From: a virus
Lineage: Duplodnaviria > Heunggongvirae > Uroviricota > Caudoviricetes
DNA: 64,000 nucleotides
IMG/VR virus record: IMGVR_UViG_2609460125_000009
Direction: 5' to 3' (one strand)
Shown here: positions 1 to 64,000 of the stretch, piece by piece
How the letters are laid out: every line of letters starts with the position of its first letter
How positions within the stretch are numbered: the first letter of the stretch is position 1
Notes under the pieces: model-generated
Databases searched by the model: none
Told to the model about the DNA's origin: nothing
Seen by the model: only the letters and a program-made list of their open reading frames with translations
Made by a program: the position numbers and the translations under genes

Positions 1-972
1 AGCCTGCGTTACTACTACACTGCGAAACTCTCTTCGCGCATTGATGATATCGATCTCAACCTGGAGGATTTCGTTCAGCGTGTGAATGCCGATATCGTGA
101 ACAAAGTGGTTAACCTGGCGTCCCGTAACGCTGGCTTTATCAATAAGCGTTTTGACGGTGTGCTGGCAAGCGAGCTGGCTGACCCGCAGTTGTACAAAAC
201 CTTCACTGATGCCGCTGAAGTGATTGGTGAAGCGTGGGAAAGCCGCGAATTTGGTAAAGCTATCCGTGAAATCATGGCACTGGCTGACCTGGCTAACCGC
301 TATGTCGACGAGCAGGCTCCTTGGGTAGTCGCAAAACAGGAAGGTCGCGATGCTGACCTGCAGGCGATTTGCTCAATGGGCATCAACCTGTTCCGCGTGC
401 TGATGACTTACCTGAAACCGGTACTGCCGAAACTGACAGAACGTGCGGAAGCATTCCTGAATACGGAACTGACCTGGGATGGCATCCAGCAACCGCTGCT
501 GGGCCATAAAGTGAATCCGTTCAAAGCACTGTATAACCGTATCGACATGAAACAGGTGGAAGCATTGGTGGAAGCGTCTAAAGAAGAAGTGAAAGCTACT
601 ACCGCGCCAGTTACTGGCCCGCTGGCAGACGACCCGATTCAGGAAACCATCACCTTTGACGACTTTGCCAAAGTTGACCTGCGCGTGGCACTGATCGAAA
701 ACGCAGAGTTTGTTGAAGGTTCTGACAAACTGCTGCGCCTGACGCTGGATCTCGGCGGTGAAAAACGCAATGTCTTCTCAGGCATCCGTTCTGCTTATCC
801 AGACCCACAGGCACTGATTGGTCGTCACACCATTATGGTGGCTAACCTGGCTCCGCGTAAGATGCGCTTCGGCATCTCCGAAGGTATGGTGATGGCTGCT
901 GGCCCCGGCGGGAAAGATATCTTCCTGTTAAGCCCGGATGCTGGTGCTAAACCTGGCCACCAGGTTAAGTAA
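1..972 (+). CDS. metG: methionyl-tRNA synthetase, C-terminal part (5' end outside window)
   Basis: Frame open from base 1; translation matches the MetRS C-terminal anticodon-binding and tRNA-binding region as recalled (…[47 protein letters not shown]…); stop at 970-972. Confidence 0.9.
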
Positions 973-991
973 TTAAGCAACCTCTGTTCGC

Positions 992-1018
992 AATGCCCGG
1001 CAACACGCTGGGCATTTT
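992..1018 (+). terminator. rho-independent terminator after metG
   Basis: ATGCCC…GGGCAT stem followed by TTTT. Confidence 0.6.
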
Positions 1019-1055
1019 CATATAGACACAATCCCTCCTGATTTACACAAGCCCT

Positions 1056-1070
1056 AAAACAATTTGTTTT
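1056..1070. promoter_or_regulatory. palindromic operator-like site AAAACAA-T-TTGTTTT (motif family 1)
   Basis: Perfect inverted repeat; first occurrence marks the left edge of element-specific sequence. Confidence 0.5.
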
Positions 1071-1105
1071 CTATCTTTTGTTGATTGAGATAATAAGCCA
1101 CATAA

Positions 1106-1121
1106 GAAAACAAATTGTTTC
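1106..1121. promoter_or_regulatory. motif family 1 site GAAAACAAATTGTTTC
   Basis: Palindrome 13 bp upstream of the ATG at 1134, overlapping the RBS region. Confidence 0.55.
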
Positions 1122-1133
1122 GGAGTGGTTGAA

Positions 1134-1433
1134 ATGTTGAACATTACCCAAGCCTACCAGGTGGCATTGATCAGTTCATCTCATACATCAGAGGAAGATG
1201 CTCGCCGATTCATGATCGCAAGCAATGAGCTGGATTGGGTTTCACAAATTGATGGCGGTTGTATTGTCCACGCCGGGTTACAGGATGATGTCTGGAAAGA
1301 CGACTTGCGTCGATATGGTATATCCGAAGGCGCGATTGCTAACATTCAGAAAGTACTTGATGTAGGCTTTGACTCTGTACATTTTGATTGTGGTGCGCCG
1401 ATCGTTGAAGGGCTTGAGTGCTGGTGTTGGTAG
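1134..1433 (+). CDS. hypothetical early protein
   Basis: ORF with GGAG RBS; ATG 1134 preferred over the GTG at 1125; family 1 operator upstream. Confidence 0.45.
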   Translation: MLNITQAYQVALISSSHTSEEDARRFMIASNELDWVSQIDGGCIVHAGLQDDVWKDDLRRYGISEGAIANIQKVLDVGFDSVHFDCGAPIVEGLECWCW

Positions 1434-1564
1434 AGTGTATAAGCGGATCAATGAGTTACGGAAACAGTTAATAATGAGGAGCTTGTAATAAGCTGTATAC
1501 CCTAGAAAAGCTAGACTAGGGAATAAAATGACGTGAAACTGGGCGAGACAGTAAATAATTCCGA

Positions 1565-2794
1565 ATGATAATTGAACAAATAACCCCTTGCTCGGAGCTT
1601 GGAATGACTGATACCGCTTTTTCAAAATCGTTACAAAAAGAAGTCGATCCTGAGCAGTACTTGGCGCTAAAGAATTTAGATGACAGCTCGGTTCATGCTA
1701 TTGCCCGTGACGATATCATCTGCCCCATTTGCAAAGTTGGAGGTGGTTCGTTCGTTAGAGCCACTAGGAATGGTGGCTATCACAAGAAGGCGCATTTCAG
1801 ATTTACCGGTGAAGATGGTCAAGGCCATCATCCATCATGTGATTTCTATGGAGATAGACTAACATCTGAGGTGAAGCAGCACCTTGTCTCATTCACAAAA
1901 GATCGAACAAAGTATTCGCAGGTAATACGAAAGCTGGTCTGTGCCGGCATACAGGAAGGGATATTTACTCAAGAAAAAATGTGGCAGATGAGGGAATGGT
2001 TCTTCAATAAGCGAAAGGATTCCACATTTGAAATATGGTTAGAAAGCGAGCATTTAGACTGGCTTTATTATATTAGTGGGTTACGTGATGCATATCTAGC
2101 ATGGACAACTCCTGATATTCTACCTTTCGCGCCCATTCAGGTTACTGTGCCTGGTTTTTCTTGGAAGCGTGCGATTGACAAAGAGGTGCTAAGAGTTCAC
2201 ATCAAGACTCTCCAGCAATTGCGTGAAATTTCAGTCTCACATAGAGACATTGCTGTAATCTTAGAACACATAAACAATAATCGTGACCGCACAATTCTCG
2301 ATCCATCGCATTTGGAGGACGAGATAAGTAAGACCTATAAGCTTACTAGTTTTGTGATGGGCAATTACATTGAGTTTCAGACAAAAACGGTTAGCGACAG
2401 AGCATACGGGGAAGCTAAGTTTCTGGCATTTGCAGCACTTTTGTTGTTCGTGTCAGATTGGGACCTCAACATTGCTATTGGTAAGTTTTCTAAGATTGCC
2501 AGAGTGAAGGAGGTTGATGACATGCTGGCTGGTAATTTCATTGGTCTTAATCCTTACTTCCGATACGACCTGGCTAATGCAGTGAAGAGATTGCAGGATA
2601 ACTGGCCGATTGAATACCAAGAGTTGGAGCATTGGAATGTTGAGAAATCCATGCGTGACGCATATGAAAAGTGGCGTGCGACAGAGCCTGAATTCGCTCC
2701 ACCCCTATTGCCAGACTTGTATATTGCCAAACATGAGAAAGAAGTCGCACAAGACGAGCAAGTCAGGCAGTGGATTAAGAACGGGGATGTTTGA
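1565..2794 (+). CDS. hypothetical protein with N-terminal zinc-ribbon-like Cys/His cluster
   Basis: 409-aa ORF; CPICK…HHPSCDFYG motif; start uncertain (ATG 1604 has a better RBS). Confidence 0.5.
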   Translation: MIIEQITPCSELGMTDTAFSKSLQKEVDPEQYLALKNLDDSSVHAIARDDIICPICKVGGGSFVRATRNGGYHKKAHFRFTGEDGQGHHPSCDFYGDRLTSEVKQHLVSFTKDRTKYSQVIRKLVCAGIQEGIFTQEKMWQMREWFFNKRKDSTFEIWLESEHLDWLYYISGLRDAYLAWTTPDILPFAPIQVTVPGFSWKRAIDKEVLRVHIKTLQQLREISVSHRDIAVILEHINNNRDRTILDPSHLEDEISKTYKLTSFVMGNYIEFQTKTVSDRAYGEAKFLAFAALLLFVSDWDLNIAIGKFSKIARVKEVDDMLAGNFIGLNPYFRYDLANAVKRLQDNWPIEYQELEHWNVEKSMRDAYEKWRATEPEFAPPLLPDLYIAKHEKEVAQDEQVRQWIKNGDV

Positions 2795-2849
2795 GTGTAA
2801 TTAGCTTAATCAATCAGTTGATAATGGCGGTCACAATTTGATTCTTTTC

Positions 2850-3720
2850 TATAAGAATCCGTTGATCGCCACTACTCTTCTTCCATACCTGCAATCACAC
2901 CTTTAAATATCAATAAGTTATAGTTGTTTATACAATCAAGAAAACAACTGAATAACAGATCAACGAAACATCAACGCTTTCACCCGATTTGGTCTAAAAA
3001 ATTGACGTATTCACACATCACTTCTTATACCCGTAATTCTACGCAGCAGACAGCGCCACAGCGTCCAATTTTCACCACAGACGACCCAACACACTACCAA
3101 CAAAAACACACGCTCAAAATCGCTCCCGTTGCGTTACACAACCATATAAACAACTTATTTTCAGGCATAACAAAACAACTAAATAACACACATGCCATTC
3201 CCCAAAACAACCAACCTCTTTATGGCAGGCTACCGAAAAGACCCACCTCTTCTCCCCAGGCTACCGGACAACCAACCTAACTTTCACAGGCAATCCGAAA
3301 ACATTCATACGCGCGATACCCACGACACGCCATTACCCAAACAGCGAAGAAACACCAGAATCACTGAAACCCCAACGAAGCCTGTAACCGCAAGGTTTCT
3401 CTCAATCCCAAAAGACACGAAACATAACAATCACGGGAAACGCCATTACCCAATACACGAATAACTACAAAAGCCTTTCACACACTCCAGACAAACAACT
3501 CAAACACAATAACGAAAGGAATCGCCCACCTGCCATTACTCCATACACGGAGAAGAACAATCACCAAAACGACGAGAACACCCCATAGAAGAACCACCGC
3601 AAAACGAACGAAACCACATACACCGACAGAGAGAACAACACACCCAATTCACAAACAGAAATAGTCGCCGCATAGAACGTTCTGGAAGGGGTGAGCATTA
3701 ACGCCTATAGAGAGGTTGAG
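2850..3720 (+). other. strongly A+C-skewed non-coding region with degenerate direct repeats
   Basis: G and T are scarce on the given strand; no ORF >=60 aa on the opposite strand; repeated GCCATTACCCAA and CAGGCTACCG units. Confidence 0.6.
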
Positions 3721-3787
3721 ACAGATAAAACACGAAGAAAACACAACATGTATAGCGAACAAGACAGGTATGTATAAGTGGGGAGGG

Positions 3788-3811
3788 AAGGAGGGGTGTC
3801 GCCTCCTTTTT
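3788..3811 (+). terminator. terminator-like hairpin
   Basis: AAGGAGG…CCTCCTT stem followed by TTTTT. Confidence 0.4.
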
Positions 3812-3894
3812 CGTATTTATTCAACTCCTGATTTTATCCCCCGTAACACCCCTACGGTCAGCCTTCGATCCATACAGGGAAAAGGTTGCATCCC

Positions 3895-4015
3895 GCTACA
3901 GAAACGGCTGGGTTGCCTTCGGGGAACGGCTGGAGGTTTTCAGGGAAACGGTCGAGTTGCCTGTGTGGATTTCGGGAAAAGGCTCGATGCCGGTTCAGGA
4001 ACGGTGGAGTACCGG
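3895..4015. repeat. iteron-like direct repeats (GGGAAACGGC-type, ~21 bp period)
   Basis: Five tandem units: AGAAACGGCTGG, GGGAACGGCTGG, GGGAAACGGTCG, GGGAAAAGGCTCG, AGGAACGGTGG. Confidence 0.6.
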
Positions 4016-4341
4016 TATAGCGAGAGGGAGAGTTGCGGCTATCCACCTGTAATGTGCGGGAAGAAGAGAGGCGCTCACGTGCAGGCGGACTAACTTACCG
4101 TTGGACTCCCTCTGAATGCCCAGTTACAGCGTAATTGTGCCAGACAGCCAACGGGTCACAATCGATTTCAGTAGGTTTTCGGGGAGATGATTATTCTGCC
4201 CACCAGCCACCTTCGGCCACTAAATCAGAATAATGTAAAAAGTGTTCTCGGTACTGAACCTGAAAACTCACTGCCAAAACCACATTCACCGGAATAAAAT
4301 CCTTTTTCGCCTGTGCGTTATTGCGATAATAACACCATCAA

Positions 4342-4356
4342 GAAAACATGTTGTTT
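4342..4356. promoter_or_regulatory. motif family 1 site GAAAACATGTTGTTT
   Basis: Palindrome downstream of a GATAAT -10-like hexamer and upstream of the 4369 ORF. Confidence 0.5.
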
Positions 4357-4368
4357 AAGGATTGCTTT

Positions 4369-4698
4369 ATGTTTGCAAATATCGACATCAACCAAATCAA
4401 GAAATTAACTCAAAAAGAGTTTGACCAGTTCTATGAGCTGGAAGGTTGGTCTTCCACTCTGATTAATTCAAGATGGGTGCTGGAGCTGATGACTCGTGAT
4501 GATGCACCTGCTTTGATGATCAGCGACCTGGGTGAAGATGCTGACTTTATGGATATGAGCGAATTTTGTGTGGACACATACAACCGCAGCCAGAAGTACT
4601 ACTTCACATGCGATAGCGAAAATGACGTGATTTCTAAGGTCTATCTTCACCTCGTCCAGCATTGGGACGTTCAGGAGTTTCTTGAGGTATTCGCGTAA
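4369..4698 (+). CDS. hypothetical early protein
   Basis: ORF with AAGGA RBS; ATG 4369 preferred because the ATG at 4348 lies inside the operator. Confidence 0.45.
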   Translation: MFANIDINQIKKLTQKEFDQFYELEGWSSTLINSRWVLELMTRDDAPALMISDLGEDADFMDMSEFCVDTYNRSQKYYFTCDSENDVISKVYLHLVQHWDVQEFLEVFA

Positions 4699-4707
4699 TC
4701 CCAACCA

Positions 4708-4733
4708 AAGCCAGCATTGCTGGCTTAATTTCT
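4708..4733 (+). terminator. rho-independent terminator-like hairpin
   Basis: AAGCCAGC…GCTGGCTT stem. Confidence 0.5.
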
Positions 4734-4825
4734 CTATAGCCGCAGGGAAGAACCTGCATATCGCTCATGCACCTGATCATTATGCTTTGTAGCCGTTTTC
4801 TTATTGGTATTATTTACGCCATTGA

Positions 4826-4840
4826 GAAAACAAGTTGTTT
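4826..4840. promoter_or_regulatory. motif family 1 site GAAAACAAGTTGTTT
   Basis: Palindrome immediately upstream of the RBS of the 4852 ORF. Confidence 0.5.
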
Positions 4841-4851
4841 ACGGAGTTGTG

Positions 4852-5163
4852 ATGAAAAAATCATTGGTTCTTGGTCTGGACAAAGACCAGAAGAGAAAAG
4901 AGAAGCCTGCGCTGGTTGCTCAATTAACTTTGCTGGACATCGTTGCCAATGGAACCTCTATTCGTCTGTTCCGTGAAACAGCGGTGTCTTTCGATAAAAA
5001 CACCTTTACTCGTTATGTAATGAATGTTCGTCGCCAGCGTGGAAAAGGCTGGATGGCATTTCAAAGAATGTGGCCGGAACATCAGCTCGAACTGGCTTTG
5101 ATGGAAGTTAACCGCGTGGCCCAGCAAGAAATTCAGAGAGCATCAGTGATGGCAATAGCCTGA
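4852..5163 (+). CDS. hypothetical early protein (basic)
   Basis: ORF with GGAG RBS. Confidence 0.45.
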   Translation: MKKSLVLGLDKDQKRKEKPALVAQLTLLDIVANGTSIRLFRETAVSFDKNTFTRYVMNVRRQRGKGWMAFQRMWPEHQLELALMEVNRVAQQEIQRASVMAIA

Positions 5164-5197
5164 TAATGTGCAAGTGGTAATTAGTCGACAGTACGAC

Positions 5198-5226
5198 AGC
5201 CCCGCCATCCTTACGGGGCTTTTTTG
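5198..5226 (+). terminator. rho-independent terminator
   Basis: AGCCCCG…CGGGGCT stem followed by TTTTTT. Confidence 0.7.
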
Positions 5227-5230
5227 TATT

Positions 5231-5246
5231 GTAAGTACATACTTAC
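5231..5246. promoter_or_regulatory. motif family 2 palindrome GTAAGTACATACTTAC
   Basis: Perfect inverted repeat ~45 bp upstream of the 5290 ORF. Confidence 0.45.
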
Positions 5247-5289
5247 GATCATAGAATATAAAAATAACCAATACACTACGGAGAGTGAA

Positions 5290-5685
5290 ATGACCGTTAA
5301 ACGCGAAAAACTGACAGTTGATGTTTACTATGCCTCTGAAACCGCCGAAGGTAAGAATGTGGCAAAAATCACCGTTGTTACGTACAACACCGAAACTGGT
5401 GCCGAAGTACAGGCCAGTACGATCGTGCGTAAAGGTGATGCCTCCGGCGGCGAGTACGCGACTCAATACCAGTCCATTCTCGATGCAACTGACCCGCTGC
5501 TGCTGAAAATCGAGAACTACTTCCGCCAGGTTGATGAAGAGGTGTTTGAAACCATGATGAATATGGTTAACACCGTATTCGCCTCCAGCCTGAACACCAG
5601 CACCACCTGGATTGGCCAGTACGGTCTGCGCATTACCTCTGGCATTCCTGCCGACACCTTAATCCCTGAAAGCGTATTCGCTTAA
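5290..5685 (+). CDS. hypothetical protein
   Basis: ORF with GGAGAG RBS. Confidence 0.45.
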   Translation: MTVKREKLTVDVYYASETAEGKNVAKITVVTYNTETGAEVQASTIVRKGDASGGEYATQYQSILDATDPLLLKIENYFRQVDEEVFETMMNMVNTVFASSLNTSTTWIGQYGLRITSGIPADTLIPESVFA

Positions 5686-5695
5686 TCCTCTTTAA

Positions 5696-5722
5696 ATGGC
5701 GCGTAAACCGCGCCATTTTATT
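5696..5722 (+). terminator. rho-independent terminator
   Basis: ATGGCGCG…CGCGCCAT stem followed by TTTTATT. Confidence 0.65.
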
Positions 5723-5731
5723 AAGCCCGAT

Positions 5732-5746
5732 AACAATTTGTTTTCT
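5732..5746. promoter_or_regulatory. motif family 1 site AACAATTTGTTTTC
   Basis: Palindrome upstream of the 5803 ORF. Confidence 0.45.
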
Positions 5747-5802
5747 GCCTTATCTGATTTGTGAAAATGATTTCACTGAAGCAACTTAATAAGGAAACCA
5801 TC

Positions 5803-6177
5803 ATGGGACTTGATATCTATATCGAGACACAGCCTAAAAACGATCTGAATAACGAGGCATCCAGAAAGCGGGTTGCTTACTTCCGTAAGTTCAATGCGCT
5901 CGTTGGGTGGATGGAGCGCAACGTAGGTGAAGTCGAAAATTGTGAGCTTTTAGAATTAACGATGAATGACATTTGTTTTCTGAAGGCTCATTTGATGCAC
6001 ATAAACGAAAGTAATTGCGAAGAGTACTTGCCTACCCGGGAAGGTTTTTTCTTCGGCAGTCAGGAGTACGATGAAGGTTACTGGCATGATGTGGGGGAGT
6101 TGAAAGAGCTTGTGGAAGATCTGATTAAGAACCACGACTTTCACAATAACAGACTGACCTTCTGCGCCTGGTGGTAA
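5803..6177 (+). CDS. hypothetical early protein
   Basis: ORF with AAGGAAACC RBS; the longer frame from 5761 would start at GTG. Confidence 0.45.
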   Translation: MGLDIYIETQPKNDLNNEASRKRVAYFRKFNALVGWMERNVGEVENCELLELTMNDICFLKAHLMHINESNCEEYLPTREGFFFGSQEYDEGYWHDVGELKELVEDLIKNHDFHNNRLTFCAWW

Positions 6178-6179
6178 AT

Positions 6180-6323
6180 ATGGGCGATTTCAAGAAACGC
6201 CTGAAGGAGAGAGCCGAGATGGTCAGAAAGCGAAACGCCTCTTCTGTCATCAGATACGCAAGGCAGTTTAGTCGCAACAACAAATCAGTTGAGGAAAAGA
6301 TCCTTAGCGTAATCGGGCGATAA
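6180..6323 (+). CDS. small basic hypothetical protein (47 aa)
   Basis: Short ORF starting 2 nt after the stop of the previous gene; not in the supplied track because <60 aa. Confidence 0.3.
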   Translation: MGDFKKRLKERAEMVRKRNASSVIRYARQFSRNNKSVEEKILSVIGR

Positions 6324-6330
6324 TTATTAA

Positions 6331-6350
6331 GGCCACCAGCATTGGTGGTC
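6331..6350 (+). terminator. terminator-like hairpin GGCCACCAGCATTGGTGGTC
   Basis: Stem-loop without a strong T-run; near-identical copy at 6800. Confidence 0.4.
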
Positions 6351-6478
6351 TTAAATGACTTTTAATAACCGAAGGTTAGTTTGAAACCTGGCTATCAACT
6401 TCCAGAACCTTTCTTGTGTATTCAGCCTGTATTAACTTCTTTTATGCCTTATCTACACTGCGATAATTACACCAACAA

Positions 6479-6493
6479 GAAAACAACATGTTT
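6479..6493. promoter_or_regulatory. motif family 1 site GAAAACAACATGTTT
   Basis: Preceded by the conserved CGATAATTACACCAACAA promoter-like block. Confidence 0.5.
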
Positions 6494-6506
6494 ACGCAGT
6501 GAGGAT

Positions 6507-6794
6507 ATGCTCATGACTGATTTCACCATTACCCCTAAAGCACAAAATGTATTCCTTGAATCATGGCTGGACTTGCCGGAAACAGAACAGCAAGAAATGG
6601 ATCATGTGGATTATGACGAGCAGGTAAGCACGCGATTCTTCCACTTTGAGGGATGCGTTTACGACATTGCCGACTTCATGCGAGATGACCGCTTCCCTGA
6701 ATGGCACGCAAGCTATCCACTAAACGCCTTTGCCATGCTGATGATCCGTGTGGATGATTCAGGGGATACCATCGACATCGGTCTGCTCCACTAA
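6507..6794 (+). CDS. hypothetical early protein (acidic)
   Basis: ORF with GAGGAT RBS; start at 6507 or 6513. Confidence 0.45.
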   Translation: MLMTDFTITPKAQNVFLESWLDLPETEQQEMDHVDYDEQVSTRFFHFEGCVYDIADFMRDDRFPEWHASYPLNAFAMLMIRVDDSGDTIDIGLLH

Positions 6795-6799
6795 AGATT

Positions 6800-6823
6800 A
6801 AGGCCACCAATGCTGGTGGCCTT
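6800..6823 (+). terminator. terminator-like hairpin AAGGCCACCAATGCTGGTGGCCTT
   Basis: Perfect stem; near-identical to the 6331 hairpin. Confidence 0.45.
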
Positions 6824-6963
6824 AAATGACCATCCTGTTTCCCGCAGGCTAAAAACACCAACCTCTTACCTCCAGGCAACCGACAAACCCACCTGTTCCC
6901 GTCCGGCTACCGCAACTTTCCACTTTGACGCCTTATTCGTACAACGATAATTAACACCAACAA

Positions 6964-6977
6964 GAAAACAATTTGTT
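6964..6977. promoter_or_regulatory. motif family 1 site GAAAACAATTTGTT
   Basis: Preceded by the CGATAATTAACACCAACAA block. Confidence 0.5.
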
Positions 6978-6998
6978 ATTTACGATAAGGAATTAATC

Positions 6999-7481
6999 AT
7001 GAATTTTATCGCTACTGTAAACGCACCCGCACATGGCAATATCGCTGTAACGTTCTCTGACATTGAAAAACGAGTACTTGGTGCATGGCGCGACAATGAG
7101 ACGGTAGAACTGTCAGCACAAGAAAAATGCATTATTGCACGCGACATCATTGGCAATCGTCGTTACTCGCGGGTATTTGAGAAAGCATATGTGGTAAATT
7201 CTGGATTCGGAACGTTCGTCTTTCCGGTGCGCTCCGGGCGATTCTGCCAGTCCAAGCTGATTGAGTTCGCTACGCAGATTTCTGTCTGGATTAAAACTCA
7301 ATCGTCGTTCAAATTTTCCGACGATGAAGCAGTATCGCAGGGGATGCGGATCGCCAACAATGCGATTAAATGCAAAAACATTACGTATACCGCTGGCGTT
7401 GATACATGGAAACTGTTTTGCGCTAACTTTATGCTGAATGTATACGCAAGCAACCGCATCCACATCCTTGATGGCGTGTAA
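6999..7481 (+). CDS. hypothetical protein
   Basis: 160-aa ORF with AAGGA RBS. Confidence 0.5.
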   Translation: MNFIATVNAPAHGNIAVTFSDIEKRVLGAWRDNETVELSAQEKCIIARDIIGNRRYSRVFEKAYVVNSGFGTFVFPVRSGRFCQSKLIEFATQISVWIKTQSSFKFSDDEAVSQGMRIANNAIKCKNITYTAGVDTWKLFCANFMLNVYASNRIHILDGV

Positions 7482-7494
7482 CTGAGAAGAGGGC

Positions 7495-7620
7495 CAGAAA
7501 CGGCCCTTTCTCTACAGCCACCAGCTGCCGCAGGGAAATTTTCAGAAACGGCGAGGAACGTATTCATGAGCCGACGGGAAACGGCCAGGATTTTTTCGGG
7601 AAACGGCTGCATTCGCCTTT
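7495..7620. repeat. second iteron-like array (AGAAACGGCC / GGGAAACGGC units)
   Basis: Four or more direct repeats of the same core as the 3895-4015 array. Confidence 0.55.
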
Positions 7621-7725
7621 ATATAGAAAAAACATCGGGAAGCTGGTGGAATCCAACCAGCGGTTGTCGGACAGGTGAGCGGGGAAAATCATGATGACTT
7701 TCGTCGCCTGAGACATCCAGATTTC

Positions 7726-7780
7726 TTTCGTAGCGTAATCACATATGTGATTAAGTGGTGTGATTATGTGAAAAATCACG
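7726..7780. promoter_or_regulatory. cluster of perfect palindromes (TAATCACATATGTGATTA; ATTATGTG-N12-CACATAAT)
   Basis: Inverted repeats in a convergent intergenic region. Confidence 0.4.
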
Positions 7781-8071
7781 CGCACATAATACGAGAGCGG
7801 ATACGGAACAAAACAAAATGCCGATCCGCGCCGACAATTAAACGCGGATCACATAGCAAGAATAAAAGCCAATGATTAACCATACACCATAACGCAATAT
7901 AACGCGATTTAAGCGCGTTAATGCGCTAAGTAATGGGTATGTACTGGTAAGGATATAAAAGCGCGTCTATGGCGTTATTTTGGCGCTTATTTTTATGTTG
8001 TTGGTGTGAGTCAAAGACAATAAAAAACGCGCTAATGATGGCGCGTTATGGTGGGAGTATTGGAAACGAAA

Positions 8072-8093
8072 AAAGCGCCCATAGTGGGCGCTC
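8072..8093 (-). terminator. hairpin AGCGCCCA-TAG-TGGGCGCT downstream of the 8098 gene
   Basis: Perfect 8-bp stem; identical copy at 8568. Confidence 0.45.
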
Positions 8094-8097
8094 GATT

Positions 8098-8328
8098 TTA
8101 TTTATGTAAACTGATTTCAAATCCCATTTCTACAAACGCTTTTAACATTAAAAATATATCAGCGTCATTCACGTCTGCTTTTTTTCGCTCCTGGTCGCTC
8201 AATAAGTCAATTTTGCGCGTCGTTTCATCTATAAGCTCGACTGCGCGCCCAGCGTAACCAGCGATCCCAGCGATGCGATTAACATAATATTCGTTATGGA
8301 CGTTAACGCCAGCGATAAGAACAAACAT
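8098..8328 (-). CDS. hypothetical protein (76 aa)
   Basis: ORF in an AT-rich operon. Confidence 0.4.
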   Translation of the reverse strand: MFVLIAGVNVHNEYYVNRIAGIAGYAGRAVELIDETTRKIDLLSDQERKKADVNDADIFLMLKAFVEMGFEISLHK

Positions 8329-8348
8329 GATTAAGCTCCTTAAAAAAA

Positions 8349-8552
8349 TTAAATAGAATTTTGAAGTTTTCCGATTAATGCGCTTAAACGTAAGTATTCA
8401 CGTTTGCGCTTGCAATCTCGCTTGCTGTTAAGCAAATCAGAAAACGTAAAATTTAATTGGTCGCGTTGCGCGATTAAATCATCGATTAATTCCAGTTTAT
8501 AAGCGCGATACTTTGCGCGATATTCCGCGCGGATCTTGTCATAGCTGACCAT
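8349..8552 (-). CDS. hypothetical basic protein (67 aa)
   Basis: Start moved to the internal ATG with an AAAGGAG RBS; the longer track ORF would run through the 8568 hairpin. Confidence 0.4.
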   Translation of the reverse strand: MVSYDKIRAEYRAKYRAYKLELIDDLIAQRDQLNFTFSDLLNSKRDCKRKREYLRLSALIGKLQNSI

Positions 8553-8567
8553 TTTCAAAGCTCCTTT

Positions 8568-8589
8568 AAAGCGCCCATAGTGGGCGCTT
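8568..8589 (-). terminator. hairpin identical to the 8072 copy
   Basis: AAAGCGCCCATAGTGGGCGCTT between the 8601 gene stop and the next RBS. Confidence 0.45.
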
Positions 8590-8600
8590 GATTCCATTAA

Positions 8601-9251
8601 TTACGCTTTGAAAGCATCAGCTAAATAATTGTAGAAATCATTTTTAATGAAGCGATATTGCTGAGTACCAGCTTTCGCACTCCCAGCTCCTTTGACTTTT
8701 TCAACAAGTCCAAGACGTTCGCAAAGATTGATCAACTGGTTGGCTTGAGTATAGCCAGCGTCCAATTTAATTTCACACGCTTTTTTAGCTTCATTCATTA
8801 AATCGAAAACAGCGCCATTGGTGAACGTGTCGATCTCGTCGTTAATCATATCGATTAAAGCGAATACACGAGATCCTGACATATCAGCGATGGAATAAAC
8901 GCATTTACCAGATTTAATTGATTTAACCAGATAAACCAGTTTTTCCAGAGAATAACTATTAGTCATTGCATCACGGAAAAATACTTCTGGCGCTTGTTTG
9001 CTTGCTTTAATCGCATAGTAGAAAACAGAGCATAATTTTTCGTCTTCTACTGCGTTTACGACGTTGTTGATGAAGTAAGCAAGTTTAGTGGTCGCAGCTT
9101 GCATATTTGCTTTGTCTGCTTTAGTGTGCGTACCATTTTTATAATGTTCGTTATATGTTTGAGTTGCCAGATCTGCTTTTTCGCGCAGCTCGTCGGATAC
9201 AATAGATGCAGCTTCAATGATGGACTTTTTAGAAATGATAATGTTAGCCAT
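8601..9251 (-). CDS. hypothetical protein (216 aa), no recognisable motif
   Basis: First gene of an AT-rich operon; long AT-rich promoter region upstream (9252-9500). Confidence 0.5.
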   Translation of the reverse strand: MANIIISKKSIIEAASIVSDELREKADLATQTYNEHYKNGTHTKADKANMQAATTKLAYFINNVVNAVEDEKLCSVFYYAIKASKQAPEVFFRDAMTNSYSLEKLVYLVKSIKSGKCVYSIADMSGSRVFALIDMINDEIDTFTNGAVFDLMNEAKKACEIKLDAGYTQANQLINLCERLGLVEKVKGAGSAKAGTQQYRFIKNDFYNYLADAFKA

Positions 9252-9502
9252 GATAATTTTTCCTTATGTAAATTTAAAATTTATTGTCGTTAGCGTCTTC
9301 GCTTTCGACGAGTTCAATTATCGATACGCGAAAAAAGATTGCAAGTGTTTTTTTTAAATTTTTTGCAGGGATGAAAGTCCTAGAAATAAAAGCGAGATCG
9401 TCGAAGGTGTTCCCTAAATAAATAATCAATTCGGGCTTTTAACCTTATATATATTTAGGTTATTTGATTTGTAGATATAAAGAAGTGATGTGAAAAATAA
9501 TA

Positions 9503-9524
9503 ACCGGACTTAGCCGGTTATTAA
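9503..9524 (-). terminator. hairpin AATAACCGG…CCGGTTATT
   Basis: Stem-loop downstream of the 9535 gene. Confidence 0.45.
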
Positions 9525-9534
9525 CCTTATAGAT

Positions 9535-9843
9535 TTATTGAACAGACTCTACAGCCTTACGATTGGTGTCAAATAGCGCATCAACGAACTGTGCCGATGA
9601 CTCGCTAGATTCGCAATCCAACATTGCCCGTTCTTCATTTGCCACTTTCTTACACAGTTCCACATTCTCACCTATCGCTTTTCCTGCTTTTACGGCTGCC
9701 GAAAATTGATACATGCAAACTGATACATTCTGAGACGTTGAGCACACGTCATTCATCAGCGACTGAATGACAGGCTTATAGTCCATTGCATTTGCCGCAA
9801 CTGAGCAAAGTAAAAATAATGGTGGTAACAATATCGATTTCAT
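9535..9843 (-). CDS. secreted cysteine-rich small protein
   Basis: N-terminal hydrophobic signal-like segment (MKSILLPPLFLLCSVAANA); six Cys residues. Confidence 0.5.
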   Translation of the reverse strand: MKSILLPPLFLLCSVAANAMDYKPVIQSLMNDVCSTSQNVSVCMYQFSAAVKAGKAIGENVELCKKVANEERAMLDCESSESSAQFVDALFDTNRKAVESVQ

Positions 9844-9846
9844 AAC

Positions 9847-10371
9847 TCAAAAAGGCAAAATTCGTTCAACCCAATCGAACAAAACAACTATTTTTCTACC
9901 GTTCTCGACACGTAGTGTAACCTGACAAGCATCTGCGCCTGCTGACACCCCCTCAATTTCACGGCCATCCGCCATGTACACCCTTATAGATTTGTTTGCT
10001 TTGTAGGCTTGGTTGCAAATTGCAAAAAAATCGCGGCGTGATGGCCGATTATCGACATAATCAGGGTGAACTGTTAATCGACCTTTGAAATCGTGAGCGA
10101 TACTGTCAACCACACCTGATTCAATTGTACTAATGCGTTCAAGTGGGAGCCTTATACGATTTTCTTTGTCAAAAGGGGCTGGGCAAAGGTCAACTTTGTT
10201 GCGAGATGGCATGAGGCCATAAACGTACATGCAAAACGCCTGACCATCTTCGAGAGTGACCCTTACAGGAATTTGTTCTCTGCGCCAGAACATCAGTAGT
10301 TTTTCAACGTTAGTGTAATCTCGCGGCAAGAGTTCAGCTTGGATACCGTAGGTAATATCTTTGGTTGTCAT
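9847..10371 (-). CDS. hypothetical protein
   Basis: Start moved to the internal ATG (MTTKDITYG…) to avoid overlap with the upstream lipoprotein gene. Confidence 0.4.
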   Translation of the reverse strand: MTTKDITYGIQAELLPRDYTNVEKLLMFWRREQIPVRVTLEDGQAFCMYVYGLMPSRNKVDLCPAPFDKENRIRLPLERISTIESGVVDSIAHDFKGRLTVHPDYVDNRPSRRDFFAICNQAYKANKSIRVYMADGREIEGVSAGADACQVTLRVENGRKIVVLFDWVERILPF

Positions 10372-10375
10372 GTCA

Positions 10376-10798
10376 TCACAGAGTTGTTGGCAGAATGTCG
10401 ATGTTACCAGAATTGCTGGTGAACACCCTGAACGCTTTTGTGTCTCCATTCTTCAGAGTCGTTTCTCGCTCTTGACGAGCGGGGTTTAGAGCACATAAAC
10501 CTGCACCTTCAAGAGATGCACCCACAATTAATTCTCCGGCATTTAAATGGAAAGTCGCTTTTTCGCCTGTAGCCAGTTTTGCGACAGTTTCGCCATTGAT
10601 GAAAATGGAAGCATCACATCCAGCTCCTACAAAACCTGTGTCTCTCATTACCACCAACGTAGCTGGCGCTGCGCTTTGATACTTGAACACTTTGGCCTGC
10701 GGTGCTGGTTTGGCGTCATGGATTGATATTGGACGTGATTGGCACGCGGTAAGCATCAACACTGGTAACGTTAGTAGAGGGAGAAGCGAGTATTTCAT
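10376..10798 (-). CDS. putative lipoprotein
   Basis: Signal peptide with lipobox (…VLMLTAC); start at MKYSLL. Confidence 0.5.
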   Translation of the reverse strand: MKYSLLPLLTLPVLMLTACQSRPISIHDAKPAPQAKVFKYQSAAPATLVVMRDTGFVGAGCDASIFINGETVAKLATGEKATFHLNAGELIVGASLEGAGLCALNPARQERETTLKNGDTKAFRVFTSNSGNIDILPTTL

Positions 10799-10866
10799 GT
10801 TAGTTTTAGAACAGAAAGTGAACAGTATGGGAGACTTCATCTTTGTCTCCCTAATTGATAGCGTGA

Positions 10867-11145
10867 TTATTTTAATCTGCTTAATAGCGTTTCGAGATCT
10901 TCCTTTGTCATATTAGAGTTCTCATAGATACGCATGATTTTCTCACGAGTCTTAGCGGAAGCCCCGACAGAAGATATAACCTTGTCAAAGTCGGCCATTG
11001 TCAATTGTTCCAGAATGGTATTAATGACTTCAGCCTTAGACATTTTGATATTTTTTTCTTTTAGTTTCACTTGAAACTTTCCAAGTTTGTCATTGGCCTT
11101 ATCAGACAATGCTACCTGACAGTAAGTTGTTTTCTTTTCACTCAT
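10867..11145 (-). CDS. hypothetical small protein (92 aa)
   Basis: ORF immediately downstream of the helicase gene. Confidence 0.4.
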   Translation of the reverse strand: MSEKKTTYCQVALSDKANDKLGKFQVKLKEKNIKMSKAEVINTILEQLTMADFDKVISSVGASAKTREKIMRIYENSNMTKEDLETLLSRLK

Positions 11146-11147
11146 AA

Positions 11148-12707
11148 CTAATCTCGTTTCAGAACTCCAAAATCGAATGCTCCATCAATAGGCAATACAC
11201 CTTCTGCAAAGCCAGGTGTGGTGTCGATGATGTGTTTTCGCTCATAAGAGTGAGACAACAGGTATTTGTTGCTAATGTCAATGAAATCAGTGATAAAACA
11301 CACGTTTGCCTGATTTTTTTTGGCTCGTAAGCCACGACCGACACGTTGTCTCATTTCAACTTCTGCTTTCCCACCACCAGCAAGAATGACCGCACCAACG
11401 CTTGGCACATCAACACCAACATCCAGAATAGTCGAGCCTATTAAAACATCTATTTCACCAGACGCTAAACTGTTCAGCTTTGCTTGCCTTGTCGTCTGGT
11501 TAGATTCCCCATAGATGAAATCAACTCTAAGACCTGACTCCTTCATCATCTCCATCAGGATTTGCCCGTGGCGTTTAAGACGAACCAGAGTCATGCAGTT
11601 GAGTGAATGTTGCTTATAAAGCAATGCCTCGCGCACTATGGCCTCGTTACGTCCCAAATTATACACGATCCCCAACTGATAAGCCTTTTGGTAGGCGGTG
11701 CTCATACCAACTCTAAAATTGAGATGTTTGTTGGCAAGTTCGGCCTTGATTCTGGCCTCGTCTGGCTTGTAGGCAACTTTATGATAAAGGAAGTACGGCT
11801 TTGCCAGAATGCCTCGATCAATCAGGTACTTTTCTGTGACTTTAATTTCAATTCGCCCGGCCACCGCCATCAGGCGCATGTTGGCTTCCGTCGAATCCTT
11901 CATGAACGGCGTGGCTGTAAGCGCCAGACGATAGTCTGCGTTCACACATAATCTGGCGATGTCATAGAAATTTGAGCCTGAAGACTCATGCGCCTCTTCC
12001 AGAATAAGAAGAGAGACACTTGAAAGGAAGCGTTTCACCAACTCCCGACGTTTGAGGTGGTAGCTTTTCTTATCTGGTGTTGCATCGCGTGGTGGTTCTT
12101 CGAGGAAACTTGCAAGAGTTTGAACTGTAGCGACGTTGATATGTCGTGATACCTGGAACTCACCCGAGCCAATGACTCCAACCTTTTGGTCTTTTAACCA
12201 CGGTTCGCCATTTTTGGCGCGGTAGTCGATGGATCTCTGGAAGTTTTCGGCCATTTGAAACATCAGAACAGAGCGGGTTGTTAAAAATAATGTCATTCGA
12301 CCGATACGTGCAGCTGCTTTGCAGGCAACATTAGATTTCCCGCCACCAGTAGCGATCTGCGCAATCATCATTCCCTCTCGAACCAGTGTTTCCACAGTCT
12401 GATCCTGATACGCATAATCAGGATTGTATGGGAATGGGTTAACCGCCGGATTTGGTTTACCAAGCGCCGGGGCTTTGTCTTTGCGGATATGAACACATTT
12501 GATGCCCGCCTTGTTCAAGTTCGCCGCTACAGGCTTGGCAAAGCCAGCAGGGAACGAGTTTTTACTCCAGTTGAACATCGTGCTTGTGCCCTTCCAGTCG
12601 CCAGTCTCGACTTCGTAGCTCAACATTTGCTGCACCAGTTGCTTTACCTTGTCATCTGCGCCAGAAATAAGCGCATTTACTGCGTTAGATACAATCCGAA
12701 CAGTCAT
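11148..12707 (-). CDS. superfamily-2 DEAD/DEAH-box helicase
   Basis: Motif I ATGGGKS, motif II LILEEAHE, motif III TATP, motif VI QRVGRGLR. Confidence 0.75.
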   Translation of the reverse strand: MTVRIVSNAVNALISGADDKVKQLVQQMLSYEVETGDWKGTSTMFNWSKNSFPAGFAKPVAANLNKAGIKCVHIRKDKAPALGKPNPAVNPFPYNPDYAYQDQTVETLVREGMMIAQIATGGGKSNVACKAAARIGRMTLFLTTRSVLMFQMAENFQRSIDYRAKNGEPWLKDQKVGVIGSGEFQVSRHINVATVQTLASFLEEPPRDATPDKKSYHLKRRELVKRFLSSVSLLILEEAHESSGSNFYDIARLCVNADYRLALTATPFMKDSTEANMRLMAVAGRIEIKVTEKYLIDRGILAKPYFLYHKVAYKPDEARIKAELANKHLNFRVGMSTAYQKAYQLGIVYNLGRNEAIVREALLYKQHSLNCMTLVRLKRHGQILMEMMKESGLRVDFIYGESNQTTRQAKLNSLASGEIDVLIGSTILDVGVDVPSVGAVILAGGGKAEVEMRQRVGRGLRAKKNQANVCFITDFIDISNKYLLSHSYERKHIIDTTPGFAEGVLPIDGAFDFGVLKRD

Positions 12708-12752
12708 AAACCTCTTTCCTTAGTGCCTTTTGTATGTTATTTGGCTATTATA

Positions 12753-12772
12753 ATAAGTAAGTGATTACTTAG
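12753..12772. promoter_or_regulatory. motif family 2 palindrome ATAAGTAAGTGATTACTTAG in a divergent promoter region
   Basis: Inverted repeat between the helicase operon (-) and the ParB-like operon (+). Confidence 0.45.
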
Positions 12773-12789
12773 TGGATTGTAGCAATAAA

Positions 12790-13470
12790 ATGGATGTAAA
12801 AATCACGATTTTGCAGGTTGATGTTGCCAACCTTCGCCCGAATACCTGGAACACCAATTCGGTTGGTGCGCAGAATTTTGAAAAACTGAAAGGTTCTATC
12901 GAAAAATTGGGCTTTTTTAAGCCAATTTTGGCTCGTGAACTTGAAGATGGATTTTTTGAAATCCTCGGCGGCGAACATCGCTGGCGTGCTGCTATTGAGC
13001 AAGGAATTTCAACGGTTCCGGTGCTTTCTGTGGGCAAAATTAGCGATGTCGTAGCTAAACAGATGTCACTGGTGGACAACGAGCGATACGGTGAAGACGA
13101 CCAAATCGCATTGCAACGCTTCATTGAAGAAATTCAGTCAGAACTTGACTATCAACTGTCTGAAATCGCCCCGTATGACGACGAAATCTCGATGGTTTTA
13201 GCAAAAGAGGCGGCAATCGACCTTGAAGCACTGGAGGCGTTGTCTCGTGGTAGTGATGAGCCTGTCGATACCGACAAACGAGAGAAAACCGAACGTGTGG
13301 GTGCGGAACATCAGACCATGCGCTTCAAAGTAACTTTCGATGCGTCAGATCGTGTTGCAGAAACCATAAAAAACATCATCAAAGAGCAGGCTATTAACAC
13401 CGGTAATGAAATGGAGAACGCTGGTGAGGCTCTGGTGTGGCTGGTCGACTACTACAAGGAGCGTATGTAA
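12790..13470 (+). CDS. ParB/Srx-fold nuclease-like domain protein 1
   Basis: ParB N-terminal-like motif (…FEILGGEHRWRAA…); start could be 12772. Confidence 0.6.
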   Translation: MDVKITILQVDVANLRPNTWNTNSVGAQNFEKLKGSIEKLGFFKPILARELEDGFFEILGGEHRWRAAIEQGISTVPVLSVGKISDVVAKQMSLVDNERYGEDDQIALQRFIEEIQSELDYQLSEIAPYDDEISMVLAKEAAIDLEALEALSRGSDEPVDTDKREKTERVGAEHQTMRFKVTFDASDRVAETIKNIIKEQAINTGNEMENAGEALVWLVDYYKERM

Positions 13471-14138
13471 TGACCAAAAAGTTTGAAATCGTATATCGCG
13501 ACCCGGCAGATCTTATTCCCTATGAGATGAATGCCAAAAAGCATGATGAACAGCAGATCCGAGATCTGGCCGCAGCCATTAAAAAGCGCGGATTTGACCA
13601 GCCAATTACGGTCGATAAGAACGACGTAATTATTACTGGCCACGGCCGCCGTGAGGCTGCAATTTTTGCTGGACTTGAGCGCGTACCGGTTATTGTTCGC
13701 GATGATCTCAGTGATGACGAGGTTCGTGCGAAGCGCCTTGAAGATAACCGACTTGCCAGCATTGATTACGATGCAATTAAGCTACAGAAAGAGCTTGAGT
13801 CGCTTGTTCTGGACGATATCGAGGTTTTCGGCTTTGAAGAGCGTGAGTTGAATGTTCTCGTTGGCAGCATGACAGAAGAAATGGACACCGACTCGCTAGT
13901 TATCGATCTTGGCGAAGAAACTAAACGACAGAAGGATGAACACACCGAGATCAGTCGTGAAGTTGCAGCGGAAGAAGTACGTGTTGTCGACGTATTGGGC
14001 TTTAAAACGCTTCCTGCTGGCTCTGCCATTGTTGTTGGTGATTTGCTTGCCCACATGGAAGAAATGACGGGAGAAAGCGGGGTAGACGCATTTGTGGCAT
14101 ATGCGGAGAAGATCTCTTCCGGGGAGATGGCTGCATGA
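13470..14138 (+). CDS. ParB/Srx-fold nuclease-like domain protein 2
   Basis: ParB-like motif (…VIITGHGRREAA…); start overlaps the upstream stop (TAATG). Confidence 0.6.
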   Translation: MTKKFEIVYRDPADLIPYEMNAKKHDEQQIRDLAAAIKKRGFDQPITVDKNDVIITGHGRREAAIFAGLERVPVIVRDDLSDDEVRAKRLEDNRLASIDYDAIKLQKELESLVLDDIEVFGFEERELNVLVGSMTEEMDTDSLVIDLGEETKRQKDEHTEISREVAAEEVRVVDVLGFKTLPAGSAIVVGDLLAHMEEMTGESGVDAFVAYAEKISSGEMAA

Positions 14139-14800
14139 GCAAATACATCATCAACGTATCGTTTCAGACTCGCGTAAATAAAACCACGCGCACGTTGGAA
14201 ATCGCTGAGTCGTTCGGGCTTGGCCTGGACGAAAAAGAGTGGACGCTTTACGACAATCTGGAGCTGGAAGTGAAGCAGGGCGATGTGGTGTACATCACCG
14301 GCCAATCCGGTTCCGGCAAATCCGTTGTGCTGCGCGAGTTGCAACGACAGATGAAGGATGAAGGGCTGTCTGTAGCCTCCATCGATGATTTTACCTTCGA
14401 TAATGAGGTTAACGTCATCGATCAGTTGGGCAAAACGACCAGCGATGCGCTTGGGTTGTTATCTATGGCTGGTCTGAACGATGCATATCTGTTTGTTCGC
14501 AAGCCTTCTGAAATGTCAGACGGTCAGAAATATCGTCTCAAGATTGCCAAATTGATTGAGTCAGGCGCTAAAGTGTGGGCTGCTGACGAGTTCGGTGCTG
14601 TTCTAGACCGTGTAACCGCTCAGGTTGTGGCATCTAACCTCCAGCGTGCCGCTCGAAAGGTTGGTGCGACGGTAATGGTGGCGACGACTCACGAAGACCT
14701 GAAGAACGCGCTGCGCCCGGATATGCAGATCACCAAGCACTACAAAGAACGCGTGAAGGTGGAATATCACAATGGTAGTCATGATGAGGTTCATTTATGA
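14135..14800 (+). CDS. stand-alone ABC-type ATPase domain protein
   Basis: Walker A GQSGSGKS, ABC-signature-like MSDGQKYRL, Walker B AADEFG; start overlaps the upstream stop. Confidence 0.6.
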   Translation: MSKYIINVSFQTRVNKTTRTLEIAESFGLGLDEKEWTLYDNLELEVKQGDVVYITGQSGSGKSVVLRELQRQMKDEGLSVASIDDFTFDNEVNVIDQLGKTTSDALGLLSMAGLNDAYLFVRKPSEMSDGQKYRLKIAKLIESGAKVWAADEFGAVLDRVTAQVVASNLQRAARKVGATVMVATTHEDLKNALRPDMQITKHYKERVKVEYHNGSHDEVHL

Positions 14801-15687
14801 CGGACATCATCATTAAACGCTACCGCCCTGAAGAGTTTCCGCGTCATCTGGACTTTCTGGAGCGAATGACTGTCACAAAGGGAACTGTAGAGGACTGGCA
14901 CGCTCTTAAGTCGCTTCACTACAAAACAGACGGCAAACCTTTCGCGCCAACTTACTATCGCTGCGAACTTGATGACCGTCTGGTGGGCGTCGTGGTTATG
15001 GCTTACCCGAAACTACTGCTGGCACCTCGCCACCGCATGTTTCCTAAGTTGAAACCAACCACTAATACCACCGTGGCTAACCAGTACTGGGGTCGGTACG
15101 TGAATAACAACTTTGCGGTGATCAGTCGCTCAGTTGTGGATACTCAGTATCGTGGCGTAGGCGTCTCTTATCGAATGATTAACCTGGTTAGCAGGATGCA
15201 TGACCGGCCAATCATTGAGATCCAGTCCTCGATGAGCAAATACAATCCCTTCGCCATGAAAGCAGGGTTTAAGTTCATCCGCCCTGAGCGACCGAAGAGC
15301 TATGAAAGTGCACTGCGTGTATTCCAGCGCCATTTCCGTTCCGACCCGGGTGATAACGAGGCGATCGTCAAAGAGTTGTTCGCAATGAGCGAGTCTCGTC
15401 GTCGCCGTGCACTGCGTGATCTGGTGGCGGACTACCACAAGAACAGTTCCCTGGCAAAAGCTGGGCGGAATCGTGGCACGACGATTCAGGACATTGCCGA
15501 CAGTCTGGTGGACGAGGCCAGCATTGTGAAGCTGCTCAAGGACATTCACAACCTGAGCTTTACGTCTCCGTTGTATGGTGTGTACCGAAACCCTGACTTT
15601 GGCCGTCGACTGCCTGACACGCTGCCACTGCTGGCATTCGACAAACAACCTTTGGATAAACCGTTAGAAATTGCTTTACCGGCATAA
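14797..15687 (+). CDS. hypothetical protein with GNAT-like acyl-CoA binding motif
   Basis: Q-x-x-G-x-G motif (VVDTQYRGVGVSYRMINLV) after a hydrophobic strand; translationally coupled to the ATPase gene. Confidence 0.45.
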   Translation: MTDIIIKRYRPEEFPRHLDFLERMTVTKGTVEDWHALKSLHYKTDGKPFAPTYYRCELDDRLVGVVVMAYPKLLLAPRHRMFPKLKPTTNTTVANQYWGRYVNNNFAVISRSVVDTQYRGVGVSYRMINLVSRMHDRPIIEIQSSMSKYNPFAMKAGFKFIRPERPKSYESALRVFQRHFRSDPGDNEAIVKELFAMSESRRRRALRDLVADYHKNSSLAKAGRNRGTTIQDIADSLVDEASIVKLLKDIHNLSFTSPLYGVYRNPDFGRRLPDTLPLLAFDKQPLDKPLEIALPA

Positions 15688-15696
15688 GGATTTGCC

Positions 15697-15963
15697 ATGA
15701 CGTTAACCGATAAACAAAAGGACATCATCAAAACGCTCAATCTCGGTTATGAGCGAGGTCATCTACTTGACCTGGACGAATTGCTTGAAGTTTTGCCGTA
15801 CAAGACAACTAAGCAAAGTATCCAGTTCTCAATTCGCGCTCTGATAAAAAAGGGGCTGGTGGAGAAAGGGCATACGCGCCAACGCAGTGACAATCGCTAT
15901 CACCGCCGAACTCTTGGGTTAACCACTTTAGGTCGAGCCAAAGCGAAGTTACTGGTGATGTAA
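15697..15963 (+). CDS. small DNA-binding protein (winged-helix-like)
   Basis: 88-aa basic ORF; HTH call is by pattern only. Confidence 0.4.
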   Translation: MTLTDKQKDIIKTLNLGYERGHLLDLDELLEVLPYKTTKQSIQFSIRALIKKGLVEKGHTRQRSDNRYHRRTLGLTTLGRAKAKLLVM

Positions 15964-15987
15964 TCGGTCTGGGAGCTTATTTAAAGA

Positions 15988-16042
15988 CCTGCTTCTGTAT
16001 ATATAAATAATAAGTAACTTATTAAATATATACGGAAGCAGG
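15988..16042. repeat. 55-bp hairpin element, copy 1 (CCTGCTTCTGTATATATAAATAATAAGTAACTTATTAAATATATACGGAAGCAGG)
   Basis: Imperfect palindrome with a motif-family-2-like centre; identical copy at 48434-48488. Confidence 0.7.
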
Positions 16043-16104
16043 CTTCGTAAGACATGCCAGACCTAATTAAACACCCCAGAAAACAAGTTGGTTAGCAGAT
16101 GCAG

Positions 16105-16119
16105 TAAACAAGTTGTTTT
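16105..16119. promoter_or_regulatory. motif family 1 site TAAACAAGTTGTTTT (degenerate second copy at 16078-16093)
   Basis: Upstream of the terminase small subunit gene; followed by a GAGCGC…GCGCTC hairpin. Confidence 0.5.
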
Positions 16120-16158
16120 AGAGCGCATGGACGCGCTCTGTGTGTTTTAGAGGGATCT

Positions 16159-16791
16159 ATGACGGTCGAAAAAGACGAGGTAAAAACTCGCCTGACACCA
16201 GCGGAGTGGGCCGAAGCTGAAGCCAAATGGACGTCAGGCGAATATACACTCTCAAAGCTGGAGGAAGAGTACGGCATTCGTCGTGAAACACTCTCCAGAC
16301 ATTTCAAAAAGCGAGGATTAGAGAAAGGCGCGGACTCTGTTGGGAAGATGGTTCGTGAGTCTCTTAAATCTGACGCAGAGCTTCGCGCTAAAGCCCGTGC
16401 GGAAAAGATAGAAGAACGTCGTACACGTTATGACGGCTGGGCGTATGCGTTGGGGCAGATGGTGATGGTCGAAGTCACTACGGCCAAACGTGAGGGTAAG
16501 CCTTTAGGGGCGATTGAGGATTCTCTCAAGAGCTTACAGAGAGCCAGTAATACCCTTGCAAAATGCTTTGAAGTTTCGTCCAAAGCATTGGGCATGGATC
16601 ATGCGGAAAATGACGAGGAAGAAATTCCGAACCTGGTATTTGGTGAGCTTACGCCTTCCCAGGTGGCGAAATTACGTCAGGAAGACGACGAGCCTGAAAT
16701 CATCGATGACGAATTGCTTGAGACGTTGGAAGAAGAAGCTCTAAGCGAATTTGATGCGACAGATGATGGAAGTGAAGGGGAGGACGAATAA
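16159..16791 (+). CDS. terminase small subunit (putative)
   Basis: Position immediately upstream of terminase large subunit; acidic C-terminus. Confidence 0.55.
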   Translation: MTVEKDEVKTRLTPAEWAEAEAKWTSGEYTLSKLEEEYGIRRETLSRHFKKRGLEKGADSVGKMVRESLKSDAELRAKARAEKIEERRTRYDGWAYALGQMVMVEVTTAKREGKPLGAIEDSLKSLQRASNTLAKCFEVSSKALGMDHAENDEEEIPNLVFGELTPSQVAKLRQEDDEPEIIDDELLETLEEEALSEFDATDDGSEGEDE

Positions 16792-18047
16792 TGGCAATCC
16801 CGTCCTCGCTCAGTCTTGTGCAACTGCATTCTGGACAGATGAAAGTCTTCCAGTCTCCGCATCGATTTAAAGTTGTTTGTGCTGGTCGACGCTGGGGAAA
16901 ATCCCGGTTGTCGATCTCCACTATTATTCGTGCGGCGGCAAAGGAAAAAAAGCAAAGGGTCTGGTATGTCGCTCCTACTTACCAGATGGCTCGCCAGATT
17001 TTGTGGGACGATCTACAGGAAGTTCTGCCTCGTAAGTGGGTTAGGAAAAAGAACGACACCACGATGACAATCGTGTTGAAGAACGGTTCGGAGATCGCCC
17101 TCAAAGGTGCTGATAAGCCTGACACTCTGCGCGGCGTAGCGTTGCATTTTGTAGTGCTTGATGAATTTCAGGATATGAAGGCTGACACTTGGTACAAGGT
17201 GTTACGACCTACTCTTTCATCGACACGCGGCGGTGCACTGATCATTGGTACGCCAAAAGGCTTCTCGGAATTTCACAAACTGTGGACTATAGGCCAGAAC
17301 GTAGAGCTGCAAAGAAAGGGACAGTGGAAGAGCTGGCAGTTTGTAACTGCCGATTCTCCGTTTGTACCTACGGCGGAAATTGAAGCTGCTAAGAACGATA
17401 TGGACCCCAAATCGTTCGCTCAGGAGTACCTGGCCAGCTTTGAGAACATGTCCGGGCGCGTTTACTACCCGTTCGATCGTAACGTGCATGTAAAACCGCT
17501 TCAGTTCAACCCTCGGTTACCTATATGGGTAGGGCAGGACTTCAACATTGACCCGATGTCTTCCGTAATTTTGCAACCTCAGCCAAATGGTGAGCTATGG
17601 GCAATTGATGAATTGGTGCTCTTTTCCTCTAACACGGCAGAGGTTTGTGATGAGCTTGAGAGACGCTTCTGGCGCTGGAAATCACAGATAACGATATTTC
17701 CAGATCCGGCAGGTGCTTATCGCCAACATGCTCGCGGGGAGTCTGACGTCGACATATTCAAAGAGAAGGGATTCTTACGTGTCGATTATTCGAAAAAGCA
17801 CCCGCCAATTGCGGATCGTGTTAATGCTGTTAACCGAATGCTGATGACCGCATCTGGAGATATCCGGCTGTATATCGATCCGAAGTGCAAGCATTTGATT
17901 GATTCACTGGAAAAAGTCATCTACAAGCCTGGAACACGAGATATGGATAAGACAGGTGGCATTGAGCATAGTGCAGACGCATTGGGCTATCCAGTACATC
18001 GTAGGTATCCAGTCAAAAACCGTGTTATTCTTGGTGGTTCTCGATAG
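16791..18047 (+). CDS. terminase large subunit
   Basis: Walker A-like VCAGRRWGKS, Walker B VVLDEF; gene order. Confidence 0.8.
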   Translation: MAIPSSLSLVQLHSGQMKVFQSPHRFKVVCAGRRWGKSRLSISTIIRAAAKEKKQRVWYVAPTYQMARQILWDDLQEVLPRKWVRKKNDTTMTIVLKNGSEIALKGADKPDTLRGVALHFVVLDEFQDMKADTWYKVLRPTLSSTRGGALIIGTPKGFSEFHKLWTIGQNVELQRKGQWKSWQFVTADSPFVPTAEIEAAKNDMDPKSFAQEYLASFENMSGRVYYPFDRNVHVKPLQFNPRLPIWVGQDFNIDPMSSVILQPQPNGELWAIDELVLFSSNTAEVCDELERRFWRWKSQITIFPDPAGAYRQHARGESDVDIFKEKGFLRVDYSKKHPPIADRVNAVNRMLMTASGDIRLYIDPKCKHLIDSLEKVIYKPGTRDMDKTGGIEHSADALGYPVHRRYPVKNRVILGGSR

Positions 18048-18073
18048 GTAAGTAATTATCTAAGGTTATTCAA

Positions 18074-19648
18074 ATGGAATTGAACGACAAACAAATTAAG
18101 GATCTGGTGGCGCGACGCCACCCGGAATACGAAAAGAAAAAAGAACATTGGGACTTCCTCGCCAGCACTTACGCTGGCGGGCGTGGTTGGTTTACAGACA
18201 ATATCTTTCGTTACTTTAAAGAGGGAGATCAGGAGTTTAAGGAGCGAGTTGAACGTGCTTATCGCTTCAACCACACTCGTGAGGTGGTAAACCTCATCAA
18301 CAAATATCTCTTTAAAGAAGACATTCATAGAAATATCGAAGAGGCACCAGAGCAGATCCGCAATTTCTGGAAACGTGCGACTCGCCAGAATGCCTCTATT
18401 GACTCATTTATGGCCGCTATTGATTTGCAGTCGTCTATTTACGGTCGCATATGGGTTGTTGTCGATAGCACGATGAGTGGTGATGTTGAGTCAGTAGCTG
18501 ACGAGAAAAAGAAAGATGCTCGCGCCTACGCCTACTGGATTTCACCTCAGCAAATGCTGGATGTGGCATGGGACGACGACGGGAATATGTTGTGGGCGTT
18601 AATTGTGGAAGTCGCTCGTGATGACGCAGATCCTTTTACTTCTACAGGTCAGGAATACCAACGTTATCGTCTGTGGACACAAAACGAGTGGTATCTGTTC
18701 CGTGAGGAAGTGAAGAAGGGCGCTGGTGGAGCAGGTCGCCGTCAGGCAAAAGTTATTTTAGAGGATAGCGGTGAGCATAATCTCGGCGTAGTTCCTGTGT
18801 TTCCTGTTGATTGTATTGGAGAAAGTGAATCACCGTATTTCAGCCCATCGTTGATCGATGATATCGCTTATCTTGATCGTGCGGTTGCAAACTATCTGTC
18901 AAACCTTGATGCCATTATTCAGGATCAGACATTTAGCCAGTTGGCTATACCGGTACAGTCGCTTTTACCTGGTGATGAAAACCACACTAAAGTGCTTGAA
19001 ATGGGCACAAAGCGAGTCTTCACCTACGATTCTGAAGGCGGAAACCAGCCGTTTTATCTGTCACCAGACCCGAAACAAGCTCAGATGATCATCACTACGA
19101 TTAAGACGGTGATTAACGAAATCTACCATTCAGTTGGTGTAGCTGGTGAGCGAACGAAGCAGGACAACGCACAGGGAATCGATAATTCATCTGGTGCCGC
19201 AAAAATGTATGACTTCCAGCGTGTAAATAGCTTGCTTGTCACAAAAGCAGAGCGTCTGGAAAGGGCTGAACGCCAAATCATGCTACTGGTTGCGAAATGG
19301 ATGGGGGTAGATCTGGACGAAGACCACTCTTTAATTGCGTATCCAGAAAGTTTCGATATTCGTGGCCTTACTGATGAATTTTCTGTTGCCGAGAAACTGT
19401 CATTACTTCAGGCACCGGACTCTGTACGTCGTCACCAGATGGAAATGCTTATTGAGAAGATTTTCCCGAACATTACTGAGGCGATGAAAAAGGAATTTGA
19501 TAAAGATCTCTTGAATTTTCCTCCAAAAAATGATCTAAATACCCTTGAAAATAAGTCAGTACTTACTTATGATCGTGGTGCAGCCCAAGAAAGCGGGCAA
19601 GATCAACCCCGAGGGAATGGGGACTCATCTACTCAAGAGAACGAGTGA
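18074..19648 (+). CDS. portal protein (putative)
   Basis: 524 aa directly after terminase large subunit. Confidence 0.65.
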   Translation: MELNDKQIKDLVARRHPEYEKKKEHWDFLASTYAGGRGWFTDNIFRYFKEGDQEFKERVERAYRFNHTREVVNLINKYLFKEDIHRNIEEAPEQIRNFWKRATRQNASIDSFMAAIDLQSSIYGRIWVVVDSTMSGDVESVADEKKKDARAYAYWISPQQMLDVAWDDDGNMLWALIVEVARDDADPFTSTGQEYQRYRLWTQNEWYLFREEVKKGAGGAGRRQAKVILEDSGEHNLGVVPVFPVDCIGESESPYFSPSLIDDIAYLDRAVANYLSNLDAIIQDQTFSQLAIPVQSLLPGDENHTKVLEMGTKRVFTYDSEGGNQPFYLSPDPKQAQMIITTIKTVINEIYHSVGVAGERTKQDNAQGIDNSSGAAKMYDFQRVNSLLVTKAERLERAERQIMLLVAKWMGVDLDEDHSLIAYPESFDIRGLTDEFSVAEKLSLLQAPDSVRRHQMEMLIEKIFPNITEAMKKEFDKDLLNFPPKNDLNTLENKSVLTYDRGAAQESGQDQPRGNGDSSTQENE

Positions 19649-19669
19649 TAAGTAACAAAAGGAATTTTT

Positions 19670-20557
19670 ATGAATCTGTGGCAAATGCTTTTGGCCCGTC
19701 GTGGTCTGATGGATGTCGCTGAAGCGCATGAGCGTGGAGGCGCTGGCGGTGTAGCTGCTGATAATGAGCAGAGTACACAAGATCCTGATAAACAGGGTGA
19801 ACAAAAAGAGCAGCCGAAGGGCGATGACGAATACGCTGGCATGACTCAGGAAGAGTTACTGGCCGAACTTCGTAAAACCAAGAAAGCTGGTGCTGAACTG
19901 CTGAAGGAGAACATGAAGCGCAAAGAGAAAGAGCGCACATTGGCCGATCAGCTTGCTCAGTACGGTGATATCGATCCGGCTCGTGCTCGCCAGCTTTTAG
20001 AAGCTGAACAGGCCGCAGAAAACGCACGTCGTGAGGCGGAGCAAGCTGAACTGGAGCGTCGTGGTGAGTTCGATGCTGTTAAAAAACAGATGATCGAAGC
20101 ACACCAGGCAGAGCTGGCACAGCGTGACGAATGTTATGCAGCACTGGAAAGTGAAAACGCATCACTGAAATCTCAATTAGTCGAGATGACCGTGGGCGCT
20201 TCCTTCAGTAACTCTCTCTTCCTACGTGACAAAGTTCTGATGACCCCGGCAAAAGCCCGCGTGATCTACGGTTCTCATTTTGAAGTGGGTGAAGACGGTA
20301 GCGTAGTGGGTTATGACAAACCGGCAGGTCACAAAGAACGAGCTGTTCTGGTTGACGGTGAAGGTAAGCCGTTGCCGTTTGAATCCGCGATTGAACGCAT
20401 TGTGCGGGCAGATCCGGAAGCTGACGCATTGATGCGTAGCGAAGCCAAGCAGGGTGTAGGCTCACATTCCAAATCGACCTACACAATATCCCAACCGAAG
20501 AACAAGTCGACTATGGATAAGTTGGCCTCCGGTCTGGGGAAAATTGGACTTAAGTAA
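19670..20557 (+). CDS. scaffolding protein (putative)
   Basis: Charged, coiled-coil-like sequence between portal and capsid genes. Confidence 0.55.
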   Translation: MNLWQMLLARRGLMDVAEAHERGGAGGVAADNEQSTQDPDKQGEQKEQPKGDDEYAGMTQEELLAELRKTKKAGAELLKENMKRKEKERTLADQLAQYGDIDPARARQLLEAEQAAENARREAEQAELERRGEFDAVKKQMIEAHQAELAQRDECYAALESENASLKSQLVEMTVGASFSNSLFLRDKVLMTPAKARVIYGSHFEVGEDGSVVGYDKPAGHKERAVLVDGEGKPLPFESAIERIVRADPEADALMRSEAKQGVGSHSKSTYTISQPKNKSTMDKLASGLGKIGLK

Positions 20558-20582
20558 CATCTAAATCAAAGGGAATTGATAG

Positions 20583-21458
20583 ATGCCATTACTGCGTGAA
20601 GAAGCTGAAAAGCTGTCTAACAACGAACTTGAACAGGGTGTGATCGAAACTATCATCGATCGCGATGACCTGTTTGCCATCCTGCCTTTTATGAAAATTA
20701 ATTCAAAGGCATATCTGTACAACCGTGAAAAAACGCTGAGTGAAGCTACCTTCATCGACGTTAACGACACCATCCCTGAAGGTGCAGCAACCTTCGAAGA
20801 ATGCGTTGCGAAACTGCGTATTCTGGCTGGTGACGTAGACGTTGATAAATTCCTGGCGACCACTATGGCCGACACCAACAACCAGTTGGCTATTCAGGTT
20901 CGTCAGAAAGTTAAAGGTCTGGCTCGTGCGTTCCGTCGCAACCTGATTTTGGGTGACTCCAGCTCCAACAACAAGGCGTTTGACGGCATTCCACGCCTGA
21001 TGCACGCAGATCAGAAGATCGATATCGCCGGTGCATCTATGACTTTCTCTATGTTCGACGAACTGGTCGATGCGGTGAAAGATCTTGGTGCTGACTGCAT
21101 CATGATGCGTTCAGAGCACCTGCGTGCTTACCGTGCGCTGCTGCGTACAGTAAACGTAGGTCCGTCTGAAATCATGATGGAGAACTTCGGTCGTCCGATG
21201 CTGTGTCATAATGGCGTTCCGTTCATCATCAACGACTTCATCCCGACCGATGCTGGCAAAGCAAGCATCTACTGCCTGCATCTGTCAGAAGAGAACGGCG
21301 TTACTGGTCTGTATGGCGGCGATAACGCAGGTATCGTTGTTGAAAACATTGGTACTGTACAGAACAAAGACGCAGTACGTACCCGTGTGAAGTGGTACTG
21401 CTCTCTGGCGAATAAGCACGATAAGGCTATCGCTGCACTGACCAATGTAAAAATTTAA
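20583..21458 (+). CDS. major capsid protein (putative)
   Basis: Gene order; strong terminator immediately downstream. Confidence 0.65.
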   Translation: MPLLREEAEKLSNNELEQGVIETIIDRDDLFAILPFMKINSKAYLYNREKTLSEATFIDVNDTIPEGAATFEECVAKLRILAGDVDVDKFLATTMADTNNQLAIQVRQKVKGLARAFRRNLILGDSSSNNKAFDGIPRLMHADQKIDIAGASMTFSMFDELVDAVKDLGADCIMMRSEHLRAYRALLRTVNVGPSEIMMENFGRPMLCHNGVPFIINDFIPTDAGKASIYCLHLSEENGVTGLYGGDNAGIVVENIGTVQNKDAVRTRVKWYCSLANKHDKAIAALTNVKI

Positions 21459-21492
21459 TCAGTGTGATAGATAAGCAATTATCTATGTTTAA

Positions 21493-21518
21493 GGGTGGGC
21501 TATACGCCCACCCTTTTT
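21493..21518 (+). terminator. rho-independent terminator after the capsid gene
   Basis: GGGTGGGC…GCCCACCC stem followed by TTTTT. Confidence 0.7.
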
Positions 21519-21531
21519 GTAGGAGCGAGAA

Positions 21532-22452
21532 ATGCCAGAACAAAAGATGAAGATTACGGAAGAGGCATTTTCGGATTTTACGGGGCATATGTGCCGCGCC
21601 GGATTTACCAATTCTATCTCCGATGAACCTTTAACCGAGCGGCAACAAAGTCAGCTATCTGCTTGTTTGCAGGCGGTTCCCCTCTCCCAATCCGTAAACA
21701 TAACCCCGGCTTCACCGTCAGTTTTGGTTGGGAAAACTGTTCAACTTAGTGCAGGTATTAGTATGGGTAAGAGTGCCAGTTCATTCACCTGGAAGTCAGC
21801 GAATGATCAAATTGCAACCGTTAACGGCACTGGATTAGTAACTGGTGTAGCACCAGGCAAAGTAAAAATTACTGCAACTGATCAGGAAACCCAGCTTTCC
21901 GCGTCAGTGGAAGTCACCGTAAATCCGGTAGCCGTTCAATCCGTAACGGTAACGCCAGACTCAACCTCTGTTGAGAAAGGGAAATCAGTCAGTCTGAAAG
22001 CGAATGTTCAGCCGTCAAATGCGACGAATAAGGCTGTTACCTGGTCTTCAAAAAATGAAGATAAGGCAACGGTAGACCAGAGCGGGAACGTTACTGGTGT
22101 AGAAGTTGGCACTGCGACGATTGAGATCGTTTCCCAAGATGGCAGCAAAAAGGCAACTGCAACGGTGGAAGTAACTGCGCCTGTTGTGGCTGTTACCGGC
22201 GTCGAAATCGACCCAAATAGCACAACCGTTGAGGCAAACAAAACTGTTCAGCTGACCGCAAATGTCGAGCCGGCAGGAGCCACAAATAAAACCGTTACTT
22301 GGGAATCCAAAAATACCGAGTTTGCAACGGTTGACAGCGAAACCGGTGTTGTAACTGGTGTTGCGGCTGGTACTGCCACAATCGAGGTTACTACCCAAGA
22401 TGGTAGCCACAAAGCGACAGCAACTGTAGAAGTTACTGCCGCACAGGAATAA
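21532..22452 (+). CDS. Ig-like (Big_2-type) domain protein, probable capsid decoration
   Basis: Three tandem ~85-aa repeats (…VTVTP…ATNKAVTWSS…GTATIE…). Confidence 0.6.
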   Translation: MPEQKMKITEEAFSDFTGHMCRAGFTNSISDEPLTERQQSQLSACLQAVPLSQSVNITPASPSVLVGKTVQLSAGISMGKSASSFTWKSANDQIATVNGTGLVTGVAPGKVKITATDQETQLSASVEVTVNPVAVQSVTVTPDSTSVEKGKSVSLKANVQPSNATNKAVTWSSKNEDKATVDQSGNVTGVEVGTATIEIVSQDGSKKATATVEVTAPVVAVTGVEIDPNSTTVEANKTVQLTANVEPAGATNKTVTWESKNTEFATVDSETGVVTGVAAGTATIEVTTQDGSHKATATVEVTAAQE

Positions 22453-22496
22453 CCGATATTGGGCGGCTTTCGCCGCCCAAGTGGAGAGAAAGCGTT

Positions 22497-22931
22497 ATGA
22501 AACCAGCAAAAATTGTTTTATTAGAACCGCAATTTTCCGGTTATTCGGGAATGCTGTGTGGCGTTCAGTTCGAGAACGGGGTATCCGTAGCGGAGTTGCC
22601 TTTTATCGATCAGCAGAGGATTTGTGCTTCAATGCGAGCGTCAACAGTAGAGGGCAAAAATGTTTCTCCGTCTGCCGCATACAGTGATCGTGGTGAATTG
22701 ACAGCAGACCTGATTACCGAGCCAGCAGCGCCTGACATTGTGCCAATGAAACGTGGGACACCAGATGAACCGGCCAAACAGATCCAGACTTTCACACGAG
22801 AAGAACTGGAGTCAATTGCAGACAACGAAGGTATTGCCGGTCTACGAGTTATTGGTAATCAGGTTGGTGTCAAAGCGAAAGGAATTGTCGAAATGATTGA
22901 CGGCATCCTGAAAGCACAAGGTGGTGAGTAA
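22497..22931 (+). CDS. hypothetical head-completion region protein
   Basis: ORF in the head-tail joining gene block. Confidence 0.45.
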   Translation: MKPAKIVLLEPQFSGYSGMLCGVQFENGVSVAELPFIDQQRICASMRASTVEGKNVSPSAAYSDRGELTADLITEPAAPDIVPMKRGTPDEPAKQIQTFTREELESIADNEGIAGLRVIGNQVGVKAKGIVEMIDGILKAQGGE

Positions 22932-23764
22932 TGGCGCAGATCGACTCGTATCGTAGCGGTGAAGCTGTTTCTCTTTCATTTGCCTTCAACGTGCTGGATA
23001 TCGAATCTGCCACCTACACAGTAAAGGACAGCACCGGGGCTATTCTCGTTGATGGCGAGCCGCTAGAAATTACCAACGGTCAAATGTCGATTCCGGTTGT
23101 CGTGTCGGCTGAATATAACCAGCTCTCTGAGAAAGAGCGAGATCTGCGGTACGTCATTGTGAAGGCTGTTGCATCGGGTCTGACGCATGAAGAGCGGCAA
23201 ATGTATGTTCTGCTGAATAGTTTTGAACTGTCGATACCAGAACAGTCGTTTGCAACTGTCGCTGATGCTCAAATGCAGGCGATCGATATGCTGAATGGGG
23301 ACACTTTGCTGTCGGATGGTGAAGGCTTAATGCGCAAGCGTCTCATTGAGGCTACCAGACGAATTAAAACTTTACCGTTCTCAATCCGCAAAATTCTACG
23401 TATCGACTTTGACCGATACGATCGCCCTCAAAATATGCTGAATGTGTATGATATTCCGTGGGGAGCAGATGGAGCGTACCGGCATGATTTAGTCGATTGG
23501 GAAAAGATGACGCAGGAGAAGTTTGAAGAGTTCCCTGACTACTTCAAAGAAGCGTTGATGCTTGCCGTTGTCAACGAAGCGTGTGAGATCGCAAATGGCA
23601 ATGATGTAGCCGCAGCACGAGAGGATGGCATTTTGTCAGAGTCCATCGGTGAAACAACCAACATGTACCGTACCGGTAAAGCTGCAAACGTGCATGTGGC
23701 TCGTAGTACCTGGCGCTTGCTGGTCAGTTACATCAACAACCGTATGATTGTTCGCCGTGCGTAA
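22931..23764 (+). CDS. hypothetical head-tail connector region protein
   Basis: ORF; start overlaps the upstream stop. Confidence 0.45.
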   Translation: MAQIDSYRSGEAVSLSFAFNVLDIESATYTVKDSTGAILVDGEPLEITNGQMSIPVVVSAEYNQLSEKERDLRYVIVKAVASGLTHEERQMYVLLNSFELSIPEQSFATVADAQMQAIDMLNGDTLLSDGEGLMRKRLIEATRRIKTLPFSIRKILRIDFDRYDRPQNMLNVYDIPWGADGAYRHDLVDWEKMTQEKFEEFPDYFKEALMLAVVNEACEIANGNDVAAAREDGILSESIGETTNMYRTGKAANVHVARSTWRLLVSYINNRMIVRRA

Positions 23765-23843
23765 CGCCAGTCGCATTATTTACTTTTGGTCTAAAGGGTT
23801 TTTGGCCAGTAATGAGAGCGACCGACAACAACAGGGAGAGAGC

Positions 23844-24188
23844 ATGAATATTTCATGGCAAACAGAAATTGCGCTCTACCGCTTTGGCGCAAAGAACGTT
23901 TACGGTGAGGCGCAATTACAATTCGTCAGGAAGACGAATGTCGGCGTGGTTAAGTTCGAACAGAGTAATGAGAAATCGTCAGTTCGTGCTGATAGCTCTG
24001 GTAGTCGTGGTAAGGCGAGTCTGGAGCTGTTTGATGCTGTGTTAGTTGTCCCTTTAGAAGCGGCTGTACAACTTGATGATGTACTGATCCTTGAAGGTCA
24101 AAAATTAAAGGTGTCCAGTGTTCATCGCCGCTGGGGGCTACGAGGAAGACCTGGGCATCTTGAAGTAGGGGCGAATATATGGGTCTGA
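23844..24188 (+). CDS. hypothetical head-tail joining protein
   Basis: ATG with GGGAGAGAG RBS. Confidence 0.45.
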   Translation: MNISWQTEIALYRFGAKNVYGEAQLQFVRKTNVGVVKFEQSNEKSSVRADSSGSRGKASLELFDAVLVVPLEAAVQLDDVLILEGQKLKVSSVHRRWGLRGRPGHLEVGANIWV

Positions 24189-24652
24189 AATACGATGCGC
24201 ATCAGTTCAAACGTGCGGGGAATAGACTCAACAACAGCCAGAAAGCATTTAAGCGATATCTTATTCGGGACATGGAAAAGCTGGCGCGTTTGGTTGAGCG
24301 CCTCAGCCGTGCAATGGCCCCGCTGGAAACCGGATCTCTGGAGACAGCCATCTTTGCCAGGGTGATTAAAGAAGGTTATTCAGGGCTGCGCATTGAGCTT
24401 TCTGTGTCTGGAGCAAAACCACGTCAGGGGCATCCGGGCGTAGAAGTCGGTGACTATGCTAAGTACATGGAGCTGGGTAAATACCGACTCGGTTATCTTT
24501 CTCGAATGAAGAACGTGACAAACCCACCAATTGCCGGTGTTAAACCTCGTGTTGGGCCGCACTTTCTGGAAAGAGCGGTGGAAATTAGCGAGAAGCAGTT
24601 CTCAGAAGCGATTCTTGAGGCTGCCAGAAAAGCCGGTTTTACGAGAGGTTAA
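24179..24652 (+). CDS. hypothetical tail-completion region protein
   Basis: ORF in the expected position. Confidence 0.45.
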   Translation: MGLKYDAHQFKRAGNRLNNSQKAFKRYLIRDMEKLARLVERLSRAMAPLETGSLETAIFARVIKEGYSGLRIELSVSGAKPRQGHPGVEVGDYAKYMELGKYRLGYLSRMKNVTNPPIAGVKPRVGPHFLERAVEISEKQFSEAILEAARKAGFTRG

Positions 24653-24653
24653 T

Positions 24654-25037
24654 GTGTTTATCGAAGCGTTTGCAAGTTTGATGCAGAAGGCAAAGATTGG
24701 CACGGTCGGGGCTGACATTTTCTGTCACTACTTGCCTGCCAATGTGAAATCTGGCGTCCTGCTTATTAACCCAAATACCGGCATCAGCATCGATCATGAG
24801 CTACAGGGCTTTTATCACGAATCATTCACAATCATTGTGCGTGGTTCGTCAATTACTACGACGGTTGAGAAAGCCAATAAAATCATTGAGATGTTTCCAG
24901 TAGAGGAAACGGAATCTGGTGGTGTGTATTTTCGACTTGTACGACCGATGGCGATGCCAATCATTTATCCCAAAAATGATGGGGCATTAATAGAAGCAGG
25001 CATTCCTGTTGAATTTGCTGGCTATTTATTGAATTAA
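24654..25037 (+). CDS. hypothetical tail terminator/completion protein (GTG start)
   Basis: GTG with GAGAGG RBS immediately after the previous stop; alternative ATG at 24681. Confidence 0.4.
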   Translation: MFIEAFASLMQKAKIGTVGADIFCHYLPANVKSGVLLINPNTGISIDHELQGFYHESFTIIVRGSSITTTVEKANKIIEMFPVEETESGGVYFRLVRPMAMPIIYPKNDGALIEAGIPVEFAGYLLN

Positions 25038-25045
25038 CTCAATTG

Positions 25046-25061
25046 GTAAGTATATACTTAC
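25046..25061. promoter_or_regulatory. motif family 2 palindrome GTAAGTATATACTTAC
   Basis: Perfect inverted repeat ~50 bp upstream of the major tail gene. Confidence 0.5.
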
Positions 25062-25111
25062 TATTAGCGCAATGAATGCGTAGAATTAACGGAAAAAGGA
25101 GTTTTCCATCA

Positions 25112-25858
25112 ATGTCTAATACCCATGTAAAAAACATCAAACTTGGTGCCTGTAAGGTGTCGTTTGGTGGTGTGGATTTGGGTTACACCAAAGGTGGTGT
25201 TCAGGTTGAAGTAGCCACTGAAACGCTGAAAGTCACCGTCGATCAGTTGGGGCAGACCGTAATTTCCGAATTAGTTCAGGGGCGCAACATTACCATCACC
25301 GCGCCTCTGGCTGAGTCTGTACTCCAAAACATGGTTGACCTGATGCCTGGTTCTACTCTGAGCGAAGATGACAACTCTGTCACGATCACATCTGCACAGG
25401 GCGTTAACCTGATTGATGTGGCGAAGGAGCTGGTTCTGACTCCGCAGGACACCACCGACTATGTGTTGACCATCCCGAAAGCGGCAACCGCGGGCAACTT
25501 CACTATGACCTACCAGTCTGATGATGTTCGTGTGTTCTCTGTTCAGTTCAGTGCGTACCCTGATGACGAAGGCGTTCTTGGAAGAATGAGCGGCCCTAAA
25601 CCGGTAAAAACTGTGTCGATAGCACCGGAATCTCCAACCGTAAAAGCTGGAGAAACTGTGCAACTGACAGCCGAAATCACTCCAGCTGATGCCGCAGACA
25701 AAACCGGTGTTTGGGAATCCGAAGACCAGGAAAAGGCCACGGTAGATCAAACGGGTCTGGTACGTGGTGTGGCGCAGGGTTCTACAAATATCTCCTTCAC
25801 CAGCAATAGCGGTGGTAAGAAGGCAACTAAATCAGTAACGATTAACCCCGCAGATTAA
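25112..25858 (+). CDS. major tail protein with C-terminal Ig-like domain
   Basis: Position upstream of chaperone and tape measure; C-terminal Big_2-like segment. Confidence 0.65.
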   Translation: MSNTHVKNIKLGACKVSFGGVDLGYTKGGVQVEVATETLKVTVDQLGQTVISELVQGRNITITAPLAESVLQNMVDLMPGSTLSEDDNSVTITSAQGVNLIDVAKELVLTPQDTTDYVLTIPKAATAGNFTMTYQSDDVRVFSVQFSAYPDDEGVLGRMSGPKPVKTVSIAPESPTVKAGETVQLTAEITPADAADKTGVWESEDQEKATVDQTGLVRGVAQGSTNISFTSNSGGKKATKSVTINPAD

Positions 25859-25871
25859 TCAGTAATTAAGC

Positions 25872-25897
25872 AGAGGCTCAGGATGGGCCTCTCTTTT
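25872..25897 (+). terminator. rho-independent terminator after the major tail gene
   Basis: AGAGGC…GCCTCT stem followed by TTTT. Confidence 0.6.
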
Positions 25898-25913
25898 AAA
25901 AGGATTTTAACCA

Positions 25914-26231
25914 ATGACCAAATTACTCGATCTAGATTCCATTCTGCCTCCGAAGAAAAGCATCAAATTTGGCGGTCAGGAATATCCCATCGTTGAAATG
26001 ACGGTAGGTCTGTTCGTTTCCATCAAGCAGATGGAAGGCAAAGATCTCATGAACATGTCTCCTGTTGAGCAAGTGACAGCTTATGCAGATCTGGTTCGTA
26101 AGGTTATCCCTTCAGTACCTGACGAAGTTCTTGAAAAACTGACTGTTCCGCAACTCCAGCAGATCTTCACCTTCGCTATGGAAGTGATTGATGAAGAAAA
26201 CGAAAAAGCGGCTGGCGAAGGGGCAAAGTAA
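25914..26231 (+). CDS. tail assembly chaperone (lambda G-like position)
   Basis: Small acidic ORF directly upstream of the tape measure gene. Confidence 0.55.
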   Translation: MTKLLDLDSILPPKKSIKFGGQEYPIVEMTVGLFVSIKQMEGKDLMNMSPVEQVTAYADLVRKVIPSVPDEVLEKLTVPQLQQIFTFAMEVIDEENEKAAGEGAK

Positions 26232-26311
26232 TTTCCCGCGATGAATCCGGGACAAGGACCGTCTCAATAGATCTCGGATTCTATTTCAGTCGTGTAGTTG
26301 CTCACTACGCC

Positions 26312-26581
26312 GTGTCGCCATTAGAGCTACTGAACGTTCCTCTCACGATGTTCTGGATGCTCAGTCGCAATATAGACCGTCTGCGTGCGGAAGAGGATGT
26401 CCGCAACTTACAAGTCGCTCGTGCGTCCCAGGCGGATGGCGAGGCTGTGAAGGCGTTCATGGAGGGTTTGCAACTCAGGATTGGAAGACCAGTCGTAACA
26501 GATAAAGTCTACGATCCAAGCCAGGATAAGGCAGACCCTGACGCCAAAGAGCAACTGATGCAAATATTTGGCAGAGGATGA
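26312..26581 (+). CDS. tail assembly chaperone extension (lambda T-like position); mode of expression unresolved
   Basis: ORF in the -1 frame relative to the upstream chaperone gene; -1 frame is open from 26195. Confidence 0.35.
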   Translation: MSPLELLNVPLTMFWMLSRNIDRLRAEEDVRNLQVARASQADGEAVKAFMEGLQLRIGRPVVTDKVYDPSQDKADPDAKEQLMQIFGRG

Positions 26582-26588
26582 CAAGGGA

Positions 26589-29500
26589 ATGTCACAAAAC
26601 GTAGAGTTTATCCTGTCGCTGGAAGACAAACAGTTTACAGCGTCAATCGATCGTGCGGGGAAACTGCTTACTCGATTTGGTGAGCAGGTAACAAAGCCTG
26701 CTCAAAAAATCCAAACCTTTGAACGCTCTTTGGGTTCGGTCGCCCGTATCATTGGCGTTCTGGAAAGCAAGCTCGATTCTACGGCAGATAAACTACAGGA
26801 TGTAGCTGCCGGTTTTGAGCTTGCTTCAGATGCTACGCGTAAAATGCGTGGCAACATCACCAGCCTCAATTCTGGTCTTAAAGCCCTGATTGAGCGCGTC
26901 GATACGACAACTTCTTCAGTAGATAAACTCACCGCGTCATTACGTAAAGTGCAATCAGAGCTAAATGATTTCTCTGATTGGGCGACCTATGCAAGCAAAA
27001 GCGCAAGCCGCTTTGGTACGGAGGTCAAAGAAGCCTCTGCGTCCGTGAGTGGCATGAATACGCGCCTTAATACCACGACGAAGCGACTCAGTAATTGGGG
27101 TGTCACAACGAGTCAGGCTGCCGAGGGACTGAAAAAGGTTCGTGAGCAGATGGACGAAGTTATCGGACGTCAGCAACTGATTAGCAAGCCGGTACGCGTT
27201 CGTACATCTGGAAGTGGCGATGGTGGTAGCGGGCGGCGTAGCGGCGCTTCTGGCCATAGCGGTAAAAGTAACGAAGGAGGTATGTTCTCTGGCCTTCGTG
27301 GCAACATTTTCCTGCTTGGCGAGATCGGAGATGCAGCCAGAACGGTTACTGACATCATGTTTGGGTGGCAGAAGCCTATTGTTGAAGCTGCGGCCGAAAT
27401 GGAACGTATGCGGGTGATGCTTCGAGGGTTGAATAAGGAGAAGTCCAACCCGGGCCAGGCTGCCGCTGATGATATGAAGTACATCGTAGACATGGCTCAA
27501 AATGCGCCGTTCGCGATGCAGGCGTTAACAGACTCCTTCGTGAAGTTTCGTTCTGCTGGCTTAGATCCAACCGATGGTTCTCTGAAGGCGCTGGTGGACT
27601 CCGTTGCTCGTTTTGGTGGTGATAGTGAGCTGTTGAAACGAGCGGCTGTGGCCGTTCAGCAGATGTCCGGTAAGGGCGTTGTGTCAATGGAAGAGCTACG
27701 TCAGCAATTAGGTGAAGCCGTTCCTAACGCGATGCAGGCAATGGCAGACGCCGCAGGCATCACTATGGGGGAACTGACTAAAGCCGTTGCCAGCGGTACG
27801 GTTGAGGCAAAACAGGCGTTGTCTCTGATGTTTGTTGGTCTGCGTGCGGAGAATGAGAACGCAGCGAAAGACATGATGCAAACCTACACAGGTGCGCTGG
27901 CGCAACTTCAGACGTCATTCACGTTATTTGCTGATCGGGTTGGTCAGGCCGGATATCTGGATTCTCTATCGAAGGGGATGAAAGAACTGGCTTCAATCAT
28001 GAATAGCGCCGAAGGGATTTCGTTTGCCAATTCTTTAGGCTCGGGGTTAACGACGGCAATCGATGGGTTGCGTCAGCTTGCTCAATGGTTAGCAAAGAAC
28101 CAAGAGCTGGTAATTAATCTCGGTAAGGTCGTGGCCGCGATGGTTGCGTTCAAACTGATGCGAGCAGGGATCATGGGGGTAGTTGGCGCAGGCAGCCAGA
28201 TGGTTAGCACCTTTGCCACGATGGCGACAGCCATACAGACTCCATTTAACCTCGGCGCTACAGCAGTAACCCGATTCAATCGTGCGGCACGTATGGGGCT
28301 GGCTCCGATCCCCTCTCTTATTTTCGCCATCCGTGGGGCGATTACGGGGCTTAAAGGCGCTTTTGCTGGATTAACGGCGTTCATTGCAGCAAACCCTATA
28401 GGGGCAGCATTTACAGTTGCCACTGTAGCTGTTGCTGGCCTAATCACGTACATGACCATGCTCCGCAGCGAAACTTCAAAGGTCGTTGACGAGATTAGGA
28501 AAATACCAGAGGCGATGACGGCGGCCAAACGTGCACAAATGGCCGACCGCGCAGAAAAGCTCGAAAAGCAGATTCTTGCTGATCAACGAGCATTAAAAAC
28601 TGGTGAGGGTGTTAATTACGTATCTAACTCTGCCGGTGTTATTACTCACAAAGAGTCGAAGGCTGACATCGAAGCACGCCTGAAAAAAAATCAGGAAGAG
28701 TATCAAAAGATAACCGGCACGATAGCTCTTGGTGACGGCGCTGTAGCAAAGCGTTTGGCTAAAGAGGCTGCCGAATCTCAGATTGAGAAAATTCGAGCGG
28801 AAAACCAGATTTTTGCGGCAACATTCGTGAAAGCCCGGCAGGAGGCTCTGGACAAGATCCAGAAAATCAATGATGACGGTTCACTTTCAGATGACGAAAA
28901 GAACAAGCTATTGGCACCGTTACGTGAAACGGTAAACAAAAGCTATCTGGAGCCTGCGCAAAAACTGGTTGATTCACTTTCTTCTCGTAAGAATGCCACC
29001 GAGAAGCAAATAGCGACTCTTAATGATCAGCTTGAAAAAGCCAAAAAGGATGGAAATACCGAGCAAATCCAGAAACTGCAAGGCAGTATCCGTGGTTATC
29101 AGGAGCATTTGGAAGCCGTTGCTCAGGAGCTGACTCAGGCAGAGTTCGAGAGAGATAACGCGGCCAAAACTGGTAAGGGCGTAATGTCAAACCAGGGGAC
29201 TGTTCTTGGGTTAGGTACAACTGATAAAGCCGCTCAGAAGGCGCTGGCGCAATATATGCGAAACCAGATGGATTCTGCGACTTATCAACGTACTTTGCCT
29301 GACGGCACTCCGATGATGGACTTCGAAGGTAAGCCGATTATTGGGCCTAAACAACTCAAGACGCAGCTTAATTTGCAGAAAGCATCCAGCGCCAGCTCTC
29401 TGGAGAAAATGAGCGATGAAGAGCGTGCCGCAGCCATTGCTGCACTAACTAAAGCTCGTGAACAGGATGCAGCAGCTGCCGAGAAAGCAGCCCAACGATC

Positions 29501-31142
29501 AGCTAACGCCTCGCAGCGTGCGGCCAAGAAGGAACAGGCAGCGCAACAGAAACTGGCAGCCGGATACCAGAAGGCTCTGGACAAAGCCGATCAGCTTATG
29601 GGGCAAATGGGTGAAAGCTCTAAGGCTACGGTATCGTTTGATCAGTCTCTTCGCGATACAACGAAATCGCTGACAGATTTGGCTAATGCGGTTCCTAACG
29701 AGTTCATCACTCAAGAGATGATCGACAAGGCGAAAAAACGTCTTGAAGACCTCAAAAATGCGACACCTGAATATCGCGAGATGTTTAATCGCCGCAATGT
29801 TGAGCAGATGATCTCCACTTGGGCACCGGAGGCGGATTCCATTATTAGTGCTGGCTATACGCCGTCTCGCGAAGAGAAAGTTGCTGATTTCGAAGACACC
29901 TACAACCGCAATCTCAAAGCGTTGATAGAACTTCGTGATAAGGCGTCTGATCCTAAAGTTGTGGCGCTTTATACAAAGAAAATCAATCAACTGATTGCTG
30001 CTGGCAATACCGCGCTTATTAAAGAGACGGGGACTGCGACGCAGAAGTTGGCACTGGAATACGAAAACCTGGCAGAGCAGATCGAAAGCACCTGGACTGA
30101 TTTGTTTAGTGGCTTAACTGATGTCCTGACTGATTTCGTTATTAACGGGAAGATGAGCTTCTCCAGCCTATCTCAGTCCATTTTGAAAGATATCACCAAT
30201 ATGGTCGTGAAGTCGCAGATCACGCTGCCTCTAATGAACATGTTGGGGATGGGAACCACCGCAGCTGGTAGTTCACAGAGTGGTAATTTGCTGACCGGGG
30301 TTGCTTCCGCCGTTGCCAATCAAGGGGTACGAATGGGCAACACTGTTAACGGCGACAAGTCGGTAGGAGAAGCCACGAAGGAGACGTCCAGTTCGGTAAC
30401 TGGATTGGGGCAAACAACACAGCAGACCACCAGCGCAATTGGCACTGCAACAAATGCGATTGGTAGCTGGGTATCAGGGCTATTTGATAGCACTGAAGCC
30501 AAAGATGCCGAGACAAAAGCCGTGAAGGACTCCATCTTCTCGATGCAGAACCTCAGCTCTGTTACCGGCGCGCTGTCTGCCGCGTTTGCAATGCTTGGAG
30601 CTAATGCTTCCGGCTCTGGTAATAAGTGGTTGAGTTTTGGAGCAACGGTTGCATCTGGTCTTGTTTCAGCTTGGGCTGGCGGTGGTTTCGACAGCGTGAC
30701 ATCAAGCTCTGCTAAAACCGCAACCAGCAGTGTGGCTGACGGAACTAAAGGCATTCCTGCAATCCCGAAGTTTGCAAATGGAGGAATATTCGGAAAAGAC
30801 GGCGTGATCCCGCTCCGGGCATACCAGAAAGGCGGTATTGCTAACTCGCCTCAATTAGCGTTGTTTGGGGAAGGTTCTATGAATGAGGCGTATGTTCCAT
30901 TGCCTGATGGCCGAACAATCCCTGTAACGCTCAGTACCGATGGTATGAGTGGAGGCGGAAATGTTCTTTCTCCTGTATCAATTGAGATCAACGTCCATAG
31001 TGACGGTAGCACGACAGAATCCGGCGATACAGAAAGCATATGGAACAATGCCGCTCAACGGATGAAAGCAATCGCGCTTGAGACTATCGCTCAAGAGAAA
31101 CGCCCTGGCGGATCACTCAACCCAAACACTCAACGTAACTAA
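26589..31142 (+). CDS. tail tape measure protein
   Basis: About 1500 aa, coiled-coil-rich with hydrophobic segments and a Gly-rich C-terminus; gene order. Confidence 0.85.
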   Translation: MSQNVEFILSLEDKQFTASIDRAGKLLTRFGEQVTKPAQKIQTFERSLGSVARIIGVLESKLDSTADKLQDVAAGFELASDATRKMRGNITSLNSGLKALIERVDTTTSSVDKLTASLRKVQSELNDFSDWATYASKSASRFGTEVKEASASVSGMNTRLNTTTKRLSNWGVTTSQAAEGLKKVREQMDEVIGRQQLISKPVRVRTSGSGDGGSGRRSGASGHSGKSNEGGMFSGLRGNIFLLGEIGDAARTVTDIMFGWQKPIVEAAAEMERMRVMLRGLNKEKSNPGQAAADDMKYIVDMAQNAPFAMQALTDSFVKFRSAGLDPTDGSLKALVDSVARFGGDSELLKRAAVAVQQMSGKGVVSMEELRQQLGEAVPNAMQAMADAAGITMGELTKAVASGTVEAKQALSLMFVGLRAENENAAKDMMQTYTGALAQLQTSFTLFADRVGQAGYLDSLSKGMKELASIMNSAEGISFANSLGSGLTTAIDGLRQLAQWLAKNQELVINLGKVVAAMVAFKLMRAGIMGVVGAGSQMVSTFATMATAIQTPFNLGATAVTRFNRAARMGLAPIPSLIFAIRGAITGLKGAFAGLTAFIAANPIGAAFTVATVAVAGLITYMTMLRSETSKVVDEIRKIPEAMTAAKRAQMADRAEKLEKQILADQRALKTGEGVNYVSNSAGVITHKESKADIEARLKKNQEEYQKITGTIALGDGAVAKRLAKEAAESQIEKIRAENQIFAATFVKARQEALDKIQKINDDGSLSDDEKNKLLAPLRETVNKSYLEPAQKLVDSLSSRKNATEKQIATLNDQLEKAKKDGNTEQIQKLQGSIRGYQEHLEAVAQELTQAEFERDNAAKTGKGVMSNQGTVLGLGTTDKAAQKALAQYMRNQMDSATYQRTLPDGTPMMDFEGKPIIGPKQLKTQLNLQKASSASSLEKMSDEERAAAIAALTKAREQDAAAAEKAAQRSANASQRAAKKEQAAQQKLAAGYQKALDKADQLMGQMGESSKATVSFDQSLRDTTKSLTDLANAVPNEFITQEMIDKAKKRLEDLKNATPEYREMFNRRNVEQMISTWAPEADSIISAGYTPSREEKVADFEDTYNRNLKALIELRDKASDPKVVALYTKKINQLIAAGNTALIKETGTATQKLALEYENLAEQIESTWTDLFSGLTDVLTDFVINGKMSFSSLSQSILKDITNMVVKSQITLPLMNMLGMGTTAAGSSQSGNLLTGVASAVANQGVRMGNTVNGDKSVGEATKETSSSVTGLGQTTQQTTSAIGTATNAIGSWVSGLFDSTEAKDAETKAVKDSIFSMQNLSSVTGALSAAFAMLGANASGSGNKWLSFGATVASGLVSAWAGGGFDSVTSSSAKTATSSVADGTKGIPAIPKFANGGIFGKDGVIPLRAYQKGGIANSPQLALFGEGSMNEAYVPLPDGRTIPVTLSTDGMSGGGNVLSPVSIEINVHSDGSTTESGDTESIWNNAAQRMKAIALETIAQEKRPGGSLNPNTQRN

Positions 31143-31184
31143 CTATCGACTGCCCCGACCGGGGCAGTCTCACAAGGATGTGAG

Positions 31185-31520
31185 ATGGAAAGACAAACGT
31201 TTAATTGGTATCCAGATTACGAATCTGAAAAAAGCGTAAAACCGAATGTAACGGTACTTAATTTTGGTGATGACTACGAGCAGCGACAGGCTCAAGGTCT
31301 TAATCGTATTAAAGAAGAATGGTCGTTAACCTTTACCAGATCATACAACGAAATTAATGCAATCGATGACTTCCTGACTGAGCGATCAGGCGTTGAATCG
31401 TTCTATTGGGTTAATCCAAGAGGCAAGCAGATTGTAGTTGTATGTGACAGTCATACGGTCAAGCGATATCAGGGGTACTGTGTCTTAACTGCTACATTCA
31501 GACAAGTATTTGAGGCTTAA
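31185..31520 (+). CDS. minor tail protein (lambda M-like)
   Basis: Size and position; recalled similarity pattern to lambda M. Confidence 0.65.
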   Translation: MERQTFNWYPDYESEKSVKPNVTVLNFGDDYEQRQAQGLNRIKEEWSLTFTRSYNEINAIDDFLTERSGVESFYWVNPRGKQIVVVCDSHTVKRYQGYCVLTATFRQVFEA

Positions 31521-31602
31521 GCATCTGGATAAGTAAGTACTAATTTACTATCATTGTGGCGCTGACAGGATGTTAGCGCCTACTTATTTCAAGGATGAAA
31601 CA

Positions 31603-32301
31603 ATGGGAATTAAAGCTGATATTCAGAGCTTATCTCCCTCTGCACTCATTGAGTTGTTCGTATTGGATATGTCGAACACAACTTCAGGGGGGAAGCTATT
31701 CTTCCACGCCGGAACAAACGAACTGATGCAACCGGTCGTCTGGCAAGGAGTGACATACGAGCCGTGGCCAATCAAAGCATCAGGCTTTGACAAAACTGGC
31801 CAGGGAACGTTGCCACGTCCAAAAATTCAGGTATCGAACTTTGCCGGAACCGTCTCTGCGGAAGTTCAGGCGAACGACGATCTTGTTGGCTGCCGCATTA
31901 TTCGCAAGATGACGCTGGCTCGCTTCCTCGATGCCGTTAATTTTAAAGACGGCAACCCAACAGCAGATCCAAACCAACATTTCCCGGATGAAATGTGGTT
32001 TATCGAACAGAAAACTCTCGAAACTCGTCAGGTTGTCGAGTTTGAATTGTCCAGTGTGTTCGATTTGATGGGGGTGCAACTGCCGTATCGTCAGATCATT
32101 AAAAACACCTGCCCGTGGAAATACCGAGGGCCAGAATGCGGCTATACCGGTCCATATTTCGACAAAAATAACCAGCAGACGTCTATGTCTGGTGCGGATT
32201 ACTGCACAAAACGTTATGACGCCTGTAATGCGCGTCGGAATTATTTTGCCGACGGTGTGATCCATTTTGGCGGATTTATTGGAGCTACGCGGTATGGGTA
32301 A
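31603..32301 (+). CDS. minor tail protein (lambda L-like)
   Basis: Cys cluster (…CPWKYRGPECGY…C…C) as in L-type tail tip proteins. Confidence 0.7.
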   Translation: MGIKADIQSLSPSALIELFVLDMSNTTSGGKLFFHAGTNELMQPVVWQGVTYEPWPIKASGFDKTGQGTLPRPKIQVSNFAGTVSAEVQANDDLVGCRIIRKMTLARFLDAVNFKDGNPTADPNQHFPDEMWFIEQKTLETRQVVEFELSSVFDLMGVQLPYRQIIKNTCPWKYRGPECGYTGPYFDKNNQQTSMSGADYCTKRYDACNARRNYFADGVIHFGGFIGATRYG

Positions 32302-33091
32302 TAAAGCAATCCCTGAGCTTGGCTCTGACGTTATGCAGCAAATCTATCTCTGCGCCATAAATCGCTACCCTAATGAAGCGTGTGGCTTTCTGGTTAGAAC
32401 TAATGGCGACAAATATCGCTTTATGGAAGCGCGGAATGTTTCGGAGAACCCGCAGAACACTTTTGTAATGCACGTTGACGACATTATGGCGGCAGAGGAT
32501 GCGGGTGATGTTATCGCAATCTGGCATTCACATACTGATGAATCAGCAGAAGCATCTGATGCCGATCGTGCAGGCTGCGAAGCGACGGAAGTTCCGTGGA
32601 TGATTCTGGCTATTCGCAAGAATGTTGAGGGAGATGCCCCTTTCCATTTTAGCGAGATGAATGTGATCACACCTGATGGTTTCGAAATGCCATACCTGGG
32701 CAGACCGTATGTATTTGGCGTATTCGATTGCTGGATGTTGTGTCGGGACTATTTGAAGCGTGAGTTTAACGTCGAACTAAACCCGAACGCACACCTGCAT
32801 ATTCCATCGTGGTACACCGGCGATAACGACATTCTCGATCAGAACTACCGTAACGAGGGATTGGTGCGTCTTGCGCCCGGAACAGAGCCTCAACGTGGGG
32901 ACATCTTCTTTATCCAATACGGGAAAATGCCTGACCACTGCGCGGTTTATATCGGCGATGGAATGATTCTTCATCACCAGATCGACCGCCTAAGTTGTCG
33001 TGCTTATTACGGCGGGATGTATCAGAAACATACGACGCATCACTTGCGTCACAGAGACTTGCTCAAGGGAGATGAGACGTGTCTGAGTTAG
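32294..33091 (+). CDS. tail assembly protein (lambda K-like; MPN/JAB + NlpC/P60-like)
   Basis: JAMM-like H-x-H motif (AIWHSHTDE); C-terminal Cys/His region; start overlaps the L stop. Confidence 0.7.
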   Translation: MGNKAIPELGSDVMQQIYLCAINRYPNEACGFLVRTNGDKYRFMEARNVSENPQNTFVMHVDDIMAAEDAGDVIAIWHSHTDESAEASDADRAGCEATEVPWMILAIRKNVEGDAPFHFSEMNVITPDGFEMPYLGRPYVFGVFDCWMLCRDYLKREFNVELNPNAHLHIPSWYTGDNDILDQNYRNEGLVRLAPGTEPQRGDIFFIQYGKMPDHCAVYIGDGMILHHQIDRLSCRAYYGGMYQKHTTHHLRHRDLLKGDETCLS

Positions 33092-33669
33092 TTCATGTGC
33101 AGCTTGGCGGCCCTATGGCCAAACATTTTGGCCGCCACTGGCATCTAAAGGTGCGTAATACAAAACAGGCTCTGGATTTAATTGAGGCCAACAAGCCTGG
33201 GTTTAAAGCATGGATGAAGCGCAATATCAAAACCTATGACAGATACCACATCCAGATCACCAATAAACAGGGCCACAAGTGGTCTGTGGACGAGAGTGAA
33301 TATCAGATGATGGGGCAGTCTGACAATATTGCAAAAATCCGCATTACCCCTGTTCCGCGAGGAAGTGGTGGATCTGCTTTTGGATGGTTTCAGACGGTTG
33401 TTGGAGCAGTATTAATGGTTGCCTCGATATGGGTGCCCGCTCTTGCGCCTCTCGGTTTGTCACTGATGATGGGCGGTATAGCACAAATCATATCTCCGCA
33501 AGCCACTAACGAAAGTGTGAGGCAGGCGGATAACTCGAACTCTTATTACTTTGATGGACCTCAAAACACAACAAACCAGGGGAACCCTGTACAGCTTATC
33601 TATGGCGAGGAAATTTTAGTTGGCTCACAGGTCGTGAGTTCTTCTATCACCATCGACCAGCTTATGTAA
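33079..33669 (+). CDS. tail assembly protein (lambda I-like)
   Basis: Position; C-terminal hydrophobic segment. Confidence 0.65.
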   Translation: MSELVHVQLGGPMAKHFGRHWHLKVRNTKQALDLIEANKPGFKAWMKRNIKTYDRYHIQITNKQGHKWSVDESEYQMMGQSDNIAKIRITPVPRGSGGSAFGWFQTVVGAVLMVASIWVPALAPLGLSLMMGGIAQIISPQATNESVRQADNSNSYYFDGPQNTTNQGNPVQLIYGEEILVGSQVVSSSITIDQLM

Positions 33670-33680
33670 TCAAGGATTTT

Positions 33681-36600
33681 TTGGACATGGAACAGTTCAA
33701 GAAGAAAAAATTACCGCTTCTTATTGCCGGTGCTGGTGGCAAGAAAAGTAAAAGCTCCAGCCGTACCCCGGTTGAAGCTGATGATACTGTCAATTCTCGT
33801 GCTATGGCAGCCATCCTCGACCTTCTTGGCGAGGGGGTTATCGGTGGCCTGGTAAATGGCGCAAAGTCGATCTTCATCGACGATTTACCGATCTTGAATG
33901 AAGATGGCTCTTCCAACTTCAGCGGTATTACATGGGATTTTCGTGACGGCTCACAAGATCAGACGCCAATGGCTGGTTTTGATTTTGTCGAAACGCCTAA
34001 GTCCGTAAATATTCAGCTTAAAAAAACACACGACGTTACGGTTTCAATCGATAACGATGAAGCTGATCGCGTTCGTGTCATCATGAAATTCCCCTCTTTA
34101 CGTAGCGTTGATAAAAGCTCTGGCGATACAAATGGCACTACGGTGAAGTACAAATTCCAGATCGCCAACGCAGACGCAACATTTTCTGATGTAGTGGCAG
34201 AAGGTGAGAAAAGCGTTGATATCACGCTAACGGCAAAGAAAACCGGCGTGTATTACCGTAGCTATGAGCTGAAACTGCCTAAGCCTGGTCGTGCATACAA
34301 GGTTAGGGTGATTCGTCTTACAGATGATAATAGTAGCCAGTACCTCTACAACGACACATGGGTTGATTCCATCGGTGAGATTGTCGACACGCCAATGAAC
34401 TACCCTAACTCTGCTCTTGTTGGCTTGAAGGTCAATTCAGAGCAGTTTGGTAGCACAATGCCTTCCCGTTCGTATTTGGTGCGCGGTATCAAAATCCGAG
34501 TACCGTCAAACTACAACGAATACACCAATACTTATGTCGGCGTATGGGACGGTACTTTTAAGCTGTTGTCTTCTTCAAACCCTGCGTGGATTCTCTACGA
34601 TTTGCTTACCAATACTCGGTATGGTCTTGGGCAATTTGTGTCGGAATCCATGATTGACCTCGGCCAGCTCTACCAGATTGGTCGATATTGTGACGAAGAG
34701 GTCGATGATGGCTTTGGGGGTAAAGAGAAACGCTTTGCAATCAATACGCAGATCACCAGTCGACAAGACGCATACCGATTAATTCAGGATATTGCCGGTG
34801 CATTCCGCGGCATGGTGTTTTGGGCTGGTGGCATGGTTAACATCATGCAGGATAGCCCATCAGATCCGGTAATGATGTTTACCAACTCCAACGTCAAAGA
34901 TGGACTGTTTACCTATAAAGGTTCTGCGCGTAAAGATCGCCCATCCGTTGCGCTCGTAACCTACAACAACAAGGAGGACGGTTATAAGCAAAACATCGAA
35001 TACGTTGAAGATCAGGACGCAATGCGCCGTTATGGTGAGCGTAAAACAGAAGTCGTAGCATTTGGATGTACAAGCCGAGGCCAGGCTCACCGAGTTGGTT
35101 TGTGGCTTTTGTATACCGCCAGAATGGAGTCGGATGTAATTACATTTACTGCCGGCTTAGACGCCTCATTTCTGATGCCTGGTGAAACCGTTCTGATTCA
35201 GAACAAATATCGTGCAGGTAAACGTAACTCCGGTCGAATTGTGGAGTTTACCAAAAACAGCATCACTCTCGATGCGCCTGTGTCGTTAGCTAAAAGTGGC
35301 AGCTTTATTCGGATATTGAATCAGGAAGGCAAAATCGTTGAACGCGATGTTCTTGAAACTGGCGAAAACATAACAAAGGTTACGTTTTCAAAAGCCCTGT
35401 CGTCAGCGGAAACGCCTGTTTTGAACGGTGTCTGGACAATTACAGAACCAGATCTCGAACCTATGCGCGTTCGCATCGTTAACATCGCGCAGGGGGAAAC
35501 GCCGGGTAGCTTTGACATCACCGCTGTTGAGAACAATCCGTCTAAATATGAGGCAATCGACAATGGCGCAACGCTGATCCCGCAGAATACGACGGTATTG
35601 GACCCAACTTACTCCAAGCCATCTAATCTGCAAATCACTGAAGGGACTTATCTCTCAAGCCCGGGCAACCTGTCAGTAAAACTGACTGCAACATGGGAAG
35701 GAAAATCTCCAGAGTATTGGATCAGTTGGCGACGTTCTGATGAAAACAATGTATCGAACTGGCAATCGGCGCGTGTAACCGAAGAGCAATACGAAATCGT
35801 TAATGTCGCGGAGAATGGACACTACGACTTCCAACTGTATGCGGTTTCATTCAACGGTAAAAAAACAGAGATTATCAGTACCGTTTATCAGGTGTTGGGC
35901 ACAATGACACCGCCGGATGCCCCAACGTCATTAACGGCCGTTGGAGACTATCGTAATGTGATACTGAATTGGGTTAATCCAGATTCGGTAGACCTTGATC
36001 ACATTAATGTTTACGCATCCCAGACCAACAATCTGGATACGGCGAAACTGATCGCAGAGTCTGCAAGCACCACCTTTACACATGCTGGTCTTGGGGATAG
36101 CGAAACGTGGTATTACTGGGTTCGAGCATCGAACAAGCGAGGTATGTTAAGCCCTCCGAACTCAAACTTGGGTACAGAGGCGACAACTCGCGATGTACTG
36201 TCGTTCCTGGCTGGCAAAATTACATCTTCCGAGCTTGGTCAGGCTCTGCTTGAGGACATCAACAGCAAAGCCTCTCAAGAAGCAGTTGACGAGTTAAATG
36301 AGCATATCAACCAGAGCGTCGAATCTTTGGAGGGGGCGGTAAACGACGTTAAGGAAGATATAGCTGAATTAGATAAGCAGTTCAGCGATAACCTCGCGGA
36401 TTTTGAAATAAAATTCAACGAGCGTAGCGATGCTTTGGAGAGCGCGCAAACCGAGCTTAAAGGTGAGGTTTCGGCAACGATCGACAAGGTCAATGAAGCG
36501 TTTGAAAAAATTGATGCTACTGATGCTGCAATTGTTGAAATCGAAAACACCGTATCTGAACACGATAAAGCTCTCGCTAATACAGTCGAGGCAATAAAGG

Positions 36601-38411
36601 CTGCAAGAGATGAAGCGGCGGCTCTTATTGCTAAGGAAAGCGAGGCTCGTGTTGAAGGCGATGCTGCAAACGCTAAACAACTGGAAGTGTTGCAGTCAAC
36701 GGTAGAGGAAAGCTCCGCTGCCGTTGAAGAAATGAAAAAGACGGTTGCAGAGGTCGATCGTGCCAGTGCAGAACTGACTACGAACATTGAGGCGTTAGCC
36801 AAAACAAATATTGACCTGGCTCTTCGTCAAGATGAAGACCAGCACAAGCAGATGGTCAATAACGCGAAGATCGCAACAACACAGAAAACCTTTGCTGATG
36901 ATATGTCTGCAATGGCCACGAAGGTTGAGGAAATTCGCGTAGAAATTGGCGAAGACATTAAGGCCAGTATTCTGGAAGAGTCCACCGCTCGTGCCGATGG
37001 CGATGAAGCGTTGGCAAAGCGTGTCACTCAGCTGCAATCTAAGTTTGAAGGAGATATCAGCGCGGCGATTAGTACAGAGCAGGAGGCTCGCACATCTGCC
37101 GATGAAGCTCTGACGACACAGATCACTCAGCTTGAGTCGAAAGTAAGCAACGATATCGTCGCAGCTATTAAGGAAGAGCAAGAAGCCCGAGCAACGGAAG
37201 ATTCGGCTCTGGCAAGCCAGATCACCCAACTTCAGGCAAAGGTTGATGATGATATTTCTGCTGCAATACGTAGTGAGCAGGAGGCCCGAGCAAGCGGGGA
37301 CTCTGCGTTAGCCAAACAAATAAACCAGCTTCAGTCAAAGGTTGACGGTGATATATCCGCGGCCATCACTCAGGAGCAGGAGGCCAGAGCAAGTGCTGAC
37401 CAGGCGCTCTCACGAGAAATTAACAGCCTGCGAGCACAAACCGGAACTGATATTGCCGCAGCGGTTGCTGTAGAGACAAAAGCAAGGACTGATGCCGATA
37501 GTGCATTGTCTACCCAGATTACGTCTCTTACAGCAAAAGCTAATGATCTCGAGGCGTCTCTTGCCAGAGAAACAACGGCTCGTGCAGATGGTGATACCGC
37601 TTTAACAAAAGAGGTTTCAAGTTTAAAAGCACAGACAGCGAAAGATATTAGTGCGGCCGTTGCAGTTGAAACGCAGGCTCGAACTGATGCTGACTCGGCG
37701 TTGTCGTCTCAGATCACCAAGCTGACCTCTCAATACAAAGAGGATATTAAAGCGGCTGTAGCAACCGAAACGAAAACGCGTACAGAGCAAGATGCTGCAT
37801 TGGCGACTCAAATCACAAACTTAGAGTCTCAAACGGCAGCCAACATTTCCGCGGCGGTAACAACTGAAACGACAGCGAGAACGCAGGCAGATAATGCTCT
37901 GAGTGGGCGAATCGATACTCTGAAAGCAGAGGTGGATGGAAATACCGCGACAATTCAACAGCAGGCAACAGCTATTGCTGATACCAACAAAAAAGTGTCA
38001 ACCGCGTGGACGTTGAAAATGGAAACTTCAACGAGCGGAGGGCAGAAGTATGTTGCCGGTATTGCGCTTGGTATTGACACCACTGGGCTATCTCAGTTTT
38101 TGGTTCAGGCGGACAGGTTTGGTTTGGTCAACTCTGTTAACGGGAAGATCACAACGCCATTTGTTATCGAAAACAGTATCGCCTATATGAATGGAGCGTA
38201 TATCAAGGATGGCACAATCACCAATGCAAAAGTAGGCGATCTGCAATCTACCAATTTTGTTAGCGGTAGATCTGGATGGCGGTTCGGCAAAAATGGAACG
38301 CTTGAGATCAACGGTAATAGCGGGGGTAATGGGCGACTGGTCATAAATGGTCAGCGGATTGACGTTTATGACGATAACAACGTCCTACGAGTAAGAATTG
38401 GCCTTCTGTAA
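33681..38411 (+). CDS. central tail fibre / host specificity protein (lambda J-like) with a long inserted repeat region
   Basis: Recalled J-like blocks (…NYPNSALVGLKVNSEQFGS…, …GVWDGTFK…, …CDEEVDDGFGG…EKRF…); 1576 aa. Confidence 0.85.
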   Translation: MDMEQFKKKKLPLLIAGAGGKKSKSSSRTPVEADDTVNSRAMAAILDLLGEGVIGGLVNGAKSIFIDDLPILNEDGSSNFSGITWDFRDGSQDQTPMAGFDFVETPKSVNIQLKKTHDVTVSIDNDEADRVRVIMKFPSLRSVDKSSGDTNGTTVKYKFQIANADATFSDVVAEGEKSVDITLTAKKTGVYYRSYELKLPKPGRAYKVRVIRLTDDNSSQYLYNDTWVDSIGEIVDTPMNYPNSALVGLKVNSEQFGSTMPSRSYLVRGIKIRVPSNYNEYTNTYVGVWDGTFKLLSSSNPAWILYDLLTNTRYGLGQFVSESMIDLGQLYQIGRYCDEEVDDGFGGKEKRFAINTQITSRQDAYRLIQDIAGAFRGMVFWAGGMVNIMQDSPSDPVMMFTNSNVKDGLFTYKGSARKDRPSVALVTYNNKEDGYKQNIEYVEDQDAMRRYGERKTEVVAFGCTSRGQAHRVGLWLLYTARMESDVITFTAGLDASFLMPGETVLIQNKYRAGKRNSGRIVEFTKNSITLDAPVSLAKSGSFIRILNQEGKIVERDVLETGENITKVTFSKALSSAETPVLNGVWTITEPDLEPMRVRIVNIAQGETPGSFDITAVENNPSKYEAIDNGATLIPQNTTVLDPTYSKPSNLQITEGTYLSSPGNLSVKLTATWEGKSPEYWISWRRSDENNVSNWQSARVTEEQYEIVNVAENGHYDFQLYAVSFNGKKTEIISTVYQVLGTMTPPDAPTSLTAVGDYRNVILNWVNPDSVDLDHINVYASQTNNLDTAKLIAESASTTFTHAGLGDSETWYYWVRASNKRGMLSPPNSNLGTEATTRDVLSFLAGKITSSELGQALLEDINSKASQEAVDELNEHINQSVESLEGAVNDVKEDIAELDKQFSDNLADFEIKFNERSDALESAQTELKGEVSATIDKVNEAFEKIDATDAAIVEIENTVSEHDKALANTVEAIKAARDEAAALIAKESEARVEGDAANAKQLEVLQSTVEESSAAVEEMKKTVAEVDRASAELTTNIEALAKTNIDLALRQDEDQHKQMVNNAKIATTQKTFADDMSAMATKVEEIRVEIGEDIKASILEESTARADGDEALAKRVTQLQSKFEGDISAAISTEQEARTSADEALTTQITQLESKVSNDIVAAIKEEQEARATEDSALASQITQLQAKVDDDISAAIRSEQEARASGDSALAKQINQLQSKVDGDISAAITQEQEARASADQALSREINSLRAQTGTDIAAAVAVETKARTDADSALSTQITSLTAKANDLEASLARETTARADGDTALTKEVSSLKAQTAKDISAAVAVETQARTDADSALSSQITKLTSQYKEDIKAAVATETKTRTEQDAALATQITNLESQTAANISAAVTTETTARTQADNALSGRIDTLKAEVDGNTATIQQQATAIADTNKKVSTAWTLKMETSTSGGQKYVAGIALGIDTTGLSQFLVQADRFGLVNSVNGKITTPFVIENSIAYMNGAYIKDGTITNAKVGDLQSTNFVSGRSGWRFGKNGTLEINGNSGGNGRLVINGQRIDVYDDNNVLRVRIGLL
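36950..37930 (+). repeat. about 15 tandem 63-bp coding repeats inside the J-like gene
   Basis: 21-aa unit of the form ITQLQSKVxxDISAAIxxEQEARxxADxALA. Confidence 0.75.
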
Positions 38412-38441
38412 TGTAGAAAAAAATATTTATATCGGTAAAAA

Positions 38442-38460
38442 TAAGTAGGTACATACTTAG
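38442..38460. promoter_or_regulatory. motif family 2 site TAAGTAGGTACATACTTAG
   Basis: Inverted repeat ~45 bp upstream of the tail fibre gene. Confidence 0.45.
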
Positions 38461-38503
38461 TGGTGGGCAAGGATAGCCCACCAAATCAAGGAGCATATTC
38501 AAC

Positions 38504-41500
38504 ATGTGGTACAGGGAAGGTACTATCACATTTACACAGGGCAGCAATACTCTGGTTGGGGCAGGGACAGCCTGGAACGTAACAGCTAATGGTGTGTTGC
38601 CGGGGATGATCGTCATTGGCCCCGACAATAAGCTGTATGAGATCAAGCGCGTAACCAGTGATACGAACATTGTTCTCTCAGAACCTTATACCGGCGAAAC
38701 TCAGTCTGAAGTTCCGTGCCGAATCATTACGACCTATGAAGGCGACTTAACACAGTTTAGCGCGCGCTTTACAGCACTAATGTCGCGTATGTCGGCTGAT
38801 TCCAAGTCCATGCGCAGTTGGTTGACTGCTCTGGATGAGGTGACAATCGAGCGTGAAGACGGTACAGAAGTGACCGTTAAGCCGCTAATGCAGATCGTCA
38901 ACGAGCACAACGAAAACGTTGAGTGGTATAAAAATAACACTGACGCGATTGATGCTGCTGGCGACAAAGCTCGTGAGGCGGCGGCCAGTGCTGCCGCAGC
39001 AGCAGAAAGCGCCAATATCGCTGGAGAAAAAGCCTCTCAAGCGTCTCAAAGTGCATCCGCTGCAGAGTCCTCAAAAAGCGCGGCGGCCACAAGTGCCGGT
39101 GCCGCGAAAACGTCTGAAACGAATGCTGCAGCGTCACAAAAATCTGCAGCCACTTCTGCATCCACCGCGACCACGAAGGCGTCAGAAGCTGCCACCTCAG
39201 CCCGGGATGCGGCGGCCTCAAAAGAGGCAGCGAAATCATCAGAAACGAGCGCAGCCTCGAGCGCCAGTAATGCCGCTTCCTCGGCAACGGCGGCAGGAAA
39301 TTCCGCGAAGGCGGCAAAAACGTCCGAGACGAACGCCAGGTCTTCTGAAACGGCAGCGGGACAGAGCGCCTCGGCTGCGGCAGGCTCAAAAACAGCGGCT
39401 GCGTCGTCTGCCAGTGCCGCGTCAACAAGTGCCGGGCAGGCCTCAGCCAGTGCCACCGCCGCCGGAAAATCGGCAGAAAGTGCCGCATCGTCTGCTTCAA
39501 CAGCCACAACGAAGGCTGGCGAAGCCACTGAACAGGCCAGCGCAGCAGCGAGGTCTGCTTCCGCAGCGAAGACATCCGAAACGAACGCGAAAGCGTCGGA
39601 AACCCGTGCAGAATCCTCAAAAACGGCAGCCGCATCGTCCGCCAGTTCGGCAGCGTCATCGGCATCATCTGCGTCTGCTTCAAAAGATGAGGCGACCAGA
39701 CAGGCGTCAGCAGCGAAGGGCAGCGCCACGACGGCATCCACGAAAGCAACAGAGGCGGCAGGCAGTGCGACGGCAGCATCTCAGAGCAAAACTGCTGCTG
39801 AATCCGCTGCGACCCGTGCGGAAGCTGCTGCTGATCGTGCTGAAGAGATTGCCGGTGCAGTTGCGATGGAAGACGCAAGCCTTACAACTAAAGGTGTTGT
39901 GAAACTTAGCAGTGCTGTCGACAGCACCAGTGAATCGCTGGCCGCAACGCCAAAAGCAGTTAAAGTAGTCAATGACAATGCGAACAGCAGGGTGCCATCT
40001 AACCGAAAAATTAACGGGAAAGCACTGACTGCGGATATCACATTAACGCCGAAAGATATTGGTACTTTAAATTCAATAACGATGTCTTTCTCTGGCGGGG
40101 CCGGGTGGTTCAAACTGGCTACTGTTACAATGCCACAAGCGAGTTCCATCGTTTACATCGCATTGATTGGTGGCGCTGGTTACAACGTCGGCTCCCCACA
40201 TCAGGCAGGCATTTCAGAACTGGTTCTACGAGCAGGCAATGGAAACCCCAAAGGGATTACAGGTGCTTTGTGGAAGCGTACAGCTGTCGGATTAACGAAT
40301 TTCGCCTGGATCAACACATCCGGCGATACATATGATATTTACGTTGAGATTGGCAATTATGCGACTCGTGTAAATATCCATTGGGATTGTACTGCAAATG
40401 CGACAGTTTCTATTTATACATCGCCAACATATTCAGCTAGTAAGCCTTCCAGCGTTACCGATGGTGTTGTTTATACGATGTATAGCACACATCAGAAACC
40501 GACGCCGTTAGATATTGGAGCACTGCCAACAACCGGAGGAACAGTTTCAGGTCCGTTGTCTGTTACTGGTGGGATCACCGGAACATTAAATGGTAATGCA
40601 AGTACAGCAACGAAATTGCAGACGGCAAGATCTATCGGTGGAGTTGGTTTCGACGGTTCTGCAAATATCAACCTTCCAGGTGTAAATACTACGGGTAATC
40701 AGAACACCACTGGTAATGCTGCAACTGCTACAAAACTTCAGACGGCAAGAACTATCGGCGGCGTGAGCTTTGATGGTACTGCGAATATTAATTTGCCAGG
40801 TGTTAATACGACTGGTAATCAGAATACAACGGGCAACGCGGCTACTGCTACGAAGTTGCAGACTGCGCGTACTATCAATGGGGTGTCGTTTGACGGCTCG
40901 GCAAATATTTCCTTGTCGCCAGCAAATATAGGTTGCCCGGCATCTCCTACTGGTTGGTTAACTACAGGAAGTAATGGCGGAGCAATAACAACAGCACAGT
41001 TAGTGACGTTATTGCAAAATAATGGAGCATTTAACACAAAGTCATGGATTGCTCGATGTGCTTGGGCCTATGCCAATAGTGCAACCATACCAAATAGTGA
41101 AACTGGTTGTGGCGTTATTCCATTGGCAGGAGCTGTTATAGAGGTATTTAATAACGGTAGTAGCTCAAACAATTATACGATCCGTATAACAACGGCCACA
41201 ACGACGAGTGTCTCTGGTGCTCTCACTAATGCGGAGTTTATCTATGTATTTAATGGCACAGATTATTCTCCGGGATGGCGAAGAGTATATAACACGAAAA
41301 ACAAACCAACAGCCTCTGATGTCGGTGCATTACCTCTTACCGGTGGTACATTATCTGGAGGTTTGACATCTTCTGGCGAGATCATTTCAAAATATGCAAA
41401 TGGTTTCCGCATTGCTTACGGTAGCTTTGGGTTCTTTATCCGTAATGATGGATCGAACACATATTTCATGCTAACAGCATCAGGAGACACATTAGGTTCA

Positions 41501-42661
41501 TGGAACGGTTTGCGACCAATTACAATTAATAATACCAGCGGTGCTGTATCAATTGGTAATGGACTAAATGTGACTGGTGGCGTAAATGGTAGTTTGAACG
41601 GTAATGCTTCAACAGCTACGAAGTTGCAAACAGCGAGAAACATCAATGGTGTTAAGTTTGATGGCTCAGGCGATATCAACATTAATACATTGGTATCTCG
41701 TGGCCGAGTTACGGCGTTAAGCGGCTCTACTCAAGGCACTGCTGGCATTCAAATGTACGAGGCGTACAACAATAGCTACCCGACCACGTATGGCAACGTA
41801 TTGCACATGAAAGGTGCGAGTGCTGCTGGTGAGGGCGAGTTGCTTATTGGCTGGAGTGGTACGAGCGGTGCACATGCGCCAGTTTTCATTCGCTCACGAA
41901 GAGATACCACAGATGCGGCATGGTCAGCGTGGGCGCAGGTATATACTGCTAAGGATTCAATCCCTGGTGTGAATACAACCGGTAATCAGAATACTACTGG
42001 TAATGCCGCAACAGCCACAAAATTGCAGACAGCAAGGAAAATTGCTGGTGTGGCGTTTGATGGCTCTGCCGATATTACTTTGACTGCGGCTAACCTTAAT
42101 GCTTATACGAAAACAGAGGTAACAAACCTTCTAAGTTCCTATGCAAGCAGATCATCACTGACAGGCTATAGTGGCAACCTGGATATTATTGCTGAAACAC
42201 TGGTTGTCAAATCAGGCGGTAGTGGAGGGTTTGCTATATGGGATATTGGCACAACTACTAGCGGTGCCAATATGTACATTGATCCAAACCCTGGTATCAA
42301 TACAGTTTGGCGTTCAACATCTTCAAGGCGCTATAAAAAGGATATTGAAACATTACAAGATCGATATGCTGATGAACTTTTGTCATTAAGACCTGTTTGG
42401 TATCGTTCAATTTGTCGAGGTGACCGAAAGGATTGGGGGTATTACGGCCTTATTGCTGAAGAGGTTGGTGAGATTGCCCCGCAATATGTCCATTGGCGTG
42501 AACCAACAAATAATGATTCTCCAGAAGATATTTCCTCAAATGGTATGGTCGCTGAAGGGGTGATGTATGAGCGTTTGGTTGTACCACTCATTCATCATAT
42601 TCAGCAATTGACCAAAAGGGTTGAGGAGCTTGAAACGAAGTTAAATTCACCTAAAGAATAA
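38504..42661 (+). CDS. side tail fibre with C-terminal intramolecular chaperone (peptidase S74-like) domain
   Basis: Ala/Ser-rich low-complexity region, five GNAATATKLQTAR-containing repeats, C-terminal chaperone-like block (…YGLIAEEV…). Confidence 0.8.
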   Translation: MWYREGTITFTQGSNTLVGAGTAWNVTANGVLPGMIVIGPDNKLYEIKRVTSDTNIVLSEPYTGETQSEVPCRIITTYEGDLTQFSARFTALMSRMSADSKSMRSWLTALDEVTIEREDGTEVTVKPLMQIVNEHNENVEWYKNNTDAIDAAGDKAREAAASAAAAAESANIAGEKASQASQSASAAESSKSAAATSAGAAKTSETNAAASQKSAATSASTATTKASEAATSARDAAASKEAAKSSETSAASSASNAASSATAAGNSAKAAKTSETNARSSETAAGQSASAAAGSKTAAASSASAASTSAGQASASATAAGKSAESAASSASTATTKAGEATEQASAAARSASAAKTSETNAKASETRAESSKTAAASSASSAASSASSASASKDEATRQASAAKGSATTASTKATEAAGSATAASQSKTAAESAATRAEAAADRAEEIAGAVAMEDASLTTKGVVKLSSAVDSTSESLAATPKAVKVVNDNANSRVPSNRKINGKALTADITLTPKDIGTLNSITMSFSGGAGWFKLATVTMPQASSIVYIALIGGAGYNVGSPHQAGISELVLRAGNGNPKGITGALWKRTAVGLTNFAWINTSGDTYDIYVEIGNYATRVNIHWDCTANATVSIYTSPTYSASKPSSVTDGVVYTMYSTHQKPTPLDIGALPTTGGTVSGPLSVTGGITGTLNGNASTATKLQTARSIGGVGFDGSANINLPGVNTTGNQNTTGNAATATKLQTARTIGGVSFDGTANINLPGVNTTGNQNTTGNAATATKLQTARTINGVSFDGSANISLSPANIGCPASPTGWLTTGSNGGAITTAQLVTLLQNNGAFNTKSWIARCAWAYANSATIPNSETGCGVIPLAGAVIEVFNNGSSSNNYTIRITTATTTSVSGALTNAEFIYVFNGTDYSPGWRRVYNTKNKPTASDVGALPLTGGTLSGGLTSSGEIISKYANGFRIAYGSFGFFIRNDGSNTYFMLTASGDTLGSWNGLRPITINNTSGAVSIGNGLNVTGGVNGSLNGNASTATKLQTARNINGVKFDGSGDININTLVSRGRVTALSGSTQGTAGIQMYEAYNNSYPTTYGNVLHMKGASAAGEGELLIGWSGTSGAHAPVFIRSRRDTTDAAWSAWAQVYTAKDSIPGVNTTGNQNTTGNAATATKLQTARKIAGVAFDGSADITLTAANLNAYTKTEVTNLLSSYASRSSLTGYSGNLDIIAETLVVKSGGSGGFAIWDIGTTTSGANMYIDPNPGINTVWRSTSSRRYKKDIETLQDRYADELLSLRPVWYRSICRGDRKDWGYYGLIAEEVGEIAPQYVHWREPTNNDSPEDISSNGMVAEGVMYERLVVPLIHHIQQLTKRVEELETKLNSPKE

Positions 42662-42721
42662 ACAACTTCAATCGGGGCTGGAACTAAACCAGCCCCTGCT
42701 TAAAAGTATAAGGATATATTT

Positions 42722-42976
42722 ATGAGCTATGGTGCACAGGTATGGTCGCCATCAAGACAGGAGATGGTCGATGCGTTGGCCCCTGTTTATTACCTCGATT
42801 ATTTTACTCCCTCTGGTTCTGGAAGTAGAACATATGAGGTTGAGGCGGGATTGGGAATCGACTATTACATAATGGACGTAACCAATGGGAAATACACAAG
42901 TCTTACGGTTTCTGGAAATACCATTTCATGGTCTGGAGCTAGTGGCAATTTAAACATATTGGTTTTTCAAAAATAA
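42722..42976 (+). CDS. hypothetical protein downstream of the tail fibre
   Basis: 84-aa ORF. Confidence 0.4.
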   Translation: MSYGAQVWSPSRQEMVDALAPVYYLDYFTPSGSGSRTYEVEAGLGIDYYIMDVTNGKYTSLTVSGNTISWSGASGNLNILVFQK

Positions 42977-43584
42977 TGTACGGAAGCAAGATATATCGAT
43001 CTGACGGGAAGGTCTGGATGTCTCCTTCTTTGTCTCCTATCGTCTTTCAGAGAAAGCAGGTTGTTTCTTTGTCTGGCGGGACAGAGTTTAACACCCAAAT
43101 ATCTCCAGATCGTTCACCGATGATTTTTGTTGCCTATTCGAAAGCTGTTTCATTAATAGCCAACAGAATAGTGCGTAACAACCAGGTGATTTACAGTTTC
43201 GGAGGTCAGGGTAGCGACTCTAGTGCCACGATATACGTATTTTCGAAAGGTATAGCCAAAAAAGAAACTTGGGGCATGAGTTTTTTCAATGCACAAGGGG
43301 AGGAAATCTATAATACGGCAAATATCCCACTTTCATTTACCTTTCTTAATAATACGGAGTGGAACAGCTCTGGAGGGCATGTTTTTGATTACCCACCAGC
43401 GATAATCCCAACATATGCGAATGTGTTCGCTGTTCCAGTACCGGGCGGAGCCATGACAATGGTTTATGGATATGCGGCATATGGAAATACTGTTAGCTCG
43501 ATATTCGTAAACCAACTTAATGGCGGCCATAGTTTTAGCGTAAATGGCAGAGTACCGGTAATAAATAGAAATCTGTATAACTGA
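42976..43584 (+). CDS. hypothetical protein
   Basis: 202-aa ORF overlapping the upstream stop. Confidence 0.45.
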   Translation: MYGSKIYRSDGKVWMSPSLSPIVFQRKQVVSLSGGTEFNTQISPDRSPMIFVAYSKAVSLIANRIVRNNQVIYSFGGQGSDSSATIYVFSKGIAKKETWGMSFFNAQGEEIYNTANIPLSFTFLNNTEWNSSGGHVFDYPPAIIPTYANVFAVPVPGGAMTMVYGYAAYGNTVSSIFVNQLNGGHSFSVNGRVPVINRNLYN

Positions 43585-43591
43585 TGAGTAA

Positions 43592-43825
43592 ATGATGAAA
43601 AGATTATTTCTAACAATAGCTGTTGTTCTCTCTCTTACTGGCTGCCAGAAATTGCCGACACCTATATGTTACGGTGAGGCTATCATTGGTGGACAGGAGA
43701 CAGTCATACCCATATATGCTGTTAAAAAAGTGAACGACTATACCTTATACAAAGCGGGTAGCATCTATAACTGGCGATGGGTAGGAGTAGGTGCTTTCTC
43801 ATCAGTCCGTTGCAATGTTGAATGA
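43592..43825 (+). CDS. small lipoprotein, candidate superinfection-exclusion protein
   Basis: Signal peptide with lipobox LTGC; 77 aa; located after the tail fibre genes. Confidence 0.55.
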   Translation: MMKRLFLTIAVVLSLTGCQKLPTPICYGEAIIGGQETVIPIYAVKKVNDYTLYKAGSIYNWRWVGVGAFSSVRCNVE

Positions 43826-43906
43826 TAAGTAAGTACACACCTACAACAAGAAGGTGAAATGTGATATAAATCCGCCATCCCGATTTGACTTTTCATGGAG
43901 GAAAAC

Positions 43907-44230
43907 ATGTCGAACGAGATGGCGGGCGTTACAACAGAGCAAGTTGAGCGTATTGCCGCGATCGTTGCTCGGGAGGTTGTTGGCAAATTAGGTAAAGAGC
44001 TACGTGAAGAAATTGGCCAGGAGGTCAATGATCAGCTGAAAACCTACTTTGGTGATATGACCCCGGCGCAACATAGTATTCAACACTCCAACCTGGACAA
44101 ACTCCTTAACCGGTTAGATTCCATCTCCAGTGGGTTCTTTGGCGGCATTGTTTCTAAAATAACGTCGTTCATTATTACTGCACTGCTTTTGGGGTTAGCC
44201 GCGTATGGCGTAAAAAATGGACTGCAATAA
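43907..44230 (+). CDS. putative holin-like membrane protein
   Basis: C-terminal transmembrane segment; first gene of the lysis block; start at the ATG with GGAGGA RBS. Confidence 0.4.
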   Translation: MSNEMAGVTTEQVERIAAIVAREVVGKLGKELREEIGQEVNDQLKTYFGDMTPAQHSIQHSNLDKLLNRLDSISSGFFGGIVSKITSFIITALLLGLAAYGVKNGLQ

Positions 44231-44243
44231 CAGGAGATCAAGG

Positions 44244-44936
44244 ATGAAGACTCCGAGAGGCATTCGTAATAATAACCCCGGTAATCTTGATAAAGGATCA
44301 CCGTGGCAAGGTCTGGTTGCGAATCCAGACGAACCGCGCTTTTGCACGTTTAAAGACCCTGTTTGGGGGATTCGTGCGCTGGCGGTGACTCTAATTACCT
44401 ACCACGACAAACGTCGCGCAAAAGACGGCTCAAGTATCGATACCATTCGTGAAGTTATTGAACGTTGGGCACCGCCGAATGAAAACAACACTGACGCCTA
44501 CATTAATGAGGTGTCTAAAGCCGTTGGTGTAACCGCAGACATGATCATCGATCTGCATGATTACGACATCCTTCGACCTTTGGTTGAGGCAATCATTCGC
44601 CACGAGAATGGTCGAGGTCCACTAAAAACGCTGAACACCTGGTATGCGGCAGAAGTTATTGAAGAAGGTCTGCGTCGAGCTGGCGTCGTTAAGCCGGTGA
44701 AAACCGTGAAGGCTGTTCCTGTAACTAAAGAAACCGCAGGCGCAACTGTCACAGCAGGTATTGGTCTGGCGCAGCTTGCCGATGTTATGCCGCAGGTTTC
44801 CGCTGCTATGGATAAAGCACAAGGTCATATCTCTAGCGGGGATACAGTACGCATCATCTTCGGTATTGCCACTATTTTTGTGGCCGGATTCATTGCCTGG
44901 TCGCAGGTAAGAAGACACCAGAAAGGGATGGTCTAA
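44244..44936 (+). CDS. putative cell-wall hydrolase / lysis protein with C-terminal membrane anchor
   Basis: Position between holin-like gene and spanins; C-terminal transmembrane segment; enzymatic class not determined. Confidence 0.4.
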   Translation: MKTPRGIRNNNPGNLDKGSPWQGLVANPDEPRFCTFKDPVWGIRALAVTLITYHDKRRAKDGSSIDTIREVIERWAPPNENNTDAYINEVSKAVGVTADMIIDLHDYDILRPLVEAIIRHENGRGPLKTLNTWYAAEVIEEGLRRAGVVKPVKTVKAVPVTKETAGATVTAGIGLAQLADVMPQVSAAMDKAQGHISSGDTVRIIFGIATIFVAGFIAWSQVRRHQKGMV

Positions 44937-44937
44937 T

Positions 44938-45189
44938 ATGCTAGGCAGCCTGATGACAAAGCTAAAAGTTGCTTTGATTACGCTGGCTGCCGTTCTTTTC
45001 GTTCTTGTCGGCGCTTACACGATGGGCGGAAATGCGGCGCGACGAGCAATGGAAGAGAAGGCAAAACAGGAAGACAGAAAACGACTTCAAAACACAGTGA
45101 AAGTGGTGAATGAGACGAGCAGTAAAATACGTCAGAAAGATGCTTCTGCCGTTCATCGTGAGTTGTATGATAAGTGGGTGCGTCATTAA
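44938..45189 (+). CDS. i-spanin (Rz-like)
   Basis: N-terminal transmembrane segment followed by a charged coiled-coil. Confidence 0.6.
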   Translation: MLGSLMTKLKVALITLAAVLFVLVGAYTMGGNAARRAMEEKAKQEDRKRLQNTVKVVNETSSKIRQKDASAVHRELYDKWVRH

Positions 45190-45325
45190 ACCACAAACAG
45201 CCAGCGTGTTGTTCTGCGATGGGGCTGAGCCTATCTATATCAGCAATAATGATGTAATGACTGAAGAAACCGAACGCCAAATCCTTTTTCACAATACGAT
45301 GGGAGAGAGGGTTTGTGGTTGGTGA
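45140..45325 (+). CDS. o-spanin (Rz1-like lipoprotein), overlapping the i-spanin gene in another frame
   Basis: Signal peptide with lipobox ISGC; begins inside the i-spanin gene and extends beyond it. Confidence 0.55.
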   Translation: MLLPFIVSCMISGCVIKPQTASVLFCDGAEPIYISNNDVMTEETERQILFHNTMGERVCGW

Positions 45326-45357
45326 TGTCGAAGTTCCCCTCAAATGAGGGGAACACA

Positions 45358-45879
45358 TTATTCTTCGAACAATTTTTCGATAGATTTTGTAGGATAGAAC
45401 AAAGAACGCTCGTTGTTACCAACCAGCTGGATAAAGCCTAAACTTTTATAAAACGCCTTGGCTTTGTCATTTAACGCCTCAACGAAAAGTCCATGAATGC
45501 CTACAGCAAGAGATGCATTGTACACAACGCGCATTGCATGTGTTACAAGCATTGAGCCAAATCCTTGACCTTGAAGGGACTTGTCCAAAGCCAGCCTACC
45601 CAAAGTAACACTTGGAACATTCCGATAAGGAACCTTCTTTTGTTTGCTTCTTGAAGGTAAGGACTCCTTTTCAAAACAACTACCTGACAAAGTGTAATAT
45701 CCTAACACTTTTGGCCTTTCTTCTTGAGTGCAAAGCACATAAGCACGAAGAATTTTTCCCTCATGCTGCCTTTTTAAGTGGTTGGCTAAAAAGGCGTTTA
45801 GTGACTCTTCGCCGCAATCAAAACCGTTTAGATCATAATCTTTCTCTCCAGAGAAAATCTCTATCGTTGTATTGCTCAC
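45358..45879 (-). CDS. GNAT-family acetyltransferase toxin (TacT/KacT/AtaT-like)
   Basis: GNAT motif QGQGFGSMLV; directly downstream of an RHH antitoxin-like gene. Confidence 0.7.
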   Translation of the reverse strand: MSNTTIEIFSGEKDYDLNGFDCGEESLNAFLANHLKRQHEGKILRAYVLCTQEERPKVLGYYTLSGSCFEKESLPSRSKQKKVPYRNVPSVTLGRLALDKSLQGQGFGSMLVTHAMRVVYNASLAVGIHGLFVEALNDKAKAFYKSLGFIQLVGNNERSLFYPTKSIEKLFEE

Positions 45880-45886
45880 GAGTAAA

Positions 45887-46156
45887 CTACTCCATGCTTT
45901 TCAGACGATCAGCAGCTCGTTTCAGCTTGTCGTTCGGTGCCGGAGGATTGCTTATAGCGTCCATAACCAGATTCCAGGATTCTTCATTCAGAACTAGTCT
46001 ACGGTGTTGCTCTATAACTTTCACGGCACGTTCAGATGCACTGCTAACCATAAACTGAGTAATGCTCTGGTTAGACATTGCGGCAGCTTCCTCGATGATG
46101 CTTTTATCGTCATCGGTTAATCTCAAATCGATGCGCTGCTTTTTTAGTGCTGACAT
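45887..46156 (-). CDS. RHH antitoxin (DUF1778-like)
   Basis: Small ORF with AGGAGG RBS; 8-bp gap to the toxin gene. Confidence 0.6.
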   Translation of the reverse strand: MSALKKQRIDLRLTDDDKSIIEEAAAMSNQSITQFMVSSASERAVKVIEQHRRLVLNEESWNLVMDAISNPPAPNDKLKRAADRLKSME

Positions 46157-46424
46157 GTATTCCTCCTGATGGCCGTGATGTAGGAAGGCCATCAATCTCC
46201 TCTGTTCAAACTGAGTTTTCGACTCAAAAATTACTTTAAAAGGCTATAGCCCATTACGTGTGCATTATCAAATTGTGTACGGCATAACACCGTACTTGTA
46301 ATATAGAGGTCATTGTTACTTTTTTCAACAGACAAATACAAGCTATGATTGCCAATTGTTAATCACAACCTACCATTTAACCTTTACACCGCAGCCGTAG
46401 GCATTTAGGCTATATCACATATAA

Positions 46425-46440
46425 GAAAACAAGTTGTTTC
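46425..46440. promoter_or_regulatory. motif family 1 site GAAAACAAGTTGTTTC
   Basis: Palindrome ~35 bp upstream of the ParA gene. Confidence 0.5.
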
Positions 46441-46474
46441 AGACGATAATTATATACGCAAAGGGAACTCTCCA

Positions 46475-47143
46475 ATGACCAAGATCTTTGTGGTTGGCGG
46501 CACAAAGGGCGGGCCTGGCAAATCCACCCTTGCCCAGCAAATTGCCGTTTGCCTTAAAGTCAAAAAGAAGAAGAAGGTTTATATCACTGATATAGATATT
46601 CAGCGCACGACAACAAGCTGGTGTGAAGACCGTCGACAGAACGAAGACCTTGAGCTGATTCCTTTTGCATACGTTCAGGATGACATCATTAAGCACCTAA
46701 AATCGCTTCAGGGTAGAGCTGAGTATGTAGTGGTAGATGCTGGTGGCTTCGACTCCGAAATTCAGCGACAAGCGATGCTGATGGCTGACGTTATCATTAT
46801 CCCGCTGCGTCCTAAGCGTCGTGATTTGAAATCTTTACGTGACATCGATCCTATTATCGACAATGTTCGCAATGTAAACGATAAAGTGAAGGTCCGCGCG
46901 GTCATGAACCAGTGCCCGGCTTTGCCATCACAAGTGTCTCGCATTCTGGCGGCTAAAGAGATTGTTGAGACGTTTGGAATCGAGTCTGCGCCAGTCAATC
47001 TGTATAACCGCAACGTCTATGATGATGCGGAAGAGTCTGGTCGTTCTATCTTTGAAATGACCGGTAGCGAGCGCGACAAAAAGGCGGAAGCCGAGTTTGA
47101 AGAATTTGTAGATTATCTGTTGAGTCTGGAGGAAGAAGAATAA
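46475..47143 (+). CDS. ParA-family partition ATPase
   Basis: Deviant Walker A GGTKGGPGKST. Confidence 0.8.
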   Translation: MTKIFVVGGTKGGPGKSTLAQQIAVCLKVKKKKKVYITDIDIQRTTTSWCEDRRQNEDLELIPFAYVQDDIIKHLKSLQGRAEYVVVDAGGFDSEIQRQAMLMADVIIIPLRPKRRDLKSLRDIDPIIDNVRNVNDKVKVRAVMNQCPALPSQVSRILAAKEIVETFGIESAPVNLYNRNVYDDAEESGRSIFEMTGSERDKKAEAEFEEFVDYLLSLEEEE

Positions 47144-47502
47144 TGTCCATGAAAATGGGTGACCTAGCAAAGCGCAAAGAGCCTGATGCACCGGCTAAGA
47201 ACACAACTCCTTTGCGCCAACCAGTCAGACCACAGGGACGCCCGACTCGTGGCAAAGAGAAAATTAAAAGCCGCACAATGTCACTGGAGGACGAATACTT
47301 CGAACTGCTGGAGATGATGAAGTTCATCCCTCGCTTCGAGAAGTTCACTCGTTCTGACGTGATTCGAGCAGCCATTTTCCATCTGGCAGAGAAGTCACCG
47401 CAGGAAATCGAGGACATCGTGAAATTGAATGAGGCGATCACCGCTGCCGATGTCACGATGCGTACCGATGAAATCAAACGAGAGTTGATGAAGAAAGGTT
47501 AA
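47143..47502 (+). CDS. partition adaptor / centromere-binding protein (ParG-like RHH, putative)
   Basis: Small ORF translationally coupled to ParA (TAATG); basic disordered N-terminus. Confidence 0.5.
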   Translation: MSMKMGDLAKRKEPDAPAKNTTPLRQPVRPQGRPTRGKEKIKSRTMSLEDEYFELLEMMKFIPRFEKFTRSDVIRAAIFHLAEKSPQEIEDIVKLNEAITAADVTMRTDEIKRELMKKG

Positions 47503-47554
47503 AAATCATGCATTGGCGCGTACATTGCGCCAATGCATAACTACAGTGTCAGCT

Positions 47555-48322
47555 TTATGCCGCGCTAACACTATGTTCAGTCCTAACCACCCCAACCTTC
47601 ACAAAAGGGCTACCGTAGCTTGGTGGCTTCTTGATTAATTTGCCTACATACAGTTTTCTAATATGCTCATCGGCTATTCTGCCAACAAATTCATAACGTT
47701 TTGTGTCGGGGCCAAGAGCTATATCCCTTGTAAAGTACTGCTGAGAACCGGCTTTGACCCAGCATTCAATCTGATAAACTTCCATTATCAGCCCACCATA
47801 TGTAGCGTAGGCATATTTGAGATTCTCGTCTCTTGGAACCTTTGCCCATACGCCACGCGTAGCTTCATATAATGCCAGAGCGGACATTCCTGACTTGTAG
47901 GTGCTGTTTAGCAGGAAGGCAAGACCGGCGTGCTCAGGAGCAATTTCAGTTTCCTCTTGCAGCACTAAGTGATGGTAGGCGTCCAGTGATATTCTGCCCA
48001 TCATGGAACCACTTCCTCGTACCTTATTCGTAAGCTCTCCGACCCCCATAAGGTCGATGCATGTCGCCTCAACAAGTTTGGCTGTGGTTTCATCCATACC
48101 ATGACGAAGTATATCTATGCCTAATTTTTTATTAGCCAAAAGTTCTTTGATCCGCATGGATTTGGGAGAGTCATCGGGATACTTGATGTGATCGAGACAA
48201 CGAGTCGATTTGCCTTTTCCTATGTAAAACGGTCTTTTCATCTTGTCTTCTGTATCATAGAGACAGTAAACATAGTATTTAGCCTTATCCAATGATCTCG
48301 CGTATACCGATAAATCGTCCAT
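47555..48322 (-). CDS. GIY-YIG nuclease domain protein
   Basis: N-terminal YVYCLYD…FYIGKGK…R…H motif; C-terminal domain unassigned. Confidence 0.55.
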   Translation of the reverse strand: MDDLSVYARSLDKAKYYVYCLYDTEDKMKRPFYIGKGKSTRCLDHIKYPDDSPKSMRIKELLANKKLGIDILRHGMDETTAKLVEATCIDLMGVGELTNKVRGSGSMMGRISLDAYHHLVLQEETEIAPEHAGLAFLLNSTYKSGMSALALYEATRGVWAKVPRDENLKYAYATYGGLIMEVYQIECWVKAGSQQYFTRDIALGPDTKRYEFVGRIADEHIRKLYVGKLIKKPPSYGSPFVKVGVVRTEHSVSAA

Positions 48323-48433
48323 TATTGCATCTCTTTGCTACTGACTAATGCGTTCTATTTTACACATAAGTTTTTAATCAATTTAACAGGCTCAAAGTGT
48401 AGAGCTTCTGGGCGTCTAAGACGACAAGTTATG

Positions 48434-48488
48434 CCTGCTTCTGTATATATAAATAATAAGTAACTTATTAAATATATACGGAAGCAGG
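48434..48488. repeat. 55-bp hairpin element, copy 2
   Basis: Identical to 15988-16042. Confidence 0.7.
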
Positions 48489-48595
48489 TCTTTTAAAAGA
48501 CACCACCAGAACAACTCCCTTCCGTTTCCACTTCCAAAAACTGCCACCAGTCGCTATCATCCGCTCATTGTGATAAGTAAGTAACTACCTACCAG

Positions 48596-49345
48596 GTGAG
48601 CCACATGAGCCAAATCTTTTTCGATACCATCGACAACGACCAGTACGACTTCATGACAGAGTGGAATACCGCTGTTATGGACAAGTGGGTCGCTGAAAAC
48701 ATTGGTTTGTCGCGCTGTAAAGACGAGGCTGAACTCTTCGAGACGAAGTGGTTTGATTACCGCGACATGCATCCTCTCATGGCCACCTGTCTTTTTACGG
48801 AGGCATACAAACGTCAGTACTCAAATATCATGCTGACGCACGGTCGCGAACACTTTGAAACAGCTCCGTTCACCACCGGGTTAAAACGCCTGCCTTATCA
48901 GGAGTTGTCGACTGCCAATAAAACGTCGCTATGGAAAGCACGCCAGTTTGCGGATCGCTATTGCTGCTCATACGACTACTTTATCTCCACCGTTCTTTCC
49001 GCAGCTGCACGACGGCTGTGGGACAAGCTGCCGCGCCCACAGCATTTGTGGCAGCCAGAGCTGATTGAGATATTCGAAGAGAAATTAGCCAGACGCGCAA
49101 CAACCCGTCTGGATGACTCTCTCGTTAGCTTTAAGCATATGGGAGACATGCAGTTCAACCCGATTCAGGAAAGCTATTTTGAGTGGATTCTGGAGCGTTT
49201 ACGCACCATCCCCCGCAGCAAGCGCATACGCGCAATTTTCTCCGCTATCTGGCTAATGGAAATCGTTCCAGAGCGCCTTATTTCCGCCCACTTTCCAGAA
49301 GAACTGGAAGAAGCACGGCGGTTTATTGATCCCCTATCTAATTAA
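48596..49345 (+). CDS. hypothetical protein upstream of the helicase (candidate initiator or loader)
   Basis: 249-aa ORF; function suggested by position only. Confidence 0.4.
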   Translation: MSHMSQIFFDTIDNDQYDFMTEWNTAVMDKWVAENIGLSRCKDEAELFETKWFDYRDMHPLMATCLFTEAYKRQYSNIMLTHGREHFETAPFTTGLKRLPYQELSTANKTSLWKARQFADRYCCSYDYFISTVLSAAARRLWDKLPRPQHLWQPELIEIFEEKLARRATTRLDDSLVSFKHMGDMQFNPIQESYFEWILERLRTIPRSKRIRAIFSAIWLMEIVPERLISAHFPEELEEARRFIDPLSN

Positions 49346-49354
49346 CTAATACTA

Positions 49355-49369
49355 GAAAACAATTTGTTT
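49355..49369. promoter_or_regulatory. motif family 1 site GAAAACAATTTGTTT
   Basis: Palindrome ~20 bp upstream of the helicase gene. Confidence 0.5.
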
Positions 49370-49388
49370 AAAAAACAAAGGAAAGCAC

Positions 49389-50729
49389 ATGACCGAACTT
49401 TGCCATACAGGACGCGGGCTGTCCGAAGAGTTTGATGAAGATTTTCAGAACAGATTGACGGCCTATTTTTGTCGTGATCACGAGTTTCTTACTCGTGCTG
49501 GAGATCTGGTTGTACCTAGCCAATTTGCCAATGCGGCCAATGCCATATTGGTTAATATGGTTTCGGGCTATTACCGTATGTACAAGAGCGCGCCCTCTTC
49601 ATCTGCGATTCTGGATATGCTTAAGCGTGCGAAACGCGATAAGACTATCCGTGAGGAACTATTCGCCGATGTTGTTGCTGCGTTTAAGCGCATCCTTGCA
49701 GAAAAATTGTCTGATACCTCGTACATGGTTGACCAGGTATCAACCTTCGCAAAAAGCGTAGCGTTTGATGATGCTCTGATTAAGGCTGCTGAACTGAAAG
49801 AGAAGGGCGACTTTCAGGGGGCGATGGCAATCATGGCCAAGGTTCAGCAGATTGGATCGAACGAAGCGACCGGAATCTATGACTACTACACCTCCGCAAG
49901 TGAGCGATTGAAAGCGCGTGAATATGAGGCTTCAGAGGAGTATGTGCCAAACAGCATTACAACTGGACTCCCTCTGCTCGATAGGTTGCTGTACCAAAAA
50001 GGCTGGGCGAAGCGTGAAATGGTGCTCTTCATGGGGTTCGCTAAATCCGGTAAATCGACCGCAATGGGTGAGTTTTCCATAAACGCAACGCTTGCTGGCT
50101 ACAATGTTCTGTATCTCTCGCTGGAGGTTCACACCACCATTTTATCCGACCGTTTTGATGCAAGATTGTCGGAGACAGAAATGTCCAAGCTGGTGGAACG
50201 GCGCGATGAGGTTCATCGTAAGTTGGCAGAGTTGGGAGCCACGAAGGGGATTGGTAGTTTGTGGGTTGTTGAGCGTCCGTCAGGAAGTATGTCACCGGCA
50301 GATCTGGACCGTATGCTTAACAGCATGAAAGCCAATGGCATGGTGCCTGACATGGTTGTTGTCGACTACGCAGATTTGATGCGTGCCAGTTATGACCTTC
50401 GTGATGATCGCGCCAACATTCGTAGTATCTACACCGATTTACGTGCTCTTTATGACAAGCATAACGTTGCTGGGATCACGGCATCGCAGACAAACCGTGA
50501 AGGTGGCGCGTCAGAAGTTGCCACAATGATGCACGCTGCCGACAATATCGAAAAAGTACGTATTGCTGACCTGGTAATAACGATCAACAAAACCGAAGAA
50601 GAAGAAGCGAAAGGAGAGGCTCGTCTCTACTTTGCTGGTTCACGTAACCAGCAGGGAGGGATCAGCATTCGCGTTAAACAAAACCTCGAACAAATGCGCT
50701 TCATTGAGCGAATCTTAGACGTTACCTAA
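49389..50729 (+). CDS. DnaB-family replicative helicase
   Basis: RecA-like core: Walker A GFAKSGKST, Walker B VVVDYADL. Confidence 0.75.
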   Translation: MTELCHTGRGLSEEFDEDFQNRLTAYFCRDHEFLTRAGDLVVPSQFANAANAILVNMVSGYYRMYKSAPSSSAILDMLKRAKRDKTIREELFADVVAAFKRILAEKLSDTSYMVDQVSTFAKSVAFDDALIKAAELKEKGDFQGAMAIMAKVQQIGSNEATGIYDYYTSASERLKAREYEASEEYVPNSITTGLPLLDRLLYQKGWAKREMVLFMGFAKSGKSTAMGEFSINATLAGYNVLYLSLEVHTTILSDRFDARLSETEMSKLVERRDEVHRKLAELGATKGIGSLWVVERPSGSMSPADLDRMLNSMKANGMVPDMVVVDYADLMRASYDLRDDRANIRSIYTDLRALYDKHNVAGITASQTNREGGASEVATMMHAADNIEKVRIADLVITINKTEEEEAKGEARLYFAGSRNQQGGISIRVKQNLEQMRFIERILDVT

Positions 50730-50810
50730 AAAATAAGCGTGGAGAACACCTCCACGCTTGATTCATTGGTGAAACAACTTTTCTTTTGCCAAACCACAAA
50801 AGAAAAACAC

Positions 50811-51992
50811 ATGAGCCTTTATGTTATATCAACATTTAGGTTGGTCACAATATTGCCTGTTAAAAGTGGAATTATCGTGAGCGAGCTGAAAGAGCTAATT
50901 ACCGAATTAGATTTTGAACAATGGTTGGATACTGAAGGTATCGTTTATCGACGTGGAGGCGTGAGTACTCGCGGTCGTGAAGTGAATATCAAGGAGTGTC
51001 CGGTATGTGGCAGCTCCAACTGGAAGGTATATTTCAATCTGACCAGTGGCGTCGGTAAATGCTTCGCTGGTGATCATCCCGAAGAGATTCAGTTCAATAA
51101 GCTGGTCTTCCTCAAGCACTACAGCGGCAAATCACGACGACAGTTCGAGGAATATGTGCAGAACGCCCTTCTTTCCCAGGGGTGGGCACCAAAGAAAGAA
51201 GAGATAGTGCTTGCAAGCACAGTCGAGTTAGAGGGACCACTTGCACTCCCTCGTCATTACGAACTTCCTATAGATGGCCGTCTTCCAGACTATCTGGTTG
51301 AACGAAACATATCGCCTGAAATGGCAAAGTATTTTGACCTACGATACTGCGTCGAAGGCAAGCACGCTTATGTAGATCCGTATACAGATCAGGTTAAAGG
51401 ACAGATATTCGATATGCGAATACTGATACCGGTTTACGATCTGGATGGGGTAATGAAGACATTTCAGGGGCGAGACATTACCGGTACAGCTGAACGTCGC
51501 TACCTCTTTCCTATGCAGCTTCCAGCTTCAGGTAAGTTTCTCTACAACGGCCATAATGCGGTCGGCAAACAGACTGTAGTTGTCTGTGAGGGGGCGTTCG
51601 ATGTTATGGGAGTTAAACGAGCTATTTTTGATGAAGAAACATTACGTGATTACGTGGAACCGATAGGAACGTTCGGGATGCATCTATCTGGTAACACCAC
51701 TCAGGATGCAGAAGATCAGTTGGGCGCGTTCCTGACGCTCAAGGCGCGTGGATTACGTAATGTGATCATGATGTGGGATAGTGAAAAGCAAGCTATACGC
51801 AACACTATGGCCGCAGCCAGGCGACTGACCAGTATTGGTCTTAATGTCAAAGTAGCATGTTTGGGCGAGGAAGGACTCGACCCAGGCGATGCAACGCCAG
51901 AACAAATTATCAAAGCCTATTATCGGGCAAAACCGTATACCAAACAGTTGGAGTTGCAAAGCAAGGTTTTGGGCATTAAGGCGCTATCGTAA
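50811..51992 (+). CDS. DNA primase (zinc finger + Toprim)
   Basis: CPVCGSS…C…H zinc-binding motif; Toprim-like VVVCEGAFD. Confidence 0.65.
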   Translation: MSLYVISTFRLVTILPVKSGIIVSELKELITELDFEQWLDTEGIVYRRGGVSTRGREVNIKECPVCGSSNWKVYFNLTSGVGKCFAGDHPEEIQFNKLVFLKHYSGKSRRQFEEYVQNALLSQGWAPKKEEIVLASTVELEGPLALPRHYELPIDGRLPDYLVERNISPEMAKYFDLRYCVEGKHAYVDPYTDQVKGQIFDMRILIPVYDLDGVMKTFQGRDITGTAERRYLFPMQLPASGKFLYNGHNAVGKQTVVVCEGAFDVMGVKRAIFDEETLRDYVEPIGTFGMHLSGNTTQDAEDQLGAFLTLKARGLRNVIMMWDSEKQAIRNTMAAARRLTSIGLNVKVACLGEEGLDPGDATPEQIIKAYYRAKPYTKQLELQSKVLGIKALS

Positions 51993-52005
51993 CAAGTGCC
52001 GCTAA

Positions 52006-52026
52006 AATAAGTAGATGATTACTTAT
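52006..52026. promoter_or_regulatory. motif family 2 site ATAAGTAGATGATTACTTATC
   Basis: Inverted repeat upstream of the 52068 ORF. Confidence 0.45.
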
Positions 52027-52067
52027 CTTTCTGTAAGAATACTTTCATCTGTTAGCTAGGAGTTGGT

Positions 52068-52850
52068 ATGAAAGACGAAATTCAGAAATTAGCCTGCGAC
52101 ATCATTGATAAAACTGGTTTAGAAATCAGCGAGTGCAATCGGCTAGACATCATTGAAAAAGCCGTAAAAACAGCAATGGATCATATCGCCACTCGTTTGG
52201 TCGAGATCCCGCTACCGGGGCTACCTTATCTGAAGGTTAAGTTACACGTATGGGGTGAACCTTCTTGTGCACGGCGTTATGCATTAGTTGTTTTTATTAG
52301 CAAAGAAAACCCGATCAGTCTTAAAGTGCAGGTTGGGGCATGGATGGATGGCAAAGTGATCTACACAAATACCGTTTTTTGTGCGTCAAATGACAGTATT
52401 ATTGAAGAGGCTATTCAAGAATCACTTCTAACTATGCATAGCTTAGTTTTGCTGGAAGACAAGCAAAACTACGAAGAGTACTTACGGTCGATAAAAGGTG
52501 AGAGAACATTGTCACTTAAAGCCGATTTCGTTACCCCGACAAACCTGTTGGAAGTCTTGCTTAATAAAGGGGCTAATGATGCCGTAAATGTAATCAGGGA
52601 GAGCGAATATTCGACTCTTTGGGACATGTGCAAAAGCCAGTTGGATCTGGTGCATATCGTTATTGATGCTGGGAAGGCATGTGATGGCGTAATGGCGGAA
52701 TTTGCTGGGAAGGTGGTCAGGATTGCTAACGAATTACCGATGATAGAGCAAGAGGCCAAATCATACGCCACCAATCATGTCACAGAGCTTCTTGTCCCCT
52801 ATCGCTTAGAAAGCAATCAGCGCAAGATGGTTAGCTGGGGAAGTTGGTAA
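52068..52850 (+). CDS. hypothetical protein
   Basis: 260-aa ORF. Confidence 0.45.
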   Translation: MKDEIQKLACDIIDKTGLEISECNRLDIIEKAVKTAMDHIATRLVEIPLPGLPYLKVKLHVWGEPSCARRYALVVFISKENPISLKVQVGAWMDGKVIYTNTVFCASNDSIIEEAIQESLLTMHSLVLLEDKQNYEEYLRSIKGERTLSLKADFVTPTNLLEVLLNKGANDAVNVIRESEYSTLWDMCKSQLDLVHIVIDAGKACDGVMAEFAGKVVRIANELPMIEQEAKSYATNHVTELLVPYRLESNQRKMVSWGSW

Positions 52851-52905
52851 TCTCTCCGCGCGTCGTTTTTTACGCAAATAACGATAGGTAAGTACAAGAT
52901 TATTT

Positions 52906-53388
52906 ATGGCGGTAGTTGTGAAAGCTGATTTGTCAAAAATCCCTTCTATTTCAGGAAATAACGGTTATTCACTTCGTTGTGAGGAAGTAAAGATAAACGG
53001 TGAGTCGGCATATTGCAGCTATTCCGTTTGCCAGCACACCATTCTTGCCTTCAAAGAAAACCGTCTTCCTCGAACTTCTTTCCAGTCGTGCGCAACCGCT
53101 ATTAAAGCAGGCAAATGCAAGGCGTTAAAAATGATGGTTGAAGAGATTCGTAAAGGAGAATCTCTGTATTTCGAAGATATGACCGCGCTCATTAAGGAGG
53201 TTGAAGAACGGAATAAACAAGCCAGAACTATAAAACGAAAACGTGACAGTGTAACGATTAATAGCATGGTTAAGAAGAGCACCACATCACAAACAGCGAT
53301 CACTGACGTGTATGCGGCGTTGCTTGAAGAAACAACAAAAGAAACACATGAGCAAATCGATCAACATATGGAGGCAAAACAACAATGA
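52906..53388 (+). CDS. hypothetical protein
   Basis: 160-aa ORF; overlaps the ligase start. Confidence 0.45.
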   Translation: MAVVVKADLSKIPSISGNNGYSLRCEEVKINGESAYCSYSVCQHTILAFKENRLPRTSFQSCATAIKAGKCKALKMMVEEIRKGESLYFEDMTALIKEVEERNKQARTIKRKRDSVTINSMVKKSTTSQTAITDVYAALLEETTKETHEQIDQHMEAKQQ

Positions 53389-54707
53389 AAAAGTTGATCG
53401 CACTTAAGCATAAGCTGGACGAAATGAAAGCTATGGGAACCAATGCAAAAAAAGAGGCATTGGCCAACATGGATGACTTCGAGCAAAGCATGGTTTCATT
53501 GATGCTCAACCCTTTCATCCGTTTTGGGGTAAAGAAATACAAAGTGGCAGAGCCGCTTAGTGAGTCCGTCCCAAGTGACGAAAAAGCCATTGATATACTG
53601 AATAAGCTGGCCTCTCGCGAGCTGACGGGGAACGCAGCAATAGCAGCTGTTGAGTCTATCGTGGCGTCAATGTGCGCCGATGGGCAGGACGTGTTCCGTC
53701 GTTTCCTCTTAAAAGACCCGAAAGCAGGTGTTGGGATTAGCCTATGCAACAAGGTTTTTGAAAATCCCATTCCGAAATTCGAGGTGCAGCTGGCGTCACC
53801 GTATAAAGAAAAAGGCGACAAATACCCCTTCAAGCCAAATCCTAAAGCCAAATGGCCGATGATTGGCAGCCTTAAGCTCGATGGTTTGCGAGTAATTTGC
53901 GAGGTTATTGTTGACGAGGAAGAGGTTAACTTCCTTTCTCGTACTGGTAATCCAATCACGTCTCTCGATCACCTAAAGCCAGCCATGCTCGAATTAGGCA
54001 AACTTTCAGGCCACAAACACATCTTCTTCGATGGTGAAGGAACAGCCGGTTCATTTAACCAGTCCGTATCTGCATTGCGCAAAAAGAACGTGCAGGCAAT
54101 TGGCGCTATTTATCATGTTTTCGACTTCTTCCTACCGGAATGGCGGGCACAGGCTAAATCCAAAGAGTATGCAAAGACAGGTATGAAGCTGAAAGAGCGC
54201 CTGGCTATTCTCGTGGCGTTGTTCAAAAACGATCGCAGTGAAGACTACGCGCAAGACATTCACCTACATCCGTTCTACATCATCCATAGCCACGAAGACT
54301 TCATCGAACGCTTCATGAAACGCCTGGACGATAACGAAGAAGGGGAGATGGGCAAAGATCCGAACTCTGTTTACGAGTTTAAACGTACCCGCAGCTGGTG
54401 GAAGTTAAAAGACGAAGATTCAGAAGATGGTGAAATTATCGACTTTGAGCCGGGCGACCCGGACTCTGGTTTTGCCAACACACTTGGAAAAATTGTTATT
54501 CGTCTTGAAAACGGCGTCATCGTTCGTGCGAGCGGCATTAAGCATAAATATCTGGACGAGATCTGGAACAACAAAGAGAAGTACCGTGGTCGTATTGTCG
54601 AGGTTCATTGTCACGAGAAAACACCGGACGGCAGCTTACGCCACCCACGACTGAAATGGCCGCGTTGCTTACGCGATACAGAAGATCGAATCGGAGATAA
54701 AGAATGA
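53385..54707 (+). CDS. ATP-dependent DNA ligase
   Basis: Adenylation motif KLDGLRV. Confidence 0.8.
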   Translation: MKKLIALKHKLDEMKAMGTNAKKEALANMDDFEQSMVSLMLNPFIRFGVKKYKVAEPLSESVPSDEKAIDILNKLASRELTGNAAIAAVESIVASMCADGQDVFRRFLLKDPKAGVGISLCNKVFENPIPKFEVQLASPYKEKGDKYPFKPNPKAKWPMIGSLKLDGLRVICEVIVDEEEVNFLSRTGNPITSLDHLKPAMLELGKLSGHKHIFFDGEGTAGSFNQSVSALRKKNVQAIGAIYHVFDFFLPEWRAQAKSKEYAKTGMKLKERLAILVALFKNDRSEDYAQDIHLHPFYIIHSHEDFIERFMKRLDDNEEGEMGKDPNSVYEFKRTRSWWKLKDEDSEDGEIIDFEPGDPDSGFANTLGKIVIRLENGVIVRASGIKHKYLDEIWNNKEKYRGRIVEVHCHEKTPDGSLRHPRLKWPRCLRDTEDRIGDKE

Positions 54708-54883
54708 TGCTCGGCTGGATGATTGCATTTTTAGCGGTTGGTTTTTTAATCGGTATTGTGGTGATGTCCAGTTGCATCAATGACTACATTAAAAGCGGTG
54801 TTATAGAACGACGCGGTCGTATTTATCGCATTGTAGAAATAACCCGCACAGTGAAGGAGATTAAGGATGATCGTATTAAGTAA
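54704..54883 (+). CDS. small membrane protein (59 aa)
   Basis: ATGA overlap with the ligase stop; hydrophobic N-terminus; not in the supplied track (<60 aa). Confidence 0.35.
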   Translation: MMLGWMIAFLAVGFLIGIVVMSSCINDYIKSGVIERRGRIYRIVEITRTVKEIKDDRIK

Positions 54884-55082
54884 GCGGGAGAAGGAAACGC
54901 TTCATGAAATCAGTAAGTGGCCGGAGTTCCCTGAGTACTGGAAGCCTAAAACGCGGGCTAAGTTAGAGCGGTTAGGGTTGGTTGCAAACGTTTCTGAAAC
55001 GTGGTGTTCGGCCAACTACCAGTTAACTGATAAAGGGAAAGTATTGCTACAGCAATTAGTAGAATCAGGAGCGTTAAAATGA
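54867..55082 (+). CDS. hypothetical small protein
   Basis: 71-aa ORF overlapping its neighbours. Confidence 0.4.
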   Translation: MIVLSKREKETLHEISKWPEFPEYWKPKTRAKLERLGLVANVSETWCSANYQLTDKGKVLLQQLVESGALK

Positions 55083-55231
55083 TTCCATACATCTCATTAG
55101 CTTTTATGGGTGGCTTCCTTATCGGCTTCGGCATCTGTCGTGATTTAATTAAGCAGGAACTTAAAACCAAAACACTGTGCATCGGAAAGCGTGTGTATCG
55201 GGTAGTTCATGAAACAAAGGTTAGAAAATGA
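55079..55231 (+). CDS. small membrane protein (50 aa)
   Basis: ATGA overlap; hydrophobic N-terminus. Confidence 0.3.
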   Translation: MIPYISLAFMGGFLIGFGICRDLIKQELKTKTLCIGKRVYRVVHETKVRK

Positions 55232-55518
55232 GCAATTTAACTTCTTGGGACTGGTGGTTGGCCACCTATTTCTTAGCGGCCGGAGTCGCATTCGCCTTTT
55301 ACGTAGGTCAGTTAGTCGTAAAACTGCTGCTGATTAAATTTGCCAGTCATAAACGTATCGATGATGGTCTGTGGCGTCTTGGCACCCTGGTGGAAACTCG
55401 CTACGGGCAACTTAAGGAGAACGAAACCATTACTATCCAAGCGAAACGATTCACTGCCACCATCACAAGAACACCTAGTCGTAGAGTGGCCTTGATCAAA
55501 AAAGTCACAACCGAATAA
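55228..55518 (+). CDS. small membrane protein
   Basis: 96-aa ORF with N-terminal transmembrane segment. Confidence 0.45.
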   Translation: MSNLTSWDWWLATYFLAAGVAFAFYVGQLVVKLLLIKFASHKRIDDGLWRLGTLVETRYGQLKENETITIQAKRFTATITRTPSRRVALIKKVTTE

Positions 55519-55538
55519 AAACATGGTGATAAGTATTT

Positions 55539-55560
55539 ACTTACTTATCTTTTATGTATA
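55539..55560. promoter_or_regulatory. motif family 2 site GATAAGTATTTACTTACTTATC
   Basis: Inverted repeat at the start of the tRNA-containing non-coding region. Confidence 0.45.
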
Positions 55561-56294
55561 AGATGACTTTGTTTTCGTTGAGACGCGACTGTTTGAACTT
55601 AAATACAAGTGCAAACGAAGAAGTCTATCTGGCAGTAGCCTAATAAGCCAAACACCAGCGAGGTCAGTTTCCAGCCTCGTTACCGAAATGGGACACACTG
55701 AGCGAGTGTGATTGCAGAACGCAGGAGGGAACATTCATGTTCCCTCCGATGAAGTAACAGAATGGGCGGTTGGTATATTTTCAACTCCATATGACTCCCG
55801 GATTCTTAGCCACTGACCGCCCATCCTGTTACGTCATTTTGTTCAATTATGTCGTTTATACTGGGTTAAAAAGCGGCGACGTAGCCCGGCTGGTATGGTT
55901 AGCCAGCACACAACGTTGAGGCCATTACATTTTTATCAATTCTAAGGTTCTATTCACAGAGATACCGGCGAGCGTTGATATGTAACATGTTGGGCAAACA
56001 TTCAATCGGAGTAGTGGCCTCAACGTTGTGAAGACAGGATTGTTGTGTAGGTTTAACCACTGTTGCCATTGGTGCCTGTTTTCACAACAAATGATTCCAT
56101 ACATCACATTGTATAAATTACAAAGTAGGTGCTGTCCTCAGAAACATCATCTACTTAAAGATTTTGCCTTCTATTGAGCGAAGTCGAAAACGTCTGGCAC
56201 TAACGGAAAGTGCAAGTAGCGGTGTGTTTCCTGGCAGAAACTAACACCGCCGCGATTGGCACTGTTGAGTAATAAATACTGGCAGTGCTGAATT

Positions 56295-56369
56295 GATGGT
56301 GTAGCTCAGCGGTAGAGCAGTTGGCTGTTAACCAACTGGTCGGTGGTTCGAATCCACCCACCATCGCCA
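56295..56369 (+). tRNA. tRNA-Asn (anticodon GTT)
   Basis: Hand-folded cloverleaf: acceptor GATGGTG/CACCATC, anticodon loop CTGTTAA, T-loop TTCGAAT, 3' CCA encoded. Confidence 0.8.
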
Positions 56370-56374
56370 ATTTA

Positions 56375-56461
56375 GGGGAGTTAGTCCGTAGAGGTAGCGG
56401 GGTAGACTGTAAATCTACTGTCATTGCGACTCGGGTGGTTCGACTCCATCACTCCCCACCA
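56375..56461 (+). tRNA. tRNA-Tyr (anticodon GTA), long variable arm
   Basis: Acceptor GGGGAGT/ACTCCCC, anticodon stem-loop GTAGA-CTGTAAA-TCTAC, long variable arm; D-arm pairing is atypical. Confidence 0.6.
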
Positions 56462-56465
56462 AATT

Positions 56466-56541
56466 GCCGGTTTAGCTCAGTTGGTAGAGCGCCTGCCTTG
56501 TAAGCAGGATGTCAGCGGTTCGATCCCGTTAACCGGCACCA
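56466..56541 (+). tRNA. tRNA-Thr (anticodon TGT)
   Basis: Acceptor GCCGGTT/AACCGGC, D-arm GCTC-AGTTGGTA-GAGC, anticodon loop CTTGTAA, T-loop TTCGATC. Confidence 0.8.
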
Positions 56542-56904
56542 ACACAACAGGTAAGAGCATTGGGCGAATCGGCGATACTGACCCACAAGCCCGTAAATCG
56601 ATAGAGTCAGACCAGTGCTCTTACCGTTGTGAGGAAGTGCAGCTCTTTGAAGCAACCAGAAGATAAGCATCTGGCTTCACAACACAACGATAAGATCATT
56701 ACGGTTAATCGTCGTTCATGTGCACAATGACTGGTCGAAAGGTAGTGATCTTACCGTTGTGGTGGATTCGCAGACTGATGCGATAGCTTTCTTGGATGTT
56801 AGGGAAATGCGGCCGCAAATCTTCCCTTTCGCGAGCGGTGATCGTCCGTAGTCCTAATTGGCTGCACCGTATGCCGGAGATTCAGTACCGGCCACCACAA
56901 CGGC

Positions 56905-56991
56905 CGGAGAGTAGGGAGCATGGTGCTCAAGCGGTCTTGAAAACCGTCCCATTGCGCAAGCGATGATGGTTCGATTCCATTACTCTCCGCC
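56905..56991 (+). tRNA. tRNA-Ser (anticodon TGA), long variable arm
   Basis: Acceptor GGAGAGT/ACTCTCC, anticodon loop CTTGAAA, T-loop TTCGATT; D-arm atypical. Confidence 0.55.
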
Positions 56992-57147
56992 AGACACAGC
57001 GTTGAGCGGTTTGGCCTTTTAATCACCCAGATTAAGACTCCGCTAACATAAACCAGACCGCTCAACGCTGTGATAGACAATTACGGCAGACGTTCTTAAC
57101 CATAGCTTGCTAACATCCTAGCAACACTTTTTTTCAGCGCAAAATTC

Positions 57148-57170
57148 AAAGGGGCTTCGGCCCCTTTTTT
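57148..57170 (+). terminator. rho-independent terminator
   Basis: AAAGGGGC…GCCCCTTT stem followed by TTTT. Confidence 0.7.
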
Positions 57171-57213
57171 GCAACTGAAAGAGTCAAGTCTACGAACTTT
57201 GTAGGAAGAAATA

Positions 57214-57564
57214 ATGACCAGCAAAGATAACACACCACTAAAAGTCACCCCTGAACACATTGAACAACTCATTCAAAGTGAACATTATTTCACTGCATAT
57301 GATGCCAGCCACGGGGATAACTTCATCTCCGTTTACAATTCAAAAACAGATATCGACAAATGTCATGAGTCGTTAAAACTCTTAACGTTCTGCGTTATGG
57401 TTCTCAAAAATGGATATACCGTAACGGGAAAATCTGCGTGCGTAAGACCAGAAATCTTCAACTTTGATGTTGGTCGCGAGTACGCTCGAAAAGATGCTAT
57501 CGATCAAATCTGGCCCCTGGAAGGCTATCTCCTGAAGCAAAAGTGGCATGAGGCAAAGCAATGA
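57214..57564 (+). CDS. hypothetical protein
   Basis: 116-aa ORF with RBS; overlaps the glutaredoxin start. Confidence 0.45.
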   Translation: MTSKDNTPLKVTPEHIEQLIQSEHYFTAYDASHGDNFISVYNSKTDIDKCHESLKLLTFCVMVLKNGYTVTGKSACVRPEIFNFDVGREYARKDAIDQIWPLEGYLLKQKWHEAKQ

Positions 57565-57806
57565 CGATCACTATCTACGGACGAGATAACTGCTCATTCT
57601 GCAAACGTGCGGTCGAGCTGGCGAAGCAACTAAAGGGACATGGCTACGGTGATTATGAGTACATCGACATCACCACTGCCGGTATCGACAAGGAAAAACT
57701 AAGTGAAATTGTTGGTAAACCGGTAGAGACTATCCCCCAAGTGCTGATCGATGGCCAACCGATTGGCGGATACACAGAACTGGCTGCATACGTCAGCACC
57801 CTCTGA
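57561..57806 (+). CDS. glutaredoxin / NrdH-like redoxin
   Basis: CSFC active site and TIPQV/GG motifs of the thioredoxin fold. Confidence 0.75.
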   Translation: MTITIYGRDNCSFCKRAVELAKQLKGHGYGDYEYIDITTAGIDKEKLSEIVGKPVETIPQVLIDGQPIGGYTELAAYVSTL

Positions 57807-57812
57807 TTTTAA

Positions 57813-57835
57813 CGGCTCACAGGAGCCGTTTTTAT
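57813..57835 (+). terminator. rho-independent terminator
   Basis: ACGGCTC…GAGCCGT stem followed by TTTTT. Confidence 0.65.
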
Positions 57836-58016
57836 TCCCACCAAACTCACTCCCGTTTCCCTTAAAATTCAAAAAACAACGTCAAAATGATTCCATACCT
57901 ACTATGTATGGAATCATTAGTAAAAATGAGTTACTTTTACTCTTGATCCTATAAGAATCTATGCCTAATATACTGTTTACTTATACAGTACATCGGCGTA
58001 ACTCGGTGATTGTCAT

Positions 58017-59120
58017 ATGAAAAATAGCTTTGACAGAGCACGCGCTGCGGAGAACACCTCAAAAGAGGCGATTGAGTATCTCGAAAGAGCATCTCAAATG
58101 CAGGCCGTTATGATCTCCCAGGTCAGCAATGACATGAGATTCTCGGACGCATTCATGTTATTCACTCGCTTATCTCTGCTGATAACAAGACGTCGGCCAG
58201 AGATCGCTGTTCATTGTATTTTGATACATGTTTTGCCGCACATTGCCGATGTAAAAGTAAGTGATATTAATAGGTTCATGGTGAACCAACTGGTCAACCC
58301 ACTAATACTGGATGGCAAAATTGTTATGGGTCGCCGCGTTTTCTCTCTGATGAAGCAGTTCCTCAGCTGGTGCGCCTTCCAGGGGATGATCGACGTGTCA
58401 CCGTTAAACGATATGTCACTTAACAAAGTTGCCGGTGGCGCAAAGCCCACACCTCGCGAGCGGAAGCTGACCGACGCAGAGGTATGGGTGTTCTGGAATA
58501 TATGGGACTACTTCAATGTGTGTGCTGGTACAAAATGGGCGGCCAGGCTATGTCTTGTATCCGCAAGACGACCTGACGAAGTACTGCGGGCTAAAAAAAG
58601 TGAGTTCAATCTTAAGCGTGGGGTTTGGAATCAAGGCAAGAGGAACAAATCTGCCCGTGAGCATTCTCTGCCTTTAAGCTCATTAATGCGCACTTGTATT
58701 GAAGAGTTGTTCGAATATGGTAAAGACAGCCAGTGGCTCGTGCCTTCGAATAAAAAAATCGGGAAAGACCTTCCTATGTCTAAAGTGGCAATAGCCCAGG
58801 CATTACGTCGTATTCTGGAACGACCAGAACTGATGGAGCTTGAGCCATTTACACCCCGAGATTTGCGCCGTACTGCGCGTAGTTACTTCCCAGCATTAGG
58901 CATAAGCCAGGAGGTATCACGTAAAATCATGAACCACAGTCTTGAGGGGATAGATCGGGTCTACGACCGGCACGATTATATGGACGAGATGCGAGACGCC
59001 TTAGAAAGTTTCTCGACGTACATCGCATCAATCGTAGAGCAACCGGATTTAGACGAAATTGACCACAAATTTAAGGGAGATCGTCTATCAACAGAGCTTA
59101 TTCGTGTAAATTTTTCATAG
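58017..59120 (+). CDS. tyrosine recombinase / integrase
   Basis: C-terminal catalytic pattern RDLRRTARS…H…VYDRH; N-terminal start uncertain. Confidence 0.6.
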   Translation: MKNSFDRARAAENTSKEAIEYLERASQMQAVMISQVSNDMRFSDAFMLFTRLSLLITRRRPEIAVHCILIHVLPHIADVKVSDINRFMVNQLVNPLILDGKIVMGRRVFSLMKQFLSWCAFQGMIDVSPLNDMSLNKVAGGAKPTPRERKLTDAEVWVFWNIWDYFNVCAGTKWAARLCLVSARRPDEVLRAKKSEFNLKRGVWNQGKRNKSAREHSLPLSSLMRTCIEELFEYGKDSQWLVPSNKKIGKDLPMSKVAIAQALRRILERPELMELEPFTPRDLRRTARSYFPALGISQEVSRKIMNHSLEGIDRVYDRHDYMDEMRDALESFSTYIASIVEQPDLDEIDHKFKGDRLSTELIRVNFS

Positions 59121-59501
59121 AGACTTTATGGCCTCAACAACCTTTTGTGATGCGCCTTTCTCTTTACCGAATCGCTCGTTATATGCAGCAAGAACCTGTT
59201 TTTCGTCCTCGTTAAGAGGAGCAGTGCCTTCTTTGTATAAAAATGCTGCGAGTTCGGGTTGGCGTTCTTCCAGCACCATCATCATAAGACGACTTGGCTC
59301 AATACCCAGTGCCAGCGCCAGCGGACGAACCTTATCGATAGGCAAAGGAATTTTGCCGCTTTTAATTAAAGAAAGGTTGTTGGCGTTTTTATACCCAATT
59401 GTTTTGGCTATCTGGGCCTGGCTCATAGGTGAGGATTCAATCAACCCTGCGATAAAAGCAGCGTAGCGACTTTCTATAAATTCAATCTTGTTATCAGACA
59501 T
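59115..59501 (-). CDS. XRE-family HTH transcriptional repressor
   Basis: HTH (…SQAQIAKTIGYKNANNLSLIKSG…); divergent from a small plus-strand ORF. Confidence 0.65.
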   Translation of the reverse strand: MSDNKIEFIESRYAAFIAGLIESSPMSQAQIAKTIGYKNANNLSLIKSGKIPLPIDKVRPLALALGIEPSRLMMMVLEERQPELAAFLYKEGTAPLNEDEKQVLAAYNERFGKEKGASQKVVEAIKSL

Positions 59502-59752
59502 GGTTACAACCTTTGCGCGTTCAATTCTCTCTGGTAAGTGCTTACCGATATTACATCAAAGGTTAGGGTTGTAAAGCTATTATCATTTTTTTCGATAGGC
59601 ACTTAAAAGACCGGTTAAAGGCCATTGCACGGAGAAAAATTAGCCCAAAATAGGTAAGAAAATCAACTTGCATATGATATGAATGTATTCAGTATTGATA
59701 CAAATTTTAGTAGTATTCCTTACCATAGTATAAGTTAGAATGGATTGATTGA

Positions 59753-59965
59753 ATGAACACCACTATTTCCAGCCTAATCGCTCTTGAGATCGGACACGTA
59801 CAGAAATTAGCTGATGAGTGTGTAGCTGACATCCTCACCGATCTACCGAATGAGCAGATTCAGGTTGGTGTGAATGACACAACTGGATTTATATTCGAAC
59901 TTAACAACAAACGCTTCACGCTTCTCAATACCGGCTCCGGGTCTTTAGCCGTCAGAATCTGTTAA
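59753..59965 (+). CDS. hypothetical small protein
   Basis: 70-aa ORF divergent from the XRE gene. Confidence 0.35.
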   Translation: MNTTISSLIALEIGHVQKLADECVADILTDLPNEQIQVGVNDTTGFIFELNNKRFTLLNTGSGSLAVRIC

Positions 59966-60032
59966 CCCCTCTTCTCCCTGCGCGAATGGCTTAGTTCCCT
60001 GTTCGCGCAGTGCTACATTAAACACACTAGTA

Positions 60033-60046
60033 AATAATTTGTTTTC
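60033..60046. promoter_or_regulatory. motif family 1 half-site AATAATTTGTTTTC
   Basis: Upstream of the CobT-like gene. Confidence 0.4.
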
Positions 60047-60063
60047 ATAACAAAGGATTAGCC

Positions 60064-62172
60064 ATGTCTAAAAAACGTTCCATCAAAGAGGTTCAGGACT
60101 TCCGTGACAGTGTAAAACGAGTAGTCGCTCTCCTTTCAGGTAAAAACATCCCTGTTGCAGAACGAGGGGACGACGCTTATGTACGCTATAACGATGATGG
60201 AGAGCCAATTCTCGTAAACATCCCATCAATCCCGGATAACGCAACACCGGCATTGATGAATGCTGTGCGCGGATTTCTCGATCATGAGGTTGCTCACATT
60301 TTGTTTACCGATATTCGTGTGTCCAACAAAATGAGAGAAAAAGGACGCGTTCCTTCCTGGTCGCTATGGAATGCCTTAGAAGACGTGTTCATCGAGCGAA
60401 AAATGGGTCAGGTCTTTAACGGAACAAGACGTAATCTGATGGCAACTCAGCGCCTTATAATCGAAAAAGTCTTTAAACCAAAGGCTTCAGAGGCTATTGC
60501 TTATTGTGGCAAAGATCAGCGCGCGCTTTTTCTAAACTTCTTTCTCTGTCCGGTTGTAAGAGCCTGGGATGGCCAAGCACCGTTCGTAGATTTCATGGAT
60601 GAATATTGGCCTGTCATTGAGAAACCAATTTCATTATTAAAAGAACATGGTATCGATGTGGCCGTGCGTAACATGTCTTGCACCGAGGATTGTGTAAAGG
60701 TGGCTGCGACCATAGCTAAGATCCTCAAAGACACTGAAAGTGAAAGCAAAGGTAAGGAGTCAGCTCCGGGAAAAACTTCCGATCCTTCAGACGCTGACCA
60801 GACGGATGCCTCTGGAGAAAACAATGAAGACAACGAAGATCATGAGACACCCTCAGCGTTAGATAATCACAAATCTATCAAATCAGAATCACACAGTAAG
60901 CACAAACATGATAATAACGACGGTGATGATTCAGATAATTCTGAATCATCAGAAACAATATTCGATGATACAGAAAATGATAAAGAGGTATCAGATTCTG
61001 ATGCTTCTGATAACGCGGTGTCAGAATCATTTACCGCTGACCACGAAAAAAGAAAAACGACAGAAGACGGCTCTTCAGATATCCCAACTCCGTCAAAAAT
61101 GAGTCTGGAAGAGGCTTTAGAGGAGCTGGATAGCATAGAAGATGAAGTCGGAGGCATGACAGAAGATGCTCTATCCGAAACGATTAAAAGCGAGTTAACA
61201 GAAACCTCGAAAAGCGAATACAGGCCATACAATCGCTCATACGACTTCATCGGCTCGATTGATCAGGCAGAAGCCCATATCAAACGGCTTATTAAAACAT
61301 TCTCCGATATTGATTTAGGAGGATATCCAATCAGCCGCTATCGCATCGTTCCTGAAGGCAACCAGCTCTTCGACAAATATATTGAAAAGCATCTTTCGTC
61401 AGGTGTTTCGTCGACGCTGGCAAAAGACCTGGAGCGAGCAATAGCAAGCAGAAACAGAGTTCAGTTTATACCGGGCCAGCGTCGGGGGCGCATTCATGGT
61501 TCTAGTATCTACAGATTAGCAATGAATGATGATCGCGTGTTTCGTAAAAAAGAAGAATCTAAAGCCGTTAACGCCTGTGTTCAGCAAGTGATTGATTTAT
61601 CAGGTTCAATGAGTGGTATAACGATACAATTGGCTCTTGCAAGTGCATATACCATCGCCGATGCCCTTGATCGAATAAATGTTCCCAACATTATCACCGG
61701 CTTCACTACATTTGGTAGTCATATGGCGGCAGGAGAACTTAAGGCTGTCAAGTATGAGTTCTCTCGCTTTGAATCTTTAATGCTACCTATCATCAAAAAT
61801 TGGAATGAAAAGGTAAATTCTCGCGAAGTTCGCTCACGTATGGGGTGCGTAGGCTACACATTCCCACTTCTTAATAACGTGGATGGTGAAAGCATAGCCA
61901 GCCTTGCATCGTTATTTTCCGGTCGCATGGAGGACAGGAAGATCATGCTTGTTCTGAGTGATGGCGCGCCGTGGGCTGTTGGGAGAGGTTTTGACGCTCA
62001 TTTGCGTTCGGTTGCGAAGCAAATTGAAACGCAGACTGACATTGATTTGATGGCAATTGGCATCATGACTGACGCACCGGAGAGATTATACTCAAATCAT
62101 GCCCTGGTAACGAGCGTTGATAGTCTTGGTTCATCTGTAGTTACTGAACTATCTCGTATCATTTTAAAGTGA
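60064..62172 (+). CDS. CobT-like protein with C-terminal vWA domain
   Basis: Long acidic linker; MIDAS-like DLSGSMSG in the C-terminal domain. Confidence 0.6.
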   Translation: MSKKRSIKEVQDFRDSVKRVVALLSGKNIPVAERGDDAYVRYNDDGEPILVNIPSIPDNATPALMNAVRGFLDHEVAHILFTDIRVSNKMREKGRVPSWSLWNALEDVFIERKMGQVFNGTRRNLMATQRLIIEKVFKPKASEAIAYCGKDQRALFLNFFLCPVVRAWDGQAPFVDFMDEYWPVIEKPISLLKEHGIDVAVRNMSCTEDCVKVAATIAKILKDTESESKGKESAPGKTSDPSDADQTDASGENNEDNEDHETPSALDNHKSIKSESHSKHKHDNNDGDDSDNSESSETIFDDTENDKEVSDSDASDNAVSESFTADHEKRKTTEDGSSDIPTPSKMSLEEALEELDSIEDEVGGMTEDALSETIKSELTETSKSEYRPYNRSYDFIGSIDQAEAHIKRLIKTFSDIDLGGYPISRYRIVPEGNQLFDKYIEKHLSSGVSSTLAKDLERAIASRNRVQFIPGQRRGRIHGSSIYRLAMNDDRVFRKKEESKAVNACVQQVIDLSGSMSGITIQLALASAYTIADALDRINVPNIITGFTTFGSHMAAGELKAVKYEFSRFESLMLPIIKNWNEKVNSREVRSRMGCVGYTFPLLNNVDGESIASLASLFSGRMEDRKIMLVLSDGAPWAVGRGFDAHLRSVAKQIETQTDIDLMAIGIMTDAPERLYSNHALVTSVDSLGSSVVTELSRIILK

Positions 62173-62187
62173 ACAAAACAGCCTTAA

Positions 62188-62210
62188 CGATAAGTAACCA
62201 CTTACGATAG
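62188..62210. promoter_or_regulatory. motif family 2 site GATAAGTAACCACTTACGATAG
   Basis: Inverted repeat between the CobT-like and CobS-like genes. Confidence 0.4.
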
Positions 62211-62267
62211 ATAATGATATATTTATATAAGAAGTTGAACGCTCATTAGAAAACAAAGGAAAAACGC

Positions 62268-63503
62268 ATGACTACTACTGCACTGCAAAATGAAAACAAT
62301 CCTTCTGATTACCTTGTTTGCAAGTGGTGCGGAAAATCATTTCACTATTTTAAGTCCCATGTTGCCAATGGTAATTGCGAGGGCATTCCTGAGTCAGTAA
62401 AAGATGCCGATCCTGACACCGTACTGAAAATGTACACAACACAGTTTCCAGATGAGCCAACGCTATCGAAAAAGGCACTTGATGCAATTCAAGCTAAACG
62501 TGCCGAGCAAAAAAGCGAAATGGCCAAATCATCTGGCGTGACCAGTAGCCCAGGCTACACAGGCACAGTTGAGTACAAGACAGATCTGGTCGCAGCTCAC
62601 GAACTGCTAAATGTAACGGTGAAAGAACTCGGAACAAAACGTGGGACGCCGCTCATGGTTAGCGTCAACGTCAATACGCCGTTTCCAGAGTTCGTTCCAG
62701 AAGTGAAGAAGGGATACGTATATGGCGACTTCGAACTGATCAAAGACATTTTCATGATGCTTGAACTTGGCATACCTGGCTATTTGTGGGGTCATGCAGG
62801 AACAGGCAAATCGTCATTGCCTACACAACTATGTGCTTTGCTCAATCGTCCGTTGATCCGTGCCCAACATACAGCATCAATGGAAGAGGCACATGTTACG
62901 GGGCAAATTCTGGCGCGTGATGGCTCTACGTATTTCGAGCCTGGCTTGCTTGCGCTCGCAATGAAGCATGGCTGGGTTTACCTCGCGGATGAATACGACT
63001 TTGCGTTTCCACAAATTCTTGGCGTGTATCAGCCAGTGCTGGAAGGTGAAGCGTTAGTCATCAAAGAGGCGACTCCAGAATGGCGTCGCATTACTCCGCA
63101 TGAACGGTTTGCTTTCATTGGCACTGGCAACACGAACGGATCTGGTGATGAAACCGGCTTGTACCAGGGTACAAACATCCAGAACGCCGCGAACTTTTCG
63201 CGTTTTGGCATCGTTTCGAATGTGAAATACATGAGCAAAGAGGCAGAGATCAACATGTTGATAAATGCCGGTATCGTGGATGAATACGCAGAAAAGATGG
63301 TTAAGTTTGCCGGTATCGTTCGCGATGGATACGAAGAACACCTTATCAGTCAGCCAATTGGCCCTCGTGAACTTTTGTTGTCGGCCAAGATTGGAATGAT
63401 GCGAGGCGACTTTGTGACAGGTATTGAGCGTTCTTTCATTAACAAACTCCCTTCAGCTTCTGCACAAGCGGCTCGTGAAGTTGTTCAAAAAATATTTGGT
63501 TGA
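62268..63503 (+). CDS. CobS-like MoxR-type AAA+ ATPase
   Basis: Walker A GHAGTGKSS; Walker B LADEYD. Confidence 0.6.
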   Translation: MTTTALQNENNPSDYLVCKWCGKSFHYFKSHVANGNCEGIPESVKDADPDTVLKMYTTQFPDEPTLSKKALDAIQAKRAEQKSEMAKSSGVTSSPGYTGTVEYKTDLVAAHELLNVTVKELGTKRGTPLMVSVNVNTPFPEFVPEVKKGYVYGDFELIKDIFMMLELGIPGYLWGHAGTGKSSLPTQLCALLNRPLIRAQHTASMEEAHVTGQILARDGSTYFEPGLLALAMKHGWVYLADEYDFAFPQILGVYQPVLEGEALVIKEATPEWRRITPHERFAFIGTGNTNGSGDETGLYQGTNIQNAANFSRFGIVSNVKYMSKEAEINMLINAGIVDEYAEKMVKFAGIVRDGYEEHLISQPIGPRELLLSAKIGMMRGDFVTGIERSFINKLPSASAQAAREVVQKIFG

Positions 63504-63683
63504 TCGTGCGTAAAGGATGTTTCGGCTCTCTTATCGCTGCTTCTGAAACTGGTAAGGCTTGTCTGGTGTGTCCAGACAAGCCCGATTGTCACCAATCAGC
63601 AAAAGAAGTTGCGATTTCGATGCATGGGAAGTTCGTAGGCTTCCCAAATGACAAAATCAAAAAAACCAGAAAGGTAAAAACAC

Positions 63684-64000
63684 ATGAAGGCACTGATGGT
63701 TCGAACTGACTTCTCACTTGGGGAGTCGGCTTTAAAAGCAGAAAACGCGGTGAAGATTGCCAGAGAAGCTGGCTACACCGCTGTAATTTCAGCAGATAGC
63801 ATGAATATTGCGAGCGTTATTCCACTACAACGTGCCGCTGGTGACGACATGGCGGTTATTTGTGGTGTGAAACTAAACATCGTTGATGATCCCACATACG
63901 AGCACCGGGCTAAACTTGCTAAAGAGTCTAAGGGATGTATGGAATCATTGGAGCGAGGACGTAACTACTCGTTTACCGCTCTAATTAAAAATGAGAAAGG
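63684..64000 (+). CDS. PHP-domain DNA polymerase alpha-like protein, N-terminal part (3' end outside window)
   Basis: ATG with AAGGTAAAAA RBS; frame open to the window end; N-terminus resembles the DnaE PHP start but lacks the first His pair. Confidence 0.4.
   Translation, partial: MKALMVRTDFSLGESALKAENAVKIAREAGYTAVISADSMNIASVIPLQRAAGDDMAVICGVKLNIVDDPTYEHRAKLAKESKGCMESLERGRNYSFTALIKNEK

Follow-up and report, generated by a model that had tools for sequence, protein, structure and literature searches.

A conserved AT-rich transcription unit encoding a predicted winged-helix protein in SSU5-type phage-plasmids

Layout of the AT-rich unit

The stretch of DNA analysed here (the window, 64,000 nt at full length) comes from an SSU5-type phage-plasmid. 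It is 99% identical in DNA to 110-kb plasmids of E. coli and E. albertii, 92% to Cyrano and 83% to SSU5; the group includes SSU5, Cyrano/pLF82 and the Y. pestis plasmid pMT1, and its hosts are enterobacteria. Three consecutive genes lie on the minus strand of the window, encoding proteins of 216 aa (9251-8601), 67 aa (8552-8349) and 76 aa (8328-8098). The 216-aa protein is a core protein (phrog_1513, a PHROG of unknown function), and the 67-aa (phrog_6145) and 76-aa (phrog_1585, likewise of unknown function) proteins are variable cargo. A mechanical reading of the second frame gives 82 aa; a length of 67 aa is favoured by the ribosome-binding site AAGGAG at 8566-8561 and by the way PGAP annotates near-identical plasmids. 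Judged by their dN/dS ratios (0.08-0.10, 0.08 and 0.13-0.36, respectively), all three frames are real genes.

The initial annotation described an AT-rich operon with its own promoter and a duplicated hairpin, and this description is confirmed. The GC content of 8067-9530 is 37.4%, compared with 46.5% for the window. Among sliding windows of 1,464 bp across the whole window (mean 46.4%, sd 2.9%, minimum 37.1%), this region falls at the 0.08th percentile, and it overlaps all sliding windows below 40%. Of 49 genes, the 216-aa gene has the lowest GC3 (0.35), and the intergenic region in front of it (9252-9534, 283 bp) has only 30.4% GC.

The upstream gene, which is a 102-aa gene in the window and a FljA-like gene in SSU5 and pMT1, ends in an intrinsic terminator of its own (9498..9523, minus strand; terminator scan, fold of -12.6 kcal/mol, z -4.1) that is kept in relatives. 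The unit is self-contained because this terminator shields it from upstream transcription. In Cyrano, expression falls across the terminator from 18 units for CYRAN_114 to 5.9 for CYRAN_113 (PMC9928086 S1 Table).

Alignment revealed a module of three short boxes between this terminator and the promoter (9374..9452, minus strand), with box positions compared in 9 lineages. Box A (ATATATAAGG, 9452-9443) is too short to be specific alone; box B (TTTAGGGAACACCTTC, 9418-9403) and box C (TTTCTAGGACTTT, 9386-9374) are each unique in the whole 110-kb element. The boxes differ in sequence from one another and are not repeats of a shared motif. Their spacing is essentially invariant, with 34 nt from A to B (35 in Pectobacterium), 32 nt from B to C, and variable linkers. 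The boxes are kept in 9 lineages whose proteins drop to roughly 30-40% identity, and they are conserved at this near-fixed spacing although synonymous sites are saturated; box B was not found in L105, one of the 9 lineages checked. Since the distance from the boxes to the -35 element is variable (41-57 nt) and the boxes are unlike each other, the module is a poor fit to a simple activator site. A structured RNA was rejected (consensus energy of -0.13 kcal/mol, no covariation), as was a genome-wide motif such as a late-promoter class or regulon: box B, box C and the 19-bp palindrome considered below are confined to this locus within the 110-kb element, which leaves no regulon to name. No LexA, sigma-54, sigma-28, IHF, DnaA-box or 13-mer pattern conserved across lineages was seen in the spacer by eye, and Rfam returned only noise for 7000-10600.

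An A-tract and a sigma-70-type promoter follow (9317..9352, minus strand; promoter scan), with the -35 element TTGCAA (9344-9339), a 16-nt spacer and the -10 element GATAAT (9322-9317). Taken alone, this combination is not above chance in such AT-rich DNA. The -35 and -10 elements are kept in the majority of the diverse relatives: the pattern CTTG...ATAAT with an upstream A-run is matched in the window, SSU5, JZ38 and Kp2511, and comparable elements, judged by eye, are present in more distant lineages. The leader would be about 59 nt long (9252..9311, minus strand), with the putative transcription start placed from the -10 element. It carries the ribosome-binding site AAGGA (9265-9261) and a 5'-proximal stem-loop (9309-9286; GUCG..AGCG-AAGA-CGCU..CGAC) with a fold of -9.8 kcal/mol and z -2.7. 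The leader sequence TCGAAAGCGAACACGCTAACGA is conserved, with a compensatory G-C/A-U swap between the window and SSU5; in other clades, the position of the stem-loop is taken by a different 5' hairpin.

Two hairpins and a variable slot

The 19-nt sequence AGCGCCCACTATGGGCGCT occurs exactly twice in the window (8570-8588 and 8074-8092, minus strand), where shuffles give an expectation of 0, and the likeness of the two copies reaches 34 nt at 88% identity. Both copies are predicted to form RNA stems, of -15.1 and -15.5 kcal/mol. The terminal copy is the intrinsic terminator of the unit (8063..8093, minus strand), called by the terminator scan with a 9-bp stem and the tail UUUUUUCGUUUCC (-15.5 kcal/mol, z -4.1). 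About 30 nt beyond it, the scan also called another terminator-like hairpin (8016..8047, minus strand), a back-up terminator on the side of the plus-strand genes that converge on the unit. The internal copy (8570-8588, minus strand) lies 12 nt past the stop codon of the 216-aa gene and was not called by the scan. Because its stem is followed only by UUU and then by AAAGGAG, the ribosome-binding site of the next gene, it is read as a leaky terminator or a 3' stabiliser. The earlier description of a duplicated terminator hairpin is correct; the terminal copy has a full U-tract, and the internal copy has lost its own.

The same distinction was seen in a survey of 87 unique loci. Where an internal copy stands in front of a gene, its T-run is 0-3 long and leads into AAGGAG or TAAGGA; the terminal copy nearly always has T4-6 followed by CGTTTC. 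Some lineages have two to three tandem copies in units of 44-47 nt, and the 19-nt hairpin is identical between lineages whose synonymous divergence is saturated. Differential expression within operons is set elsewhere by intrinsic terminators in tandem or duplicate and by intercistronic stem-loops. The present pair resembles them in its GC-rich stems of 8-9 bp and about -15 kcal/mol, with a U-tract on the terminal copy only. It differs from them in that the 19-nt sequence brackets a slot of variable gene content and thus also marks a recombination or duplication boundary.

The slot contains zero to two small genes. On near-identical backbones, the 67- and 76-aa genes may be absent, single, double or swapped for divergent alleles; alleles of the 76-aa gene are 36-50% identical on backbones that agree at 99% in the 216-aa gene. 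Neither gene has a promoter of its own. Variability of the locus among relatives, for which the initial annotation proposed a check, is found in these two promoterless genes but not in the 216-aa gene.

The 67-aa protein is basic, highly charged, all-helical and coiled-coil-like, and comparison with the PDB gave only weak coiled-coil similarity. The 76-aa protein had no informative sequence match in the PDB. Across Pfam, NCBIfam, PADLOC and PHROGs, the three proteins of the unit matched only PHROGs of unknown function. A defence role had been among the functions suggested for them; PADLOC-DB v2 gave no match for the 216- and 76-aa proteins, and the 67-aa protein matched only at noise level (E 0.027), which is no credible support for that role. 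The label 'MIT/CorA metal transporter' of the 67-aa family, whose source is the SSU5 record, is wrong. CorA proteins are about 300 aa long, with a GMN motif and two transmembrane helices at the C-terminus; the 67-aa protein has no hydrophobic segment, no GMN and no match to Pfam CorA. The placement of this family in the PHROGs category 'moron, auxiliary metabolic gene and host takeover' derives only from that mis-annotation.

Conservation, expression and predicted fold of the 216-aa protein

The 216-aa gene is found in 815 PLSDB plasmid records, about one per plasmid with an SSU5-type terminase; the large terminase itself is present in 800 records at >=80% identity. The records for the gene and the terminase run in parallel in Klebsiella (346/345), Escherichia (217/208), Yersinia (62/62) and Salmonella (49/50). 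The family comprises 102 clusters and is limited to elements of about 100 kb in Enterobacterales; a scan of genome contigs added elements of this size in Xenorhabdus and Morganella and no others. An exhaustive search of 1.84 billion protein representatives with the family profile returned 23 matches, all of one narrow family, with no connection to any characterised one. A preprint on heteroresistance in phage-plasmids was set aside, as it concerns an unrelated family.

The gene order, helicase ... FljA-like gene, a spacer of about 300 bp and the 216-aa gene, is common to all relatives inspected. Some have an additional gene within this order, for example the 102-aa gene of the window. The helicase of this leftward block is of the DEAD/DEAH (UvsW-like) type. 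Synteny holds down to 39% identity in Pectobacterium (tblastn) and, at about 33% identity, in the L104 clade. The composition is conserved as well: GC content across 79 loci is 39.8% versus 46.3%, and AT-richness extends to lineages at 49-62% protein identity. Since the deviation is common to all lineages down to 49% identity, the AT-richness of the 216-aa gene appears to be ancestral, old and maintained rather than a sign of recent transfer. Purifying selection on the gene is strong (dN/dS about 0.09 at a dS of about 1), and 71 columns are invariant among 18 diverse sequences. The gene is kept in all relatives, which is the first half of what the initial annotation named as a refutation of its reading, but no housekeeping phage role can be assigned to it.

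Expression data exist for one relative, Cyrano, whose homologue of the 216-aa protein is 97.5% identical. In the LF82/Cyrano lysogen, RNA-seq gave 5.9 units for CYRAN_113 and 5.0 for CYRAN_112, with a detection floor of 4.99, a prophage median of 9.8 and an authors' cut-off for morons of 49 (PMC9928086 S1 Table). Both genes thus lie at this floor, and the prophage does not express the unit the way it would express a moron. In published RNA-seq, log2 values for CYRAN_113 were 2.3-2.8 in LB, 3.4-3.9 after 1 h and 5.5-5.7 after 6 h in macrophages; this rise was paralleled by the small terminase and by the major capsid protein, which went from 3.0 to 7.5. The Cyrano unit is therefore off in the lysogen and is up only where capsid and terminase transcripts are also up, as seen in bulk cultures with few induced cells.

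As the initial annotation noted, the proteins carry no recognisable motif, and none belongs to a Pfam or NCBIfam family. For the 216-aa protein, there was no Pfam or NCBIfam match at E<=1 apart from noise, and the family profile had no sequence match in the PDB at E<=10. Structure prediction had been proposed for this protein. The AlphaFold2 model, built on a shallow alignment of 18 sequences, consists of an N-terminal helical domain (about 8-114) and a C-terminal winged helix (about 126-216) with the topology H1-S1-H2-H3-S2-wing-S3. The best Foldseek match, a weak one, is to the lid and winged helix of Orc1/Cdc6 (E 0.033). Matches of cullin and MukF/MukE type also appear, and winged helices can mediate protein-protein contacts as well.

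Winged-helix proteins of the MarR, ArsR-SmtB, PadR and TubR type bind DNA sequence-specifically, usually as dimers. The 216-aa model matches their topology, but by sequence the protein belongs to none of the Pfam or NCBIfam families. It also differs in that its winged helix is C-terminal to a helical domain of about 115 residues, for which fold searches found no structural analogue, and in that no ligand-sensing or metal site is evident. Candidate DNA sites for the protein are boxes A-C (9452-9374) and the 19-bp palindrome. The idea of the hairpin as an operator specific to this protein was weakened by the L104 clade, which has the boxes and a different terminator, and further by two other viral contigs in which the same hairpin terminates an unrelated gene.

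Accessory locus, origin or regulator

Phage morons, defined for HK97- and lambda-like phages, are inserts of promoter, gene and terminator that are expressed from the prophage. The initial annotation read the whole operon as such an acquisition, with a defence, anti-defence or exclusion function. The composition truly deviates, and the unit is insulated by the upstream terminator (9523-9498), has its own promoter (9344-9317) and terminator (8093-8063), and lies between differently oriented gene blocks. For the 216-aa gene this reading fails: it is core rather than sporadic, is found in 815 plasmids at constant synteny, appears to be ancestrally AT-rich, and belongs to a unit that is silent in the Cyrano lysogen, under the prophage median. 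A weaker form would confine the idea to the 67- and 76-aa genes, as small accessory proteins, for instance with an anti-defence role, made in the lytic phase from the 216-aa transcript. Only these two have a moron-like sporadic distribution, and their divergent alleles form a pattern typical of counter-defence hot-spots; PHROGs also files the 67-aa family under the moron category, though through the mis-annotation described above. However, they have no promoter of their own, no credible PADLOC match was obtained, and homology and structure searches gave no clue to their function. Overall, a moron is an unlikely explanation, with some weight left to it.

It is less likely still that the AT-rich spacer is an origin fired after induction and the 216-aa protein its binding protein, a combination that we consider improbable. 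As in initiator-origin modules (plasmid Rep and iterons, or lambda O and ori), a winged-helix gene adjoins a unique region of 30% GC with phased, conserved sites, the boxes being about three helical turns apart (34 and 32 nt) and unique in the element. The gene shares a leftward block with the UvsW-like helicase, the unit is silent in lysogeny, and the best, if weak, structural match is to Orc1/Cdc6. On the other hand, the three box sequences differ and are therefore not iterons; there are no near-identical direct repeats among them, no Rep, O or other initiator family match (Pfam/NCBIfam for Rep), and no DnaA-box or 13-mer pattern by eye. The element has a RepB-family initiator at another site, to which plasmid replication is already ascribed, and the conserved sigma-70 promoter and leader alone explain retention of the spacer. 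A role in plasmid maintenance, in which the protein would bind the upstream repeats as a centromere in the manner of TubR or ParR, or as another regulator of the lysogenic phase, is very hard to credit. In the lysogen, the very state that needs maintenance functions, expression of the unit is at the detection floor, and no partner NTPase (TubZ, ParM or ParA) is encoded in the operon; the pMT1 lineage is too young for retention there to be informative.

The locus is probably best understood as a conserved core module of enterobacterial SSU5-type phage-plasmids, not an acquired moron, that encodes a putative DNA-binding regulator of the lytic phase. It is an insulated transcription unit in which an upstream terminator is followed by the three-box module, the A-tract and promoter, the leader, the 216-aa gene, a stem without a U-tract, zero to two cargo genes and a stem with a U-tract. 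Its first protein occurs throughout the group, is strongly constrained and has a predicted canonical winged helix at the C-terminus. This protein may serve the lytic programme by binding DNA sequence-specifically, most likely as a transcription regulator that would act at, or be controlled via, the unique box module in front of its gene. High AT content might help to silence the unit in lysogeny, for example via H-NS. A fraction of transcripts would read through the internal hairpin into the cargo genes, and the slot itself may have arisen through duplication of the terminator and recombination at it.

No description of how the lytic programme is controlled in SSU5-type phage-plasmids was found in the literature. 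It is tempting to speculate that the FljA-like RNA-binding protein, the three-box module with the structured leader, and the 216-aa protein together form the lytic control point of the SSU5/pHCM2/pMT1 family, be it a switch, a middle or late activator or a lytic origin. A FljA-like protein expressed in the lysogen would then block the 216-aa mRNA via the leader hairpins, and the 216-aa protein would found a new family of phage regulators whose N-terminal domain has an unseen fold. In its full form this proposal is a long shot.

In Klebsiella, E. coli, Enterobacter and Salmonella, phage-plasmids of the SSU5 type belong to the most frequent large plasmids. PLSDB contains at least 800 of the group, some of which carry resistance genes. 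The present case illustrates that AT-richness and a promoter and terminator of its own are not sufficient alone to call a locus a moron. The hairpin-bounded slot offers a defined place in which to seek small accessory, possibly counter-defence, proteins. The 216-aa gene, which is ubiquitous, silent in lysogeny, and combines a fold of DNA-binding type with a rigid and deeply conserved control region, is a concrete candidate for a part of the lytic circuit of this family.

Genomic setting and conservation of the 216-aa gene

At the DNA level, the 2-kb region around the three-gene unit (8067-9530, minus strand) is 99% identical to 110-kb plasmids of E. coli and E. albertii, 97% to "Escherichia phage CMS-2020a", 92% to phage Cyrano (pLF82) and 83% to Salmonella phage SSU5. 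Matches extend to 769 plasmid records, including Klebsiella, Escherichia, Enterobacter, Yersinia (pMT1) and Salmonella. These matches identify the window as a portion of an SSU5-type phage-plasmid. The leftward block containing the unit starts with a helicase gene (12707-11148), followed by a 92-aa gene (10867-11145), a lipoprotein gene, an FljA-like gene (10449/10371-9847) and a 102-aa gene (9843-9535) that immediately precedes the unit, all on the minus strand. On the opposite flank, plus-strand genes convergent on the unit end at 7481.

Several neighbouring features deserve mention. The roughly 600 nt that separate the convergent 160-aa gene from the terminator of the unit (7482-8097) hold no genes and contain more terminator-like hairpins (8047-8026 and 7851-7822, minus; 7971-7987, plus), and a gap of 600-900 nt is present here in all relatives. 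Another gene-free gap (~2800-3715) holds about 650 nt of non-coding DNA (3030-3680), whose plus strand is extremely rich in A and C and poor in G and T (GC skew -0.49, AT skew +0.53), with three imperfect 31-nt tandem units at 3202-3293 and the repeat ACGCCATTACCCAA at 3324 and 3437, 113 nt apart. This stretch gave no Rfam match and no TRF array, and the matching 1.5 kb of pEA26_1 is likewise unannotated. A conserved plus-strand cluster (12772-15687), divergent from the helicase gene and upstream of the terminase genes, encodes two ParB_N/Srx-domain proteins, an ABC-type ATPase and a 296-aa protein.

The three minus-strand genes proposed in the initial annotation, of 216 aa (9251-8601), 67 aa (8552-8349) and 76 aa (8328-8098), are borne out by their reading frames and by dN/dS values (0.08-0.10, 0.08 and 0.13-0.36, respectively), which show that all three evolve as proteins. 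The AT-rich contrast also holds when computed. The GC content of the unit is 37.4% versus 46.5% for the window, the lowest of any 1.46-kb stretch and about 3 sd under the mean; GC3 of the 216-aa gene (0.35) is the lowest among the window's 49 genes, and the spacer upstream of it (9252-9534) has 30.4% GC. At 79 homologue loci of the 216-aa gene, including lineages with 49-62% identity, GC averages 39.8% versus 46.3% in the surroundings. Since the deviation is common to all lineages, the low GC would be an ancient trait that has been kept, not a trace of recent transfer.

By tblastn, the 216-aa protein is found in 815 PLSDB plasmids, almost all of about 100-120 kb, and the SSU5-type large terminase (at least 80% identity) in 800. 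Counts of the two by genus are 346/345 in Klebsiella, 217/208 in Escherichia, 91/93 in Enterobacter, 62/62 in Yersinia, 49/50 in Salmonella, 25/25 in Citrobacter and 10/10 in Cronobacter; in the same comparison, the gene is absent from Acinetobacter elements with a 60%-identical terminase. The family is otherwise very narrow: Enterobacterales account for essentially all of its 102 clusters, and a set of 1.84 billion proteins contains 23 representatives. Its remotest members lie on contigs of ~100 kb, from Pectobacterium, Xenorhabdus and Morganella as well as from IMG/VR. The order FljA-like gene, spacer of ~300-400 bp, 216-aa gene and convergent 160-aa gene is constant in SSU5, Cyrano, pMT1, two Klebsiella lineages, Cronobacter, Pectobacterium and the 33%-identical L104 clade. 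The near one-to-one counts and constant synteny show that the 216-aa gene is core, not accessory.

The 102-aa protein has a signal peptide and several cysteines and falls in phrog_9536. Its gene occurs sporadically: some lineages have it inserted between the FljA-like gene and the terminator of the latter, and SSU5, pMT1 and Cyrano lack it. This gene suits the idea of an accessory insert better than the unit itself does. The FljA-like protein matches Pfam Flag1_repress (E 1.7e-82) and gives a weak Hfq-like match as well; 831 plasmids encode it, distributed over genera in the same way as those with the 216-aa gene. In most relatives its gene lies directly upstream of the 216-aa control region, with an extra gene between in some, and it is expressed in the Cyrano lysogen. 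Host flagellin mRNA and the 216-aa leader are candidate targets.

A rigid three-box control region

No part of the locus is as striking as its control region. Upstream regions were compared across nine lineages, with proteins down to roughly 30-40% identity. Three boxes are conserved: A (T)ATATAAGG (9452-9443), B TTTAGGNAACACCTTC (9418-9403), which was not found in one of the nine lineages, L105, and C TTTCTARGACTTT (9386-9374). The distances from box to box barely change (A-B 34 nt, or 35 in Pectobacterium; B-C 32 nt), while the linkers are free to vary. Since the adjacent gene is saturated for synonymous change (dS at least 1), conservation of the boxes reflects selection. Boxes B and C have no second occurrence in the 110-kb element. 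A function of the module as RNA was ruled out (consensus fold -0.13 kcal/mol, no covariation). As binders, the 216-aa protein, its 92-aa neighbour expressed in the lysogen, and host nucleoid proteins are candidates.

Transcription signals at the unit comprise a terminator of the upstream gene (9523-9498), a promoter-like site TTGCAA-16-GATAAT (9344-9317), both on the minus strand, and a terminal hairpin with a U-tract. Across lineages, the boxes are followed by an A-tract, a -35 element (CTTGCA or CTTGAT) at a variable distance of 41-57 nt from box C, and a -10 element (GATAAT, CATAAT or TATTAT). The leader opens with a stem-loop (-9.8 kcal/mol, z -2.7) in which the window and SSU5 differ by a compensatory G-C/A-U swap; the L104 clade has a different hairpin in its place. 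Several lineages carry a second small hairpin, of differing sequence, directly 5' of the RBS.

The 92-aa protein appears ribbon-helix-helix-like by eye and has no Pfam match. Its Cyrano homologue, CYRAN_117, is among the top-expressed lysogen genes (114 units; PMC9928086), which makes it a candidate lysogeny-phase repressor.

A duplicated terminator and a cargo slot

The two identical hairpins noticed initially correspond to a 19-nt palindrome, AGCGCCCACTATGGGCGCT, that folds at about -15 kcal/mol and occurs exactly twice in the window (8570-8588 and 8074-8092), none being expected by chance. Downstream of the terminal copy stands UUUUUUCGUUUCC, and the scan calls this copy a terminator; behind the internal copy come UUU and the 67-aa gene's RBS, AAAGGAG. 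Among 94 IMG/VR stretches with the exact 19-mer, all but two adjoin a 216-aa homologue, and the first copy begins 13-23 nt past that gene in 73 of the 87 unique loci. Terminal copies at these loci have tails of T4-6, and internal copies preceding a gene have T0-3 and then an RBS; read-through would occur at the internal copy, which lacks a U-tract.

What lies between the 216-aa gene and the last hairpin is variable; this slot content was counted in 79 loci, a sample biased by having been found via the hairpin. The 216-aa gene is followed by the hairpin only in 10 loci, by the 67-aa gene only in about 20, by the 76-aa gene only in about 14 and by both, as in the window, in about 15. Others have a divergent allele, 76' (36-50% identity), on backbones with a 99%-identical 216-aa gene, two 76-type genes, or two to three hairpins repeated in tandem as units of 44-47 nt. 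The 67-aa protein, basic in character, is helical throughout, and members of the 76-aa family are confined to SSU5-type contigs; neither protein has a match in Pfam, PADLOC or PDB. The label "MIT/CorA transporter" on the 67-aa protein is an annotation error, since it is 67 aa long with no membrane segment or GMN motif. The sporadic, allele-swapping spread of the small genes looks as expected of accessory genes, possibly with a counter-defence role.

In the two remaining IMG/VR contigs (L011 12915-12933; L098 1472-1490), the identical hairpin and a T-tract act as terminator for an unrelated gene (its product ending in ...SSAGTYKVS), and no 216-aa homologue was detected at either locus. The terminator sequence has therefore been shared or exchanged beyond the 216-aa locus. 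Given these cases and the unrelated hairpin that replaces the 19-mer in the L104 clade, a role as specific operator is disfavoured; the hairpin serves as a terminator and would also mark an edge of recombination or duplication.

Lysogenic silence and possible function

Misson et al. analysed RNA-seq of E. coli LF82 carrying Cyrano (PMC9928086). CYRAN_113, 97.5% identical to the window's 216-aa protein, and CYRAN_112, the 76-aa homologue, reach 5.9 and 5.0 normalised units in overnight LB, against a floor of 4.99, a median of 9.8 for the prophage and a cut-off of 49 that the authors set for morons; their Cyrano moron list omits both (PMC9928086). CYRAN_113 attains log2 5.5-5.7 only at 6 h in macrophages (2.3-3.9 elsewhere), when major capsid protein and small terminase transcripts are up too (PMC9928086). 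The FljA-like CYRAN_114, directly upstream, has 18 units and up to about 2^8 (PMC9928086); the drop across the terminator is consistent with a working insulator and a silent promoter.

As initially remarked, the proteins lack recognised motifs; the sole sequence-library placement of the 216-aa protein is phrog_1513, of unknown function. An AlphaFold2 model from an 18-sequence alignment (pLDDT 82, pTM 0.72) has a long N-terminal helical hairpin (8-38, 44-69), three helices up to residue 114, and an H-S-H-H-S-wing-S arrangement plus a final helix at 126-215. Conservation is strongest at residues 76-112 (..NSYSLEKLVYL..) and in the predicted recognition helix (DxGYTQxNQLIxLxERLG). The fold suggests a DNA-binding protein with a new N-terminal domain, probably for oligomerisation.

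The best reading, and a fairly probable one, is an insulated core module, silent in the Cyrano lysogen, whose 216-aa product would be a DNA-binding regulator of the lytic programme and whose terminator-bounded downstream slot would take small cargo genes. The horizontally acquired moron, defence or anti-defence operon first proposed is improbable overall. For the 216-aa gene it was rejected, this gene being core, syntenic, of long-standing GC content and silent in the lysogen; the Cyrano data, from one relative in bulk culture, directly contradict expression from the prophage. The proposal may still apply to the small genes, which are sporadic and have alleles swapped on near-identical backbones. 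A lytic origin with its initiator would account for a unique, phased, AT-rich module near a helicase gene, but the boxes are not iterons and Rep homology is lacking, which leaves this quite unlikely. Plasmid maintenance, or a TubR-like centromere binder, is contradicted by silence in the lysogen and is very hard to credit.

The protein family is already in databases as "hypothetical", and its fold class, the promoter-terminator logic and variable phage slots are of familiar kinds. No published description was found of the family as a core, lysogeny-silent winged-helix gene, of its rigid three-box control region or of a duplicated terminator framing a cargo slot. Together with the always-adjacent gene for the FljA-like RNA-binding protein, the 216-aa module may form part of a lytic control circuit in this medically relevant group.

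Follow-up and report, generated by a model that had tools for sequence, protein, structure and literature searches.

Our results indicate that the five co-oriented genes studied here are a mosaic stretch of an SSU5/pHCM2/pMT1-type phage-plasmid, and not one system that joins a helicase to envelope proteins; we put the probability of this reading at about 0.7. In such a mosaic, the backbone would consist of a helicase gene with its coupled small ORF and of a gene for a FljA-like protein, and the cargo would consist of genes for a lipoprotein and a secreted 102-aa protein (Table 1). The genes lie on the minus strand of a viral DNA of 64,000 nucleotides, and this whole stretch is referred to below as the window.

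The window is itself a phage-plasmid of this type. It showed 98.7% identity to Escherichia phage CMS-2020a and 82% identity to SSU5, and near-identity and synteny with backbone genes of SSU5, pHCM2 or pMT1, together with a plasmid location, place it in the SSU5 supergroup. This supergroup of phage-plasmids includes Salmonella phage SSU5, S. Typhi pHCM2, Y. pestis pMT1 and CMS-2020a (PMC7969092). The same region was found on plasmids in 243 of 5,426 complete E. coli genomes, as well as in pMT1 and SSU5, and the E. coli matches were plasmid-borne in every case (300 of 300, with 0 chromosomal). The locus is already known as a common phage-plasmid region that has been deposited many times, and there is nothing new in the locus itself.

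Table 1. Coordinates of genes and transcription signals in and around the cluster.
Feature	Position in window	Strand	Description
Intrinsic-terminator-like hairpin	9498..9523	-	TAATAACCGG-CTAAGT-CCGGTTATTA then TTTTT; 10 bp; directly after last gene
Secreted protein, 102 aa	9535..9843	-	phrog_9536; cassette; signal peptide, 4 Cys
FljA-family protein, 174 aa	9847..10371	-	PF03614; backbone gene; two tandem Hfq/Sm-like domains modelled
Outer-membrane-type lipoprotein, 154 aa	10376..10840	-	phrog_890; moron/cargo; lipobox LTAC, Gln at +2
Weak sigma-70-like site	10866..10895	-	TCGAAA-18-AATAAT; 9/12 matches; ahead of lipoprotein gene
92-aa protein	10867..11145	-	phrog_1466; backbone; 2 nt between helicase stop and its start
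SF2 DNA helicase, 519 aa	11148..12707	-	UvsW/XPB-like; backbone gene; Pfam ResIII, DEAD, Helicase_C
TATAAT (-10-like), conserved	12748..12753	-	34 nt upstream of helicase ATG

Cluster organization and comparison with relatives

A first-pass annotation had proposed a co-oriented minus-strand operon at 9535-12707, and all five of its ORFs were found there, with junctions of 2, 26, 4 and 3 nt between consecutive genes. Upstream of the helicase, the 64-bp divergent intergenic region that it shares with a ParB-like operon contains a TATAAT element, and an alignment of nine relatives keeps ...ACTTACTTA(C/T)TATAAT... plus a AAGGAAAGAGG ribosome-binding site. We regard this element as a putative helicase promoter; no good -35 hexamer was found upstream of the helicase. 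Promoter scans of the region gave no matches above chance, including the weak sigma-70-like site ahead of the lipoprotein gene. No strong terminator was detected within the cluster, in agreement with the first-pass annotation, and an Rfam scan of 7000-16500 at E<=1 returned two chance-level matches only. Because the cargo has the same orientation as the backbone genes and no terminator intervenes, all five genes of this window are probably co-transcribed from the helicase promoter.

Comparison with relatives showed that this arrangement is not a fixed one. CMS-2020a has all five genes in the same order, and pMT1 and SSU5 have the helicase, the 92-aa ORF, the lipoprotein and the FljA-like gene in the same order but without the 102-aa cassette. 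Furthermore, in SSU5 a strong hairpin terminator separates the 92-aa ORF from the lipoprotein gene and stands where the window has the weak sigma-70-like site. The hairpin that follows the last gene of the window is found directly after the FljA-like stop codon in Cyrano and SSU5 and, in pJN2-26, after an inserted small ORF. The full five-gene arrangement was present in 95 of the 243 E. coli carrier genomes, and most of the 243 have only the helicase and 92-aa part in common. pJN2-26 and Cyrano have their lipoprotein gene at the corresponding site on the opposite strand.

These observations bear on the suggestion that all five genes form one new system, such as a defence or exclusion machine, in which the helicase would be the motor in the cytoplasm and the lipoprotein and the secreted protein would sense or act at the envelope. 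The tight packing of five co-oriented genes, the single terminator in the window and the weak matches of the helicase to PbeA and Dnd-restriction models are what such a machine might present. However, close relatives whose helicase is 99.6% identical lack the envelope genes, have others in their place or carry them inverted, a terminator lies inside the SSU5 cluster, most E. coli carriers share just the part described above, and a PADLOC search gave no meaningful match for the other four proteins: only the 92-aa ORF matched any model, at chance level. Comparative genomics has already largely refuted the single machine, which we consider very improbable.

The first-pass annotation had itself allowed for two functional units, and the inverted lipoprotein genes, the internal terminator of SSU5 and the partial sharing among E. 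coli carriers support more than one, since conservation across relatives is limited to the helicase with its small ORF and the FljA-like gene. The coupling of a cytoplasmic helicase to envelope proteins, which had appeared unusual, is explained by insertion of cargo into a backbone operon. In KpPF25, a relative without cargo, the FljA-like gene lies next to the helicase and small ORF, and given this adjacency there may be a functional link between the helicase and the predicted RNA-binding protein.

The helicase and its small ORF

Membership of the helicase in SF2 is indicated by its motifs ATGGGKS (residues 119-125), LEEAHE (236-241), TATP (264-267) and RQRVGRGLR (453-461), which were invariant in 32 homologues, by Pfam DEAD, ResIII and Helicase_C matches over their cut-offs, and by two RecA-like domains in an AF2 model (pLDDT 89.7). 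The protein had been called a DEAH-type helicase with all core motifs visible; the motifs are all present, but motif II reads EEAH, which is DExH-like and not DEAH. It matched phrog_16 with E=4.9e-93. The top PDB fold match was T4 UvsW (2oca, E=8.6e-23), with XPB next, and the TM-score to UvsW was a modest 0.42 because the domains are placed differently relative to each other. Like T4 UvsW and archaeal-eukaryotic XPB, the window helicase has an SF2 core after an N-terminal beta-rich domain, but its sequence identity to UvsW is only ~17%. Pfam UvsW_N (PF21241) is carried by homologues at ~49% identity and had no match in the window helicase itself, and the XPB repair helicase model NF045503 gave 50.2 bits against a curated cut-off of 610.

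Among phages, its nearest relatives are a Rhizobium phage 'RNA-DNA and DNA-DNA helicase' and the genes called 'DNA helicase A' in large phages of Staphylococcus, Bacillus, Listeria and Enterococcus. A role as replication helicase, one of the possibilities raised initially, was not borne out: the top fold match is UvsW, and a separate DnaB-like helicase, primase and ligase are encoded at 49389-54707, ~37 kb from the cluster. The protein is probably an accessory UvsW/XPB-like SF2 helicase and not the replicative helicase of the element. By analogy with T4 UvsW, it would most likely remodel branched DNA or R-loops with ATP, in the recombination-dependent replication or repair of the element.

The other initial possibility was an anti-restriction helicase, and a restriction or anti-restriction type (PbeA/DndF-H-like or type I/III Res-like) would replace the role in recombination or repair. 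The Pfam ResIII domain and the matches to PADLOC PbeA (E=6e-23, 79 bits) and NCBIfam dnd_restrict_1 (59.6 bits) point in this direction. However, the PbeA match covers the helicase core only and is well below family level, and the dnd_restrict_1 score is ten-fold short of its cut-off of 600 and gives no family assignment; all of the defence-model matches are far under the level at which a family could be assigned. The helicase also lacks a nuclease domain, and no Dnd/Pbe partner genes are present. It is a backbone gene with 90-99% identity among relatives, while the defence cargo varies, and both its nearest phage relatives and its fold match to UvsW argue against a helicase of the restriction or anti-restriction type. 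We therefore consider the restriction type improbable and retain the UvsW-like reading. The first-pass annotation had named a helicase of a standard replication family, with separate promoters for the downstream genes, as the outcome that would count against it, and this is largely what we found: the protein falls within a standard family of phage helicases, and in relatives the genes behind it would be transcribed separately.

The 92-aa ORF was found in SSU5-like elements only, always directly downstream of the helicase, to which it would be translationally coupled. The two genes would be transcribed divergently from a conserved ParB-ParB-ABC ATPase-296-aa protein-wHTH-terminase block, and Morganella, Xenorhabdus and one environmental contig retain this divergent arrangement of the helicase and small ORF with the ParB-like genes. 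Pfam, searched at E<=5 for the small ORFs, gave no usable match to the 92-aa protein, and its profile matched neither ribbon-helix-helix proteins nor UvsW.1, nor any other PDB sequence; from the sequence pattern, its N-terminus could possibly be a ribbon-helix-helix. In T4, a small ORF, uvsW.1, comes after uvsW, a parallel that we take as a lead only.

The lipoprotein, the secreted protein and their insertion sites

Relatives differ in the genes that separate the small ORF from the FljA-like gene, among them opposite-strand lipoproteins and GmrSD_N plus AAA ATPase genes. KpPF25 has no cargo in this hotspot, and its locus consists only of the helicase, the small ORF, the FljA-like gene and a small secreted ORF. 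The window has a lipoprotein gene in the hotspot, as the first-pass annotation had recognized: its translation reads ...LPVLMLTAC|QSR, which fits the lipobox pattern [LVI][ASTVI][GAS]C, and its homologues are annotated as lipoproteins. With the start used in homologues, at 10798, the protein has 140 aa. It matched phrog_890 with E=1.7e-51, and the window and SSU5 proteins scored 18.1-20.2 bits with DUF2846 (PF11008), under the gathering cut-off of 34.3.

Homologues of the lipoprotein occupy moron positions in the tail region of lambdoid phages (mEp390 gp17) and are also found in temperate phages of Pseudomonas and Vibrio. The mEp390 gp17 and window proteins are 38.5% identical, and both genes are insertions within otherwise conserved phage modules. 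Few elements besides the window, CMS-2020a, SSU5 and pMT1 have the lipoprotein at the present site. It is a member of a mobile moron family. Putative functional analogues among moron lipoproteins are T5 Llp, phi80/N15 Cor and lambda Bor; none of the searches run gave a sequence relation to Llp, Cor or Bor.

The secreted Cys-rich protein was likewise correctly recognized, with a signal peptide that ends ...VAANA|MDY and a mature part with 4 Cys. Compared with Cyrano, SSU5 and PhiR41_1, the window has 311 bp of inserted DNA here, a cassette with this gene that lies after the FljA-like stop codon and ahead of the conserved terminator. In the phage collection, the 102-aa family was limited to CMS-2020a and one Klebsiella phage, and the same slot in pJN2-26 and KpPF25 has weakly related small secreted ORFs with 4 Cys. 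The product would be a small periplasmic 4-Cys cargo protein. Most likely, the lipoprotein and the 102-aa protein alter the envelope of the lysogen, and a role in superinfection exclusion, for example, is plausible.

The FljA-like protein

A 175-aa protein had been listed between the two envelope proteins; the gene is present, with a product of 174 aa, but the protein had gone unrecognized as a member of the PF03614 family, repressor of phase-1 flagellin. The match to PF03614 (Flag1_repress) had E=1.7e-82 and 275.8 bits against a gathering threshold of 24, and it covered profile positions 1-170 of 170. A 200-aa reading with a start at 10449 overlaps the lipoprotein gene and was rejected because all homologues begin MT..DITYG. 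The protein is alignable over its full length with flagellin-linked FljA at 34-39% identity, with sizes of 172-178 aa, and the motifs DI(T/S)YG..AE..PR.Y, R(R/K)DFF.IC and FDWV.RI are common to both. The pHCM2 homologue is annotated 'repressor of fliC'. Salmonella FljA, including that of pBSSB1-type linear plasmids, belongs to the same family and is expected to have the same fold of two Sm/Hfq-like domains. Hfq/Sm-like RNA chaperones, in contrast, are homohexamers of single domains; the FljA-like protein is modelled with two such domains fused in one chain, at 13-25% identity. We predict that it is an RNA-binding posttranscriptional regulator, and its homology to FljA suggests that it most likely blocks translation by binding to an mRNA leader.

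The genetic context of the FljA-like gene differs from that of fljA. Flagellin was immediately upstream in all six of the flagellin-linked fljA loci that were examined, whether chromosomal or on linear plasmids, and no flagellin gene was found at this locus, nor at the corresponding position in the phage-plasmid relatives examined, where the order is helicase, small ORF, cargo (when present), FljA-like gene and a gene for a 216-aa protein. Intact, full-length copies of the gene were found on plasmids of Klebsiella (345) and Yersinia (62), and its other hosts include E. coli, Salmonella, Enterobacter and Citrobacter; the PLSDB carriers number 835. Purifying selection acts on it, with dN/dS values of 0.08-0.27 (0.11 for pMT1 versus pJN2-26, between the Yersinia and Klebsiella hosts). 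Furthermore, alleles of 67-78% identity have been exchanged between E. coli backbones that are otherwise ~99% identical. Identity within the phage-plasmid lineage was 21-37%, versus 33-40% to flagellin-linked FljA, which makes this lineage no less diverse than its split from flagellin-linked FljA. In a neighbour-joining tree, flagellin-linked FljA nested inside the phage-plasmid clade only under midpoint rooting, and this placement is not established.

Two readings of its role were weighed. The first is that the protein is a true flagellin repressor, which would bind the host fliC leader and block FliC so that lysogens are non-flagellate, with the envelope genes as part of the same conversion package; if so, lysogens would be protected from flagellum-dependent phages or immune recognition. 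The full-length homology and shared motifs, the PF03614 score well over cut-off, the pHCM2 annotation and the many flagellate hosts among the carriers are in keeping with this reading. However, the gene has no adjoining flagellin gene in any of the phage-plasmids examined, and it is intact and under purifying selection in Klebsiella and Yersinia plasmids; Klebsiella pneumoniae and Y. pestis are non-motile, and S. Typhi CT18 with pHCM2 is still serotyped H:d. The exchange of diverged alleles is hard to explain with one conserved host leader as the target. Finally, when the window was searched with the E. coli fliC leader and early coding sequence, no conserved fliC-leader-like sequence was found in the element. 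We consider a true flagellin repressor doubtful.

A single exact 15-nt match to the fliC leader/early coding sequence did occur, at 11030-11016 in the 92-aa gene. It follows from the peptide AEVINT and was absent from 13 of 13 relatives checked, and it was therefore treated as chance.

The second reading, which we advance tentatively, is that the protein is a backbone tandem-Sm regulator of the element's own transcripts, for example in lysis-lysogeny or copy-number control, and that FljA was recruited from such an element. Diverged allele classes would then be exchanged much like immunity specificities. Because Klebsiella and Y. pestis plasmids keep the gene intact, fliC is probably not its only target, and a transcript of the element itself appears more likely as target than host fliC alone.

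A literature search on a FljA gene in SSU5/pHCM2-type phage-plasmids found, in the library covered, no paper that addresses the FljA-like gene. The role of its product is the one lead from an otherwise ordinary locus. The locus also marks a cargo hotspot just behind the helicase and small ORF, in which relatives have envelope-protein genes and GmrSD-type defence genes; it would be useful to mine for lysogenic-conversion and defence genes in the clinically widespread SSU5-type elements. The FljA-family protein, Hfq-like and predicted to bind RNA, is universal in SSU5-type elements, also where the host is a non-motile pathogen such as Klebsiella or Y. pestis, and it is unstudied. The Hin invertase is related to phage invertases. 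In parallel, if the FljA-like protein regulates the element's own transcripts, the phase-variation repressor FljA of Salmonella would be a recruit from a phage-plasmid of this kind.

Layout of the cluster and identity of the element

The five minus-strand ORFs listed by the first-pass annotation were all found exactly where it had placed them. The helicase gene and the 92-aa ORF are joined by TAGttATG, the lipoprotein and FljA-like genes by TGAtgacATG, and the FljA-like gene and the 102-aa ORF by TGAgttATG; the 92-aa ORF is separated from the lipoprotein gene by 26 nt that contain a GGGAGA ribosome-binding site. In the window, a single transcript with its end at 9498 probably covers all five genes.

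Features of the window and of related elements
Feature	Position	Strand	Remarks
Helicase gene	12707-11148	-	519 aa
92-aa ORF	11145-10867	-	
15-nt exact match to E. coli fliC coding start, AAGTCATTAATACCA	11016-11030	-	inside 92-aa gene; E ~0.005
Lipoprotein gene	10840-10376	-	lipobox LTAC
FljA-like 174-aa ORF	10371-9847	-	
102-aa ORF	9843-9535	-	signal peptide ending VAANA; four Cys in mature part
Terminator hairpin	9523-9498	-	10 bp then TTTTT; directly past last stop codon
Promoter-like sites of the 216/82/76-aa genes	9344-9317, 9278-9250		
216-, 82-, 76-aa genes	8098-9251	-	past terminator; conserved; phrog_1513, phrog_6145, phrog_1585
Hairpin AAAGCGCCCATAGTGGGCGCT, two copies	8570-8594, 8072-8092		past 216-aa gene; past 76-aa gene
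Divergent operon	12772-15963	+	two ParB_N-only proteins, ABC-type ATPase, 296-aa protein, 88-aa wHTH protein
Terminase genes	16159-18047		adjoin divergent operon
DnaB-like helicase and primase	49389-51992		
Odd composition	3001-4000		GC skew -0.23, AT skew +0.34
Odd composition	39001-40000		GC content 0.59, AT skew +0.33; inside 1385-aa ORF at 38504-42661
Large ORFs	60064-63503	+	PHROG labels: cobaltochelatase CobT-like, 'porphyrin biosynthesis'/ATPase
180-217-aa family, directly 3' of small ORF	L001 (Cyrano) 5357-5956; L003 (PhiR41_1) 6186-6752; L012 (Klebsiella plasmid) 2267-2806; L007 (Morganella) 8067-8705; L008 (Xenorhabdus) 8046-8699		
GmrSD_N protein and AAA_15/AAA_21 ATPase	L007 9124-11299		hotspot past helicase/small ORF

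The region shares 98.7% identity with Escherichia phage CMS-2020a, 97% with phages Cyrano and PhiR41_1 across shared parts and 82% with Salmonella phage SSU5, and terminase, portal, tail, DnaB-like helicase, primase and ligase genes are present elsewhere in the window. Because of these identities and this gene content, the window is an SSU5/pHCM2/pMT1-type phage-plasmid, a group described previously (PMC7969092). Among 5,426 complete E. coli genomes, 243 carried the region, always plasmid-borne and never chromosomal; the whole five-gene arrangement was found in 95 of these carriers, and most others share the helicase and 92-aa part only. The same order (helicase, 92-aa ORF, 140-aa lipoprotein, 175-aa ORF) occurs in Y. 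pestis pMT1. The observation thus holds, but the locus is an ordinary one that databases already contain.

A probable accessory helicase

Helicase motifs I, II, III and VI (ATGGGKS, LEEAHE, TATP and RQRVGRGLR) are present, as the first-pass annotation had noticed, and are invariant in 32 homologues, but motif II reads EEAH and not the DEAH that it had named. The profile searches that it proposed gave matches to phrog_16 ('DNA helicase', E=4.9e-93) and to Pfam ResIII, DEAD and Helicase_C. Matches to PDB sequences (XPB, Rad25, UvsW) were weak, and scores against NCBIfam and PADLOC models (XPB, Dnd restriction, PbeA) were far under family cut-offs. An AlphaFold model made with 32 homologues as input (pLDDT 89.7) matched T4 UvsW best (E=8.6e-23) and XPB next, and the Pfam UvsW_N domain is present in homologues that are ~49% identical. 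Among phage relatives are a Rhizobium phage 'RNA-DNA and DNA-DNA helicase' (40% identity) and the helicase genes of large phages of Staphylococcus, Bacillus, Listeria and Enterococcus. Because the element encodes its own DnaB-like helicase and primase, the suggested replication helicase was set aside, and the protein is probably an accessory UvsW/XPB-like helicase. Its likely role in recombination-dependent replication or repair of the element would be to remodel branched DNA or R-loops.

Backbone genes and cargo

Across relatives, the helicase always adjoins a small ORF of 91-125 aa, and the pair always diverges from a block encoding two ParB_N proteins, an ABC ATPase, a 296-aa protein, a small wHTH protein and the terminase. 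Pair and block, head-to-head, are kept in Morganella, Xenorhabdus and an environmental 99-kb contig; the FljA-like and 216-aa genes are also kept in most relatives. The segment from the small ORF to the FljA-like gene differs: it holds a co-oriented lipoprotein gene in the window, SSU5, pMT1 and a few others, an opposite-strand lipoprotein gene of the same family in pJN2-26, an unrelated opposite-strand lipoprotein gene with other genes in Cyrano and PhiR41_1, three other genes in a Klebsiella plasmid, GmrSD_N and AAA-ATPase genes in the Morganella relative, and nothing in KpPF25. A strong terminator hairpin, which the window lacks, separates the 92-aa ORF from the lipoprotein gene in SSU5. 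In both Cyrano and SSU5, terminator TAATAACCGGCTAAGYCCGGTTATTA lies directly past the FljA-like stop codon; the window has a 311-bp cassette (the 102-aa protein) between the two, and weakly related small secreted 4-Cys ORFs fill its slot in two Klebsiella elements.

From this variable interval, the terminators and the inserted cassette, it follows that the adjacency of helicase and envelope proteins, which had been regarded as an unusual coupling, arose when cargo genes entered a backbone unit and is not a designed coupling. The accompanying idea of two functional units was right, in that the helicase/small ORF pair and the FljA-like gene are conserved and the genes between them vary. We read the cluster, with a probability of about 0.7, as a backbone helicase unit plus a backbone FljA-family RNA-binding regulator and two envelope cargo genes. 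The lipoprotein belongs to phrog_890, a family that lambdoid phages carry as an insertion in their tail modules (mEp390 gp17) and that temperate phages of Pseudomonas and Vibrio also have; the envelope proteins may well act in exclusion or surface modification.

The GmrSD_N and ATPase genes of the Morganella relative occupy the site of the window's lipoprotein and are probably cargo for defence against phages. The 180-217-aa family is absent from the window, SSU5 and pMT1. In the divergent operon, the 296-aa protein has a weak GNAT match, and PADLOC gave weak matches only. The two AAAGCGCCCATAGTGGGCGCT copies look like duplicated terminators, and for a protein of only 67-82 aa the phrog_6145 label 'MIT family metal ion transporter' seems doubtful.

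The FljA-family protein

The whole length of the 174-aa protein is covered by a match to Pfam PF03614 (repressor of phase-1 flagellin; 275.8 bits), an identity that the first-pass annotation missed. The protein is 34% identical, again over its full length, to the product of a fljA gene that a linear Salmonella plasmid carries directly 3' of a flagellin gene. Since the phage-plasmid protein outscores a genuine flagellin-linked fljA (213.8 bits), phage-plasmid sequences seem to dominate the Pfam model. The protein is encoded, almost always at full length, by 835 PLSDB plasmids (Klebsiella 345, Escherichia 229, Enterobacter 92, Yersinia 62, Salmonella 60). When one genome per species was scanned, the gene occurred in only two contexts: phage-plasmids, or directly downstream of a flagellin gene (Salmonella diarizonae, Atlantibacter, Franconibacter, Citrobacter; 34-39% identity).

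Homology to FljA and conserved motifs keep alive the possibility that the phage-plasmid protein is itself a flagellin repressor, which we nevertheless consider rather unlikely. Klebsiella and Y. pestis are non-motile hosts. The gene has no partner flagellin gene, is kept intact in both hosts and is under purifying selection between them (dN/dS 0.11; overall range 0.08-0.27), all of which argues against fliC as the only target. So does the swapping of deeply diverged alleles between near-identical backbones: between the window and PhiR41_1, dS is 1.37 and dN 0.24 for the FljA-like gene, and dS is 0.10 for both the helicase and 216-aa genes. Furthermore, no conserved fliC-leader-like sequence was found in the element. 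The match AAGTCATTAATACCA to the fliC start was treated as coincidence because it is conserved in no relative.

As an FljA-family regulator, the protein would probably block translation of the mRNA that it binds. None of the papers searched deals with this gene in phage-plasmids, and its pHCM2 homologue has only the annotation 'repressor of fliC'. The single lead that deserves pursuit is this unstudied, predicted tandem-Sm protein of the FljA family, which is universal in SSU5-type phage-plasmids.

Follow-up and report, generated by a model that had tools for sequence, protein, structure and literature searches.

A split ABC-GNAT enzyme with two ParB-like proteins upstream of the terminase genes of an SSU5-like phage-plasmid, a candidate for the acylation of phage DNA

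What may be the function of five closely packed genes that encode two ParB-like proteins, an ABC-type ATPase, a GNAT-like protein, and a small basic protein and are located directly upstream of the terminase genes of a phage? This question was raised by a first-pass annotation of 64,000 nucleotides of viral DNA, subsequently called the window, which favored an acylation or modification of nucleic acids and named an anti-restriction function or a packaging-accessory set as alternatives. The operon is located at positions 12790-15963 of an E. coli SSU5-like phage-plasmid, which is 98.9 to 99.5% identical to the phages CMS-2020a and Cyrano, with 99.5% in the case of Cyrano. The element is a plasmid prophage, and its E. 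coli matches were all on plasmids (254 of 254).

All five open reading frames were present on the plus strand. The genes g1 (12790-13470, 226 aa) and g2 (13470-14138, 222 aa) encode proteins with a ParB/Srx fold, g3 (14135-14800, 221 aa) a stand-alone ABC nucleotide-binding domain, g4 (14797-15687, 296 aa) an acyltransferase with a GNAT fold, and g5 (15697-15963, 88 aa) a small basic protein that is probably a winged-helix DNA binder. The annotations of PhiR41_1 and Cyrano let g1 start with the ATG at 12790, with a GTG at 12772 upstream of it also being open, and the true start of g2 is the ATG at 13470, with the upstream GTG at 13437 not being used. The g1 and g2 genes overlap by 1 nt in a common TAATG preceded by AAGGAG, g2/g3 and g3/g4 by 4 nt in an ATGA preceded by GGGGAG and GAGG, respectively, and g4 and g5 are separated by a gap of 9 nt, with an AAGGA spanning the stop codon. 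At the sequence level, the translational coupling of the five genes is thereby borne out.

The region upstream of g1 (12708..12789) separates the module from a divergent gene on the minus strand (11148..12707) for an SF2 helicase of the UvsW/DEAD-like type with ResIII, DEAD, and Helicase_C domains, which always adjoins the module in the SSU5/nickie clade. No strong sigma-70 consensus was found within 12708..12789. This region contains the perfect palindrome TAAGTAAGTGATTACTTA at 12754-12771, composed of TAAGTAA, GTGA, and TTACTTA, which had been assigned to a palindrome family; indeed, 12 matches with up to 2 mismatches were present in the window compared to 0.14 expected. The palindrome is probably an operator. 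On the other side, an inverted-repeat search revealed a perfect hairpin of 55 bp at 15988..16042, between g5 and the gene for a TerS-like DNA-binding protein (16159-16791, plus strand; phrog_867, E = 2e-100). The hairpin is real, with a DNA fold energy of -17.3 kcal/mol and z = -8, but it is not unique, because an identical second copy (55/55) is located at 48434-48488. The hairpin delimits the module from the morphogenesis block, which continues with the terminase large subunit (16791-18047, plus strand, an open reading frame with Terminase_6N calls in the syntenic loci) and a portal gene (18074-19648, with portal calls in the syntenic loci).

The center of the module is formed by g3 and g4. 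The motifs previously indicated for g1 to g4 were all found at their positions. In g3, these are a Walker A motif (GQSGSGKS, residues 56-63), a signature (SDGQ, 128-131), a Walker B motif (VWAADE, 147-152), and an H-loop (TH, 185-186), and the ABC_tran profile matched with E = 6e-13. The predicted structure of g4, a basic protein with a pI of 9.8, is that of a GNAT with a catalytic domain at residues ~20-165, a helical insert at ~168-255 without a recognizable DNA-binding fold, and a conserved terminal strand. In the acyl-CoA motif QYRGVG (residues 117-122), R119 and G122 were invariant across 36 homologues, and so was the terminal-strand motif Y-G-x-Y-x-N-P, which reads LYGVYxNPD here and persists as YxxWxNP (A3 consensus) in a clade of fused proteins. 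Dozens of relatives are single polypeptides in which a g3-like ABC domain is followed by a g4-like GNAT domain. The N-terminal halves of such relatives with ~450-500 aa, fused to a g4-like domain, matched g3 with E = 1e-40 to 1e-63, which is far closer than the ~1e-13 obtained for ABC domains of transporters. Because ATPase and GNAT are one polypeptide in distant relatives, g3 and g4 are one split enzyme, with g3, a canonical ABC nucleotide-binding domain, as the ATPase half and g4 as the transferase half. Some relatives are fused to a family-B DNA polymerase or carry an intein.

The first-pass annotation knew of no described phage system with this domain combination, and this has to be corrected. 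The combination is already described; annotators label g4 as [quoted passage not shown] and ABC-GNAT proteins were independently predicted by the Aravind group, in Iyer et al. 2021 (PMC7824862) restating Iyer et al. 2013, to acylate a DNA nucleobase. No experiment on an ABC-GNAT protein was found in the literature searched, so that the class is known as a prediction only.

Both ParB-like proteins are acidic, with a pI of 4.55 for g1 and 4.53 for g2 and acidic C-terminal halves, and carry box II-like motifs, GGEHR at residues 60-64 of g1 and GHGRR at residues 58-62 of g2. They are 33% identical to each other and matched the ParB_N profile with E = 3e-13 (g1) and E = 1e-8 (g2), phrog_723 with E = 2e-79 (g1), and phrog_930 with E = 1e-112 (g2). 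Could they be centromere-binding proteins responsible for partition of the phage-plasmid? The ParB_N domains, the RefSeq name of g1, "ParB/RepB/Spo0J family partition protein," and the existence of the element as a plasmid prophage would agree with this, and the N-terminal NTP-binding fold with box II-like motifs is also that of ParB from ParABS systems. However, the partition-ParB model TIGR00180 yielded 43 bits compared to a cut-off of 58, with g1 and g2 both below it and no full-length match. The likeness of g1 to structures of Spo0J, ParB, and Noc is confined to the N-terminal domain, with the HTH region aligning poorly, and neither profile nor structure comparison detected a DNA-binding domain or a convincing HTH in g1 or g2. 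There is also no adjacent gene for ParA; in the 99.5%-identical Cyrano record, a gene for a ParA/MinD-like protein is ~15 kb away on the other strand. Moreover, the same genes are found in phages without a sign of a plasmid lifestyle, in siphophages for which no temperate behavior was observed (the nickie relative psageB1) and in integrated Streptococcus prophages, always together with ABC-GNAT and terminase genes. An ordinary partition function is consequently highly improbable.

The ParB-like pair is instead connected to the enzyme. The g2 protein is 45% identical (E = 1e-26) to a ParB-like protein of Streptococcus phage phiNIH1.1, the gene of which immediately precedes that for ABC-GNAT. 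Of the two ParB proteins, g2 is the conserved partner of the ABC-GNAT enzyme, and g1 is an extra paralogue specific for the SSU5/nickie clade. Both proteins matched ParB domains fused to DNA methyltransferases, in the case of g2 with E = 1e-31 for phrog_498 and E = 3e-17 for MTase_II of PADLOC.

The fifth protein, g5, is strongly basic (pI 10.2), matches phrog_900 with E = 2e-45, is conserved throughout the SSU5/nickie clade, and has homologues in the same position in the loci L084, L086, L087, L089, and L090. Its sub-threshold matches were all to winged-helix families, LexA_DNA_bind (0.072), Sta1 (0.0025), Lrs14 (0.004), the CARF-associated wHTH (4.5e-5), and the MarR-type regulator ST1710 (0.15), which makes a winged-helix protein plausible. 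Four of the five initial domain calls, both ParB_N, ABC, and GNAT, thus stand as made, and the wHTH call for g5 is a sub-threshold one.

The block of helicase, ParB, ParB, ABC, GNAT, wHTH, and terminase genes is kept down to 41-47% identity and also in ~110-kb siphophages, with no temperate behavior observed for the nickie relative psageB1. The module is a core, strictly syntenic block of the whole phage lineage and not an accessory island, and this lineage includes siphophages without a sign of a plasmid or temperate lifestyle. Module genes were absent from the listed Cyrano genes expressed in the lysogen, and this, together with the retention in siphophages, supports a core function in the lytic phase.

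Outside this clade, the order ParB, ABC-GNAT, terminase recurs in Streptococcus, Lactococcus, Gordonia, Leptospira, and Pasteurella phages. In all non-jumbo cultured-phage lineages inspected (the SSU5 clade, Streptococcus, Lactococcus, two Gordonia groups, Leptospira, and Pasteurella), a ParB-like gene is located immediately upstream of the enzyme gene, and in five of them the gene for the terminase large subunit follows 1-4 genes downstream. For phage Jace, a small-subunit terminase gene was the only one seen, six genes downstream. In the metagenomic clade of fused proteins, the large-subunit gene immediately precedes the enzyme gene in 59 of 80 loci, and a ParB gene was present in only 2 of the 80; none was seen near the ABC-GNAT copies of Vibrio phage vB_VmeM-32 and Tenacibaculum phage pT24. 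The linkage to terminase genes is the most persistent feature of the wider ABC-GNAT family, and ParB is not universal in it.

This persistent linkage, even without ParB as in those 59 loci, would fit an ABC-GNAT enzyme that is brought to the DNA by the ParB proteins and acetylates a packaging protein, or that aids or regulates the packaging-initiation complex. TerS, TerL, the portal, or a DNA-bound host protein would be candidate targets, most characterized GNATs acetylate proteins or small molecules, and the public SSU5 and Cyrano records are linearized between g5 and the TerS-like gene. On the other hand, a separate TerS-like gene exists and overlaps the start of the TerL gene, so that the small terminase is not supplied by the module, and with its second copy at 48.4 kb, the hairpin cannot be a pac or cos site that occurs only once. 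The DNA polymerase fusions have no connection to packaging, and the neighboring genes considered below are more in keeping with a nucleobase chemistry that diversifies than with a housekeeping modification of proteins. Of the packaging-accessory alternative in the first-pass annotation, the terminase linkage remains as its argument, and a role in packaging is possible but doubtful.

The neighboring genes in relatives point to an acyl transfer onto a nucleobase. In Rhodococcus/Gordonia phage Jace, the order is ParB, ABC-GNAT, the aspartate decarboxylase PanD (E = 2e-33), and a family III CoA-transferase (E = 2e-8), the latter two being a plausible route to beta-alanyl-CoA, and in Gordonia phage Axumite this position is taken by the gene for a formyltransferase (E = 1e-8). 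An ASCH-domain gene adjoins the enzyme gene in phiNIH1.1 and in 11 of the 80 metagenomic loci. ASCH proteins hydrolyze or recognize N4-acylcytosine, with ac4C nucleosides among their substrates (PMC6972931), and were also reported as erasers of ac4C in tRNA (bioRxiv 10.64898/2026.02.27.708502), so that the ASCH clue fits an RNA target equally well.

Alternatively, the ATPase-GNAT pair may acetylate cytidine in tRNA of host or phage or in another RNA, which would tune translation during infection. TmcA and NAT10 are established cases of an ATP-dependent GNAT reaction with cytidine, phage nickie harbors genes for tRNA-Met and tRNA-Asn beside the block, and Cyrano encodes MetRS. However, 9 of 11 related loci lack tRNA genes in the vicinity of the module, and the tRNA cluster of the window is 40 kb away and contains no tRNA-Met. 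The ATPase is of the ABC type and not of the helicase type of TmcA, no TmcA-specific or tRNA-binding domain was detected in the module proteins, and the ParB partners, the linkage to terminase genes, and the fusions to DNA polymerase are all indicative of DNA, leaving RNA as an unlikely target.

Counter-defense without a DNA modification, with the ParB/Srx proteins acting as NTPases or nucleases and ABC-GNAT inactivating a host defense factor or a signaling nucleotide, is very unlikely. Nuclease and NTPase activities of the ParB/Srx superfamily in genetic conflicts are documented (cited in PMC10853773), and g3 is weakly similar to defense ABC/AAA ATPases such as mad3 (E = 2e-13) and PtuA. Nevertheless, g4 and g5 matched no PADLOC system model and g3 matched generic P-loop/ABC ones, the block is a fixed syntenic core and not a variable island, and the presence of genes for donor synthesis in relatives implies a transfer reaction of a biosynthetic kind.

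The best explanation, to which about an even chance is given, is that the module is a ParB-assisted, ATP-dependent acyltransferase that modifies bases of the replicated phage DNA before packaging. The nucleic-acid acylation by ATPase, GNAT, and ParB-fold partners proposed by the first-pass annotation is thus also the best-supported reading. The ParB gene upstream, the terminase linkage, the DNA polymerase fusions, and the basic nature of g4 and g5 compared to the acidic ParB proteins point to DNA. The enzyme, split into g3 and g4 here and made as one chain in many other phages and in elements of archaea or bacteria, would engage the nucleic acid by ATP-driven closure of the ABC domains, which may expose a base or gate access to it. 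The basic subunit g4 would then move an acyl group from acyl-CoA to an exocyclic amine of the base, with N4 of cytosine as the leading candidate position. As genes for the synthesis of a donor are missing from the module, acetyl-CoA is the probable donor. The acidic, NTP-binding ParB proteins g2 and g1, without recognizable HTH, may serve as an activator or targeting subunit, as modeled on ParB-like proteins that serve other DNA-modifying enzymes, and g5 may recognize DNA or autoregulate the operon. The operon would probably be repressed in the plasmid prophage via the operator-like palindrome and switched on during lytic growth, leading to virion DNA that is modified and resistant to restriction. 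Anti-restriction is therefore retained as the probable purpose of the modification and not as a separate rival reading. Arguments against DNA acylation are the g4 insert without a DNA-binding fold, the ParB proteins without a DNA-binding domain, and that ParB is not universal. No modified base in SSU5-like, nickie-like, or other enzyme-carrying phages was reported in the searchable papers, and the genomes of enzyme-carrying phages sequence without reported difficulty.

Among the known systems, TmcA and NAT10, the cytidine N4-acetyltransferases of tRNA and rRNA, couple an NTPase to a GNAT that acetylates a nucleobase, as proposed here. This NTPase-GNAT pairing, to which the first-pass annotation referred, is no more than an analogy; the TmcA ATPase is helicase-type and not ABC, none of the accessory domains of TmcA was found in the module proteins, and the genomic context of the module is DNA-centered. 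Mom of phage Mu modifies adenine in DNA, shares the GNAT fold with g4, and resembles its proposed role as a phage-encoded, acyl-type DNA modification against restriction. Mom was the best viral structural match to g4, with scores that do not separate it from other GNATs, and no sequence relationship between both was detectable. Mom has no ATPase or ParB partner, whereas g4 contains its helical insert of ~90 residues.

The module most likely works like the ParB-dependent base modification systems. Phage thymine dioxygenases (5mYOX) need a ParB-like activator without a DNA-binding domain and co-occur with terminases (PMC13229309), DpdB, the partner of the transglycosylase DpdA, is described as a ParB-like ATPase (PMC12839542), and there are fusions of ParB domains to DNA methyltransferases (PMC12704722). 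Common to 5mYOX/ParB, DpdB/DpdA, and, as proposed, the module is an NTP-binding protein of the ParB fold in which no DNA-binding domain is obvious, encoded beside a post-replicative enzyme that modifies DNA bases, often near a terminase. The partner here is, however, an ABC-GNAT acyltransferase instead of an Fe/2-oxoglutarate dioxygenase or a transglycosylase, two ParB paralogues are present, and the ParB dependence of the enzyme is a predicted one.

The closest relationship is to the ABC-GNAT class itself (COG2401, "MK0520"), with the same catalytic pair in the same order, ABC before GNAT, and g3 and g4 matching the halves of the fused members; Tenacibaculum phage pT24, named as an example in PMC7824862, was recovered as a homologue of the module enzyme. 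Compared to this predicted class, the enzyme is split here into two overlapping genes, with two ParB paralogues before it and a small basic protein, probably a wHTH protein, after it, and this core block of the SSU5/nickie lineage has a fixed place between helicase and terminase genes. The basic idea of an acylation by ABC-GNAT proteins had been predicted already, and the split form with two ParB proteins is new here.

The module at 12790 to 15963 consisted of five genes on the plus strand, and the description in the first-pass annotation of a block of coupled genes with a set of named motifs was confirmed. Two ParB-like proteins are encoded by g1 (12790 to 13470) and g2 (13470 to 14138), an ABC ATPase by g3 (14135 to 14800), a GNAT protein by g4 (14797 to 15687), and an 88-aa probable wHTH protein by g5 (15697 to 15963). 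The successive junctions were TAATG, ATGA, ATGA, and a 9-nt gap, with a Shine-Dalgarno-like purine run before each of them, an arrangement that indicates translational coupling, as read from the sequence. All five products gave strong matches to phage-specific PHROG families (723, 930, 293, 886, and 900, respectively). Predicted isoelectric points were 9.8 for g4 and 10.2 for g5 compared to 4.5 for the ParB proteins, and this charge pattern fits a nucleic-acid substrate gripped by the g4 enzyme and g5, with g1 and g2 as protein-binding partners. Three phage-plasmids of Escherichia, CMS-2020a, PhiR41_1, and Cyrano, shared the region at 98.9 to 99.5% identity, and Salmonella phage SSU5 at 85%; SSU5, Cyrano, and PhiR41_1 are cultured carriers. 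When 5,426 complete genomes of E. coli were considered, 247 contained the 3.2-kb module, every time on a plasmid of about 110 kb, where g4 and g5 are labeled in RefSeq as hypothetical proteins. Four clustered tRNA genes (Asn-GTT, Tyr-GTA, Thr-TGT, and Ser-TGA) were located at 56295 to 56992, about 40 kb from the module.

The g3 product matched ABC_tran over the cut-off (E = 6e-13), and its Walker A motif, signature, Walker B motif, and H-loop could all be placed. Searches with the g4 sequence against Pfam, NCBIfam, PADLOC, and PDB yielded nothing significant, and the fold was identified by structure prediction after these sequence-only searches had failed: g4 contains a GNAT-fold acyl-CoA transferase domain. 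Residues 168 to 255 of the model form a helical insert, about 90 residues long, ahead of the last beta-strands, which bear the invariant motif Y-G-x-Y-x-N-P; the insert and C-terminal region (residues 166 to 296), modeled alone, had no fold match in PDB. A profile search with the g4 family among 1.8 billion representative proteins returned 886 relatives. Most of the full-length distant ones were single polypeptides of about 450 to 500 aa in local phmmer comparisons, and in more than 70 single-chain relatives the N-terminal half resembled g3 (E = 1e-40 to 1e-63) and the C-terminal half g4, with Pfam recognizing ABC_tran in the fused proteins plus GNAT models in several of them. Because distant relatives carry both parts as a single polypeptide, g3 and g4 are predicted to be one enzyme of the COG2401 architecture that is split here into two genes, the stop codon of g3 overlapping the start codon of g4 as ATGA. 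Source records of g4 homologues already bear the annotation “ABC-type ATPase with predicted acetyltransferase domain.” Unusual architectures were seen in four ABC-GNAT relatives (P0165, P0177, P0204, and P0155), comprising an intein with a LAGLIDADG domain inside the ABC domain and proteins of 791 and 1260 aa with a family-B DNA polymerase fused at the N terminus; a TFIIB-like repeat at the C terminus, also seen, suggests an archaeal origin.

ParB_N scored above the Pfam cut-off in both g1 and g2. The domain calls of the first-pass annotation thus held for these two proteins, for ABC_tran in g3, and, by structure, for GNAT in g4, while the wHTH call for g5 was backed by concordant sub-threshold matches, which a family profile did not lift above the threshold. 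Assignment of g1 and g2 to a ParABS partition system was rejected. Both reached 43 bits with the TIGR00180 partition-ParB model versus a cut-off of 58.45, the Spo0J HTH region aligned to g1 at low confidence and to g2 not at all, and no ParA gene was present in or adjoining the operon, the MinD/ParA-like gene of Cyrano being about 15 kb away; moreover, the module also occurs in nickie-type siphophages and integrated prophages. A known defense system was likewise not recognized by PADLOC, in which g4 had no match, g3 appeared as a generic ATPase, and g1 and g2 matched only the ParB portion of a methyltransferase model. That portion belongs to ParB-methyltransferase fusions, which are enriched in prophages (PMC12704722). 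A partnership of ParB-like proteins with DNA-modifying enzymes has experimental precedents: phage thymine dioxygenases need a ParB-like activator without a DNA-binding domain and often have terminases in their loci (PMC13229309), and DpdB has been described as a ParB-like ATPase partnering DpdA (PMC12839542). Since g2 was 45% identical to a Streptococcus phage ParB (E = 1e-26) and g1 only 35%, sequence comparison marks g2 as the conserved ParB partner of ABC-GNAT.

Within the SSU5/nickie lineage, the gene order remained unchanged down to 41 to 47% identity of g4. It reads helicase (minus strand), ParB, ParB, ABC, zero to two small ORFs, GNAT, small basic protein, TerS-like protein, TerL, and portal, and was found in marine and other metagenomic contigs as well as in siphophages of about 110 kb of Pseudomonas (nickie), Rhizobium (RHEph10), Stenotrophomonas, and Xanthomonas. 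For psageB1, a relative of nickie, temperate behavior was not observed. The conserved order at this level of divergence, together with the siphophage carriers, indicates that the module is a core block of the lineage, neither a variable island nor a function tied to the plasmid. The small ORFs (47 to 111 aa, unrelated-looking) occur singly or in pairs between ABC and GNAT or between the ParB genes of relatives, and none in the window; examples are SSU5_128 of SSU5 (8067 to 8321 of its locus), gp156 of nickie (5646 to 5981), and insertions in two further loci with g5 homologues in the same position (L084, 6598 to 6997; L086, 6705 to 6995). Outside the window, the near-identical phage Cyrano (locus L003) encodes an ASCH-domain protein near repA (CYRAN_64, 2433 to 3077), a second small ABC ATPase within a nucleotide-metabolism cluster (CYRAN_75, 14622 to 15266), and a MetRS (CYRAN_100).

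When the g4 alignment was used to look for related loci, it recovered close relatives only, with at least 78% identity. Distant contexts were obtained from the contigs of individual homologues, from a tblastn search of phage records with a fused homologue, which revealed remote ABC-GNAT relatives in unrelated phages, and from a second scan with the fused alignment. A ParB-like gene was located directly 5' of ABC-GNAT in Streptococcus phiNIH1.1, Lactococcus P335, Gordonia Axumite, Rhodococcus/Gordonia Jace, Leptospira LE3, and Pasteurella Pmp13, and TerL followed one to four genes downstream in five of these six lineages; in Jace, the sole terminase gene seen was that of the small subunit, six genes downstream. 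The ParB to ABC-GNAT to terminase arrangement spans phages of Proteobacteria, Firmicutes, Actinobacteria, and Spirochaetes. No ParB gene was seen near the ABC-GNAT copies of Vibrio vB_VmeM-32 and Tenacibaculum pT24, and among the 80 viral contigs of a metagenomic clade with ABC and GNAT in one polypeptide, seed searches and a ParB HMM found a ParB gene in two, which rules out ParB as a universal partner of ABC-GNAT. In 59 of the 80 loci of this fused clade, a Terminase_6N protein was encoded directly upstream of ABC-GNAT, and in 11 the gene immediately downstream had an ASCH domain. The ABC-GNAT gene of these IMG/VR contigs (L099 to L178) comes after TerL, often as the final gene of the contig, and only 35 of the 80 loci extend more than 1.5 kb beyond it, which hints at a place next to a genome terminus.

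The main rival of DNA acylation is a role connected to packaging, by acetylation of a protein or by assembly of an initiation complex, which this very persistent terminase linkage favors; the module would then be an unrecognized, widespread accessory of terminase function. Against it stand the DNA polymerase fusions, donor-synthesis genes in relatives, and the presence of a separate TerS-like gene. The latter (16159 to 16791, phrog_867) overlaps the start of TerL (16791 to 18047) and fills the place of the terminase small subunit, which the module itself cannot claim. It is separated from the module by 195 bp, which hold a perfect 55-bp hairpin at 15988 to 16042. A second copy at 48434 to 48488 is identical at 55 of 55 positions, and both bracket a morphogenesis block of about 32 kb that starts at the TerS-like gene. 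Because of this identical second copy, a cos or pac site was ruled out for the hairpin, and the presence of two copies suggests that the element acts as a boundary, a terminator, or an operator and is not a unique site of packaging. Both SSU5 and Cyrano have public linear records that end inside the hairpin (about 16024/16025), between g5 and the TerS-like gene; these ends may represent a physical end of the genome, a break in assembly at the palindrome, or a convention. The center of the hairpin is also the core of a palindrome family, TAAGTAA-N4-TTACTTA, with 12 matches at two or fewer mismatches versus 0.14 expected (12754, 16004/16011, 19552, 31530, 38442, 48450/48457, 48574, 52008, 52889, and 55530). 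Hairpin and palindrome family are statistically real, and the palindromes are probably dispersed operators of a phage regulator. One such operator-like palindrome precedes the operon, which is absent from the list of lysogen-expressed genes in the Cyrano study and may be expressed in the lytic phase.

Genes that adjoin ABC-GNAT in relatives provide clues to its chemistry. In Jace, ParB, ABC-GNAT, an aspartate decarboxylase (PanD, E = 2e-33), and a family III CoA-transferase (E = 2e-8) are encoded in one cluster (gp85 to gp88, L098 3156 to 5921). PanD and the CoA-transferase provide, in our inference, a plausible route to beta-alanyl-CoA, and the cluster resembles a pathway, complete in itself, that would supply an unusual acyl donor of this kind. 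Directly after ABC-GNAT in Axumite, gp3 (L092 1805 to 2452), which is recorded as “tRNA-methyltransferase,” matched Formyl_trans_N (E = 1e-8), and in phiNIH1.1 an ASCH protein adjoins ABC-GNAT. Such donor-type neighbors argue for an active acyl-CoA-dependent transferase with a donor that varies between phages; in the phage considered here, it may be acetyl-CoA. Variation of the donor is typical of DNA hypermodification pathways. ASCH proteins hydrolyze N4-acylcytosine derivatives (PMC6972931), and on this basis the leading candidate for the modified position is N4 of cytosine.

The best-supported reading of the module is a ParB-assisted, ATP-dependent acyl-CoA transferase that would modify the DNA of the phage after replication and before packaging, probably for evasion of restriction, with targeting or activating roles predicted for g1, g2, and g5. 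A more specific version is put forward tentatively, as possible but somewhat improbable in all its parts: the split ABC-GNAT, targeted or activated by a heterodimeric, NTP-gated ParB partner, would mark phage DNA immediately before it is packaged with N4-acetyl-deoxycytidine or another N-acyl base of this type, a different donor (beta-alanyl or formyl) in sister phages would diversify the mark, ASCH proteins would be its readers or erasers, and the enzyme would be the first tractable DNA N-acyl writer. Acylation of nucleic acid, proposed in the first-pass annotation, was thereby retained as the preferred interpretation, still unproven, but its novelty was not: ABC-GNAT, with phage pT24 named, had been predicted to acylate a DNA nucleobase, with Iyer et al. 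2013 cited as the source (PMC7824862). DNA-nucleobase acylation by ABC-GNAT is thus a published computational prediction. No experimental study of ABC-GNAT or of base acylation by it was found in the searchable literature, and searches for COG2401 and MK0520 likewise gave nothing relevant. The window contains a variant of the predicted system that is split, has two ParB proteins, bears a probable wHTH protein, and has carriers among the cultured phages of both E. coli and Salmonella, so that a question standing since 2013 becomes directly testable. If confirmed, DNA acylation by the module would extend the known hypermodifications of phage DNA by a new class, with new tasks for the ParB NTPase fold and for ABC ATPases, and would offer candidate tools to write and erase acyl marks on DNA.

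Eukaryotic DNA has been reported to contain N4-acetyl-deoxycytidine, and we know of no writer enzyme identified for it. To our knowledge, Mom, a DNA adenine methylcarbamoylase, is the only enzyme for which N-acylation of DNA bases has been demonstrated, and the g4 sequence did not fall into the Mom GNAT subfamily. TmcA is a helicase-type ATPase fused to GNAT plus tRNA-binding domains. An RNA target like that of TmcA is possible, though poorly supported: tRNA genes do not lie consistently near the module, a linkage that was checked and judged weak, and the ATPase belongs to another class. The makeup of TmcA, with which the first-pass annotation compared the pairing of ATPase and GNAT, was not found here: g4 has no other Pfam domain, such as one for tRNA binding, its insert matches no fold, and the ATPase that would drive the acyl transfer is not of the helicase type as in TmcA/NAT10 but an ABC-type ATPase, g3.
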